Shown: piece by piece, positions 1 through 37,341 of the stretch
Position numbering within the stretch: the first letter of the stretch is position 1
Layout of the letters: every line of letters begins with the position of its first letter
Source: an uncultured Candidatus Saccharibacteria bacterium
GTDB lineage: Bacteria > Patescibacteriota > Minisyncoccia > JAHISW01 > Tagabacteraceae
Reading direction: 5' to 3'
DNA: 37,341 nucleotides
NCBI GenBank assembly: GCA_964590835.1
Contig: CAZPYD010000004.1
Coordinates: 6,913-44,253, forward strand
The notes under the pieces: model-generated
Told to the model about the DNA's origin: nothing
Database searches by the model: none
Seen by the model: only the letters and a program-made list of their open reading frames with translations
Made by a program: the position numbers and the translations under genes

Positions 1-219
1 AAAGAGAAAAGAAGACATGTTAGAGTAGGCTTAAGACTGGAATTGGGTAGATTAGGGTTTTTGAAGCTTCAAAATAGTGTTTGGGTTTATCCGTATGAGT
101 GTGATGATATTATTACCATGTTTAAAGCGCACTTTAAAATAGGGAAAGATGTTTTATATATGACTGTTGAAAAAATAGAAAATGATAAATGGCTAAAAAA
201 AGAATTCGAATTAGTTTAA
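1..219 (+). CDS. 3' end of an ORF cut by the window edge. The C-terminal domain resembles PaaX-type/Cas2-fold regulator C-termini.
   Basis: Frame 1 is open from base 1 to TAA at 217-219. The translation is ...RLELGRLGFLKLQNSVWVYPYECDDIITMF.... It is absent from the ORF track because no start codon lies in the window. Confidence 0.35.
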   Translation, partial: KEKRRHVRVGLRLELGRLGFLKLQNSVWVYPYECDDIITMFKAHFKIGKDVLYMTVEKIENDKWLKKEFELV

Positions 220-495
220 TCGGTATTTTAATCAAAAAAAATTCCTCGCAGCTCTGCTGAAGAAAAGTTCATTTAATTAGAAAATAAAAATATTATCCAG
301 TTTTTGCGGTCGGAGTATTTTGGATAATTATTTTTAAATACTTTATTTACATTTTTTTGTTTTTCTATTAAATTTTTAATTGTTAATAACACTTTTTCTT
401 TTGCTTGTTGAGTTTTTATGGTAATTTTATTATATGTTAGGTAATATTCAAATTTTTTAAATTTGTAGTATCTAGATTAAATTGTATCACCAAGT

Positions 496-1779
496 ATGAT
501 TAAATTTCAAAAGAAAACTTTAGACAATGGTTTGCGGGTGATAGCCGCGCCAATGGAAAACACCCAGGCTGTAACGCTTTTGGTGCTTGTCGGTGTTGGT
601 TCTAGATACGAAACCAAAAATATAAATGGTATCTCTCACTTTTTGGAGCATTTATTTTTTAAAGGCACAAAAAGCAGACCTCATCCAGGAGAAGTTTTTA
701 AAGATTTAGATAAAATTGGTGCTGTCTATAACGCTTTTACCTCAAAAGAAACAACTGGGTTTTGGGTAAAGTCTGCAACTACAGATTTTGATATTAGTTT
801 GGATATTGTGTCAGATATTTTGCTTGAACCACTTTTTAAAAAAGAAGAAATAGAAAAAGAACGAGGAGTGATTTTGCAAGAGATTAGTATGTACGAGGAT
901 GAGCCAATGCGAAAGGTTTGGGAAGTGTTGGAAAATACCTTATATGGCGATCAGCCGATAGGTTGGAATATAGCCGGCCCAAAAGAGGTTGTTAAAAAGA
1001 TAAGCAGAGACGACATTGTTGACTACAAGGATAAAAATTATTTGTCTAAAAATATGGTTGTGGTGGTGGCCGGCAACATTGATTCAAATGAGACCTTTGA
1101 GAAAATTAAAAAGAAGTTTGGTAAAGTAGAAGAAGGGAAAAACAAAGCTTGCAGAAAGGTTCAAATTAATCAAAAAACTCCACGCATTAAAATTATAGGT
1201 AAAGATATTGATCAAACTCATTTGTCTTTGGCGTTTAGAGCCTATGATATGTATGACGAGAAAAAGTATGCTTTAAACCTGCTAGCTGTTTATCTGGGAG
1301 GCAATTCTTCTTCAAAACTATTTAAAGAGATTAGAGAAAAAAGAGGGTTGGCTTATTATGTTTCTGCTGCAGGAGACCAAGCAATGGATTGTGGTTACTT
1401 GGGTATAGGGACTGGTGTGAGTCGGGATAATTTAGAAAAAACCATACAAAAGATTTCAGACGTATTGAGTAAAATCAAACGAAAAAGTATTTCCAAGGAT
1501 GATTTGGAGTTTGCAAAAAGCTTTTTGAGAGGGCAGTCTGCTCTTAGGATGGAAACTTCTAGTGAGGTAGCCAGTTTTTGTGGAGGGCAAGAGCTTTTTT
1601 ATGAAAAAATAATGCAGCAGGAGGAAATCCTGGAAAAGATTGAAAAAATAACTCAAGATGATATTTTAAAAGTAGCCAATGAAGTTTTTAAGCCGAATAG
1701 AATAAATATGGCTGTTATTGGTAAACAAGATAAAAATAACAAAGAAGATTTTTATAAAAATTTATTTTCTAAAATATGA
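496..1779 (+). CDS. M16 family (insulinase/pitrilysin-like) zinc metallopeptidase
   Basis: 427-aa ORF with the inverted zinc motif HxxEH (GISHFLEHLFFKGT) near the N-terminus and typical two-domain M16 length. Confidence 0.88.
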   Translation: MIKFQKKTLDNGLRVIAAPMENTQAVTLLVLVGVGSRYETKNINGISHFLEHLFFKGTKSRPHPGEVFKDLDKIGAVYNAFTSKETTGFWVKSATTDFDISLDIVSDILLEPLFKKEEIEKERGVILQEISMYEDEPMRKVWEVLENTLYGDQPIGWNIAGPKEVVKKISRDDIVDYKDKNYLSKNMVVVVAGNIDSNETFEKIKKKFGKVEEGKNKACRKVQINQKTPRIKIIGKDIDQTHLSLAFRAYDMYDEKKYALNLLAVYLGGNSSSKLFKEIREKRGLAYYVSAAGDQAMDCGYLGIGTGVSRDNLEKTIQKISDVLSKIKRKSISKDDLEFAKSFLRGQSALRMETSSEVASFCGGQELFYEKIMQQEEILEKIEKITQDDILKVANEVFKPNRINMAVIGKQDKNNKEDFYKNLFSKI

Positions 1780-2828
1780 CAAATAATTCAATAGAAAAAA
1801 AGGTAGTAGAAATAAGCATGCTAACAGTTTATAAGACTGTATTTCTCTTATTGTTGTTGGTGGGTATTTATTATATTAGAAATATAGTGGGTATAGTGCT
1901 TTTTGCTCTTGTTTTGGCTTCTGCTATAGAGCCGGCGGTAAATTGGTTTGAGCGAAAAAGAATACCACGTCCTTTGTCTATTTTACTTATTTATGTAATT
2001 GTATTTTCAATTTTGGGGACAGCTTTTTATTTGGTGGTGCCGGGATTGGTTTCTGAGATTTCTAGTTTTGCCACAAAATTACCTCAATTTTTTGAAGACC
2101 CTGTTTATTTAGAGAAAATATTTAAGTACGTGCCTTTTTCTGGTGATTCTCTTTTCCCTTTATTTAAAGAAGTTCTTGTTGGTTTACAAGATAAAATAGG
2201 GGTATTTACAGGTGGTTTTTTGAAAGTTGCTATTGATGTTTTTGGTGGAGCAATGTCTTTTCTTTTAATGATTGTTTTATCTTTTTATCTTACTGTTCAG
2301 AGGAATGCTTTGGAGGTTTTTTTAAGAGTTGTTACTCCTATAGAGTATGAGAGTTATGTGCTTAATCTTTGGAAAAGAACACAGGTTAAAATAGGGCGTT
2401 GGATGCAAGGACAGATTTTGCTTGGTGTTTTGGTTGGAGTTTTAGTTTTTTTAGGATTAAGCATATTGCGTGTTGAATACGCTTTAAGCTTTGCTATATT
2501 GGCCGCTATTTTTGAGTTAATGCCTATTTTTGGACCAATTTTGGCTTCTGTTCCTCCTATTATTGTTGCCTTTTTGCAAAATCCTACTTTAGGTTTTGCT
2601 GTTCTTGTTCTTTTCGTTATTATTCAACAGTTTGAGAATCATTTAATTTATCCTTTGGTTGTAAGAAAGATTGTTGGCGTTCCACCAATACTTGTTATTT
2701 TGTCTATAATTACGGGTGGAACAATAGCTGGATTTTTTGGAGTTTTATTAGCAATTCCGTCGGCAATAGTTTTAACTGAGGTTTTAAATCATGCCGTTGT
2801 TGAGAAAGATGGAACAAAAAAACAATAA
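1776..2828 (+). CDS. AI-2E family transporter (PerM/UPF0118-like) integral membrane protein
   Basis: 350-aa polytopic hydrophobic ORF with an ATGA overlap to the upstream gene. The C-terminal block FENHLIYPLVVRKIVGVPPILVILSI is typical of UPF0118 permeases. Confidence 0.75.
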   Translation: MTNNSIEKKVVEISMLTVYKTVFLLLLLVGIYYIRNIVGIVLFALVLASAIEPAVNWFERKRIPRPLSILLIYVIVFSILGTAFYLVVPGLVSEISSFATKLPQFFEDPVYLEKIFKYVPFSGDSLFPLFKEVLVGLQDKIGVFTGGFLKVAIDVFGGAMSFLLMIVLSFYLTVQRNALEVFLRVVTPIEYESYVLNLWKRTQVKIGRWMQGQILLGVLVGVLVFLGLSILRVEYALSFAILAAIFELMPIFGPILASVPPIIVAFLQNPTLGFAVLVLFVIIQQFENHLIYPLVVRKIVGVPPILVILSIITGGTIAGFFGVLLAIPSAIVLTEVLNHAVVEKDGTKKQ

Positions 2829-4347
2829 ATTTTATATCACTACTCCTATTTATTATGTGAATGATGTGCCTCACATAGGGCATGCTTATACCTCTGTTTT
2901 GACGGATGTTTTGGCGCGGTATAATCGTTTTTTAGGAAAAGATGTTCTTTTTTTGACTGGAACAGATGAGCATGGTGCTAAAATATGCCGCAGCGCAGAG
3001 GCCAAGGGTGTGGACGTAAAAGATTTTGTTGATGAAAATTCTGCAAAATTTAAAGAGCTTTTTAAATTACTTAATATTTCAAACGATGATTTCATAAGAA
3101 CATCTGATCAAGAAAGGCATTGGCCAAACGCTCAAAAAATATGGGGAAAGATAAGAGTAAAGGAAGATGTTTATAAGAAAAAATATGAAGGGCTTTATTG
3201 TGTTGGGTGCGAGGCTTTTATTACAGAAAGAGATTTAGTAGATGGGAAATGTATTTACCACGACAAAGAGCCTGAAAAAATAGAAGAAGAAAATTATTTT
3301 TTCAAATTATCCAAATATGGAGATGAGTTGAAAAATCTTATTGAAAAAGATGAATTTAAAATTTATCCAGAAAGTAAAAAGAAAGAAGTCTTGTCTTTTA
3401 TTGGCGAAGGTTTGAGAGATATTAGTATTTCAAGGCCAGCTAAAGATATTAAGTGGGGCATACCTGTTCCTTGGGATTCTGATCATACTCTCTATGTTTG
3501 GGCCGAAGCTTTGGTTAATTATCTTTCAGCATTGGATTACAAAGGTGGAGGAAAATTGTATAAAAAATTTTGGCCGGCAGATATTCATATTATGGCCAAA
3601 GATATTCTGCGTTTTCATGCTGTTGTTTGGCCGGCGATTCTTTTGTCTGCCGGTTTAGAATTACCAAAATCTCTTTTGGCGCATGGTTTTATAAACTCTG
3701 GTGGCAAGAAAATGTCTAAGACTTTGGGTAATGTGGTTGATCCTACAGATATAGCCAGTCGTTATGGTGTGGATGCTTTGCGTTATTATCTTGTTCGTGA
3801 ATTAACTCCTTTTGAAGATGGAGATTTTACAGAAGAAAAATTTAAAGAAACATATAATGCTAACTTGGCCAATGGTTTGGGTAATTATGTCAGTAGAGTA
3901 TTTAAAATGGCGTTTACTTATTTTGAGGGTTCTATTAAAAAACCGGACGATGTTCTATTGAGCCAAATCTCAATTAAAGAAGATGGCAAAGAGACTTATT
4001 CCGTGCCTTATGTTTTTGATAAAGTTCTTTGGCCAAAATACCAAAAGAATATGAAAGAGATGAAAATAAACAAGGCGGCGGATGTGGCGTGGGAAGCTAT
4101 TTCAATATTAGATGGGTACGTACAAGATTATGAGCCTTTTAGACTGATTAAGACAGATAAAGAAAAAACAGAAGCTGTGTTGTGGAGTTTGCTTTGTGGA
4201 CTGGCTAATATAGTTTGGATGATATATCCGTTTATGCCGGAAACAGCAGAAAAAATAATGGCCGGATTGGGGGTAAAGAACCATAAAGACAGTTGGGAGG
4301 AGTTTAAACTAAATGAGGTAGAAAATCTTTTCCCTAGAAAAGAATAA
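2809..4347 (+). CDS. metG: Methionine--tRNA ligase (short form)
   Basis: HIGH motif (VPHIGHAYT), KMSKS motif (KMSKTLGN) and a CxxC knuckle (CVGCEAF...GKCIYH). I prefer the ATG at 2809 (MEQKNNKFYITTPIYY) over the 2791 start in the track, which overlaps the upstream gene further. Confidence 0.93.
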   Translation: MEQKNNKFYITTPIYYVNDVPHIGHAYTSVLTDVLARYNRFLGKDVLFLTGTDEHGAKICRSAEAKGVDVKDFVDENSAKFKELFKLLNISNDDFIRTSDQERHWPNAQKIWGKIRVKEDVYKKKYEGLYCVGCEAFITERDLVDGKCIYHDKEPEKIEEENYFFKLSKYGDELKNLIEKDEFKIYPESKKKEVLSFIGEGLRDISISRPAKDIKWGIPVPWDSDHTLYVWAEALVNYLSALDYKGGGKLYKKFWPADIHIMAKDILRFHAVVWPAILLSAGLELPKSLLAHGFINSGGKKMSKTLGNVVDPTDIASRYGVDALRYYLVRELTPFEDGDFTEEKFKETYNANLANGLGNYVSRVFKMAFTYFEGSIKKPDDVLLSQISIKEDGKETYSVPYVFDKVLWPKYQKNMKEMKINKAADVAWEAISILDGYVQDYEPFRLIKTDKEKTEAVLWSLLCGLANIVWMIYPFMPETAEKIMAGLGVKNHKDSWEEFKLNEVENLFPRKE

Positions 4348-4353
4348 CTGGAC

Positions 4354-5121
4354 ATGAATTTAAAACTAATTGATACTCATTGTCATTTGCCTTTTCGTGA
4401 TTTTGACGAAGACAGGAAGGGAGTTATTGGACGTGCGCTTGATGAAGGAATTGGAATGATAAGTGTAGGAGCTTCGTGGGAAGAATCTCAAGAGGCTGTA
4501 AAAATTGCTGAAAAGCATGATGGAATTTGGGCTTGTGTTGGTTTACACCCAGAGGAAGCAGACCAAAAGTTTGATATAAATAAACTTAAAGAACTAGCTA
4601 AACACCCTAAGGTTGTAGGAATAGGGGAATGTGGTTTGGACTATTTTCATAATAATAAAAATAAAGAAGAGCAAAAAAAACTTTTTAAAAAACAAATTGA
4701 ATTATCTTTGGAGTTAGATAGGCCGTTGATGATACATGCCAGAGACTCTCATGGTGATGTTTTGGAAATTTTAGAAAATTATAAAAATATTGAAGCTGAG
4801 CTTCAGTGTAATATTCATTGCTTTACAGGAAACTTCAAGGAGGCAAAAAAATATTTGAGTTTGGGGTTTTATATTTCATTTACAGGGATAATCACTTTTA
4901 CAAAAGATTATGATGACATGATTAGAAATATTCCACTTGAAAAAATAATGGTAGAAACGGACGCACCTCTTATTGCCCCAGTTCCCCACCGCGGTAAAAG
5001 AAATGAGCCAGCTTATGTAAAAGAAGTTGCACGAAGATTGGCAGATATAAAAGGTGTTTCTTTTGATGAAGTTGCAAAGACCACAACCCAGACAGCCATT
5101 GATTTTTTTGGATTAAAATAA
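4354..5121 (+). CDS. tatD: TatD family metal-dependent hydrolase/DNase
   Basis: N-terminal IDTHCHL motif, GECGLDY, and HCF...ETDAP motifs in a 255-aa ORF. Confidence 0.9.
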   Translation: MNLKLIDTHCHLPFRDFDEDRKGVIGRALDEGIGMISVGASWEESQEAVKIAEKHDGIWACVGLHPEEADQKFDINKLKELAKHPKVVGIGECGLDYFHNNKNKEEQKKLFKKQIELSLELDRPLMIHARDSHGDVLEILENYKNIEAELQCNIHCFTGNFKEAKKYLSLGFYISFTGIITFTKDYDDMIRNIPLEKIMVETDAPLIAPVPHRGKRNEPAYVKEVARRLADIKGVSFDEVAKTTTQTAIDFFGLK

Positions 5122-5135
5122 AATAATATATACAA

Positions 5136-5209
5136 GCCAATGTAGCTCAGTTGGTTAGAGCATACGCATGGTAAGCGTAAGGTCGACGGTTCGATTCCGT
5201 CCATTGGCT
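5136..5209 (+). tRNA. tRNA-Thr (anticodon GGU)
   Basis: Hand-folded cloverleaf. Acceptor GCCAATG/CATTGGC, D arm GCTC-AGTTGGTTA-GAGC, anticodon arm TACGC-ATGGTAA-GCGTA, T arm GACGG-TTCGATT-CCGTC. No CCA is encoded. Confidence 0.9.
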
Positions 5210-5258
5210 CATTTTTGGAGACTTTCAATTATTAAAAATTCAAAGTAGAATAGTAGTA

Positions 5259-6134
5259 ATGAATACAGAAGACCAAAAAGATCGTTTAGAAGAATTGGAG
5301 CAAAAATTGCAAGAGCCTGATTTTTGGGTTGATAAAGAAAAAGCCCAAAAAGTTCTTAAGGAAATAGATAATATCAAGGCACAGCAGGCTAATTTAAATA
5401 AATATGACAAAGGCGATGCTATTGTTAGTATTTATGCTGGTGCGGGAGGTGAAGATGCGGAAGATTGGGCAAATATCCTTTTTGAAATGTACCATAAGCT
5501 AGCAGACAAAAAGGGTTGGGGATCTGCTATTTTGCACGAACATAGAAGTGATTATGGCGGCTTAAGAAATATAACTTTTGAATTATCGGGTAAGATGGTA
5601 TATGGTGAAATGAAAGGTGAGATGGGGGTGCATAGATTAGTAAGAGTTTCTCCTTTTTCTGCTAAAAAATTAAGACACACATCTTTTGCGTTGGTGGAGA
5701 TAATGCCGCGTATTGTCGAAGATATTGAGGTAGAGTTAAAAAAAGAAGATCTAGAAGTAGATTTTGCCAGATCTTCTGGACCTGGTGGACAAAATGTAAA
5801 CAAGAGATCAACGGCTGTTAGACTAAAACACAAACCTACAGGAATAAAGGTGCATGTTGAAACAGAACGTTCTCAATTAGCCAACAGAGAGGTAGCAGAA
5901 AGGCTTTTAAAATCCAGGTTATTTAATTTATATAAAGATCATAAAAAAGAAGAAATTGAAGATCTGAAAATTACTGTAAAAACAGAACCAGAGTGGGGAA
6001 ATCAGATTCGGTCTTATGTTTTTCATCCGTATAAAATGGTGAAAGACCATAGGACAGGAGTAGAGACAAGCAATGTTGAAAGTGTTTTAGAGGGGGATTT
6101 AGATGAGTTTATAGAAGCCCAAAAGAACATATAA
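5259..6134 (+). CDS. prfB: Peptide chain release factor 2, N-terminally shortened, no frameshift leader
   Basis: SPF tripeptide (RVSPFSA) and GGQ motif (SGPGGQNVNK). It is 291 aa, and the start lies only 49 nt after tRNA-Thr. Confidence 0.9.
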   Translation: MNTEDQKDRLEELEQKLQEPDFWVDKEKAQKVLKEIDNIKAQQANLNKYDKGDAIVSIYAGAGGEDAEDWANILFEMYHKLADKKGWGSAILHEHRSDYGGLRNITFELSGKMVYGEMKGEMGVHRLVRVSPFSAKKLRHTSFALVEIMPRIVEDIEVELKKEDLEVDFARSSGPGGQNVNKRSTAVRLKHKPTGIKVHVETERSQLANREVAERLLKSRLFNLYKDHKKEEIEDLKITVKTEPEWGNQIRSYVFHPYKMVKDHRTGVETSNVESVLEGDLDEFIEAQKNI

Positions 6135-6140
6135 CACAAA

Positions 6141-6212
6141 ACATATAACCTGTAACAAAAATTTTTTAAAAAAATGTTACATGTTATGTATTAAATGTTA
6201 CATGTTATATAT
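6141..6212. repeat. Intergenic hairpin and tandem word repeat built from ATGTTACATGTTAT
   Basis: Left arm ACATATAACCTGTAACA (6141-6157) pairs imperfectly with TGTTACATGTTATGT (6175-6189). AAATGTTACATGTTAT(G/A)TATT occurs twice with a 21-nt period (from 6172 and 6193). Confidence 0.6.
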
Positions 6213-6222
6213 TATATAATTT

Positions 6223-6903
6223 ATGATTTATTTCGATAAAGTTTCAAAAATTTATACAGACACTTCTACTGCCTTGAATAATGTAACTTTTACCATTAAA
6301 CAGGGTGAATTTGTTTCTATTGTGGGTCATTCTGGCGCAGGTAAAACAACCTTGCTGAAACTTTTGTTGGCAGAAGATAAGCCGACTTCGGGAAGTGTTT
6401 TTTTTGATTCATTGGATGTTCATACATTGGCTAAAAAAGATAAGCATAAATTGAGAAAAAAGATTGGAATGGTCTTTCAGGATTTTCGTCTTTTACCTAC
6501 AAAAACAGCTTATGAAAATATTGCATTTGCAATGCAGGCTGCTGGCAGGAAAGAGGAAGAAATAAGAGAAAATGTTCCTCAAGTTTTGGATGTTGTGGAC
6601 TTGATTGATAAAAGTCATCATTTTCCAAATGAAATGTCTGGAGGGGAAAGACAAAGAGTGGCAATTGCTAGAGCCATAATTAACAGACCAGAGGTTATTA
6701 TTGCAGATGAACCAACCGGAAACTTAGATCCAATTAATGCAAAAGAAATAATCGATCTTTTTAAAAAAGTAAACGAACTTAAAACAACGGTGATTTTAAC
6801 AACTCACAATAAAGATATAATTAATTCGCTTGATAGGAGAGTGATTACCTTAGAAAAAGGTAAAATAGCTAGAGACGATAAAAAAGGTAAATACGTTGTG
6901 TAA
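6223..6903 (+). CDS. ftsE: Cell division ABC ATPase FtsE
   Basis: Walker A GHSGAGKTT, signature MSGGERQR, Walker B IIADEP. It is followed by an ftsX-like gene. Confidence 0.9.
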   Translation: MIYFDKVSKIYTDTSTALNNVTFTIKQGEFVSIVGHSGAGKTTLLKLLLAEDKPTSGSVFFDSLDVHTLAKKDKHKLRKKIGMVFQDFRLLPTKTAYENIAFAMQAAGRKEEEIRENVPQVLDVVDLIDKSHHFPNEMSGGERQRVAIARAIINRPEVIIADEPTGNLDPINAKEIIDLFKKVNELKTTVILTTHNKDIINSLDRRVITLEKGKIARDDKKGKYVV

Positions 6904-6906
6904 TGC

Positions 6907-6970
6907 GATACAAATATACGAATGCATACGAATTATACCAATAATACTAATATTCGTATCCATTTGTATC
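6907..6970. repeat. Intergenic imperfect hairpin built from the words GATACAAAT and ATACGAAT
   Basis: GATACAAATATACGAAT (6907-6923) pairs with ATTCGTAT-CC-ATTTGTATC (6952-6970). TTAGTA words then repeat up to the ftsX start. Confidence 0.55.
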
Positions 6971-7005
6971 ATTAGTAAAATTAGTATATTAGTATCAATT
7001 TAATT

Positions 7006-7914
7006 ATGATTTGGACAAATTTAAAAAGAATAACAAAAACTGGTTTTGTAAATTTTTGTAGAAATAGCTGGGTGTCAGTGGCAACTATTTTGATAATGGT
7101 AATTACTCTTTCTACTATTGGTTCTTTGATTTTTGGTAAGGCTATTCTTTTGGCAGTTTTAGATCAACTGGAAGACAAGGTTGATATTACTATTTATTTT
7201 AAAACAGATGCTAGTGAGGGTGATGTAAATTCTCTTCAGGAATATTTAAAGCAGTTAGACGAAGTAAAAGACATGGAGTATATTTCTCGTGAAGATGCCT
7301 TGCTTAGTTTTCGTGAAAGACACAAGGAAAATAATTTGATAACACAATCTCTTGATGAATTGGAAGATAATCCTCTTGGGGCGAGCTTGAATATAAAAGC
7401 AGAAGATCCGGAACAATATGAAAGTATTGCTCGTTTTTTGGAGGCGGGTCTTTTTTCGGGGGTGGATAAGATAAATTATAAACAAAACAAAGTAGTCATA
7501 GATAGATTGGCAAACATTTTAACATCTTCTAGGAGACTTGGTGCAGGAATAAGTTTTGTTTTTATTTTTGTAGCACTGCTTGTTACTTTTAATACAATTA
7601 GAATGGCTATTTATACAAACAAGGAAGAGATAAAAATAATGCGTTTGGTTGGTGCTTCAAATAGATATATTAGAAGTCCTTTTGTTGTGGAGGGTGTTTT
7701 GTATGGATTAGTTTCCAGTATTATTACGATGATTTTATTTTACCCTTTAACGTATTGGCTCGGACCATTGTCTGAAAGGTTTTTGGGTGGAGTAAATATT
7801 TTTTATTATTACCTTGATAATTTTTTCCAAATGTTTTTGATTCTTTTTGTGGTAGGCATTTTCTTGGGGGTTGTTTCAAGCTGGGTTGCCACCAGAAGAT
7901 ATTTAAAAGCATAG
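7006..7914 (+). CDS. ftsX: Cell division permease-like protein FtsX
   Basis: 302 aa with an N-terminal TM helix, a large extracytoplasmic loop and three C-terminal TM helices. It sits immediately after ftsE. Confidence 0.85.
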   Translation: MIWTNLKRITKTGFVNFCRNSWVSVATILIMVITLSTIGSLIFGKAILLAVLDQLEDKVDITIYFKTDASEGDVNSLQEYLKQLDEVKDMEYISREDALLSFRERHKENNLITQSLDELEDNPLGASLNIKAEDPEQYESIARFLEAGLFSGVDKINYKQNKVVIDRLANILTSSRRLGAGISFVFIFVALLVTFNTIRMAIYTNKEEIKIMRLVGASNRYIRSPFVVEGVLYGLVSSIITMILFYPLTYWLGPLSERFLGGVNIFYYYLDNFFQMFLILFVVGIFLGVVSSWVATRRYLKA

Positions 7915-7934
7915 ATTTTAAGTATATAGACAAA

Positions 7935-7970
7935 AAAACCACATTATTTTTTAATAGTGTGGTTTTTGAT
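7935..7970 (+). terminator. Rho-independent terminator after ftsX
   Basis: AAACCACATTATT / AATAGTGTGGTTT stem with one mismatch, followed by a T run. Confidence 0.6.
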
Positions 7971-8026
7971 TTTTAAGTTTTTAATTGTTAGACTAGTTGT
8001 AGATTTTTAAAAACAAGGAGGATGCA

Positions 8027-8623
8027 GTGGATATTAAAAAGAAAAATGGTATTGATTTAAAGAATGTTTTTGTATCTGAAGGGTGGCTCGGAGATGTTGT
8101 AAAGAAGCCGGGTTTAGATTTGATTATGAATTTGTTTAGAACTCAAAGAGTGTTTGCTGTTGGGGGGTTCGACGGAACTTGGAGTGTAGCTAAGCATTCT
8201 TTCCTTGCGGCAATGTTGGCAATTTATTGGGCCAGAGAGCGAGGTTGGTCGGAAGATAAAAGAAACAAGTTGGTAGTTCAGTTACTGGTACACGATACTC
8301 ACGAGTCTGTTACAGGGGACATATTGCCCTTTTTAAAAACACCAGAAGTTAAAGAAAAACTTAATGAGGTGCAGATACAGATTTTAACTGGTTTGGGTAT
8401 TGTAGAAGATGAGTCGCTTAAAAAAGACCAAAAACTTTTAGACTTGATTGCTTTTTTGTATGAGATCAAACAAGCTCCTGTCCAAATTTTAGATACAAAA
8501 AAAGTTGGATTTAGGGGTGAAATAATAGCCAAACAAATCAAAGGAATTATTAAACATGGGGAAACAATGAACATCCCAGAAGAAGAAATAGAGTCTTTTT
8601 TGAGAAGACTCAAGTTGGTTTAA
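8027..8623 (+). CDS. HD-domain phosphohydrolase (YfbR-like 5'-nucleotidase type)
   Basis: GTG start 8 nt after AGGAGG. H...HD...D pattern (VAKHSFLAAM..., LLVHDTHESVTGDILPF). Confidence 0.65.
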   Translation: MDIKKKNGIDLKNVFVSEGWLGDVVKKPGLDLIMNLFRTQRVFAVGGFDGTWSVAKHSFLAAMLAIYWARERGWSEDKRNKLVVQLLVHDTHESVTGDILPFLKTPEVKEKLNEVQIQILTGLGIVEDESLKKDQKLLDLIAFLYEIKQAPVQILDTKKVGFRGEIIAKQIKGIIKHGETMNIPEEEIESFLRRLKLV

Positions 8624-8630
8624 AAATAAA

Positions 8631-8652
8631 ACAGGGCAATGCCCTGTTTTTC
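8631..8652 (+). terminator. Rho-independent terminator
   Basis: ACAGGGC-AAT-GCCCTGT hairpin followed by TTTTTCTTT. Confidence 0.75.
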
Positions 8653-8705
8653 TTTACTTAAAAATGTTACAAAGTTATACTAAATAATAGGTATGTGTTT
8701 TAATT

Positions 8706-8776
8706 TGCCAGATCGTCTAATGGTAGGACCCATGCCTCTGGAGCATGTTGTCTAGGTTCGAATCCTAGTCTGGCAG
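8706..8776 (+). tRNA. tRNA-Gln (anticodon CUG)
   Basis: Acceptor TGCCAGA/TCTGGCA with the U1:A72 pair typical of bacterial tRNA-Gln. Anticodon arm CATGC-CTCTGGA-GCATG, T arm CTAGG-TTCGAAT-CCTAG. Confidence 0.88.
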
Positions 8777-8807
8777 TAATTATTTATTAACTTAATTAAA
8801 ATAAAAT

Positions 8808-8975
8808 ATGCAAAAAATTAAGGTTGAGCAAAACAGTTTTACTGCATTTTCTTGGTGTGCAGGTTGGTTATTTACAGTCGGTTTTCTCCAGCTTACTTTT
8901 TGGAAAGGTGTGTTGGCTATAATTTTGTGGCCTTATTATCTCGGGATAACTTTTAGTGTGTTTTTACCTTTTTAA
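8808..8975 (+). CDS. Possible 55-aa small membrane protein
   Basis: ATG-to-TAA ORF below the track cutoff: MQKIKVEQNSFTAFSWCAGWLFTVGFLQLTFWKGVLAIILWPYYLGITFSVFLPF. It has two hydrophobic segments and ends 6 nt before the next gene. Confidence 0.35.
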   Translation: MQKIKVEQNSFTAFSWCAGWLFTVGFLQLTFWKGVLAIILWPYYLGITFSVFLPF

Positions 8976-8981
8976 TTTTTT

Positions 8982-9590
8982 ATGAAAGAAAATAATAAGT
9001 TTCCCGTAGTTCTTTTTTGTATTTATGTGGTTTTATGGGTTGTATTTGCTCTTAACCCTGTTCACCGAGGTGTGTGGATTTTGGAAAATATTGTTGTATT
9101 AATTTTTTTACCACTTTTTATTATAAGTTATTTTAAGTTTCGTCTTACGAATACCTCTTATTTTTTAATTTTTCTTTTTGGGGTTATGCATATTTTTGGT
9201 TCTTATTATACATATAGCGGAATACCTTTTGGTGAATGGTTGAGCCAGATTTTTAATTTTGAGAGAAATAATTATGATAGAATTGTTCATTTTTCTTTTG
9301 GTTTTTTAACAGTCAGTGTTTTGTGGGATCTTATTTATCGTTTTTTGCCAAAAAATAAGTTTTTTGCTTTTTTATTTGTTGTTAGCATAATTGTGTTTTT
9401 GGGTTCAGTGTATGAAATAGGTGAATTTACTGCAGGTACTCTTGCGGTTCCGGAAATGGGAATGTCTTTTTTGGCTTTGCAGGGGGATGTTTGGGATACT
9501 CAAAAAGATATGGCACTTCAAACAATTGGTGCTATTTTAGGTTTATTGGTTTTTCCGTTAAGAAATAAAAATAGATCTGTCCCGAAATAA
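8982..9590 (+). CDS. Polytopic membrane protein, probably DUF2238/YjdF family
   Basis: 202 aa with several TM segments. The central NNYDRIVHFSFGFL block is as I recall for YjdF-like proteins. Confidence 0.5.
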   Translation: MKENNKFPVVLFCIYVVLWVVFALNPVHRGVWILENIVVLIFLPLFIISYFKFRLTNTSYFLIFLFGVMHIFGSYYTYSGIPFGEWLSQIFNFERNNYDRIVHFSFGFLTVSVLWDLIYRFLPKNKFFAFLFVVSIIVFLGSVYEIGEFTAGTLAVPEMGMSFLALQGDVWDTQKDMALQTIGAILGLLVFPLRNKNRSVPK

Positions 9591-9646
9591 GATTCCGATG
9601 AAAATTTTTATGTTTTGAGCGGAAAAATTATTTAGGGATAGGTCTA

Positions 9647-10273
9647 ATGAAAACAATGAGTAATAAAATAATTTTAACTATAGTAATATTATCAGTTTTG
9701 GTGGTCGGTAGTTTTTATTTTTTTACAAAAGAAGATGTTGAAAATAAAAATGAACAACCGCCTATAATTATAATTGAAGAAAATAATATGTTTGCAGTTT
9801 TAAAAACTAATTTTGGGGATATTAAATTGGAGTTATTTAGTGAAGATGCACCAAATACAGTAGAAAATTTTGTAACTTTAATTGAGAGTGATTTTTATGA
9901 TGGTATAAGATTTCATAGAATAATTAAAGGGTTCATGCTTCAGGGTGGGGATCCTCTAAGTAAAGAAGAATCAATGAGGTCTCGTTGGGGTACTGGTGGA
10001 CCAGGCTATACTTTTGCTGATGAGATTCACTCAAATAATAAAAACAACACAGGGACAATTTCTATGGCGAATGCCGGACCTAATACAAATGGAAGCCAGT
10101 TTTTTATAAATACAGCGGATAATAATTTTTTAGATACAAAACATACTGTGTTTGGAAAAGTTGTGGAGGGGATGGATGTTGTAACCAAAATTGAAAATAC
10201 TGAAACAAATAAAATGGCTGGCGATCAACCAATTGAAGATGTAATTATAAATAATATCGAAATTATTAAATGA
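9647..10273 (+). CDS. Cyclophilin-type peptidyl-prolyl cis-trans isomerase with an N-terminal membrane anchor
   Basis: FHRIIKGFMLQGGDP and GSQFFIN motifs, plus an N-terminal hydrophobic helix. Confidence 0.9.
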   Translation: MKTMSNKIILTIVILSVLVVGSFYFFTKEDVENKNEQPPIIIIEENNMFAVLKTNFGDIKLELFSEDAPNTVENFVTLIESDFYDGIRFHRIIKGFMLQGGDPLSKEESMRSRWGTGGPGYTFADEIHSNNKNNTGTISMANAGPNTNGSQFFINTADNNFLDTKHTVFGKVVEGMDVVTKIENTETNKMAGDQPIEDVIINNIEIIK

Positions 10274-11916
10274 AAAAAATAAATATAAATAAAAAGTTTT
10301 TGATTTTTGGTTCGATTGGGGCTGTGGTTTTGATTATAATTCTCTTTTTTATTTTTGGAGGATCAAAAGAATTACCTTATGAATTTGTTGTAGCTGAAAA
10401 AGGAAAAGTTGTTCAAGAAATAAGTGTGACTGGGCGTGTTAAGCCTGCTGGCGATGTAGATCTTGCTTTTGAGCGGAGTGGAACCATTTCTAGAATATAT
10501 GCAAATATTGGAGACAGGGTAAAAGTAGGTCAGGCTTTGATAAGTTTAAATAGCTCGGAGTTGTCGGCTCAGTTGGCGCAAGCAGAGGCTGGAGTGGAAT
10601 CTGCCAAAGCGCAATTAGAGCAATATACTGCTGCTTTAGAAACAGAACAAGCTAGATTAACCGAGTTTGAAAAAGGCACAAGACCGGAAGAAATAGAGAT
10701 TCAGAAAGTTAAGGTTGCAAATGCGGAAGAGGCTTTGATAGATGCAAAACAAAACTTGGTAGATAAAATAAAAGATGCTTATACAAAATCAGATGATGCT
10801 ATTAGATTTAAAGTGGATCAGTTTATTAGTAATCCAAGAAGCTCTAATCCTCAACTGGATTTTTTAATTGCTAATTCTGAATTGGAATCAAAAATTGAAT
10901 TTAATAGATTTGTGCTTGAAGGGACTTTGAATACATGGCAGACCTCTATTGTAAGTTTGAACACCTCAGTTGGTTTGCAACCCTATGTAGTTACTGCGAA
11001 AGATAATTTAGATGAAGTAAAAAGTTTTTTAGAAGATGTTTCTTTTGCTGTTAATTCTTTGGTTGCTGGAGGCTCTTTAACTCAAACCACAATCGATGGA
11101 TGGAAAACAGCTATTTCTGGGGCAAGGACAAATGTTAACACCGCTATTGCTAATTTATCTGCCGCAGACGAAGAAGTAAGTGGTGCAGAGTCAAACTTAC
11201 AATTAGAAGAACAGACTTTGGCTTTGAAAGAAGCGGGGAGTACTCCAGAAGAAATCCTTGCTCAAAAAGCAAAAGTAAGACAAGCTGAGGCAAATGTTTC
11301 TTCGCAGAATGCGAAAATAAAAGAAGCAGAGGCTAATGCTCAAAATGTTAGAGCGAAACTTTTCAAGACAATTATTCGTACTCCAATAGATGGTATTGTT
11401 ACTAAACAGGAAATCGAAGTTGGGGAGATTGTGGCAGCTAATACTTCGGTTATTTCTGTTATTTCAGACAATAATTTTAAAATAGAAGCAGATATTCCAG
11501 AGGTGGATGTGGCTAAAATAGAAGTAGGTGATATTGCTGATATTACACTTGATGCTTACGGCGATGATGTTATTTTCCTAGCCGAAATTGTTGCAATTGA
11601 TCCGGCAGAGACAATCATTGAAGGTGTGCCAAGTTATACCACGACTTTAGAATTTAAAGAGGAAGATAGCCGTATTCGTTCTGGTATGACAGCTAATATA
11701 GATGTGGTAACTGAAAAATTGGAGAATGTGATCGTCATTCCTCAGAGAGCCGTAATAAGAAAAGATGGTAAGAAAATAGTGAGAGTTGTAATAGATGACA
11801 GAAAACAAAAAACAGAAGAAGTGGAAGTGGAAACTGGCCTTCGCGGTTCTTATGGTGAGGTTGAGATTTTAAGAGGAATCAGTGAGGGTGATAATGTTGT
11901 TACATATATAAAGTAA
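10270..11916 (+). CDS. Efflux periplasmic adaptor (HlyD/MacA-like membrane fusion protein) with a long coiled coil
   Basis: N-terminal TM helix, barrel-sandwich motifs (VKVGQALISL, PIDGIVT), an A/E/Q-rich hairpin and a C-terminal beta domain. It lies upstream of MacB-like genes. Confidence 0.8.
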   Translation: MKKININKKFLIFGSIGAVVLIIILFFIFGGSKELPYEFVVAEKGKVVQEISVTGRVKPAGDVDLAFERSGTISRIYANIGDRVKVGQALISLNSSELSAQLAQAEAGVESAKAQLEQYTAALETEQARLTEFEKGTRPEEIEIQKVKVANAEEALIDAKQNLVDKIKDAYTKSDDAIRFKVDQFISNPRSSNPQLDFLIANSELESKIEFNRFVLEGTLNTWQTSIVSLNTSVGLQPYVVTAKDNLDEVKSFLEDVSFAVNSLVAGGSLTQTTIDGWKTAISGARTNVNTAIANLSAADEEVSGAESNLQLEEQTLALKEAGSTPEEILAQKAKVRQAEANVSSQNAKIKEAEANAQNVRAKLFKTIIRTPIDGIVTKQEIEVGEIVAANTSVISVISDNNFKIEADIPEVDVAKIEVGDIADITLDAYGDDVIFLAEIVAIDPAETIIEGVPSYTTTLEFKEEDSRIRSGMTANIDVVTEKLENVIVIPQRAVIRKDGKKIVRVVIDDRKQKTEEVEVETGLRGSYGEVEILRGISEGDNVVTYIK

Positions 11917-11960
11917 GTTTTATTTTTAAAATAAGGAGCAATTGATTGTTAATTAGGACC

Positions 11961-12036
11961 CTAGAATTCAAATAAGGAATATTTGAATTCTAGATGAATC
12001 ATTTTAATAGTCGCTTTGCTCGTTTAAAATGATTCA
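11961..12036 (+). promoter_or_regulatory. Two consecutive perfect hairpins between the adaptor and ATPase genes. The second one sequesters the ATPase start codon.
   Basis: CTAGAATTCAAATA-AGGA-TATTTGAATTCTAG (11961-11993). TGAATCATTTTAA (11995-12007) pairs with TTAAAATGATTCA (12024-12036), which contains the ATG at 12029. Confidence 0.45.
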
Positions 12037-12754
12037 CATGAGCTTAATCGATATAAAAAACTTAGGAAAAATTTATGGTATTGATGATGAAGATGATGTA
12101 GAAACAGAAGCACTTAAAAATATTTCTTTTTCCATAGAAAAAGGAGAGTTTGTTACCATAATGGGGCCGTCTGGTTCTGGAAAATCTACATTAATGCACA
12201 TTGTTGGTTTATTAGATAAACCAACAAGTGGCCAGTATTTATTAAATAATGTTGATATAACTACCTTATCAGATAAAGAGTTGGCAAGGATGCGTAGTGC
12301 AGAGATTGGTTTTGTTTTTCAGGCTTTTAATTTGCTTGCCAGGACGTCTGTTTTAGAAAATACAAAACTCCCATTGCTTTATAGTAAGAAAAAATTTGAT
12401 CACGACAGACAAGCTAAAAAAGTTCTTAAGAGTGTTGGTCTTTCACATAGATTAGATCATCTTACAAATCAAATTTCTGGTGGTGAAAAACAAAGAGTAG
12501 CTATTGCTCGTGCGCTTATAAATAAACCTTCTATTATTCTAGCTGATGAACCAACAGGAAACTTGGATACTAAAAGTGGTGATCAAGTGATGGGTTTATT
12601 AAAAGATCTTAATAGAGAAGGCCATACGGTGGTAGTTGTGACTCATGAACAAGAAGTAGCCGAATTTGCAAAAAGAATAATCTTTGTTCGTGACGGTGAA
12701 TTGGTTAGCGACAAAATAGTTAAAAACAGAAGAACAAAATTGTTAAATAAATAA
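12029..12754 (+). CDS. MacB/LolD-type ABC transporter ATP-binding protein
   Basis: Walker [10 protein letters not shown], signature ISGGEKQR, Walker [12 protein letters not shown]. Confidence 0.9.
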
Positions 12755-14013
12755 TGGGCTCTTTTTTTGAAATTTTAAGGCAGCATATTAGAACGGCGAT
12801 TAAGTCCCTTCTATCCAACAAGGGTAGGAGCTTTTTAACTATGCTTGGTATTGTAATAGGTGTGGCTGCTGTGATTATGATTGTATCTGTGGGTGCTGGT
12901 GCGCAGAGTCTTATTTTAAACCAGGTAAAAACTTTGGGTAGTAACTTGATTGGGGTGCTACCTGGACATTCGGAAGAGGATAGTCCTTTTAGTGCGGCGG
13001 CTGGTTTTTCGGTGACTACTTTAACCTATGAAGATGCAAAGGCGCTTACTAACAAGAGAAATGTCCCTAACCTTGTAGATGTAGTTGCATATAGTAAAGG
13101 TGCCGGATCTGTGGTTTGGGGTGCCAATTCTTACGACACCCAAATTAACGGAGCTACTACCGGATATATGATAGTGGAAGGGGGAGAGCTCGCAGGAGGT
13201 AGATTTTTTACAGATGATGAGGAGAGAAATTTTGCTAGAGTTATTGTTTTAGGGTATAGCGTCAAAAAAGAACTTTTCGGTGAATCAGATGCTATTGGTA
13301 CTAAAGTAAGAATTAAAAACCAAAGCTTTGAGGTAATAGGGGTTATGAAAGAAAGAGGAGTGGTTGCTTTGCAGGATTATGATGATCAGGTTTTACTTCC
13401 TATAAAATCTGCTCAAAAACTTTTAGGGGTAAATCATATAGGACTTCTTCGGGCAAAAGTAGATAGTGAAGAAAATATTAAAAGAGCTATAGCTGATGTG
13501 GAAACCACCTTAAGAGAAAGACATGATATACAAGACCCATCAGGCAGAAGTGATGATTTTACAGTAAGGAGCGCAGCTGAGGCACTAGAGATTATAACCG
13601 TAATTACAGATTCTTTAAGATTTTTCTTGGCAGCTATGGCGGCTTTATCTCTTGTGGTTGGTGGAATAGGGATTATGAATATTATGCTTATAACAGTTAC
13701 AGAAAGGACGCGTGAAATAGGATTGAGAAAAGCTGTTGGTGCGCCTAGCTCTACAGTAATGGAGGAGTTTTTGACTGAGTCAGTCACAATTACTTTGTTG
13801 GGTGGTTTAATAGGAATTATTTTAGGAATAATAGCCTCCCTTTTGGTTGCTATGGTCATTCAGTTTTTGGGTTACGATTGGAGCTTTGTTGTTTCTTTTT
13901 TCTCAATAGTTTTGGCGGTTGTTGTTTCTACGGCTATTGGTTTGGTTTTCGGCCTTTATCCGGCTTATAAAGCCTCTAGGTTAAATCCAATAGAAGCGTT
14001 ACGGTATGAATAA
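12754..14013 (+). CDS. ABC transporter permease, MacB/FtsX-like (MacB periplasmic core domain plus FtsX domain)
   Basis: 419 aa with an N-terminal TM helix, a large extracytoplasmic domain, three C-terminal TM helices and the REIGLRKAVGA motif. Confidence 0.85.
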   Translation: MGSFFEILRQHIRTAIKSLLSNKGRSFLTMLGIVIGVAAVIMIVSVGAGAQSLILNQVKTLGSNLIGVLPGHSEEDSPFSAAAGFSVTTLTYEDAKALTNKRNVPNLVDVVAYSKGAGSVVWGANSYDTQINGATTGYMIVEGGELAGGRFFTDDEERNFARVIVLGYSVKKELFGESDAIGTKVRIKNQSFEVIGVMKERGVVALQDYDDQVLLPIKSAQKLLGVNHIGLLRAKVDSEENIKRAIADVETTLRERHDIQDPSGRSDDFTVRSAAEALEIITVITDSLRFFLAAMAALSLVVGGIGIMNIMLITVTERTREIGLRKAVGAPSSTVMEEFLTESVTITLLGGLIGIILGIIASLLVAMVIQFLGYDWSFVVSFFSIVLAVVVSTAIGLVFGLYPAYKASRLNPIEALRYE

Positions 14014-15295
14014 ATTTTTAATTTCATTTAAAATCGCACTTAAGGCACTTGGTTTACACAAAGTTAGAACAGCTTTGGCAGTTTTGGGTGTAATGATTGG
14101 TATGACCAGTGTTATTATTGTTTTTTCTGCGGGGGCTGGTATTGAGAATTTGGTTGTTGGACAGGTTGAGTCTTTTGGGGCTGAGACAATTCAAACAGAG
14201 GTAAAAGTTCCAAGCAGTAAAAAGGGTGCTGCGAGTGAATTTCAAAGTGGAGCAGGTTTGGCAACAGGAATACAAATAACCACTTTAACTCTTGATGACA
14301 TGGAAGATGTTAAAAGACTACCAAATATTAAAAACGGTTATGGTGCGGTGATGGTTCAGGAGTCTACAACATATGGTAATGAATTGCGCAGAACTTTTAT
14401 TTTTGGTGTTAGTTCTAGCTTTGTGAATATTGATCGTAGTGAAATTGATTACGGTCGTTTTTTTACTGAAACAGAAAATAGAGGACTTTCTCAGGTAGTA
14501 GTTCTTGGCCCTAAAATAAAAGAAAAATTATTTGGGGAGGGGGATGCGCTTGGTAAGTTTGTTAAGATAAGGAATACGAGGTTTAGAGTAATTGGTGTGC
14601 TACAAGAACAGGGTGCGGTTTTTGGTTTGGACTTTGATGATTTTATATATGCACCCATAAGAACTATGCAAAAGAAAGTCTTGGGTACAAATTATATTCA
14701 GTATATGCTTCACCAGGTTCACGATCTTTCTTTGGCCGATAGGACAGCCGAAGATATAAGAGTTTTATTAAGACAAAATCATGACATAGAGCCACCTACA
14801 GAAGCTCGTCAGGGTTGGGCTGATACTGGTAAGGATGACTTTAGGGTAGTGACTATGGAAGAAATGATGGATATTTTAGGGATTGTTACGGGGGCGTTAA
14901 CTTATTTGCTTCTTGCCATAGTTGCTATTTCTCTTTTTGTGGGAGGAGTAGGAATAATGAATGTTATGTATGTGATAGTAAACGAACGTACTTCGGAGAT
15001 AGGTTTAAGAAAAGCTGTTGGTGCTACTTATGCTAGTATTATGAGGCAGTTTTTAATGGAATCTGTTTTGATTACTTTTTGGGGTGGATTTGTTGGTGTG
15101 GTGGTAGGTATTTTGATTTCATATTTAATTTTTGTTGCGGCTACAGCTTTTGGTTTTGATTGGAGTTTTGTAGTACCGTTGAAGGCATTTGTTACGGCTG
15201 CAATTTTTTCTTTTGTTTTTGGTATTATTTTTGGAGTTTATCCGGCTCGTAAGGCAGCACGCATGGATCCGATTGATGCATTGAGGCATGAATAA
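14006..15295 (+). CDS. Second MacB/FtsX-like ABC permease (paralog of the preceding gene)
   Basis: Same architecture with the SEIGLRKAVGA motif. It overlaps the upstream gene by 8 nt. Confidence 0.85.
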   Translation: MNKFLISFKIALKALGLHKVRTALAVLGVMIGMTSVIIVFSAGAGIENLVVGQVESFGAETIQTEVKVPSSKKGAASEFQSGAGLATGIQITTLTLDDMEDVKRLPNIKNGYGAVMVQESTTYGNELRRTFIFGVSSSFVNIDRSEIDYGRFFTETENRGLSQVVVLGPKIKEKLFGEGDALGKFVKIRNTRFRVIGVLQEQGAVFGLDFDDFIYAPIRTMQKKVLGTNYIQYMLHQVHDLSLADRTAEDIRVLLRQNHDIEPPTEARQGWADTGKDDFRVVTMEEMMDILGIVTGALTYLLLAIVAISLFVGGVGIMNVMYVIVNERTSEIGLRKAVGATYASIMRQFLMESVLITFWGGFVGVVVGILISYLIFVAATAFGFDWSFVVPLKAFVTAAIFSFVFGIIFGVYPARKAARMDPIDALRHE

Positions 15296-15296
15296 A

Positions 15297-15705
15297 TTTC
15301 CCCAAACCACCACAAACCCCCTTTTCTCTCTTTGCATCCAAGAATAGAAAATTATAGTCATTCCACTTAACGAAAAATTCATATCTCGCCATGCGAGGCT
15401 CACACAGGATGAATTTTTCTATTCCACTCCTTAATTCCTGCCTGCCGGCAGGCAGGTTCTAATTCTTTCCGCAGAGTTCGAAAATAGAGTTGTGGAGGTT
15501 TGGGTTCCGGGAAGCCCCGTACCAAACAAAATCACAAAAACATTTTACACCAAGCAATTCCATTTCATTGTCAGGTATCAACACTTCTGAGTAGTATAAC
15601 TCCTCACGTTTTGATGAAAACACAGTCATACGGTCTGTTTTTGGATTTTAGTTTGGGGAGGGGTTTAGGCTAGTGAGAAAAAAGGGAGTTGTTGGTGGTT
15701 TGGAG
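15297..15705. other. GC-enriched non-coding element of ~400 nt closed by a ~30-bp inverted repeat (MITE-like element or structured RNA)
   Basis: CCCCAAACCACCACAAACCCCCTTTTCTCTC (15300-15330) pairs with GAGAAAAAAGGGAGTTGTTGGTGGTTTGGAG (15675-15705). Nested hairpins include the perfect 20-nt palindrome CCTGCCTGCCGGCAGGCAGG (15437-15456). No credible ORF. Confidence 0.55.
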
Positions 15706-15759
15706 AAGGGTTGATTTGTTTTGTTACTTAATTATTTTCTTTTGGGTTATAATTAGAGT

Positions 15760-16719
15760 ATGGAAAAAATAAAAGTAGGTGTGGTGCGTGGCGGGCCTTC
15801 GTCCGAATATGATGTTTCTCTTAAAACAGGGGGCGAAGTTTTGCGTCATCTTTCTGAAAAAAATAATGGCGTAGATATTCTTTTGGATAAAGAGGGAGAT
15901 TGGTTTTTGAAAGGATTTCCGACTAGTCCTGCCAAAGTTTTTAATGAGGTTGATGTGGTTTTTAATGCTTTGCATGGGGAGTTTGGAGAAGATGGAAAGA
16001 TTCAGCAGGTTTTTGAATCACATAATATTCCCTACACTGGTTCCGAAATTATTCCTTCGGCAATAGCGATGCAAAAACACCGCGCTCGCGATACTTTTTC
16101 TAAATTTGGATTAAAGGTCCCACAGGCTTTGGTTTTTTCAGATATAGAAAGTTCAGAAAAATGCGCTAAAGAAGTTTTTAATAAAATATCTCCGTCTTGG
16201 GTAGTGAAGCCGGCTTCTACTGGTTCTTCTGTAGGGATTAATATTTGTAATAGTTATCCAGAATTAATAGAGGGAATAAGAGAAGCGGCGAGTTATGGGA
16301 GTGTTGTCTTGGTGGAGGAGTGTATAAAAGGGCGAGAGGCGACATGTGGAGTTTTGGAAAATTACAGAGGTGAAAACTATTACGCCTTACCGGTAGTGGA
16401 AATTATCCCCCCAGAAAACACTTTTTTTGATTACAAAGTAAAATATGATGGTTCTACAAAAGAGATCTGCCCGGCGGGGTTTGATAATTCCACAAAGCTA
16501 TTAATTAGTGAGATGGCTAAGTTGGCTCATCAGGCGCTTGGGTGCAGGCATTATTCTCGCGCTGATTTTATTTTTTCTCCAAAGGGAATTTATTTGCTTG
16601 AGGTAAATACGCTTCCTGGTCTTACTTCTGAATCTCTCTTGCCAAAAGCCGCTGCTGCAGCAGGGCTTGAGTTCCCTCAATTACTTGACCATTTAATACA
16701 GCAAGCTTTGAGTAAGTAA
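15760..16719 (+). CDS. ddl: D-alanine--D-alanine ligase
   Basis: ATP-grasp ORF of 319 aa: KVGVVRGGPSSEYDVSL, ALHGEFGEDG, LEVNTLPGLT. Confidence 0.93.
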   Translation: MEKIKVGVVRGGPSSEYDVSLKTGGEVLRHLSEKNNGVDILLDKEGDWFLKGFPTSPAKVFNEVDVVFNALHGEFGEDGKIQQVFESHNIPYTGSEIIPSAIAMQKHRARDTFSKFGLKVPQALVFSDIESSEKCAKEVFNKISPSWVVKPASTGSSVGINICNSYPELIEGIREAASYGSVVLVEECIKGREATCGVLENYRGENYYALPVVEIIPPENTFFDYKVKYDGSTKEICPAGFDNSTKLLISEMAKLAHQALGCRHYSRADFIFSPKGIYLLEVNTLPGLTSESLLPKAAAAAGLEFPQLLDHLIQQALSK

Positions 16720-16736
16720 AATACAGAAATAAATAA

Positions 16737-16770
16737 AACAAGAACACCTACTAAAGGTGTTCTTGTTTTA
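16737..16770. terminator. Strong, probably bidirectional, terminator hairpin after ddl
   Basis: Perfect 13-bp stem AACAAGAACACCT / AGGTGTTCTTGTT with loop ACTAA, flanked by an A tract and a T tract. Confidence 0.8.
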
Positions 16771-16940
16771 TTTGTGGATTAGACAGGACTCGGTCACAAG
16801 TCCTCAAAAAATATACTTCGTTATTTTTTGGGCTTGCCGACCCCGCCTCCTTCGCTTCACTCAGTCCGGCTTTCTCGTCCTGTCGGCAATCTATCGAGCA
16901 AAACAAAAACACCCATTTAAGGGTGTTCCTGTTTTCCTCG

Positions 16941-17014
16941 TGGACCCGACAGGACTCGAACCTGCCACCTCTGGAATGCAAAACCAGTGCTCTAGCCAGA
17001 TGAGCTACGGGCCC
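16941..17014 (-). tRNA. tRNA-Ala (anticodon UGC)
   Basis: The reverse complement folds as GGGCCCG...CGGGTCC with the G3:U70 alanine identity pair. Anticodon loop TTTGCAT, T arm GCAGG-TTCGAGT-CCTGT. Confidence 0.9.
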
Positions 17015-17096
17015 AATTGATACTTTATTTATACAATCTTTTGAGACTTTTTTCAATACTATTGGTTTTTATTTCCCAAATTTTTTGCTAAAATTA

Positions 17097-17132
17097 AATT
17101 ACGTAATTAATTACGTAATTTAATACGTAAAT
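17097..17132. promoter_or_regulatory. Three tandem 12-bp ACGT-centred palindromic boxes (candidate operator)
   Basis: AATTACGTAATT (17097-17108), AATTACGTAATT (17109-17120) and TAATACGTAAAT (17121-17132). They end 6 nt before the ATG of the AbrB-like gene. Confidence 0.6.
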
Positions 17133-17138
17133 AATTTT

Positions 17139-17321
17139 ATGGCAAGAAGAAAACTAGAAGATAAAAATATTAGAAAAATATCAAAAGCTGGGCGTGGTAG
17201 TTATTATGTTACTTTGCCGATTGATGCTGTTCGCGAATTTAAGTGGAAAGAAAAACAAAAAGTTGTAATTGAAATAGATAAAAAACGTAAAAGAATTATT
17301 ATTAAAGATTGGGAAAAATAA
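17139..17321 (+). CDS. AbrB/MazE/SpoVT-family DNA-binding protein (60 aa)
   Basis: The swapped-hairpin pattern GRGSYYVTLPIDAVREFKWKEKQKVVIEIDKKRKRIIIKD is typical of SpoVT/AbrB domains. Confidence 0.7.
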   Translation: MARRKLEDKNIRKISKAGRGSYYVTLPIDAVREFKWKEKQKVVIEIDKKRKRIIIKDWEK

Positions 17322-17325
17322 AATT

Positions 17326-18501
17326 ATGGAGATTCAAAAAATATTTGTGGGAGGCTGGTTTCAGAGGACAACCTTGCATTTGTCAGAGATATACGACTTT
17401 TTGAAAGAAGCTGATTCTCCTTTGGACTTGGATAAACAGAAAATGAAAGATCTTCGTGATGCTTTGATGATAAAGAATGTGGAACTAGAGGTTGGCCATT
17501 TGGATTATATTAAATTAACAAGTACAACAAATATAGAAGTTAAAATTTTTGAAGATGGGCTTATCCTGCTTGGCAAGAAAAACGAAAAAGATGTTAAAAT
17601 TGATATCGCAGATCTAACATCTTATTATGAAGAAAAATTGTCACAGGCTATTAGTTATTTTTTTTCTCTTGGAGCTCCACTTCCAAAAGAGCTTGCTGAT
17701 ATAAAAACTATTTATCCTTATTTTGTTGTATTAAAAGATGCTCAAGAAGAAGACGTTAAGAATTTATTAAACGACTTTAGACAAGAAAAACATTTTGAAA
17801 TTAAAAAAGAAACATTTGAAATTTATCGCGGTAACAAGCTGTATATTTTAAATAATATTTCTGAAAAAATTGAGGACGTTGAAAAGTTTATTCAAGAAAG
17901 AATATTTGTAAGAGAATTTAAGGGGCAACTCCATCGTTATTTAAATTTGCATCGTATAATTTGGGAAAAGATAGCGGATGTTAAAGAAAAAGGAAAAATA
18001 AGAGGTAGTGAGGTGGGTGCGCTTAATGCTAAGGTTGAAAGTTATTCTAAGACTATAAATTTGATTGATGCAAGAATAAATCAGATGGGGACATATATTT
18101 CAATAAGAGAGTCTGTATTGAAAGATAATCCTGCTATGGAGAAATTTTGGGAGGTTTTGCATTTTAAATATGATACTTTAAAAAATACTCTTTCATATAT
18201 AAAAGATATTTGGAGGATGACAAAAAATTATGTTAATTCTGCGCTGGATTTGTTTTCTTCTATCCAGGCGAGAAGCACTGAGGCATCTGTCGAAAACTTA
18301 ACAATTATTACTTCGATGGGGGTGGGCGCTACTCTTATGGGTTTATTCTCTGAAGAACCACCAGAGTTTACGGTTTTTGGAGTGGGTTACTTTTTTGCTC
18401 TTGCTGTGATAGGATATTTTGCAAGTAAGTTTATTAAGAAAGTCGCTTTAAGAAGGATGTATGAGATAGACGACATCGAGGCGGCAAAAGACATTAAATA
18501 A
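17326..18501 (+). CDS. Unknown 391-aa protein: large cytoplasmic alpha-helical domain plus a C-terminal two-TM hairpin (CorA-like topology, no GMN motif)
   Basis: Starts 4 nt after the AbrB-like gene. C-terminus is ENLTIITSMGVGATLMGLF-SEEPPEF-TVFGVGYFFALAVIGYFASKFI. Confidence 0.6.
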   Translation: MEIQKIFVGGWFQRTTLHLSEIYDFLKEADSPLDLDKQKMKDLRDALMIKNVELEVGHLDYIKLTSTTNIEVKIFEDGLILLGKKNEKDVKIDIADLTSYYEEKLSQAISYFFSLGAPLPKELADIKTIYPYFVVLKDAQEEDVKNLLNDFRQEKHFEIKKETFEIYRGNKLYILNNISEKIEDVEKFIQERIFVREFKGQLHRYLNLHRIIWEKIADVKEKGKIRGSEVGALNAKVESYSKTINLIDARINQMGTYISIRESVLKDNPAMEKFWEVLHFKYDTLKNTLSYIKDIWRMTKNYVNSALDLFSSIQARSTEASVENLTIITSMGVGATLMGLFSEEPPEFTVFGVGYFFALAVIGYFASKFIKKVALRRMYEIDDIEAAKDIK

Positions 18502-18535
18502 GAAAATTACTAATAGTTAATAATTATATTTATTT

Positions 18536-18676
18536 ATGGCAAAAAGAAACACAGGGGTAGGAAAGAGAAAGAAGTCTCATTCAAAGAAGACTAAAAAGAG
18601 ACTTGCGATAAAGCGTGAAATGCTCGCCTCGCGTCGAAGCGGGTTGGCAAAAAAGGCCAACAAAAAACGCAAATAA
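18536..18676 (+). CDS. Possible 46-aa very basic small protein
   Basis: ATG-to-TAA ORF below the track cutoff: MAKRNTGVGKRKKSHSKKTKKRLAIKREMLASRRSGLAKKANKKRK. It fills an otherwise empty 218-nt gap. Confidence 0.4.
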   Translation: MAKRNTGVGKRKKSHSKKTKKRLAIKREMLASRRSGLAKKANKKRK

Positions 18677-18719
18677 GTTTATTTATAAAGGAAAATAATA
18701 GTTAAAATATATAAATTCT

Positions 18720-19523
18720 ATGAATATGGATGAAAAAATTAAAGAAATAAATTTTAAAAAATTTGTTTCTTCTGTGATTATTGGGTTGTTCGTTCTTATG
18801 ATTATTTTTAGTAGTTTTGGTACTGTTGGCGCAGGAGAACGAGGAATACTTCTTCAATTTGGAGCAGTTAAAGACAAGATCTTTGGAGAAGGGCTTTATT
18901 TCAAATTACCCCTTATTCATCAGGTTGTGAAAATGGATGTAAAGATTAAAAAGGATGAGGTTGCTGCCAGCGCATCATCTAAGGATTTACAAATAGTAAC
19001 ATCTAAAATCGCTCTTAATTATCATCTTGCTCCTGAGTCAGTAAACAAAATTTGGCAGGAAATAGGAAAGGATTATAACACTCGTATTATCGCTCCTTCT
19101 ATTCAAGAAGCAGTAAAGGCGGTAACTGCAAAATTTACTGCAGAAGAGCTTATTACAAAAAGGGAAGAGGTAAAAGAAAAAATTAAGGCAAACCTTGCAG
19201 AAAGGTTGTTGGAAAACGCTATTATAGTTGATGAGTTTAATATAATTGACTTCTATTTTTCAGAAGCATTCAACAATGCAATTGAAGCTAAAGTTACTGC
19301 CGAACAATTGAAACTTAAGGCCGAGAGAGATTTGGAAAGAATAAAAATTGAAAAAGCACAAAAAATTACTGAAGCAGAGGGTAAAGCTCAAGCTATCCGC
19401 ATCGAAGCTCAAGCCCTTAGGTCTAATCCTAAAGTGGTAGAGCTCCGCTGGATAGAGAAATGGGATGGTGAAGTTCCAACATATTGGGGCCAGGCTAGTC
19501 CATTTATAGGGCTAGATAGATAA
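18720..19523 (+). CDS. SPFH/Band 7 (prohibitin/HflC-like) membrane protein
   Basis: N-terminal TM helix, then GERGILLQFGAV...LQIVTSKIALNYHL and an A/E-rich coiled coil. Confidence 0.85.
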   Translation: MNMDEKIKEINFKKFVSSVIIGLFVLMIIFSSFGTVGAGERGILLQFGAVKDKIFGEGLYFKLPLIHQVVKMDVKIKKDEVAASASSKDLQIVTSKIALNYHLAPESVNKIWQEIGKDYNTRIIAPSIQEAVKAVTAKFTAEELITKREEVKEKIKANLAERLLENAIIVDEFNIIDFYFSEAFNNAIEAKVTAEQLKLKAERDLERIKIEKAQKITEAEGKAQAIRIEAQALRSNPKVVELRWIEKWDGEVPTYWGQASPFIGLDR

Positions 19524-19548
19524 ACATCACGTTTATTATAAATATAAC

Positions 19549-20124
19549 ATGCTTACATATACAGACTTAAAACCTGGGACAAAATTCATTCTAGAGGGCG
19601 ATCCTTATGTTGTTTTGGATTACACTTTTAAAAAGAAGCAAAGGCAAAAGCCGACCGTGCAGACAAAGATAAGAAATTTAATTTCAGGTAGTATTGTAGA
19701 AAAAGCATTTACTCAAAATGATACAATCAAGGAGGCTGACATAGAAGAAAGAGAAGTAAAGTATCTTTATACAAATCCTAAAAATAATGAACTTTGGTTT
19801 TGTGCTCCGGATAATCCGGGGGATAGATTTAATCTAGAAAAAGAGTTGGTGGGTGATGGGATTAAATTTATGAAAGAGAACTCTATTGTAAAAGCTCAAG
19901 TATTTCAAGATAAAATAATAGGGGTTGTGTTGCCTATTAAAATTGACTTGAAGGTGATAGAGGCTCCCCCTGCTGTGCGTGGGAATACTGCTCAAGGTGT
20001 GACAAAGCAAGTAAAGCTTGAAACAGGCTCAAGTATAACTGTTCCGATTTTTATAAATGAAGGAGATATAGTAAGAATAAACACAGAAAAGGATGAGTAT
20101 GTAGAGAGGGTGGAGAAGGCATAG
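19549..20124 (+). CDS. efp: Translation elongation factor P
   Basis: 191 aa with the three-domain EF-P pattern (DLKPGTKFILEGDPYVVLD..., VKLETGSSITVPIFINEGD). Confidence 0.9.
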   Translation: MLTYTDLKPGTKFILEGDPYVVLDYTFKKKQRQKPTVQTKIRNLISGSIVEKAFTQNDTIKEADIEEREVKYLYTNPKNNELWFCAPDNPGDRFNLEKELVGDGIKFMKENSIVKAQVFQDKIIGVVLPIKIDLKVIEAPPAVRGNTAQGVTKQVKLETGSSITVPIFINEGDIVRINTEKDEYVERVEKA

Positions 20125-20167
20125 AAACATTTTGGTAAATTAAAGCATTCTACAATATATAGAAGCT

Positions 20168-20308
20168 ATGCCCGGTAGTACAAATTCAATAAGCTTGGCA
20201 GAGCCAAGCAAAATAGAACAACAGTATCGGGAAAAGTATCAGAGTGTGTGCTGGATTAAAAAGAAATTATTAGATGTAAATATTGAATTTGAATACTACC
20301 GGGTATGA
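20168..20308 (+). promoter_or_regulatory. Structured leader with a 46-codon upstream ORF overlapping the sigma-factor start (ATGA)
   Basis: CCCGGTAGTACAAATTCAATA (20171-20191) pairs with TATTGAATTTGAATACTACCGGG (20281-20303), giving 21 bp with a 2-nt bulge. An inner hairpin is GCTTGGC-AGA-GCCAAGC (20193-20209). The ORF 20168-20308 ends in the ATGA overlap at 20305-20308. Confidence 0.45.
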
Positions 20309-20904
20309 AAAATAACAAATATTATTTACAGCTGGAAGATGAGATATTGGCGGAAGAAAATAGAGATTTTAAAGATGAAGAACTTGTTTTAAATTCTCTT
20401 GATAATCCGCGGCTTTTTGAGTTGTTTGTAGATAAATATAAGGATTCTTTTTTACGAACAGCAAAAAGGGTTTTAAAGAATAAAAACGAATCCGAGGATG
20501 CTGTTCAGGAAGCTTTTGTAAAAATTTATTATAATGCAAGTAAATTCCAAAAAAGACCTGGTGTGGCTTTTAAAAGTTGGGCTTTTAAAATACTTATAAA
20601 TTGTGTTTTTACAAAGTATCGTAAATTAAAGCGTTCTTTTGGAAATAGTGAATATTTGGATGAAATTTTATATACCGCTCTTGAGCCAAAAGATTCTGAT
20701 TTTAAAAAAAGAGAAAAGAAAGATGAAATAGAAAGTGTTTTGAGAAAAATGCCAGAAGAATTAAGTAGTTTAATAAAGGAGCATTATATAGAGGATAAGC
20801 CTTATGTTGAGATTTCTTCTGCTAGACAAATGAGTATTCCTGCTTTAAAAATGAAACTTTTTAGGGCTAGAAAGAAGTTTAAAGAAGTAATGAGCAACAT
20901 GTAG
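20305..20904 (+). CDS. ECF-type sigma-70 family RNA polymerase sigma factor
   Basis: Region 2 (SEDAVQEAFVKIY...FKSWAFKILIN) and region 4 (PEELSSLIKEHYIEDKPYVEISSARQMSIPALKMKLFRARKKF). Confidence 0.85.
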   Translation: MKNNKYYLQLEDEILAEENRDFKDEELVLNSLDNPRLFELFVDKYKDSFLRTAKRVLKNKNESEDAVQEAFVKIYYNASKFQKRPGVAFKSWAFKILINCVFTKYRKLKRSFGNSEYLDEILYTALEPKDSDFKKREKKDEIESVLRKMPEELSSLIKEHYIEDKPYVEISSARQMSIPALKMKLFRARKKFKEVMSNM

Positions 20905-21000
20905 CACACAACACGAAACATATAACATTAAAAAATTTTTAAAGAAAATTTTTTGTTAAATTTAAATAATTAAAATGTTTCAAGTTTCAAGTTTCAGGTT
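20905..21000. repeat. AT-rich intergenic hairpin and word repeat (GTTTCAA x3)
   Basis: GAAACAT (20914-20920) pairs with ATGTTTC (20985-20991) around an A/T-rich imperfect palindrome. GTTTCAAGTTTCAAGTTTCAGG precedes the next ATG. Confidence 0.45.
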
Positions 21001-21002
21001 TT

Positions 21003-21344
21003 ATGAAAAACAATGAATTAAAAAAGAGAATAATGAAGCGGATATATGCGATTTGGTTTTTTAAAAAGGTGGCTCCTGCGGTTTTTTTGTATATGCCATT
21101 TTTGCTTTTTGTTGCAATGCGAGAGACTGCAAATGAGTTTTTTGTAATGAAGATTATTGATAATTTTTTGCTTACCGCTCATAGTAGTGGATTTTTGGGT
21201 GTTGTAAATCTTATGTATTCTGCGATTTTAAATACTGCTATTTTACCTTCTTTGATTATTCTGGTTTCTTTGGGGGTGTTTACGATTTTATTTAGAAGGT
21301 TGATTAGAAATTTAAAGGATATAAGTTTAGTAAAGAGTTTTTAA
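21003..21344 (+). CDS. Small polytopic membrane protein downstream of the ECF sigma (possible anti-sigma, unproven)
   Basis: 113 aa with a basic N-terminus followed by about 3 hydrophobic segments. The anti-sigma idea rests on position only. Confidence 0.5.
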   Translation: MKNNELKKRIMKRIYAIWFFKKVAPAVFLYMPFLLFVAMRETANEFFVMKIIDNFLLTAHSSGFLGVVNLMYSAILNTAILPSLIILVSLGVFTILFRRLIRNLKDISLVKSF

Positions 21345-21391
21345 ATAATTAAAACTTAATTCTTTTCAAAAATCCCACACTGGCGGGCCTG

Positions 21392-21417
21392 CCTGCCGAT
21401 AGGCAGGGTTCGTTTTT
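21392..21417 (+). terminator. Weak terminator built from a degenerate CCTGCC/GGCAGG palindrome
   Basis: CCTGCC-GATA-GGCAGG followed by GTTCGTTTTT. Confidence 0.35.
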
Positions 21418-21436
21418 CGTGGTATTATGAGGTGCA

Positions 21437-23842
21437 ATGAAGGAGTATAATCATAAAAAAATAGAAAAAAAGTGGCAGGATAAATGGGAGAAAGAAAATT
21501 TTTATCAGGCTGAAGATTTTTCCGATAAACCTAAAAAATATATTTTAGTAGAATTTCCATACCCTTCTGGTGACGGTCTTCATGTGGGTCATGCTCGAAG
21601 TTACACTGCACTTGATGTTATGTCTCGTAAGATGCATATGCAGGGTGACAATGTTTTGTATCCAATCGGTTGGGATGCTTTTGGACTTCCTGCTGAAAAT
21701 TTTGCTATTAAAAAGGGTATACACCCAAGTATTGCTGTGGAAAAAAATATTGCTAATTTTAAAAGGCAGTTAAAATCGCTGGGTGTTTCTTTTGATTGGT
21801 CTCGTGAAATAAACACTACTGATCCAAAATATTATAAATGGACTCAGTGGATATTTTTGAAGTTCTTGGGAAAAGGCTTGGCATATCAAAAAGAAATGCC
21901 GATAAATTGGTGTCCAAGCTGTAAGATAGGTTTGGCTAACGAAGAGGTGATAGACGGCAAATGCGAAAGATGTGGCCATGAGACAGAAAAAAGAAAAATA
22001 AAACAATGGATGTTAAAGATTACTGAGTATGCAGATAAGCTGCTTGAAGATTTAAATAAAGTTGATTATTTGGATAAAATAAAAATTCAGCAAGAAAATT
22101 GGATAGGCAGGTCTGAAGGTGCTGAAGTTGATTTTGAGATTGCAGGTGAAAAGGTAACAGTCTTTACTACAAGGCCGGACACTTTGTTTGGTTGTACTTA
22201 TATGGTTTTGTCGCCGGAACATGATTTAATTAAGAAATTAAAAGATAAAATCGAAAATATAAAAGAAGTAGAAGAACATATTGATGAAGCAAGAAAGAAA
22301 ACAGAGATTGAACGCTCAGCAGAAGATAAAGAAAAAACAGGGATTAAATTGGAAGGTGTGATGGCTGTAAATCCGGCAAATAACAAAGAAATACCTGTTT
22401 TTATTGCTGATTATGTTTTGGTGGATTATGGAACAGGTGCGATTATGGCTGTGCCAGCGCATGATAAAAGAGACTTTGAGTTTGCTAAAAAATATGGATT
22501 GGATATTGTTGAAGTAATTAGCGGAGGCGAACCCCAAAAAGAAGCTTATTCTGGAGAAGGTTTAAATGTTAATTCTGATTTTCTTGATGGGCTTGAGACA
22601 AATGAAGCAAAAGAGAAAATTATTAAATGGCTTCAAGAAAAAAATATTGGCAAGAAAGCTGTAAATTATAAATTACGTGATTGGATTTTTTCTAGACAGC
22701 ATTATTGGGGTGAACCTATTCCGGTTATTCATTGTGACAAGTGTGGCATCGTACCAGTTAAAGAAAAAGATCTGCCGGTAGAACTTCCTTATGTAGAAAA
22801 GTATGAACCAACCGAAACAGGCGAATCACCTCTGGCTGCTATGGAAGATTGGGTAAATACTAAATGTCCGAAGTGTGGCAGCGATGCCAAAAGAGAAACA
22901 GATACTATGCCTAACTGGGCAGGGTCTTCTTGGTATTTCTTGAGATATATAGACCCACAAAACAATGAAAAATTTGTTGACGAAGAAAAATTAAAATATT
23001 GGTTACCGGTAGATTTGTATAATGGTGGAATGGAGCATACTACCTTGCATCTTCTTTATTCTCGTTTTTGGCATAAGTTTTTATATGACCAAGGTCTTGT
23101 ACCCACAAGCGAGCCTTATGCCTCAAGGAGGTCTCATGGAATGATTTTGGCGGAAGATGGTAAGAAGATGTCTAAGAGTTTGGGTAATGTGATAAACCCC
23201 GATGAAATAGTGGAAAAAGTTGGTGCAGATACACTTAGGGTGTATGAGATGTTTATGGGTCCTTTTAATCAGGCAATTGGTTGGAATACAGATAGTGTTA
23301 TTGGTGTACATAGGTTTTTAAAAAGAGTTTGGATTTTGAAAGATAAGGTTAATGAGAATGTTGAAGAAAACAAAGAAGTTGAAAAAGTTTTACATCAAAG
23401 CATAAAGAAAGTTACTGAGGATATAGATAACATGAAATTTAATACTGCAGTTGCTCAGCTAATGATTTTAGTTAATGAGCTTGAAAAACAAGACGAGATA
23501 TCAATAGGTGTTTATAAGAAGTTTATTGTTTTGTTGACGCCTTTTGCTCCGCACATCACAGAAGAGCTGTGGGTGGGCTTGCCTGGAAATAAGGAGGCTG
23601 AATCTATTTTTAAGCAGCCGTGGCCTGAGTATGATGATTCTAAAATAGAAGAAGGTAGTTTTGAGTTGGTTATACAAATAAACGGCAAGTTTAAAGGTGG
23701 AATGGTTATGAATAAAGATATGAATCAAGATGATACAAAAAGGGAGGTTTTAGAAAATGACAGGTTTAAGAAGTACTTTGAAGATAAAGAGATAAAAAAG
23801 ATAATTTTTGTTAAAAATAAGCTAATTAATTTTGTTTTGTAA
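21437..23842 (+). CDS. leuS: Leucine--tRNA ligase
   Basis: 801 aa with a HIGH-type motif (GLHVGHARSY), KMSKS (KMSKSLGN), an editing-domain insertion and zinc knuckles (CPSC, CERC, CDKC, CPKC). Confidence 0.96.
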   Translation: MKEYNHKKIEKKWQDKWEKENFYQAEDFSDKPKKYILVEFPYPSGDGLHVGHARSYTALDVMSRKMHMQGDNVLYPIGWDAFGLPAENFAIKKGIHPSIAVEKNIANFKRQLKSLGVSFDWSREINTTDPKYYKWTQWIFLKFLGKGLAYQKEMPINWCPSCKIGLANEEVIDGKCERCGHETEKRKIKQWMLKITEYADKLLEDLNKVDYLDKIKIQQENWIGRSEGAEVDFEIAGEKVTVFTTRPDTLFGCTYMVLSPEHDLIKKLKDKIENIKEVEEHIDEARKKTEIERSAEDKEKTGIKLEGVMAVNPANNKEIPVFIADYVLVDYGTGAIMAVPAHDKRDFEFAKKYGLDIVEVISGGEPQKEAYSGEGLNVNSDFLDGLETNEAKEKIIKWLQEKNIGKKAVNYKLRDWIFSRQHYWGEPIPVIHCDKCGIVPVKEKDLPVELPYVEKYEPTETGESPLAAMEDWVNTKCPKCGSDAKRETDTMPNWAGSSWYFLRYIDPQNNEKFVDEEKLKYWLPVDLYNGGMEHTTLHLLYSRFWHKFLYDQGLVPTSEPYASRRSHGMILAEDGKKMSKSLGNVINPDEIVEKVGADTLRVYEMFMGPFNQAIGWNTDSVIGVHRFLKRVWILKDKVNENVEENKEVEKVLHQSIKKVTEDIDNMKFNTAVAQLMILVNELEKQDEISIGVYKKFIVLLTPFAPHITEELWVGLPGNKEAESIFKQPWPEYDDSKIEEGSFELVIQINGKFKGGMVMNKDMNQDDTKREVLENDRFKKYFEDKEIKKIIFVKNKLINFVL

Positions 23843-23868
23843 AAAATTTCAAACTTTACTATAGGGTG

Positions 23869-23897
23869 TTGACTTTGTTTTGCCGTTGTGTTATCTT
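23869..23897 (+). promoter_or_regulatory. Candidate sigma-70-type promoter for the 24035-28154 gene set
   Basis: TTGACT (23869-23874), a 17-nt spacer, then TATCTT (23892-23897). Sequence match only. Confidence 0.35.
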
Positions 23898-24034
23898 ATA
23901 AAAATATTAATCCAAATAGAGATTTAAGTTTTATTTAAACCTTTTGGGATTATTAAAGAGATAAAGACATAGCCATATAATTTTATTATAAACAATTAAA
24001 TGGAAACAAATGTTTCTTGTCTCTAATAAGTATA

Positions 24035-25060
24035 ATGAATAATATAAGTTTTAACCCAAATTTAATAACAAAGAAAATGCTTAACACCTTGGATGAAAGA
24101 CCAAGGGCAGTTTTGGTTTATCGTTTTGGTTTAGACTCTTCTAAGCCAAGAACATTAGAGTCTATTGGTAGAGAGTATGGTGTTACAAGGGAAAGAGTTA
24201 GACAGATTGAAGCTTTTGCTTTAAATAAAATTCGTCAATCAGATGAGTTTTTGAATACAGAAGATGTTTTTACTGAAATTAAAGATGTTATAGATTCTAA
24301 AGGTGGAATCGTGAATGAAGAAGACTTTTTAGAAAACAAGGTTAAAACCAAAGATCAAAGATCACATCTGTTGTTTTTGCTTGTTTTAAGTGACTTATTT
24401 CAAAAAATGAAGGAGGATACCTCTTTTCATTGTTCATGGGTGACTGATACAGAAAAAGCTCAAAAAACAAAACAAGCTGTAGAATTATTGCATAAAGAAA
24501 TAAATCGCGATAATTTATTTTCAAAGAAAGAAGTTTTGTCTATTTTGTCTGGTCATTTAGAAAAAATTACTCAAGAAAAAATAAAAGGAGATGTGTTGAG
24601 TTCTTTACTTAAAATTTCTAGCGTAGTTAAGCCTAATGAGTTGGGGGAATGGGGTGTTGCTTCTTCTCCTTATGTAAATCCTAGAGGTATGCGTGATTAT
24701 GCATTTTTGGTAATGAGAAGACATGGTTCTCCTATGCATTTTACAGAAACAGCAAGCGCCATAAAAGAACTTTTCAACAGAAAAGCTCACATGCAAACAG
24801 TTCACAACGAGTTAATAAAAGATAATCGTTTCGTTTTGGTTGGACGTGGTTTGTATGCTTTGAAAGATTGGGGCTACGAAGGTGGGGTAGTAAGAAATGT
24901 TATTGAAAAGATATTGACTCAGAATAATTATTTACCTAAAGAAGAAATTATTAAAAGAGTTTTGAAAGAGAGATATATAAAAGAAAATACTATCTTAGTA
25001 AATTTGCAAAACAAAAAATATTTCAAAAGAGATAATCAGGGTCGTTATACCCTTGTGTAA
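24035..25060 (+). CDS. Sigma-70 region-4 HTH protein with a C-terminal HARE-HTH (RNAP delta-subunit-like) domain
   Basis: N-terminus [49 protein letters not shown] matches sigma region 4. C-terminus [28 protein letters not shown]...[19 protein letters not shown] matches the HARE-HTH pattern. I prefer the ATG at 24035 over the TTG at 24017. Confidence 0.7.
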
Positions 25061-25111
25061 AACTATAGAATTTAATTTTTCTTTTTTCTAAAAAAACGCT
25101 AAAATAAAATA

Positions 25112-26272
25112 GTGGAGTTAATTTCATATATCTTAAATGATCCGCTTATTCAAGGAGTTTTTATGTGGGCTAGTCGCCTATGGTTTTTGTGGTTGCCTTT
25201 GTTTTTGGGGTTTGCTTTTGTAAACCTTTGGTCAACCCAAAAAAAACTATCTTTTTTTAGAGATATGGAATGGGTTCTTTTGGAGATTAAAATTCCAAAG
25301 GAAATTTTTAAAAGCCCTAAGGCAATAGAGGCAATTTTAAATTCTATTTATTCGCCTTCTTCAGATGGTCCTTGGTATAAAGGTAATCTAGCATCTTGGT
25401 ATAGCTTAGAGATTGTTGGTATAAATGGTGGTATTCATTTTTTTATACGCACCCCTAAGGGTTCTCGTAATTTTATAGAATCTTTGATTTATGCTCAGTA
25501 CCCAAGCGCTGAGGTTGTTGAGGCTGTTGATTATGTATATGCTTCTAATTTTGAAGATTTAGATGAGTGGAGCTTGTGGGGGACTGAATTTGGTTTAGTG
25601 AAAGAGGACGCTTATCCTATAAAAACTTATGTTGATTTTGGACTTGAGGGAGGAAAAGAAGAGCAAAAAATAGATCCAATAGTTTCTTTTTTGGAGTTTT
25701 TGGGTTCTTTAAAGCGTGGTGAGCAGGTTTGGTTTCAGATAATGATAAGAGGTACTGGTAATGATTGGGTAAAGGAAGGTAAAGAGGTTGTTGAGAAGCT
25801 ACTGGGAAGAGACAAGCCCCCTGAAGAAGCAAAACAACTTTCAAAAAGAGAAAAGGAGGTGGCCGCTGCTGTTGAAAAAAGTTTTATTAAGTATGGTTTT
25901 CAGACAGGAGTTAGAACTATTTATATTGCTCAAAGAGATATTTTTAATAAGGCAAACGTTGGGGCTATAATGGGTTCTATGAATCAATACAATACGGTGG
26001 ATCTGAATGGTTTTAAGTCAATTTGGAAATTGGACCCTGCGCCTTTTAAATTTTTTATGAAAGATAAAAGAGAGGCTGTAAGAAAAGAAATAATCTTAGA
26101 TGCTTATCGTAAACGATGTTATTTTTCTATTCCTCATCACAGAAAGCCTTTTATTTTAAATACTGAGGAATTGGCTACTATTTATCACTATCCAGGTACT
26201 GTTGCCGAAACTCCAACTTTTGAAAGAATTGGTGCAAAGAAGGGTGAGCCGCCTTCAACTTTACCTATTTAA
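25112..26272 (+). CDS. Membrane-anchored protein of unknown family, upstream partner of the TraD-like ATPase
   Basis: GTG start at 25112 (alternative ATG at 25163). Hydrophobic N-terminal segment WASRLWFLWLPLFLGFAFVNLW, then LLEIKIPKEIFKSPKAIEAILNSIY... and a C-terminal LNTEELATIYHYPG block. It ends 13 nt before the next gene. Confidence 0.65.
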   Translation: MELISYILNDPLIQGVFMWASRLWFLWLPLFLGFAFVNLWSTQKKLSFFRDMEWVLLEIKIPKEIFKSPKAIEAILNSIYSPSSDGPWYKGNLASWYSLEIVGINGGIHFFIRTPKGSRNFIESLIYAQYPSAEVVEAVDYVYASNFEDLDEWSLWGTEFGLVKEDAYPIKTYVDFGLEGGKEEQKIDPIVSFLEFLGSLKRGEQVWFQIMIRGTGNDWVKEGKEVVEKLLGRDKPPEEAKQLSKREKEVAAAVEKSFIKYGFQTGVRTIYIAQRDIFNKANVGAIMGSMNQYNTVDLNGFKSIWKLDPAPFKFFMKDKREAVRKEIILDAYRKRCYFSIPHHRKPFILNTEELATIYHYPGTVAETPTFERIGAKKGEPPSTLPI

Positions 26273-26285
26273 TATCAATAAAATA

Positions 26286-28154
26286 ATGGACAAAAATAGA
26301 ATAACATATTTTGCCAAAACAAATTTTAGAAACGAACAGACCAAGTTTGGTATTAAGAAAAAAGATAGAACTAGACATACATATATCATTGGTAAGACTG
26401 GTACTGGAAAGACAACATTGCAAGAAAATATGGCAATTCAAGATATTCGTAATGGAGAAGGGGTTGCTGTTATAGACCCCCATGGTTCTTTTGTTGAAAA
26501 AATGCTTGATTATGTTCCAGAGGAGCGCATAAAAGATGTAATATATCTTGACCCGTCGGACATGGATCATCCGATTGCTTTAAATATCATGGAAGATGTA
26601 GACGGTGATCAAATGCATTTGGTTGCCTCCGGTCTTATGGGTGTGTTTAAAAAAATGTGGCCGGATGTTTGGTCTGCAAGGATGGAATATATTTTGAATA
26701 ATACTTTGTTGGCTCTTTTGGAGTATCCAAATTCTACCCTTTTGGGAGTAAATAGAATGTATACAGATAAAGATTATAGAAAGGCGGTGGTAGATAATGT
26801 AAAGGATCCGATTGTAAAAGATTATTGGGCAAGGGAGTATGCAGGCTATACAGAGAGGTTTGCTGCAGAAGCTACTCCGGCCATTCAAAATAAAATTGGT
26901 CAATTTACTTCTAATCCACTTGTAAGGAATATTATAGGTCAGCCTAAATCCAGTTTTAGTTTTAGGACTGCAATGGATGAACAGAAGATTGTTTTAATAA
27001 ACTTATCTAAGGGACGAATCGGGGAATTAAATTCTAGCTTGCTTGGTGCTCTTTTGGTTACAAAAATTTATTTGGCTTCTATGAGTAGAGCTAAAGAGCC
27101 TGGAAAAGAGTTTCCTGATTTTTATTTTTATGTTGATGAGTTTCAAAACTTTGCTGCGGAATCTTTTGAAAATATTTTATCAGAATCACGAAAATATGGT
27201 CTTGCGCTTGTTTTGGCCCACCAATATATTACTCAGATGCCAGACGGTGTGAAGGATGCTGTTTTTGGTAATGTGGGTACGCACATAGTTTTTAGAGTTG
27301 GTCCGGAAGATGCCAGGGTGCTGGAGGTAGAGTTTGCCCCAGAGTTTACTGCTGACGATGTTGTTAATCTTGGTTTTACCAATATTTACTTAAAGCTTCT
27401 TGTGGATGGGGAGCCATCTAGGCCCTTTTCTGCTACCACACTTCCACCACTTAAAAAAAATGTAGAATCTTTTAAGCAGCAAATAATAGATTATTCTAGA
27501 GAAAAATATTGTACACCAATAGAAGATATTGAAAAACAAATAATGGAATGGCATGCGCCAGTTAAAAAAAAAGACGGTAAAAAGGGTGAGCCAGAAAAAG
27601 AACAAAAAGAAGCGCCTAAGTTGTTTGAAGCCGCTTGTTCAGTTTGTGGTAAAAAAACAGTGGTACCTTTTGAGCCAATAGAAGGCAAGCCTATTTATTG
27701 TAAGAAGCACAGAGCTTATATTACAGAGGGTGGAGGTTCTTCTACTGAAACACCAACTAAACCTAAGTCAAAAGAAACTGTTAAAAAATCCGAACCTAAA
27801 AGAGAGTTTCTTAATATGCCGACTTCATCGACTACTCGCCTCGATTCGGCGAAGCGGGCCGGCAGGCAGGCGAGCAAGCCCAGCCGCAACCTACGGATGC
27901 AGGCGGGTAAAGAAGAGGTTTCTTTGAGTCAGTTAGGTGGTGGTACAAAAGAATTTAAAAAAGAACCATTTAAGAAAAGAGAAAAATCAACTCCGGATTT
28001 TAAGGGTTTAAGAGAATTACTTGCAGATGTAGCGCCTAAAAAGACACCTGGCGAAGAAACAAAGCAATCATTAAAAGAAACAGTAAAACCCAAGCAAGAT
28101 TTTGAACCAGGCAGTGAAAAAACTCTAAAACCTGGCGACACAATAAAGTTTTAG
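26286..28154 (+). CDS. VirD4/TraD/TraG-like (FtsK/HerA superfamily) P-loop ATPase without TM helices, with a C-terminal CxxC-x17-CxxH zinc ribbon and a K/E/P-rich tail
   Basis: Walker A IIGKTGTGKTT, Walker B FYFYVDEFQNF, and the LVLAHQYITQM...FGNVGTHIVFRVGPEDA block. Zinc ribbon CSVCGKKTVVPFEPIEGKPIYCKKH at 27636-27710. I prefer the ATG at 26286 over the 26202 start in the track, which overlaps the upstream gene. Confidence 0.8.
   Translation: MDKNRITYFAKTNFRNEQTKFGIKKKDRTRHTYIIGKTGTGKTTLQENMAIQDIRNGEGVAVIDPHGSFVEKMLDYVPEERIKDVIYLDPSDMDHPIALNIMEDVDGDQMHLVASGLMGVFKKMWPDVWSARMEYILNNTLLALLEYPNSTLLGVNRMYTDKDYRKAVVDNVKDPIVKDYWAREYAGYTERFAAEATPAIQNKIGQFTSNPLVRNIIGQPKSSFSFRTAMDEQKIVLINLSKGRIGELNSSLLGALLVTKIYLASMSRAKEPGKEFPDFYFYVDEFQNFAAESFENILSESRKYGLALVLAHQYITQMPDGVKDAVFGNVGTHIVFRVGPEDARVLEVEFAPEFTADDVVNLGFTNIYLKLLVDGEPSRPFSATTLPPLKKNVESFKQQIIDYSREKYCTPIEDIEKQIMEWHAPVKKKDGKKGEPEKEQKEAPKLFEAACSVCGKKTVVPFEPIEGKPIYCKKHRAYITEGGGSSTETPTKPKSKETVKKSEPKREFLNMPTSSTTRLDSAKRAGRQASKPSRNLRMQAGKEEVSLSQLGGGTKEFKKEPFKKREKSTPDFKGLRELLADVAPKKTPGEETKQSLKETVKPKQDFEPGSEKTLKPGDTIKF
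27818..27907. repeat. GC-rich element embedded in frame in the ATPase tail
   Basis: GCCGACTTCATCGACTACTCGCCTCGATTCGGCGAAGCGGGCCGGCAGGCAGGCGAGCAAGCCCAGCCGCAACCTACGGATGCAGGCGGGT stands out against AT-rich flanks. It shares the 13-mer GCCGGCAGGCAGG with 15444-15456. Confidence 0.55.
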
Positions 28155-28287
28155 AGCCTATTCATAATTTTATGTTGAAATAAAATTTTAATGTTTTTGT
28201 TTTTTGCAGCCAAAAACTGGAAATTTTAGCCAACAAGCAAGAATTTATTCTTTTTTTACTTTTGCGATAAGATTTTGAATAGGCTCT
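28153..28287. repeat. Copy 1 of a ~135-bp structured repeat with pairing ends. It contains a remnant of a glycosyltransferase 3' end.
   Basis: AGAGCCTATTCA (28153-28164) pairs with TGAATAGGCTCT (28276-28287). On the minus strand, 28245-28286 reads EPIQNLIAKVKKE*, a paralog of the true C-terminus of the 29985-31184 gene. Confidence 0.75.
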
Positions 28288-28328
28288 AAAAATTGACCTT
28301 AAATGATTACTTTGATAGCCTAATTGTA

Positions 28329-29840
28329 ATGAAGCAATTAGGTTATTTTTTATTTTTATTTTTGTTTCCACTTGTTGTTAGTGGGCAAGTTTATATTTCA
28401 GAAATAATGTATGACGTGGAAGGAGCGGATAGTGGGCGTGAGTGGATAGAGGTTTTTAATAGTGGTAGCGTGAGTGTGGATTTGGGTGGATGGAAAATTT
28501 TTGAAAACGATACTAATCATAAAATAAATCTCTTTGACGAAGAGGGAAGTTTTGTTATTTCGTCTGGCGGCTATGCTGTGGTTGCTGATAATCCAACGAA
28601 GTTTTTAGAAGATTGGCCTGGTTTTTCAGGTCTTATTTTTGATAGCGCTTTTTCACTTAAAAATAGCGGAGAGGAAATAATATTAAGAGACGATGAATTA
28701 AATGATGTAGACAGTATCTTTTATGATGTTGAGCTGGGTGCCGAAGACGGCAAATCTCTTCAAAAAATAAACAATTTGTGGGAGGTCGGATCTCCCACAC
28801 CGGGAGAAGAAAACAAAAAAGAGTATGAGTCTATCGAAGAAGGGGGTGGTAACGAGAGTGCTGGTGATGAAATTTCGATTGACTCTAAATATATTCAGCC
28901 AGAAGATTTGCCTCAAATTAAGGCTTATGCAGGCAAAGATAAAACAGCGATAGCTGGGGCTATGACTGGTTTTGAAGGTGAAGCTTACGGTTTAAAGGAT
29001 GAGTTGCTTGATAATGCAAGATATTTGTGGAACCTGGGTAATGGCGCATTAAAAGACGGAAAGAATGTTGTTCATTTTTATAAATATCCAGGAGAGTATA
29101 GAGTGGTGTTGGATGTGTCTTCGGGGGGTTATTCTGTTTCTGATATTTTGATTTTAAAAGTAGTCCCTAATGAGATTTTTATTTCGGAGATTAAGACAGG
29201 AGTTGATTCTTTTTTGGAGCTTAGAAACCCATCTAGTCAGGAAATTGACATTTCTGGGTGGAGGTTTGTTTCAGGTAATCAAAAATTTACTTTTTCAAAA
29301 AATAGTTTTATAAGGCCTTATAGCTATTTGGTGATTCCATCTTATTCTTCGGGGATAATTTTTGATTCGGGAAAAGGGAAGGTAGATTTTCTTTATTCTA
29401 GTGGTTTGTTGGCGGATTCTTTTGTGTATGGCGGGAATCTTTTGAAAGATCAGAGTTTTTCTCGGAACGGCGATAATATAGGTATTACTAAAGAAACACC
29501 GGGAAGTAAAAATGAAAAATTAATTCAAAAACAAACAAATGTTCGAAACCTGTCTGCCGGTAGACAAGGTTCAACTTTGAACATTTCTAGGGAAGTAGAA
29601 ACTAGTGAAGTTAGTTCCAACTATCGAGGTCCAACCTCGATAGTTGGAGAAGGAGAGGATAAAGAGGAAAAGGTGCTTAAAGAAGATGCGGGTTTAAATC
29701 AAAACCAACAAGCAAACATTGTTACTGTTGGTGGTGGCGATGGTATAAATAAGAAGTATTATTATCTTGGAGTCTTGGTTTTAATTGTTTTTGCGGGTGT
29801 TGGAATTTATGTTATACGTCGCAAGAGTAGAGTTTGGTAG
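28329..29840 (+). CDS. Surface protein: signal peptide, lamin-tail domain (LTD), PKD-like domain, second LTD, linker, C-terminal TM anchor
   Basis: MKQLGYFLFLFLFPLVVSG signal. LTD pattern YISEIMYDVEGADSGREWIEVFNSGSVSVDLGGWKI. PKD-like pattern WNLGNG...VVHFYKYPGEYRVVLDV. Second LTD IFISEIKTGVDSFLELRNPSSQEIDISGWRF. C-terminal YYYLGVLVLIVFAGVGIYVIRRKSR. I prefer the ATG at 28329 over the TTG at 28293. Confidence 0.8.
   Translation: MKQLGYFLFLFLFPLVVSGQVYISEIMYDVEGADSGREWIEVFNSGSVSVDLGGWKIFENDTNHKINLFDEEGSFVISSGGYAVVADNPTKFLEDWPGFSGLIFDSAFSLKNSGEEIILRDDELNDVDSIFYDVELGAEDGKSLQKINNLWEVGSPTPGEENKKEYESIEEGGGNESAGDEISIDSKYIQPEDLPQIKAYAGKDKTAIAGAMTGFEGEAYGLKDELLDNARYLWNLGNGALKDGKNVVHFYKYPGEYRVVLDVSSGGYSVSDILILKVVPNEIFISEIKTGVDSFLELRNPSSQEIDISGWRFVSGNQKFTFSKNSFIRPYSYLVIPSYSSGIIFDSGKGKVDFLYSSGLLADSFVYGGNLLKDQSFSRNGDNIGITKETPGSKNEKLIQKQTNVRNLSAGRQGSTLNISREVETSEVSSNYRGPTSIVGEGEDKEEKVLKEDAGLNQNQQANIVTVGGGDGINKKYYYLGVLVLIVFAGVGIYVIRRKSRVW
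29538..29647. repeat. Two palindromic elements inside the LTD gene linker
   Basis: An imperfect ~50-nt palindrome at 29538-29587 is centred on TGTCTGCCGGTAGACA. A perfect 14-bp stem CCAACTATCGAGGT-CCA-ACCTCGATAGTTGG lies at 29617-29647. Confidence 0.7.
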
Positions 29841-30025
29841 TCTACTCAAAATCTTATGTTGAGATAAAATTTTCATGTTTTTGTGCGAAAAAGACAAAAG
29901 CCTAGGAAATAATATCTAGATATATTGATAAGGCTTTTGGTTTTTGCAGTCAAAAACTGGAAATTTTAGCCAGCAAGCGAGAATCTATTCTTTTTTTACT
30001 TGTGCGATAAGATTTTGGGTAGACT
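29839..30025. repeat. Copy 2 of the structured repeat, with an extra ~56-bp hairpin insert. It overlaps the real 3' end of the glycosyltransferase gene.
   Basis: AGTCTACTCAAAATCTTAT (29839-29857) pairs with ATAAGATTTTGGGTAGACT (30007-30025). The extra segment at about 29884-29940 carries AAAAGCCT...AGGCTTTT. Confidence 0.75.
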
Positions 30026-31184
30026 CCAGCATTTTCTCAAAACTGAATTCTCTATAAATTTTTTCCCAAAGAGAGGTGGCTAAGTTGTTTTTTAGTTCAG
30101 TTTCTTTTATAAGTTTTTCTATGGCTTCTGTTATCTGTTGTGGGTTAGCAGGTTTTACAAGCAGACCAGTTGAGATTACTCTAGAGTTTTCTGAGATGTT
30201 TTCTATGATTTCAGATACACCTCCGACGTTTGTTGCTATAACAGGTAGTCTTGCTAATCCAGCTTCAAGTAAAACGTAAGGCAGACCTTCTTTAACAGAA
30301 GGTAAAACAAAAATATCAAAGGCTTTTAAGTAATTTGCTTCGTTACCCTGGCTATCAATCAAAAAGACGTTGTTTTCTAATTTTAGGTCTTTTATTTGTT
30401 TTTCTAGTTTTTCTTTTCCTTCACCAAAACCAATTATAAAAACATGTAACATGTAACCTGAAGCATGTAACATTTTAACTGCGTCAATTAAATATTTGTG
30501 GCCTTTGTTTTTTGTAAATTCACCGATTGTTCCGACCCAGATTTGATCACCCGTGTCTGATAGCTGAGAGCTGTTTACTGATAACTTTTCTCTCGCTTTT
30601 TCTCTAGATAAAAATGTGTAGTCTTCGGATTTAATTCCATTTTGAATAGTTATGAGTTTATTTTTTGGGGCAATATTATTTTTAAGTGCGATTTGTTTGT
30701 CATATTCTGATACGCAGATTATTTTGTCGTAAAACAGGCAAGTAAATTTACTAAATATTTTTATAAGTTTTGTCTGTATTTTAGAGCGAGGTTCACTAAA
30801 AGCCCAACCATGAGCAGTGAATATAGTTACTGGTGATTTGAAGATTTTATAAGCCCAAATAGCAGCTCCGGCAATACCACCAGCCTTAGAACTAGAAACA
30901 TGTACCACGTTTGGTTTAGTTTTAAAAAGTAAGGCAAGAATTTCAAAAAAAGCGGATAAATCTTTGAAAAAAGAAACATCACGTTGAAAGCTTTCTATTT
31001 CATGATAGGTTATATTTTTTTGTTTTATTTTTTGTGCCAAAACACCTTGTCCACCTGCTGCAACGTGCACGTCAAATTTATCACTAGACAAGCTAGTGGC
31101 TAAGTCGTAAGTATATTTTCCCGCACCTGCCCAAACAGATTTAGTTATTACGTAAAGTGTTGTTATTTTGCTTGATTTTTCCAT
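29985..31184 (-). CDS. GT4-family (GT-B fold) glycosyltransferase
   Basis: 399 aa with the E-x7-E region PSVKEGLPYVLLEAGLARLPVIATNVGGVSEII. Confidence 0.88.
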   Translation of the reverse strand: MEKSSKITTLYVITKSVWAGAGKYTYDLATSLSSDKFDVHVAAGGQGVLAQKIKQKNITYHEIESFQRDVSFFKDLSAFFEILALLFKTKPNVVHVSSSKAGGIAGAAIWAYKIFKSPVTIFTAHGWAFSEPRSKIQTKLIKIFSKFTCLFYDKIICVSEYDKQIALKNNIAPKNKLITIQNGIKSEDYTFLSREKAREKLSVNSSQLSDTGDQIWVGTIGEFTKNKGHKYLIDAVKMLHASGYMLHVFIIGFGEGKEKLEKQIKDLKLENNVFLIDSQGNEANYLKAFDIFVLPSVKEGLPYVLLEAGLARLPVIATNVGGVSEIIENISENSRVISTGLLVKPANPQQITEAIEKLIKETELKNNLATSLWEKIYREFSFEKMLESTQNLIAQVKKE

Positions 31185-31217
31185 TGTTTGTTGTATTATT
31201 AATTAAAACATATATCT

Positions 31218-32090
31218 ATGAATAAAGTCAATTCAAAGACAATTTTAGTGACTGGCGGAGCCGGTTTTATCGGTTCTCATTTGTGTGAGAGGTTTGTTTG
31301 TGATGGCCATAAGGTAATTTCTTTGGATAATTATTTTACTGGTTCAAAAGAGAATCACGTAGAGGGTGTTGAGTATCGAGAGGGTCACACAAAAGATATA
31401 GAAAAGTATATTTTTGAGAATTAGGATATTATTTATCATCTTGGTGAGTATTCTCGTGTTGCAGCTAGTTTAGAAGAGCCGGAATTGGTTTGGGATTTGA
31501 ATATGGCGGGTACACTTGCTGTTTTGGAATTTTGGCGAAAGCAAAAATGTAAGCTTGTTTACGCTGGTTCTTCTACAAAGTCTGTTGGGCCGCGCGATGA
31601 CGGTGTAAGTGGGCGTGATTTGGCTCCCTATACTTGGGCAAAGGCGATAAATAGTGAATTAGTAGTAAACTATAGCAAGTGGTATGACTTAACATACGCT
31701 ATTACTTATTTTTATAATGTGTATGGCTCCAGAGAAAGGAGTGATAAGTACGGCACACTAATAGAAATTTTTAAACAAAATTATTTAAACAACAGACCAC
31801 ACAAAGTGCGTGGGCCAGGAACTCAAACAAGAACCTTTACACATATTGATGATACTATTGATGGAATTGTTCTTGTGGGAGAAAAAGGGGAAGGAGATAA
31901 TTTTGGCATTAGCGCAAAAGAATCCTATTCTTTACTTGATGTGGCTGAAATGTATGGAGGAGAAGTAGAAATACTTCCCCCAACTAAAACAACTAGACCA
32001 AAGTCAGTAGTAAATACCACTAAAATAGAAGCCCTCGGCTGGAAGCAAAAAAGAAAACTAGAGGATTATATTGAGGAGGCAAAAAATTAA
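31218..32090 (+). pseudogene. NAD-dependent sugar epimerase/dehydratase (extended SDR) interrupted by one in-frame TAG
   Basis: [10 protein letters not shown] Rossmann motif and YTWAK (YxxxK). The track ORFs 31218-31424 and 31485-32090 are in the same frame, and 31425-31484 is open (DIIYHLGEYSRVAASLEEPE). The only interruption is TAG at 31422-31424. Confidence 0.8.
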
Positions 32091-32095
32091 AAAAT

Positions 32096-32129
32096 AAAAA
32101 CCCAAAGGACGATTGCCCTCTGGGTTTTT
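32096..32129. terminator. Bidirectional terminator between convergent genes
   Basis: AAAAACCCAAAGG-ACGATTG-CCCTCTGGGTTTTT. Confidence 0.7.
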
Positions 32130-32145
32130 GATTTTTCTTTTTAGA

Positions 32146-32598
32146 TTACTTTTTAGAAAGTAATCTAAAAAGAAAATTATCTTGAGCTCCATCAAGTGGA
32201 ATCTCAAAAGATTTTACCTTATTCCGTTTCATAAATTCGGAAACTTTGTCCATATCTAGGCACGACGTCATCTCATCCAATTTGTCGCATTCCTCATTGA
32301 CAAAATAGTCAGCATCCATGGCGCTTATCTTTTTGGGGTCCCAAGGTTCTACCCTTTCAAGGCCTTTGCTTGAAAAAATGTACCCCTTATGGTTCACCCA
32401 TATAGGAGGACATTCTTTTTGTTCAACTCCGTTTTTGAATAAGATAATTTTCTCTATATCAGTGACTTTTACATAGTCACGAATATCGTTGAAAGATATT
32501 TTAAATCCTTCTTCGCTATCAAACATTGTCATTCCTGTGGATTCTCCAGGTTTACCGGAACCCGAATTTAAAAAAATAGATATCTTGTATTCGTTCAT
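32146..32598 (-). CDS. Hypothetical 150-aa soluble protein
   Basis: I prefer the ATG at 32598 (MNEYKISIF...), which has AGGAG 9 nt upstream, over the longer start in the track. I recognise no motif. Confidence 0.55.
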   Translation of the reverse strand: MNEYKISIFLNSGSGKPGESTGMTMFDSEEGFKISFNDIRDYVKVTDIEKIILFKNGVEQKECPPIWVNHKGYIFSSKGLERVEPWDPKKISAMDADYFVNEECDKLDEMTSCLDMDKVSEFMKRNKVKSFEIPLDGAQDNFLFRLLSKK

Positions 32599-32633
32599 AA
32601 TACAATTACTCCTTGTAAAAAAAGGAGGTTGTT

Positions 32634-33314
32634 TTGAAAACAGCAATTTTGATTCACGGGTGCCATCTGGAGGCAAACGGATGGAAAAACATTTTTTGGG
32701 GAGATCCTCAGAAAGGTATTTTGGGTCGTGCCCCTAAAGCATTTGATCTTTTTTGGAAAGAAGAAAATGTCGCTTTGATTTACTGGGGTACTGGCGCTTC
32801 TGAAAAAGATGGCAAGAAGGAAGCGAAATACTCTTTTGATTATGCTCTTGCAAGAGCGAATCAACTACCCGGTTTTAAGGGATTTGATACCCACCAAATT
32901 GAGAAAATTTTTGGGAAGTATTCGTATATCGATACTGTTTCTCAGAATACTCCTCAGGAGGTAGAAGGTGCTATTCATGTTTGTCGGGAAAAAGAGATTG
33001 AACGTTTGATTCTTGTTTCTTCTTCTACACATATCGCAAGGTGTCTGCAGTGCGCAGAGAAGGTTCGTTTTGAGCAGGGTTTTAAAGACCTGGAGATCGT
33101 GGCAATGGTGTCTGATATTTGTTATGCGGGTTCAACACCAGCTGATGTGTTGATTGTTGAACCTCCTCATCGTGGTGATCGAGCCGAGATTCCTCTGCAT
33201 AGAACCCTTAAACTGGCCATGTTTGCTAGGAAGATTTCTGAGGAAAATGCCCAGCGGTTCAATGCTGATCTGGTTTCTTTTCTTGAAAAGGAAAAGAAAA
33301 AATATCTTGGATAA
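32634..33314 (+). CDS. DUF218/YdcF-like (SanA/ElyC family) protein
   Basis: TTG start 5 nt after AGGAGG. LILVSSSTHIARC resembles the conserved DUF218 block. Confidence 0.55.
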   Translation: MKTAILIHGCHLEANGWKNIFWGDPQKGILGRAPKAFDLFWKEENVALIYWGTGASEKDGKKEAKYSFDYALARANQLPGFKGFDTHQIEKIFGKYSYIDTVSQNTPQEVEGAIHVCREKEIERLILVSSSTHIARCLQCAEKVRFEQGFKDLEIVAMVSDICYAGSTPADVLIVEPPHRGDRAEIPLHRTLKLAMFARKISEENAQRFNADLVSFLEKEKKKYLG

Positions 33315-33330
33315 CCAAAAGTAGTTAAAA

Positions 33331-33356
33331 GGCGGCACTTTGTGCCGTCTTTTTTT
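33331..33356 (+). terminator. Rho-independent terminator
   Basis: GGCGGCAC-TTT-GTGCCGTC followed by TTTTTTT. Confidence 0.8.
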
Positions 33357-33412
33357 ATTGCTTTTTATTGTTATAATTAAAATATCGCTTTAATTTTAAT
33401 TAAATAATTTTT

Positions 33413-34588
33413 ATGAAAAAAATATTGATATTTTCGCTTGCGTACTATCCTAGTAATGTTAGTGGGGCAGAAGCTGCTATAAAAGAAATTACAGACAGGA
33501 CTGATCCGAGTGATTATGAATTTCATATGATAACTCTTTTGTTTGATAAATCTCTTGGTCGCCATGAAAAAATAGGGAATGTTGATATCCATAGGGTGGG
33601 TTTTGGATCTTTGTATCTTTCAAAGATATTGTTTATTCCATTAGCGGTATTAAAAGCACTTAAGTTACATAGAGAAAATAAATTTGATGCCATATGGTCT
33701 ATGATGACATACATGCTTTTTCCCGTTTCTCTTTTGAGGTTTTTGGGTTTGCGTATTCCTTATGTTCTAACTCTCCAGGACGGAGACTCTTTTGATAAAG
33801 TTTTTAAAAGGTTTTTTATTAGACCTCTTGCCCCTCTTTTGGATTATGGGTTTAGGAATGCTTCTTTAGTACAGGCTATATCAAGTCACCTTGCACAGTG
33901 GCCAAAATTACGTGGTTATAAGGGTGAAGTGATTAAGATACATAATGGAGCGAACCCACGAGATGTGGCGGCTGTTTTTGATGAGCAGGAGATTGAAAAT
34001 CTTAAAAAAGAATTAGGTAAGAAAGAAGGGGATATATTTTTAGTTAATACTGCTAGATTGGCTTACCAAAAAGCGACCAATATTACTATTCAGTCATTAA
34101 AGATGTTGCCGGAGCATGTAAAGTTTTTGGTTGTAGGAGGAGGTGATGAAGAGGAAATGCTTAAAAACTTGGTAAAAGAATTAGGTTTGGAAGATAGGGT
34201 TATTTTTACCGGAATGGTAGATCGTTCAGTAGTTTCAAATTACAGAAAGGCTTCGGATATTTTTGTATGCCCTAGTCGCTCTGAAGGTCTTGGTAACGCC
34301 TTTCTTTCAGCCATGGCTTCAAAATTACCGGTGATTGCTACTCAGGCAGGAGGAATAAAAGAATTTTTGTTTGATAAAAAACACAATCCAGAAAAAACAG
34401 AAACGGGTTGGGTGGTAGAAAAAGATAAGCCGGAACAAATTGCAGAAGCTGTTAAAGATATTTTAGCTAACCCAGAAAAAGTAGCCCGAATCACCAAAGA
34501 TGCTCGAGCGATGGTTTTGAGGAAATTTAATTGGGATATGGTGGCCAAAGATATGAAAGAAAAAGTCTTTGATCAAGTTATAAAATAA
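33413..34588 (+). CDS. GT4-family glycosyltransferase
   Basis: 391 aa with PSRSEGLGNAFLSAMASKLPVIATQAGGIKEFL (E-x7-E region). Confidence 0.88.
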   Translation: MKKILIFSLAYYPSNVSGAEAAIKEITDRTDPSDYEFHMITLLFDKSLGRHEKIGNVDIHRVGFGSLYLSKILFIPLAVLKALKLHRENKFDAIWSMMTYMLFPVSLLRFLGLRIPYVLTLQDGDSFDKVFKRFFIRPLAPLLDYGFRNASLVQAISSHLAQWPKLRGYKGEVIKIHNGANPRDVAAVFDEQEIENLKKELGKKEGDIFLVNTARLAYQKATNITIQSLKMLPEHVKFLVVGGGDEEEMLKNLVKELGLEDRVIFTGMVDRSVVSNYRKASDIFVCPSRSEGLGNAFLSAMASKLPVIATQAGGIKEFLFDKKHNPEKTETGWVVEKDKPEQIAEAVKDILANPEKVARITKDARAMVLRKFNWDMVAKDMKEKVFDQVIK

Positions 34589-34590
34589 TT

Positions 34591-35127
34591 ATGAATATTG
34601 TAGAAAAAGCCGCTCGTATAGCTATTGTGGCCCACAAAGATCAAAAAAGGAAAGATGATGAGTTTCCTTATATTATACATCCCTTTATGGTTGCTAATAA
34701 ATTAGCTCAATATGGTTTTTCAGATAAAGTAATTGCGGCTGGTTTAGTACACGATATTTTAGAGGACTCTGATTTTACTCGAGAAAAATTAGTTGAAGAG
34801 CTGGGGGTAGGTGTTGTTGGTATCATTGATGCAATTTCTGAAGATAAAAATTTAGAATGGGAGTTGCGAAAAGAAAGATATGCTCAAGACTTAGCTAAAG
34901 CTTCGATTGAGACTAAGGCTGTTTCAGTTGCAGACAAGATTCATAATATGGAAAATATGATAGAAGCCTACAAGAGAGAGGGAGAAGGATTGTGGGAAAA
35001 ATTTAGTCGAGGCAAAGAAAAGAAAATCTGGTTTGAGGATTTAGTTCTTCAGGCTTTGAAAAATTCTTGGGATTTTCCTTTGGTTGATGAATATAAGTCT
35101 CTCTTAAAAAAGTTAAAATCAATGTAG
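34591..35127 (+). CDS. HD-domain (p)ppGpp hydrolase-like protein (small alarmone hydrolase / SpoT-HD type)
   Basis: AARIAIVAHKDQKRKDDEFPYIIHPFMVANKL...AAGLVHDILEDS matches the RelA/SpoT hydrolase-domain pattern. It is 178 aa and has no synthetase domain. Confidence 0.75.
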   Translation: MNIVEKAARIAIVAHKDQKRKDDEFPYIIHPFMVANKLAQYGFSDKVIAAGLVHDILEDSDFTREKLVEELGVGVVGIIDAISEDKNLEWELRKERYAQDLAKASIETKAVSVADKIHNMENMIEAYKREGEGLWEKFSRGKEKKIWFEDLVLQALKNSWDFPLVDEYKSLLKKLKSM

Positions 35128-36198
35128 TTTTTGTTGTCGGATTTTTTCTTCCTCGCTACGTAGTGAGTTCCTTATTTTTATATAATTATTTACTTCTTCT
35201 TTGGATACTTGTTTTTGAGCAAGTGTTGCTTCTAGAACTTTTGTCCAAAAATCAATTCTTGCTTCTGTGAGAAGTTTGATGTTATCAGATGTTTTATCGA
35301 GAAGTTTTGTATAATACCAGATTATTTCTCCTAGTCTATATATTCTCATTAGCCACAGAGATTGGCGCTCTTCCTTTGTTCTATTTTTTTGAAGATAAGA
35401 AACCAATGCGTTTTCCAGTGGCCTATTGTAGAGTGTCATAAAGTTAAGAAACCTTGCCCATCCTTCATGCTTGTTTCCAAACCTAAAAGAAGATGTGTCT
35501 AACAGATAAACATCTCCATTTTTTATAATAATTTTTTAAGGCACAATGACCAATTGAGAAAGAAATTTGAAGTATAGATTAATTGTATCTGCATTTTTTT
35601 CTAGTTTGTTTTGTGCTTCAGACAGTAATCGTTTTATTTTTGAGTCTTTGATTTTTAGTAGAATATTTTTTTGATTGTTTTTAAAAGACTTAATATAATC
35701 TTTTGCGTTCATTTGGCCAAAATATTTTTTGATTGTTTTGGAATGTTCAGATGTTGTTGCGTGGACCCCTTCTTGGATTTCAAAAATTTTAAGAGCAAGG
35801 AAGAATTGTTCACGAAGAGAGTGTTCTAAAAATTTTTTATCTTGTTCAATAAAAGAGGTTACTAAAATCAGATAACCATTTTTTTGAGTAAATAATATTT
35901 CTTTGGGAAAATTGAAAACATGGTATGCGAATTTTATTTCTTCTAGAATATTTTTCGATGCTCTTTCTTTTCTTATTTCTTTTATACCGGAAGGATGACT
36001 ACTTACTTTGATAATAACTTTATCGTTTGTTTTTTTATTTCTGCCCAAAAGGACTAGTTTTTTGCCACCAATCAAATATCTTTCACCTAATACATGAATT
36101 TGACTTTCTTCCAATGAAAAGCCCAGATCATTTAAAATTGACGAGGTTTTTTCCATTTCTTTTGCTATTTGTTTTTTCCAGTCTTCTGTTTTGTTCAT
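35119..36198 (-). pseudogene. Protein-kinase-fold (APH/phosphotransferase-like) gene interrupted by one in-frame TAA
   Basis: The track ORFs 35536-36198 and 35119-35439 share a frame. The stretch between them is open and reads KIIIKNGDVYLLDTSSFRFGNKHEGWARFLNF, which fits an APH-like Mg-binding region. The single stop is TAA at 35536-35538. The N-lobe pattern is GERYLIGGKKLVLLGR...KVIIKV. Confidence 0.6.
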
Positions 36199-36199
36199 G

Positions 36200-36892
36200 T
36201 TATTTTATTTTTCGAAATTCTTTTAGGAGTATTTTAATATGTTTTCCCCAAGAAGAATTTTCCTTGCTCTTTTTTTCTTCTAAGTTTTGCTGTTCAGCAG
36301 AAATAATTTCAAAAGGGTACTCTAATACCTTTTTCCTTGGGTTTGTATTGATTAAGATTTTTTCTTTTTTAATTTTGTATTTTTCTATTAGAGTTTTTCT
36401 TAGTTCTTCTGTTGGTGCAAATATTTTTTTAGATCTTTTTAATACAAATCTTTGGAGAGGTATTAAGAGTCTTATTTTTAAGTTTTTAGGTGGTTTTTTG
36501 AAAAAGTTTTTAAGATTTTTTCGAGTTAGTTTTAATTGTTTAGATCTTTCCCAGCTTTCGTCACTTAAGAATCTTACTATTACAGGTTTTCTTCTTAAAA
36601 AACCAACAATAATTGCAGGGAACCCAGATGCTACAGCATTTTGAGAATATATTATGTCGGCACCGGCGGACTCTTTTAATAGTAGGTATGTATATTTTAG
36701 CAGTCGTAAGAGAAGAAGTTGTTTTTTGGTTGTTTTTTTGATTTTTACCTCTTTTATTTTTTCTACGAAGTTGGCATAGGCAACAATCGCAATTTTATGT
36801 TCATTGCTTAATTTGCTTGCCAGATTTTTTACATAAGGAGCCGGTTCGGCTATTTCTGGCGGGAATAGTGGTGTAGCTATTATAATTTTCAT
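36200..36892 (-). CDS. Glycosyltransferase N-terminal-domain-only protein (230 aa)
   Basis: MKIIIATPLFPPEIAEPAPYVKNL... is paralogous to the N-terminus of the divergent gene at 36987. No C-terminal E-x7-E domain is present. Confidence 0.6.
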   Translation of the reverse strand: MKIIIATPLFPPEIAEPAPYVKNLASKLSNEHKIAIVAYANFVEKIKEVKIKKTTKKQLLLLRLLKYTYLLLKESAGADIIYSQNAVASGFPAIIVGFLRRKPVIVRFLSDESWERSKQLKLTRKNLKNFFKKPPKNLKIRLLIPLQRFVLKRSKKIFAPTEELRKTLIEKYKIKKEKILINTNPRKKVLEYPFEIISAEQQNLEEKKSKENSSWGKHIKILLKEFRKIK

Positions 36893-36986
36893 TAAATAAT
36901 CCTATAATTAAGGATACATGTTAATCTACAAATAATAAACGTTTTGTGGTTGACTGTGTTTATTATTTATTTTATAAATATAAAGC

Positions 36987-37341
36987 ATGAGAGTTTTAAT
37001 TGCAACAGGTATATATCCGCCGGATATTGGCGGACCTGCGACATACAGCAAGTTGCTTTTTGAAGAACTGCCCAAGCGTGGCTTAAGGGTGGGTATTTTG
37101 AGTTTTGGTGAAGTTAGAAAATGGCCTAAAATAGTTCGACATTTTGTTTATTTTTTGAAAGTTTTAAGGGCAGGCAGGCAGGCTGATGTTATTTATGCAC
37201 AAGACCCTGTGAGTGTTGGTTTGCCAGCTTGTTTGGCTTCTAAAATTTTAGGCAAAAAATTTATTTTAAAAGTGGTGGGTGATTATGCATGGGAGCAATA
37301 TCAGCAGAAAAAAGGAGTAGGGTTTGTTTTGCCTGAAAATT
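36987..37341 (+). CDS. GT4-like glycosyltransferase, 5' part (runs off the window)
   Basis: MRVLIATGIYPPDIGGPATYSKLLFEELPKRG...DVIYAQDPVSVGLPA. The frame stays open to the window end. Confidence 0.7.
   Translation, partial: MRVLIATGIYPPDIGGPATYSKLLFEELPKRGLRVGILSFGEVRKWPKIVRHFVYFLKVLRAGRQADVIYAQDPVSVGLPACLASKILGKKFILKVVGDYAWEQYQQKKGVGFVLPEN

Follow-up and report, generated by a model that had tools for sequence, protein, structure and literature searches.

A type IV coupling protein split between two neighbouring genes of an uncultured Candidatus Saccharibacteria bacterium

Two adjacent genes of an uncultured Candidatus Saccharibacteria bacterium, here called B and C, each encode one half of the same type IV coupling protein (T4CP) of the VirD4/TrwB family, monoderm type. 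The ATPase C, which an earlier note on this DNA had regarded as orphan and anchor-less, is thereby explained as one part of a single motor protein. We assign a probability of roughly 0.6 to the reading that B and C re-form a membrane-tethered motor, preferably one serving a T4SS encoded elsewhere in the genome. The module can be called undescribed only in part: VirD4-type homologues, near-universal and mostly far from virB4, have been published for 2,918 of 3,035 Patescibacteria genomes (96%) in 2025 (PMC12102498), and Pfam already lists DUF8128 as a family, while the fission/fusion link, the modelled VirB4-like N-domain and the partner genes are new here.

Results

The sequence studied is a 37,341-nt window, by which we mean the whole stretch of DNA analysed (CAZPYD010000004.1 of assembly GCA_964590835.1, positions 6,913-44,253). 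ORF calling returned the coordinates and the close, co-directional spacing previously given for four genes, A to D, all on the plus strand with intergenic gaps of 51 (A-B), 13 (B-C) and 174 nt (C-D) (Table 1). With upwards of 4,000 homologues for B and at least 8,000 candidate homologues for C, these are real genes and not chance open reading frames, and the GTG start of B is backed by N-terminal alignment with homologues. Pfam detected no VirB4, VirB6, relaxase or integrase among window ORFs of at least 100 aa, in line with the earlier claim that the window lacks conjugation-machinery and integrase genes; the remaining ORFs of this size are housekeeping or envelope genes or are without a Pfam match. 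Another gene of the window contains an in-frame stop codon.

Table 1. Genes, domains and motifs of the A-D locus (window positions; residue numbers refer to the respective protein)
Feature	Positions	Strand	Description
Gene A	24035-25060	+	341 aa from ATG; ORF opens at TTG 24017
Gene A, sigma-70 region 4 HTH			residues 16-68 (N-terminal); Pfam/NCBIfam
Gene A, HARE-HTH winged helix			residues 219-279; Pfam/NCBIfam
Gene B	25112-26272	+	386 aa, GTG start
Gene B, TM segment	25154-25234	+	about residues 15-41; single hydrophobic segment in Kyte-Doolittle scan
Gene B, C-terminal tail	26183-26269	+	residues 358-386, ends YHYPGTVAETPTFERIGAKKGEPPSTLPI
Gene C	26286-28154	+	622 aa from ATG
Gene C, motor core	26286-27605	+	residues 1-440; TrwB/VirD4-type P-loop ATPase, all-alpha insertion
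Gene C, Walker A	26391-26414	+	GKTGTGKT, residues 36-43
Gene C, Walker B	27120-27152	+	FYFYVDEFQNF, residues 279-289
Gene C, treble-clef zinc ribbon	27621-27704	+	CxxC-x17-CxxC, residues 446-473
Gene C, C-terminal tail	27705-28154	+	low-complexity, K/E/P/S-rich, runs to stop codon
Gene D	28329-29840	+	503 aa

A profile search, suggested by the earlier note, matched C to TrwB_AAD_bind (6.4e-18, 65 bits against a cut-off of 20.5 bits), T4SS-DNA_transf, TraG-D_C, DUF87 and zf_Tbcl_2 (7.7e-11), and also yielded the LTD and PKD matches of D and the HARE-HTH match of A. The Walker motifs read from the sequence are conserved: G36, G39, G41 and K42 of Walker A and F279, V283, D284, E285, F286, Q287 and F289 of Walker B are invariant in homologues, and the motor core is about 63% identical across lineages. 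The zinc ribbon, which also matches TIGR04272 (1e-10), is common to the A-B-linked ATPases looked up; several other homologues, P0301 (the sole unlinked ATPase looked up) among them, have no zf_Tbcl_2 listed. Beyond it, the tail varies in length and sequence among homologues, its columns being poorly conserved (alignment A2). A hydrophobicity scan found no hydrophobic segment in C, which is consistent with its earlier description as soluble and free of TM helices, while the N-terminal hydrophobic segment ascribed to the upstream 386-aa protein is present as the only one in B. The K-rich stretch that follows this segment would, by the positive-inside rule, place the DUF8128 domain in the cytoplasm.

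Although the domain of about 330 aa in B had been considered unassignable, and our local Pfam copy gave no match for B, precomputed annotation places it in PF26449/DUF8128, and it models as a VirB4 N-terminal-domain-like fold. With the AF2 model of B (pLDDT 80.3), Foldseek matched only VirB4 chains in the PDB, the top 13 matches all being TrwK/VirB4 (E 3.5e-6 to 1.3e-4), with TM-scores of just 0.39-0.45. The N-terminal helix is long both in this model and in the AF2 model of a fused homologue.

A query of B and C joined end to end retrieved many proteins of 828-1115 aa containing PF26449 and PF10412, at 40-45% identity over 93-100% of the query. They are known from other Patescibacteria (Jacksonbacteria and Berkelbacteria among the named sources), from T4SS clusters on Streptomycetaceae plasmids and from Bacillus phage G, where a VirB4-like ATPase lies next to them. 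Their consensus, ...KKGEPPxNLPI-(7 residues)-ELTxFAxTNFR..., agrees with the end of B (...PPSTLPI, then stop) and the start of C (MDKNRITYFAKTNFR), and the B/C break falls exactly in this linker. The family phrog_5156 spans B as well as C, and at one locus (L087) the two genes overlap by 4 nt. The ATPase half of the modelled fused homologue P0242 (pLDDT 86.9) superposes on TrwB (TM 0.61-0.65, E 1.6e-13) and also on Cag-beta and DotL; the full-length model aligns collinearly with TrwK/VirB4 across about 900 columns. The suggestion of a split motor, with anchor and NTPase on separate chains, thus gains direct backing from single-chain fusions. The position of the break in the linker, the 13 nt between the genes and the in-frame stop codon elsewhere in the window would also suit an artefact, a single gene interrupted by a sequencing error or by recent pseudogenising mutation. 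Against this, the two-gene arrangement with its own start codon occurs in dozens of distinct lineages, both halves are strongly conserved and they are non-adjacent in most genomes; unlinked yet conserved halves effectively refute it.

Alignments A1 and A3 show the C-terminal tail of B to be near-invariant. In the isolated model it is disordered (pLDDT <50), and in fused proteins its counterpart is the inter-domain linker. It is probably a docking peptide for C.

Gene A matches Sigma70_r4 (2.3e-15) and HARE-HTH (1.8e-6) in Pfam, with NCBIfam matches too, and a Kyte-Doolittle scan found no hydrophobic segment; its product is a candidate cytoplasmic adaptor, possibly binding DNA or RNA polymerase. 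Its proposed coupling to the module is supported by tight linkage to B, as about 72 of 80 species genomes, with differing flanking contexts, have A immediately before the DUF8128 gene. Gene D combines two LTD domains (7.5e-28) and PKD with an N-terminal signal or TM segment and a C-terminal TM segment found by scan. We regard it as a candidate surface partner of the motor, with a signal peptide, an LTD-PKD-LTD ectodomain and a C-terminal TM anchor followed by a short cytoplasmic tail. At 17 of 80 metagenome loci the next gene after the ATPase encodes an orthologous LTD protein, its start codon often overlapping the ATPase stop codon. ATPases not linked to B are likewise often followed immediately by a D-like LTD-PKD-LTD membrane protein (e.g. 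L095), a recurrence that favours the suspected tie between the two.

The ATPase adjoins B in a minority of loci only. Flanking genes of A-B-C-D are always housekeeping genes, the family holding a syntenic housekeeping position in no fewer than 589 species genomes, and within 6-10 kb of B or C at 175 loci (2.0 Mb) single-sequence phmmer, of limited sensitivity, detected no homologues of VirB4, VirB6, PrgI, TrsD or relaxase. Chromosomal domestication, as put forward in the earlier note, is therefore upheld by housekeeping contexts in hundreds of species, without mobile-element genes. At the same loci, median identity was 62% for the ATPase core and 51-54% for LeuS, a noisy comparator; conservation of the core looks more like that of a core housekeeping machine than of a typical coupling protein. 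This and the phmmer result weigh against a motor that serves a T4SS.

These data bear on two further explanations. It is highly improbable that the locus is a mobile-element remnant or component, or an anti-phage defence module with a HerA/DUF87-type ATPase. Weak PADLOC matches link C to mad8, HerA and DndH models and A to MzaA (via sigma region 4 only), relatives reside on plasmids and in Bacillus phages, and a Bradyrhizobium homologue sits among CHAT and TPR genes; however, the PADLOC matches are limited to generic P-loop or sigma-r4 segments, the window has flat composition besides lacking an integrase, and identity to the close relative L001 is about 80%, the same as for neighbouring core genes. 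The broad syntenic housekeeping distribution likewise argues against it. Improbable, if less so, is an FtsK-like housekeeping DNA pump, a membrane-tethered hexameric translocase clearing or segregating the chromosome at the septum, in which A would take the role of the FtsK gamma domain in sequence/DNA recognition. This could account for the housekeeping-level conservation and for the neighbours: an MltG/YceG-like gene after B in 74 of 80 loci, FtsW directly upstream of A-B-C in L087-L090, recurrent MurC-like genes, ddl and MurJ, and ftsE, ftsX and ddl upstream of A-D in the window. Envelope genes are, however, frequent neighbours in small genomes by chance or inherited gene order, C has no FtsK_SpoIIIE Pfam match and is TrwB-type by sequence and fold, and the pump leaves no role for a surface LTD partner. 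Moreover, Saccharibacteria TM7x transcriptome papers name FtsK, so that at least this class probably has its own.

Discussion

In this lineage (Parcubacteria/Paceibacteria-type by homologue names), a T4CP gene was cut within a linker of about 7-10 residues. In the preferred explanation, the invariant tail of B would dock onto C, restoring an ATPase, probably a hexamer, that is tethered to the membrane on its cytoplasmic side and may act as substrate receptor and motor. It would preferably serve the Patescibacteria T4SS (virB4, virB6 and virB2-like genes), whose genes usually lie at another place in the genome. Carrying two HTH modules, A may be an adaptor that binds nucleic acid, much like a relaxosome accessory protein, and D a surface-exposed partner. 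Given the HTH protein, the zinc ribbon and the TrwB ancestry, we favour DNA or nucleoprotein as cargo; conjugation itself is unlikely because relaxases are almost absent from the phylum (PMC12102498).

The labels "orphan" and "not a conjugation system" are correct at the locus. They do not extend to the full-length homologues, which stand beside VirB4 in actinobacterial plasmid T4SS and in phage G, and "orphan" is further weakened because a T4SS is encoded at another genomic site in 80% of Patescibacteria assemblies, with VirB4 in 2,417 (80%) (PMC12102498). On an Embleya plasmid the gene order is PrgI-family gene, VirB4-like ATPase, 812-aa T4CP, replication-relaxation gene and NlpC/P60 gene; hhalign aligned the fused profile with this T4CP at Prob 100 (E 1.9e-63, 698 columns) and the N-domain alone at Prob 97.9 (E 5.5e-13). 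The N-domain also matches phage G gp156 (Prob 99, E 4e-18), which adjoins the VirB4-like gp155.

A-B-C-D could instead be a self-contained, exapted envelope translocase uncoupled from any T4SS, which is essentially the earlier reading and which we consider doubtful though worth serious attention. In one version it would mediate uptake or hand-over of DNA or nucleoprotein, D capturing outside, B6C6 pulling and A binding inside. Just 148 of 5,713 T4CP homologues lie near virB4, and T4CP homologues are commoner by genome (96%) than VirB4 (80%), which counts against our preferred explanation, although this gap could stem from assembly incompleteness; in S. epibionticum a T4CP homologue, perhaps not the B/C orthologue, is reported to be non-essential whereas the T4SS is essential, again a point against our preferred explanation, and the authors themselves raise exaptation (PMC12102498). 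Also consistent with autonomy are the conserved partners A and D, the very high ATPase conservation, tandem paralogous fused copies with intact Walker motifs in some classes, and the co-occurrence of bacterial LTD domains with nucleases and with metallo-beta-lactamase hydrolases (Mans et al. 2004, cited in PMC6085458). Nevertheless, with a single TM helix per subunit there is no evident channel, so that the machine would still depend on a partner pore, and full-length homologues outside the phylum adjoin VirB4. Among loci with room for it, only about a quarter to one third have D beside the ATPase, and the fused paralogues (L092 and L094) have no adjoining A, the latter also a point against our preferred explanation. 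Transformation of S. epibionticum moreover proceeds via ComEC, as comEC deletion abolished competence (PMC12857230).

The fused T4CPs of monoderm mobile elements (Embleya/Streptomyces plasmid T4SS clusters, phage G gp156) and of other Patescibacteria are collinear with B and C across both halves and have in common with them the Walker motifs and the linker motif EELAxxxHxP...PP..LP. They differ from the arrangement here, which has two polypeptides, a C-terminal zinc ribbon, a long disordered tail, A and D as neighbours, and housekeeping genes in place of an adjoining VirB4, relaxase-like gene or cell-wall hydrolase. TrwB (R388), Cag-beta and DotL have the P-loop motor with an all-alpha domain seen in C, and TrwB is the best structural match of the ATPase half despite only 15-19% identity; unlike B/C, it has a transmembrane domain of its own at the N-terminus, adjoining the motor and absent from the crystallised TrwBdeltaN70, lacks a DUF8128/VirB4-like N-domain and is encoded with relaxase and T4SS. 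VirB4 (TrwK of R388) has the same architecture, a membrane-associated N-domain followed by a RecA-like C-terminal ATPase. Yet A-D have no CagE_TrbE_VirB or AAA_10 Pfam match, the NCBIfam VirB4 score is far under its cut-off, TM-scores are low (0.34-0.45) and the ATPase C is nearer TrwB; in addition, VirB4 relies on a separate VirB3-type protein, whereas B carries its own TM helix.

N-domain-like material is also split over polypeptides in VirB4-type machines, namely TrsD and TrsE of pGO1 and archaeal CedB and CedD. TrsD is remotely similar to the VirB4 N-terminus (PMC12102498), and profile comparison found no similarity of DUF8128 to TrsD or TrsE; CedB and CedD, which import DNA, correspond to complementary portions of the VirB4 N-terminal domain (bioRxiv 10.1101/2024.09.27.615246), and C has a partial NCBIfam CedD match (1.3e-12, 47 bits against a 600-bit cut-off). 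Both pairs are VirB4 lineages, in contrast to the VirD4-type ATPase C. A separately anchored T4CP, finally, is not without precedent: TraJ of pIP501, a T4CP without TM domain, and its proposed anchor TraI represent the same tethering of a soluble ATPase by a separate polypeptide (PMC12857230). Unlike B/C they are plasmid-borne within a tra operon, and TraI is small with two predicted TM domains, whereas B has about 390 aa and is VirB4-NTD-like in its model.

B and C are two halves of one coupling protein

By identity and by architecture, genes B (transmembrane helix and DUF8128) and C (TrwB/VirD4-like ATPase) of the window are one coupling protein cut in two. When B and C were concatenated end to end and taken as a protein-database query, many natural single chains of 828-1115 aa carrying both PF26449 and PF10412 were returned, 40-45% identical to the query across 93-100% of its length, with Jacksonbacteria and Berkelbacteria among their named sources. 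The consensus of these fusions reads ...ILNIEELASxFHLPNxSVETPxIVWAGSKKGEPPxNLPI on the N-terminal side of a linker of about 7 residues and ELTxFAxTNFRxxxxKFGIKxxDRRxHMYxIGKTGTGKTT... after it. B ends in ...KKGEPPSTLPI*, and C, 13 nt past that end, begins with MDKNRITYFAKTNFRNEQTKFGIKKKDRTRHTYIIGKTGTGKT; since these two termini match the consensus on either side, the fission site is precisely the linker. One PHROG family, 824 positions long, likewise covers both proteins, B at positions 80-223 and C at 396-820. The split is no artefact, as it recurs across many lineages and the halves are non-adjacent in most genomes; a frameshift artefact was accordingly rejected as its origin, the halves being conserved as separate, often unlinked genes.

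Re-reading the window bore out the positions, shared direction and spacing of the four genes given in the earlier note (Table), and a Pfam search of A, C and D mostly agreed with its domain calls. It had also described C as free of transmembrane helices and B as having a hydrophobic N-terminal segment, and a scan found no such segment in C and one in B (about residues 15-41); nor is there a VirB4, VirB6, relaxase or integrase gene among the ORFs of the 37-kb window, as it had said. Its overall interpretation survives in part: the motor is split and chromosomally fixed, but the pair is a variant coupling protein with its own partner genes and not a categorically new system.

Table. Features of the window and their coordinates
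Feature	Position	Direction	Domain or annotation
tRNA-Ala	16940-17014	minus strand	between ddl and the Band7 gene
391-aa ORF	17326-18501		no Pfam match; between ddl and the Band7 gene
leuS	21437-23842		LeuS
Gene A	24035-25060	co-directional with B, C, D	Pfam Sigma70_r4 and HARE-HTH
Gene B	25112-26272	co-directional with A, C, D	PF26449 (DUF8128), precomputed annotation
Gene C	26286-28154	co-directional with A, B, D	Pfam TrwB_AAD_bind, T4SS-DNA_transf, TraG-D_C, DUF87
Gene D	28329-29840	co-directional with A, B, C	Pfam LTD-PKD-LTD
Epimerase gene	31218-32090		NAD-dependent epimerase

The window is chromosomal and of low GC (about 34%). Its other genes encode an M16 peptidase, metS, tatD, prfB, ftsE, ftsX, a MacAB-like ABC system, ddl, efp, an ECF sigma factor and leuS, and its downstream part GT4 glycosyltransferases and an epimerase. 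The intergenic gaps A/B, B/C and C/D measure 51, 13 and 174 nt, and D has a signal or transmembrane segment at its N-terminus and a transmembrane anchor at its C-terminus by hydrophobicity scan. Compared with a syntenic close relative (locus L001), A-D are 68-82% identical, comparable to the adjoining core genes. A promoter scan of 23700-30100 gave promoter-like counts at shuffle level and no operon boundaries, while terminator-like sites in this interval numbered 9 against 3.5 ± 2.1 expected and were located inside genes.

The motor and its anchor

The Walker A (GKTGTGKT, residues 36-43) and Walker B (FYFYVDEFQNF, residues 279-289) motifs of C are invariant in 22 homologues, and the ATPase core is better conserved than LeuS across the loci compared. 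With Pfam, C scored above the curated threshold of TrwB_AAD_bind (65.2 bits, cut-off 20.5) and also exceeded the cut-offs of T4SS-DNA_transf (27.0 against 20.1 bits) and TraG-D_C (27.8 against 22), whereas its scores with the NCBIfam equivalog models TraD and CD1115 lay far under theirs. It further contains a CxxC-x17-CxxC zinc ribbon, which is absent from the description in the earlier note. C is a coupling ATPase of the VirD4/TrwB family, for which a hexameric state, ATP hydrolysis and DNA or substrate binding are all predicted. Neither B nor C matched the VirB4 profiles CagE_TrbE_VirB and AAA_10 in Pfam, and the TIGR00929 score was 19 bits against a cut-off of 643.

No N-terminal membrane anchor lies in the same chain as the motor; the anchor is on the separate protein B, with single-chain versions in other lineages, and the split accounts for the anchor-less look of the ATPase in Parcubacteria/Paceibacteria-type genomes. 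Self-anchoring is not universal among type IV coupling proteins (T4CPs), as the proposed anchor of the pIP501 coupling protein TraJ is a separate small membrane protein, TraI (PMC12857230). An FtsK-like role in division is a minor alternative: C gave no match to the FtsK_SpoIIIE profile in Pfam at E <= 0.1, and an FtsK-type multi-pass N-terminal membrane domain was not found, B having a single hydrophobic segment. A literature search on FtsK in Patescibacteria returned nothing relevant beyond Saccharibacteria transcriptome papers.

DUF8128 and the fold of the full-length form

B's cluster (P0001) and nearly all of its homologues carry the precomputed annotation PF26449 (DUF8128); our local copy of Pfam-A, apparently lacking that model, gave no meaningful match for 33 members (B and 32 homologues). 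The family is large: a word-indexed search at E <= 1e-3 gave more than 4,000 homologues, and an exhaustive profile search 3,169 cluster representatives, of which 1,069 reached E <= 1e-30; the source names seen are all Patescibacteria. In an AF2 model of B from 33 sequences (pLDDT 80.3, pTM 0.79), a long N-terminal helix leads into an alpha/beta domain, and the last ~25 residues are disordered yet nearly invariant in sequence.

In a Foldseek search of this model against the PDB, the best 13 matches were all TrwK/VirB4 chains of the R388 type IV secretion system (T4SS), at E 3.5e-6 to 1.3e-4 and probability 1.0 but with TM-scores of only 0.39-0.45 and aligned coordinates not reported; the subsequent matches were unrelated oxidases at E > 1e-3. 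Because VirB4 chains were matched by B alone and P-loop-only relatives (TrwB, HerA) were not, the likeness appears to be to the VirB4-specific N-terminal domain, which the DUF8128 fold would thus resemble. A PDB sequence-profile search for DUF8128 relatives found nothing and hhalign of DUF8128 against pGO1 TrsD and TrsE was negative, so that links to known families were obtained solely by structure comparison and by hhalign of the fused-protein profile.

The full-length form was modelled on a natural fusion, P0242 (AF2, 46 sequences; pLDDT 86.9, pTM 0.61), and it is on this homologue, rather than on window protein C, that the TrwB-like fold (nucleotide-binding and all-alpha domains) was observed. 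Its ATPase half matched TrwB in Foldseek with TM 0.61-0.65 normalised to TrwB (E 1.6e-13, 15-19% identity), and also Cag-beta and DotL. The whole chain aligned collinearly with TrwK/VirB4 (about 900 columns, E about 3e-13, TM 0.34-0.38); the large rmsd suggests that the domains are oriented differently. Judged from these models, the fused protein would resemble VirB4 in architecture (membrane-proximal N-domain plus ATPase), whereas its motor is like that of VirD4/TrwB. The Patescibacteria VirD4-type ATPase thereby gains an architecture of transmembrane helix, VirB4-like N-domain and TrwB motor, fused or split, and DUF8128 a probable structural identity; a T4CP retaining a VirB4-type N-domain is relevant to the divergence of VirB4 and VirD4. 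In the searchable literature the term 'DUF8128' did not occur, and we found neither the fission/fusion relation nor the VirB4-like N-domain nor the partners A and D described.

Ancestry in coupling proteins of monoderm mobile elements

Among homologues from beyond Patescibacteria, those that match C best are plasmid-borne, and relatives on plasmids and in Bacillus phages are 22-38% identical. On an Embleya (Streptomycetaceae) plasmid, an 812-aa homologue sits in a cluster of the monoderm T4SS type, in the order PrgI-family (VirB3-like) protein, VirB4-like ATPase, the homologue, replication-relaxation protein and NlpC/P60 hydrolase. The fused Patescibacteria profile aligned with the Embleya protein by hhalign at Prob 100 and E 1.9e-63 over 698 columns, and the N-terminal halves alone did so at Prob 97.9 and E 5.5e-13 over 310 columns; a Streptomyces plasmid copy matched at E 5.6e-12. 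The 825-aa gp156 of Bacillus phage G is built like the fused Patescibacteria proteins, its N-domain matching the fused-form profile (Prob 99, E 4e-18) and gp156 the split-B family profile (E 2.2e-9). It directly follows gp155, which is VirB4-like (blastp 3e-29 to the Embleya VirB4-like ATPase), so that the two-ATPase unit is common to Embleya and phage G. In this jumbo phage the pair of VirB4-like and DUF8128-like/TrwB-like ATPases occupies 2154-6296 of locus L182; related ATPases occur in about 40 other phage records, nearly all from Bacillus phages.

From the neighbours of the Embleya and phage G proteins, the family is a type of coupling protein carried by monoderm mobile elements, normally beside VirB4, and the ancestry of the B/C pair lies in such proteins. 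This fits the published derivation of the Patescibacteria T4SS from monoderm conjugation machinery (PMC12102498). A phage or plasmid origin of the window locus itself was rejected, there being no mobile-element features, and is retained as ancestry only. Two further homologues were uninformative: that of Bradyrhizobium has an N-domain that is not DUF8128-like, and that of a Sulfitobacter plasmid is ATPase-only and adjoins transposases.

Gene neighbourhoods and candidate partners

The pair is linked to A and D, which are therefore candidate partners. A B-centred scan of GTDB species genomes yielded at least 589 positives, of which 80 were analysed: about 72 have A directly upstream of B, about 60 have leuS upstream of A, 74 have an MltG/YceG-like gene after B, and only about 6 have the ATPase there. 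The conserved string is thus leuS - A - B - mltG, the window being without mltG at that position; in L007-L086, 146 YceG/MltG-like ORF fragments follow the DUF8128 gene at 74 loci, probably because the gene is present twice or its calls are split. ATPase-centred look-ups of three zinc-ribbon homologues, including Giovannonibacteria and Nealsonbacteria, found the A-B-C trio in all three with differing flanks (FtsW or SecF upstream); in one related locus (L087) B and C overlap by 4 nt.

An ATPase-centred scan covered 80 metagenome loci, 57 with enough upstream sequence, 49 with enough downstream and 39 with room on both sides. B lies directly upstream of the ATPase in 22 of the 57, and an LTD-PKD-LTD protein directly downstream in 13 of the 49 (17/80 overall), often with overlapping ATPase stop and LTD-protein start codons. 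Where both sides were covered, B alone is present at 15 loci, D alone at 10 and neither at 14; on a 609-kb contig a B-unlinked ATPase is followed after 1 nt by an LTD protein. All four genes are present in the window, L001, L008, L012, L014 and L099. Several D orthologues encoded directly after the ATPase (L095 10817-12229, L102, L109, L118, L128, L132) end in a short acidic, EEFEIxE-like motif that is cytoplasmic, past the C-terminal transmembrane helix, and could be a docking peptide; D of the window is without it and terminates in RRKSRVW.

Fused lineages have two tandem fused paralogues, of about 800 aa and about 970 aa, flanked by ribosomal, tgt and secDF genes and without A (L092 6605-11916, L093 337-5648, L094 5837-11925). 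Walker A and B are intact in both, which suggests a possible hetero-oligomeric motor, and the arrangement recalls the paired ATPases of archaeal DNA import, CedB/CedD.

Function of the pair

Mechanistically, the invariant tail of B would dock C to the membrane, and the B/C complex would act as a hexameric ATPase that receives and drives substrate. We favour the reading that it serves a T4SS encoded elsewhere in the genome (probability about 0.45), since all full-length homologues outside the phylum that lie in recognisable clusters adjoin VirB4. VirB4 has been reported in 2,417 Patescibacteria assemblies, and the T4SS is essential for epibiotic growth in the single species tested, S. epibionticum (PMC12102498).

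The main rival, to which we give distinctly less credence, is an autonomous exapted machine. Homologues of VirB4, VirB6, PrgI, TrsD and relaxases were not detected by phmmer in 175 loci (6-10 kb around, 2.0 Mb). In a survey published in 2025, VirD4-type homologues occur in 2,918 of 3,035 Patescibacteria genomes (96%), usually about two in each and 5,713 in all, of which only 148 are near virB4, and no more than 103 genomes have relaxases; S. epibionticum can dispense with its T4CP homologue although not with its T4SS, and exaptation, in the authors' words, 'cannot be ruled out' (PMC12102498). The fullest version, more doubtful still, makes A-B-C-D a near-universal Patescibacteria machine in which an ex-conjugative T4CP has lost its tie to the T4SS, been split and gained A and D as new partners, and which would transport nucleic acid or nucleoprotein between the epibiont and either its surroundings or its host. 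DNA would then travel by a third route, in addition to ComEC competence and classical type IV secretion. Patescibacteria account for a sizeable part of bacterial diversity and are host-dependent; were the machine independent of the T4SS, a major lineage that has hardly been cultivated would have a new route of translocation across the envelope. A DNA or nucleoprotein cargo is suggested by the presence of two HTH modules in A, by the zinc ribbon, by the TrwB ancestry and by the link, cited in PMC6085458, between LTD domains in bacteria and nucleases and metallo-beta-lactamase hydrolases; a literature search on HARE-HTH and sigma proteins gave nothing relevant. The VirD4-type ATPases, present in 96% of Patescibacteria genomes, now have an architecture and candidate partner genes.

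A defence or mobile-element role is unlikely. PADLOC did return matches, mostly to short generic P-loop or sigma-r4 segments (P-loop matches mostly about 40-65 residues), the one long match, to mad8, being weak (50 bits, residues 20-339); a defence system was rejected. As for HerA-type defence, B and D had no PADLOC match and the window holds no partner nuclease gene.

Other features of the window

LeuS is only 51% identical to its L001 counterpart (6467-8773), against 70-90% for its neighbours (Ddl 85, Band7 90, EF-P 82, sigma 88, A 82 and B 82%), which suggests an in-situ replacement of leuS in the window or L001 lineage. Between ddl and the Band7 gene, separated by only about 200 nt in L001, the window has a segment (16751-18501) with a tRNA-Ala gene and an ORF (Table), and 16001-17000 shows a local GC peak (0.417) with a GC-skew dip. 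The epimerase gene is one 291-codon frame with a single in-frame TAG at 31422-31424, and is either a pseudogene or a sequencing error; the L001 gene is intact (289 aa), with Leu at that position.

Follow-up and report, generated by a model that had tools for sequence, protein, structure and literature searches.

The window analyzed here is a stretch of 37,341 nucleotides from an uncultured Parcubacteria (CPR) bacterium. It contains a coupling ATPase gene, a gene for an LTD-PKD-LTD protein (LTD) and, on the opposite strand, a GT4 glycosyltransferase gene (GT). Hairpin-forming DNA of 137 or 192 bp follows directly after the stop codons of two neighboring genes, ATPase and LTD, so that copy 2 lies between the stop codons of LTD and GT (Table 1). 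The two copies share one orientation, lie 1.7 kb from each other and align in MAFFT with 89% identity over 131 shared columns and one 56-column gap; their 14 differences comprise 11 transitions and 3 transversions. An nhmmer profile (E 4e-63 and 4e-36 for the two copies) and a covariance model (1.5e-59 and 2.9e-39) agree with the direct repeat that an earlier note on this DNA had described after the ATPase and LTD stops. All that the note states about the sequence is confirmed, but the true boundaries are about 1–3 nt wider than it had placed them. Homology between the copies starts and stops at inverted arms. Copy 2 is unchanged in three independent assemblies and both copies are unchanged in one of these, L001, and an assembly artifact is therefore ruled out.

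Table 1 Features of the ATPase–LTD–GT region, in window coordinates
Feature	Position	Strand	Remarks
TrwB/VirD4-like coupling ATPase, C-terminal zinc finger	26286..28154	+	native stop is the first bases of copy 1
Copy 1, short form, 137 bp	28152..28288	+	starts on ATPase TAG stop, ends 4 bp before LTD -35 box
Copy 1 left arm, TAGAGCCTATTCATAATTTTAT	28152..28173	+	
Copy 1 right arm, ATAAGATTTTGAATAGGCTCTA	28267..28288	+	minus strand reads LEPIQNL...
LTD promoter-like site, TTGACC-N17-(TG)nTAGCCT	28293..28321	+	7 nt before ATG; read by eye
LTD-PKD-LTD protein, predicted secreted, membrane-anchored	28329..29840	+	69% identical to L007 ortholog
Putative antisense relic of ancestral GT C-terminus, NSTLATYNINSNTRKNN and stop	29781..29835	-	inside LTD 3' coding region
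Copy 2, long form, 192 bp (64 codons)	29836..30027	+	boundaries uncertain by ~2 nt; probable insertion into ancestral LTD/GT overlap
Copy 2 left arm	29836..29857	+	supplies present LTD stop TAG, 29838-29840
Apex module, 56 bp, copy 2 only	29885..29940	+	A-tract, stem AAAAGCCT/AGGCTTTT, palindrome ATATCTAGATAT, T-tract
Small hairpin GAGAATCTATTCTT then T7, unpaired right-hand segment	29979..29999	+	overlaps GT stop; copy 1 equivalent 28239-28259
GT4 glycosyltransferase	29985..31184	-	last 12-13 codons encoded by copy 2
Copy 2 right arm	30007..30028	+	minus strand encodes GT residues (L)ESTQNL

The inverted arms are 20–22 nt long in each copy, even longer than the pairing ends reported in the earlier note, and each whole copy folds into one long hairpin. 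The arm consensus GAGYCTAYYCAAAATCTTAT has four matches in the window, namely the four arms only, where 0.03 would be expected by chance. Folding of each copy is far stronger than that of shuffled sequence (z –5.6 to –7.9), which supports the view of the repeat as a structured hairpin, and structure is strong on both strands of the element. The extra insert of about 56 bp with its own hairpin, also recognized before, corresponds to the apex module of copy 2. Its hairpin has a predicted energy of –18.8 kcal/mol, and the module looks terminator-like on both strands, but the 9-bp stem comes with a 27-nt loop. With Rfam 15, only three tRNAs reach the gathering score in the whole window and the element has no match; a relaxed search of positions 28000–30200 yielded nothing above threshold, and its weaker matches, which included eukaryotic miRNA precursors among various unrelated families, reflect generic hairpins.

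The 137-bp copy 1, which has lost the apex, evidently occupies the TA of the ATPase stop codon and lies just upstream of a conserved putative LTD promoter. This promoter-like site is kept in L007 and L026, and it is not among the sites listed by a simple promoter scan. A weak promoter-like site facing leftward is also seen inside copy 1.

The history of copy 2 can be read from its junction. In-silico removal of 29836–30027 restores both reading frames: LTD then ends in ...KSRV, with its stop where the relative has its stop, and GT ends in ...EKMLNSTLATYNINSNTRKNN and stop. The sequence with this segment deleted is colinear with L007 and gap-free at the junction. The restored GT C-terminus ...EKMLNSTLATYN fits the family motif, with T at +7 and Y at +11 each found in 118 of 119 GT homologs, whereas I stands at +11 in the GT of today. 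On the minus strand copy 2 reads LESTQNLIAQVKKE and stop, which is the GT end, so the real last 13 GT codons do lie within it, as stated earlier; copy 1 reads LEPIQNLIAKVKKE and stop. The frame in copy 1 is open and resembles the GT tail, but it is not the decayed remnant of ancestral GT coding sequence that it had been taken for. The tail QNLIAQVKKE and stop is probably element-encoded, because excision restores a GT end with the family motif. Over the last 14 codons the copies differ at 5 bases, 4 of them amino-acid-changing, with 3 residues altered, and the peptide encoded in both copies appears to be under no purifying selection. These comparisons place the insertion of copy 2 (192 bp) at the TA of the LTD stop, inside what was evidently an ancestral convergent 3' overlap of LTD and GT. 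The insertion would have separated the two genes, given LTD one additional codon and a new stop, and put the tail encoded by the element in place of the conserved GT end (TLxxY...), costing the glycosyltransferase a nearly invariant motif.

Relatives indicate which of the components is old. The order of ATPase and LTD followed by a convergent GT occurs in the element-free loci of L007 (ATPase identity 81%) and L030 (59%), and LTD and GT are adjacent and convergent without it in L026 and L031. The LTD and GT orthologs of L007 are 69–70% identical throughout, as far as the element boundaries. Profile and covariance-model searches found the element at neither junction in L007, L026, L030 or L031, and the orthologous sites are empty. 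The synteny of LTD orthologs in these four element-free relatives argues that LTD is old and has been inherited vertically, and that the element came later. The earlier note had suggested checking in relatives whether ATPase and GT are directly convergent where LTD is absent; in L007, LTD lies between them. A mobile cassette or att-flanked island carrying LTD is rejected, as LTD is present in four relatives and no integrase or recombinase domain was found in the neighboring genes. Taken by itself, this part of the reading (old LTD, new element, insertion at the LTD/GT junction with its effects on both gene ends, and the copy 1 site) is highly probable.

If transcribed from the plus strand, the element would fold as a long 3'-end hairpin, which may serve as a gene-end structure, either a terminator or a 3'-end protector; at the convergent LTD/GT junction the apex module could turn it into a two-way barrier. 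We propose such a role tentatively, as one possibility suggested by the modeled fold and by position. Like bidirectional intrinsic terminators, the element lies directly after stops, with copy 2 between convergent genes, and in the copy 2 apex a stem lies between an A-tract and a T-tract on either strand. Long perfect hairpins, unrelated in sequence, occupy equivalent slots in L031, L007 and L010, other gene ends of this genome carry perfect hairpins of 19–20 bp, and the ATPase/LTD slot in relatives holds unrelated compact terminator hairpins. Unlike such terminators, however, the element is far larger (137–192 nt) with a branched interior, no U-tract follows its outer stem, copy 1 has no terminator-like apex, and a consensus terminator scan calls nothing inside the element. 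The long bidirectional terminator suggested by the earlier note is plausible from the relatives' hairpins in the same places, but the scan and the outer stem speak against it. REP/BIME elements, presented as 3'-UTR stem-loops in bioRxiv 10.64898/2026.03.23.713779 (2026), are likewise repeated extragenic palindromes at gene 3' ends, with a proposed role in mRNA 3'-end stability or termination. REPs, however, measure about 35 nt, recur in high numbers across the genome and are linked to RAYT transposases, none of which is seen here.

Base-pair changes between the copies bear on whether the hairpin is maintained. Two pairs have changed on both sides, from C:G to T:A at 28157/28283 and from T:A to C:G at 28161/28279, and one further stem pair has become U.G, as had been noticed before. 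Compensatory evolution has been described for terminator stems (PMC5381666). In the present case, with two sequences only, the chance probability of two compensatory pairs is P 0.017–0.095, and an energy test of pair conservation is not significant in one direction. Compared with mutants of copy 2 that carry 14 random substitutions, copy 1 has no better fold energy (P = 0.48). Pair conservation between the two copies is therefore only suggestive, and the claim that pairing is under selection finds no firm footing in these values. It is somewhat unlikely that the element is a functionless relic, that is, a neutral or selfish palindromic insertion tolerated at gene ends, in which pair conservation would reflect chance or DNA-level quasi-palindrome correction. 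All 8 stem differences keep pairing on the plus strand, two of them in compensatory fashion, the element sits in exactly the slots of the relatives' terminator hairpins, and the sequence identity among assemblies also speaks against a relic. Such a relic would nevertheless account for the resemblance of copy 1 to neutral decay (apex lost, one stem mismatch, and the P value of 0.48), for the removal of a nearly invariant GT motif and for a shared peptide in which 4 of 5 base differences change amino acids.

Small palindromic intergenic repeats or MITEs are known as Correia elements in Neisseria, ERIC/IRU in enterobacteria and RUP in Streptococcus pneumoniae. The present element is MITE-like in its terminal inverted repeats and in the empty sites of relatives. 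Judged from descriptions of these families rather than against their sequences, it resembles them in being 100–200 bp long, non-coding and AT-rich, in having inverted arms of 20–26 nt and one long hairpin fold, in lying in transcribed gene-end regions, and in that C-termini of neighboring genes can be altered and a TA target is plausible; with Correia and ERIC it also shares a full-length and an internally deleted form (~50 bp). It differs in being known from two adjacent copies only, in having no Rfam match or sequence similarity to the described families, and in having no intact target duplication at copy 2 and no known partner transposase. Its host also sets it apart, being a CPR bacterium, a group for which a narrow full-text literature search found nothing related.

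How the second copy arose is a separate matter. A local copying event guided by microhomology could have carried the element from one site to the other, for example a replication template switch to a position 1.7 kb away on the same strand. The native left flanks, AAGTTTTAG and GAGTTTAG, are alike (background rate 0.007, or 0.055 among stop-codon contexts), and 7 of 10 positions of the native 10-mer at the target agree with the right end of the element (background 0.002); these microhomology statistics are modest, and attention was drawn to them only post hoc. Weighed against a MITE, local copying has about an even chance, and a dedicated transposase moving the element is less likely. The earlier note had set aside transposase-recognized TIRs, but a TIR-type origin retains some probability, because the arms behave as boundaries of a discrete unit. 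Under a MITE origin, a dispersed family would be moved by a TA-targeting IS630/Tc1-mariner-type transposase encoded elsewhere, and the copies would be independent or local-hop insertions. The discrete unit bounded by inverted arms and the empty orthologous sites are consistent with this, and so is the occurrence of long and internally deleted forms with 11% divergence, which is typical of MITE families. Copy 1 has TA/TA flanks and copy 2 TG/CA flanks; at the insertion point of copy 2 the reconstructed target does have TA, and TA is common by chance in AT-rich DNA such as this. Two copies in the same orientation and so close together are unlikely under random transposition, and Pfam searches found no transposase domain in any gene of the window or its extension. 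The earlier note had proposed looking for further copies of the hairpin: searches of 44 kb of this genome (the window and L029) and of 226 kb of loci, those of relatives included, brought up no third copy, and exact 19/20-mer scans of GTDB, JGI metagenome and IMG/VR collections gave chance matches only. These scans did not return even the window's own copies, and the collections evidently do not include this contig. On balance we consider a MITE origin unlikely, and it remains the main rival to local copying.

The other readings fare worse. A role unrelated to termination, as a small RNA acting in trans, a regulatory RNA in cis or a recombination site bound by protein, would fit the strong structure on both strands and the leftward promoter-like site, but it is very improbable, given that the element matches no Rfam family, is not conserved in any relative, has no recombinase nearby and has lost 56 bp of structure from one copy. 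In the model of the earlier note, LTD arrived as a single-gene cassette, by insertion or shuffling, between two terminator hairpins kept by selection, and a duplicated GT 3' end decayed into copy 1. This model captures the direct repeats flanking LTD and the GT-like frame of copy 1, but it is barely credible when LTD is syntenic and orthologous in L007, L026, L030 and L031 without the repeats, the tail common to both copies differs from the ancestral GT end and no recombinase gene lies nearby.

Our best reading is that of a lineage-specific palindromic gene-end hairpin, copied locally. In this reading both repeats derive from a single discrete unit, non-coding and imperfectly palindromic, which is probably specific to this Parcubacteria population. 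The statement as a whole, which joins the highly probable part above with local copying and the gene-end hairpin role, has about an even chance. The locus reveals no new kind of system and represents tidy yet fairly ordinary small-repeat evolution. In it, two convergent genes with overlapping 3' ends appear to have been uncoupled by a small palindromic insertion that gave both of them new C-termini, and the old GT coding sequence is still legible on the opposite strand. It also illustrates that duplicated gene ends can mislead annotation, since what passed for a gene remnant belongs to the element. At the same junctions, the relatives' hairpins show no relationship in sequence, which hints that gene-end hairpins may turn over quickly in reduced CPR genomes. 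A more speculative idea, which we think improbable, is a self-propagating "mobile gene end", a palindrome TAG...CTA that targets the TA of stop codons in the context AGTT(T)TAG and would bring a stop codon for either strand together with a two-way terminator; the gene-end hairpin of L031 holds both stop codons. If true, it would explain the long, near-perfect gene-end palindromes of these CPR genomes, which are non-homologous between close relatives.

Formal alignment (MAFFT) of positions 28150-28292 with 29834-30030 needs one 56-column gap only, and the direct repeat that the earlier note had picked out by eye is real and lies where it was placed. The two copies are 89% identical, with 14 differences (11 transitions and 3 transversions) in 131 shared core columns. 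A profile built from the pair scores the two copies with E-values of 4e-63 and 4e-36, and the corresponding values for a covariance model are 1.5e-59 and 2.9e-39. An assembly artefact is ruled out: in three independent assemblies with 99.8-100% identity to the window (ENA ERZ23499057, JGI 3300009374 and JGI 3300009405) copy 2 is unchanged in all three, and the ENA ERZ23499057 scaffold contains both copies unchanged.

Coordinates of the element copies, neighboring genes and other features (window positions unless a relative's locus is named).
Feature	Position	Strand or remark
Conserved block ending with the ATPase gene	24017-28154	
ATPase gene	26286-28154	+
Copy 1	28152-28288	137 bp, short form
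Copy 1 inverted arms	28152-28173 / 28267-28288	
LTD promoter-like site	28293-28331	ATG at 28329
LTD gene	28329-29840	+
Copy 2	29836-30027	192 bp, long form
Copy 2 inverted arms	29836-29857 / 30007-30028	
Copy 2 extra segment (apex)	29885-29940	
Glycosyltransferase (GT) gene	29985-31184	-
Perfect 19-20-bp gene-end hairpins	16731-16773; 32133-32176	
AT-rich gene-end hairpins	32095-32176; L007 11799-11860; L031 15638-15690	
Non-coding segment	15296-15710	415 nt
Its border inverted repeats	15298-15330 / 15675-15707	33 nt
Partial duplication of the tRNA-Ala 3' end	16752-16792 / 16918-16958	regions 16731-16792, 16918-17014
Epimerase gene	31218-32090	TAG at 31422-31424
Substitution cluster	35527-35584	58 nt

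Each copy is bounded by inverted arms, so the pairing of the ends claimed earlier is borne out, with arms even longer than first described. The arm consensus GAGYCTAYYCAAAATCTTAT occurs at four places in the window only, all of them at the arms, where 0.03 matches are expected. Homology between the copies begins and ends at the arms; what recurs is therefore a discrete palindromic unit, not some arbitrary stretch of duplicated DNA. Inside the arms lies a second stem, TAAAATTTT..GTTTTTG paired with CAAAAAC..GAAATTTTA, and a right-hand segment of 40 nt is unpaired and carries a small hairpin followed by T7. The 56-nt apex, with an A-tract, a stem and a T-tract on both strands, is a hairpin in its own right and is present in copy 2 only. 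When folded, the whole element forms one long hairpin in both copies, at -42.9 kcal/mol on the plus strand and -36.2 on the minus strand for copy 1, and -70.0 and -54.5 kcal/mol, respectively, for copy 2 (z-scores of -5.6 to -7.9). Copy 1 has TTTTTGC without its partner GCGAAAAA; this loss suggests, most simply, that the short form is a deletion derivative.

The minus strand of copy 2 encodes LESTQNLIAQVKKE followed by a stop, which is the present end of the GT, and that of copy 1 encodes LEPIQNLIAKVKKE followed by a stop. The earlier note took the first for the real 3' end of the GT gene and the second for its decayed paralog, a reading that is now refuted. The 119 GT homologs have FSFEKMLxxT[LI]xxY near their end, with the T in 118 of 119 and the Y four residues on also in 118 of 119. 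The window GT ends in EKMLESTQNLIAQVKKE and a stop, with I in place of Y, and the missing motif lies 192 nt off, antisense within the LTD 3' end, as NSTLATYNINSNTRKNN and a stop; the tail in L007, the closest database relative, is TDTLVAYNINASPSKNDQS and a stop. In-silico deletion of copy 2 (192 nt, 64 codons) gives a GT that contains EKMLNSTLATYN and an LTD protein that ends in KSRV, with its TAG stop exactly at the position of the L007 TAA, and the alignment of the deleted version to L007 is gap-free across the junction. The LTD and GT 3' ends overlap by 63 nt in L007, 8 nt in L026 and 42 nt in L030, all loci of relatives. As the antisense GT relic is partly preserved because it is LTD coding DNA, the argument consists of frame, position and family motif together. 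The motif relic and the restored frames indicate that the GT tail and its copy 1 counterpart are both element sequence. By this comparison, copy 2 is an insertion into an ancestral LTD/GT gene overlap, and it provided a new tail for the GT and one extra codon (W) and a new stop for LTD.

The source names of the protein matches mark the window genome as of Patescibacteria/Parcubacteria type. Upstream lies a gene for a TrwB/VirD4-like ATPase with a zinc finger, in the middle one for an LTD-PKD-LTD protein predicted to be secreted and membrane-anchored, and downstream, on the minus strand, one for a GT4 glycosyltransferase. No relative closer than L007 (GCA_974502465.1) is present in the protein database, where the best ATPase match is 81% and the best GT match 70% identical; compared over their full length, the L007 and window proteins share 69% identity for LTD and 70% for GT. 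The order ATPase, LTD and convergent GT is the same in L007 and in L030 (ATPase 59% identical). The convergent LTD/GT pair is also kept in the loci L026 and L031, where unrelated gene blocks separate ATPase and LTD; the L026 block has a radical SAM gene, and that of L031 includes glycine-reductase-like genes among others. Profile and covariance-model searches found no match to the element in the L007, L026, L030 and L031 loci. Since LTD occupies the same place in relatives that do not have the element, LTD is ancestral at the locus and the repeats are the newcomers, and the proposal that LTD was inserted or shuffled as a cassette between two hairpins is refuted. Synteny and the lack of a recombinase among the neighboring genes likewise rule out att sites of an integrated island. 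The block upstream, which encodes a sigma-70 region 4/HARE-HTH protein, a DUF8128 protein and the ATPase, is conserved in L007, L010, L026, L030 and L031.

Copy 1 starts on the ATPase TAG and ends 4 bp before the LTD promoter-like site. The last ATPase codons (DTIKF and the stop) are native: L007 has exactly the same ones and L010 nearly so. By eye, the site TTGACC-N17-(TG)nTAGCCT is common to L007 and L026, and LTD appears to have its own, predicted promoter; as the site stands 7 nt before the ATG, the LTD mRNA would be leaderless or nearly so. The TTG at 28293, a start codon in the ORF list, is the -35 box of this site. The copy 1 slot is occupied in L007 by an unrelated hairpin of ~27 base pairs (-29.4 kcal/mol) and in L010 by a further two. 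The LTD/GT junction of L031 contains a perfect 19-bp palindrome, TAGTCTAGACTATAG..CTATAGTCTAGACTA, whose arms include both convergent stops (TAG...CTA), and perfect hairpins of 19-20 bp stand at other gene ends of the window. The gene-end hairpins of the clade are long, perfect, AT-rich palindromes with A and T tracts alongside. Taken together, these loci suggest that long palindromic gene-end hairpins are the norm in the clade, though non-homologous between relatives. One perfect 19-bp hairpin (16731-16773) lies next to a partial, 80% identical duplicate of the tRNA-Ala 3' end plus ~20 nt downstream. The duplicate is 166 nt from the original, and the arrangement may be a scar left when something once integrated at the tRNA.

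The earlier note held that pairing of the ends is under selection, and the evidence is suggestive without being a demonstration. The outer stem spans 22 columns. Both partners changed in two of its pairs (C:G to T:A and T:A to C:G), a further double change (A:T to G:C) lies at the stem boundary, and at two columns the pairing is broken in one copy. With the observed numbers of changes, two or more compensatory pairs would arise by chance with a probability of 0.017-0.095, according to the transition bias. Among 43 shared pairs (RNAalifold), all 8 differences keep plus-strand pairing, by 4 double changes and 4 G.U pairs, a count that is biased towards the structure as this was derived from the same two sequences; the 4 G.U pairs become A.C mismatches on the minus strand. 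Copy 1 shows no folding advantage over random mutants of apex-less copy 2 with 14 substitutions (P = 0.48), whereas copy 2 has a large one over random mutants of copy 1 (P = 0.0003). From this asymmetry copy 2 seems to have stayed near the original palindrome, and copy 1 to have decayed. DNA-level correction of quasi-palindromes would give the same pairing pattern as selection.

Profile and covariance-model searches of the window and its 7-kb upstream extension (L029) scored the two known copies only, and the covariance model found none in 226 kb of relatives' and control loci. Word scans, which require exact words, returned 3 chance matches to a 20-mer among one genome per GTDB species and 15 chance matches to a 19-mer, 0 with extended similarity, in JGI metagenomes; the source contig is evidently absent from both collections. 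One 20-mer match, in a Jorgensenbacteria MAG, was inspected and lies within coding sequence with dissimilar flanks. No further copies were found in IMG/VR (two scans) or in phage genomes (blastn). The element is not in Rfam: at the gathering score the whole window gives 3 tRNAs only, and a relaxed search of the element region gives only sub-threshold matches to miRNA-precursor and other unrelated families.

Each copy is placed at the TA of a stop codon that follows AGTT(T), with native flanks AAGTTTTAG and GAGTTTAG. The background for this left-flank likeness is 0.007, and it is not taken as proof of microhomology since it is weakly above background once conditioned on the stop codon (0.055). 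To the left of the point where copy 2 was inserted, the native 10-mer GTAGAGTTTA agrees with the right end of the element, GTAGACTCCA, at 7 of 10 positions (background 0.002). The copies are 1.7 kb apart in the same orientation, with no other copy or transposase in sight. Together with the flank likenesses this favors local copying, in which the gene-end hairpin of one site would have been carried to the other by a microhomology-guided template switch. The main rival is a MITE, a non-autonomous transposon with terminal inverted repeats, moved in trans; its TA-duplicating product (TA-[GAG...CTC]-TA) is the same as that of a template switch, so the junctions cannot separate the mechanisms. An IS200/IS605-type origin was considered for the conserved 5' flank and the lack of target duplication, and set aside because the ends are true inverted repeats of one long hairpin; elements of that type have separate subterminal hairpins.

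Several other features of the window stand apart from the element. The non-coding segment at 15296-15710 has no coding potential, folds strongly (z -5.8) and is bordered by inverted repeats richer in G+C; Rfam gives no match to it, and L007 lacks a counterpart, having a DUF3201 gene there instead. It may be a second, unrelated inverted-repeat-bounded element or an RNA of no Rfam family. The NAD-dependent epimerase gene is split by a TAG, either a nonsense polymorphism or a sequencing error; two near-identical assemblies, L001 and L002, read TTG at 31423 and keep the gene whole (290 aa). The substitution cluster comprises 13 differences from the otherwise near-identical L001 and L002, with A or T in the window at all 13, and L001 also has a 13-nt deletion there; the region contains two ORFs in the window (106 and 220 aa) versus one 359-aa gene in L002. 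No reverse transcriptase gene is in view. Hypermutation or recombination of the patch may explain the cluster, as may an artefact of the consensus. The L001 contig stops at the last base of the window (37341) and that of L002 40 nt beyond, which suggests a repeat or coverage break just past this end.

With plus-strand transcription, the element would give the ATPase and LTD messages a hairpin at their 3' ends, and the apex module at the convergent junction looks like the two-way terminators elsewhere in the clade. The earlier terminator or hairpin interpretation is plausible, but a canonical terminator is disfavored by an outer stem without a U-tract, a silent consensus scan and the loss of the apex in copy 1. 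That the insertion is neutral and simply tolerated is a serious alternative. Correia, ERIC and RUP elements are small palindromic repeats of other bacteria, and the element resembles them in appearance and behavior, sharing the size, the inverted arms, the occurrence of a long and an internally deleted form, the gene-end position and the remodeling of C-termini. Membership of a MITE family is unproven as regards copy number, target duplication and a partner transposase, and the element is best filed as a lineage-specific small palindromic repeat of a kind already known.
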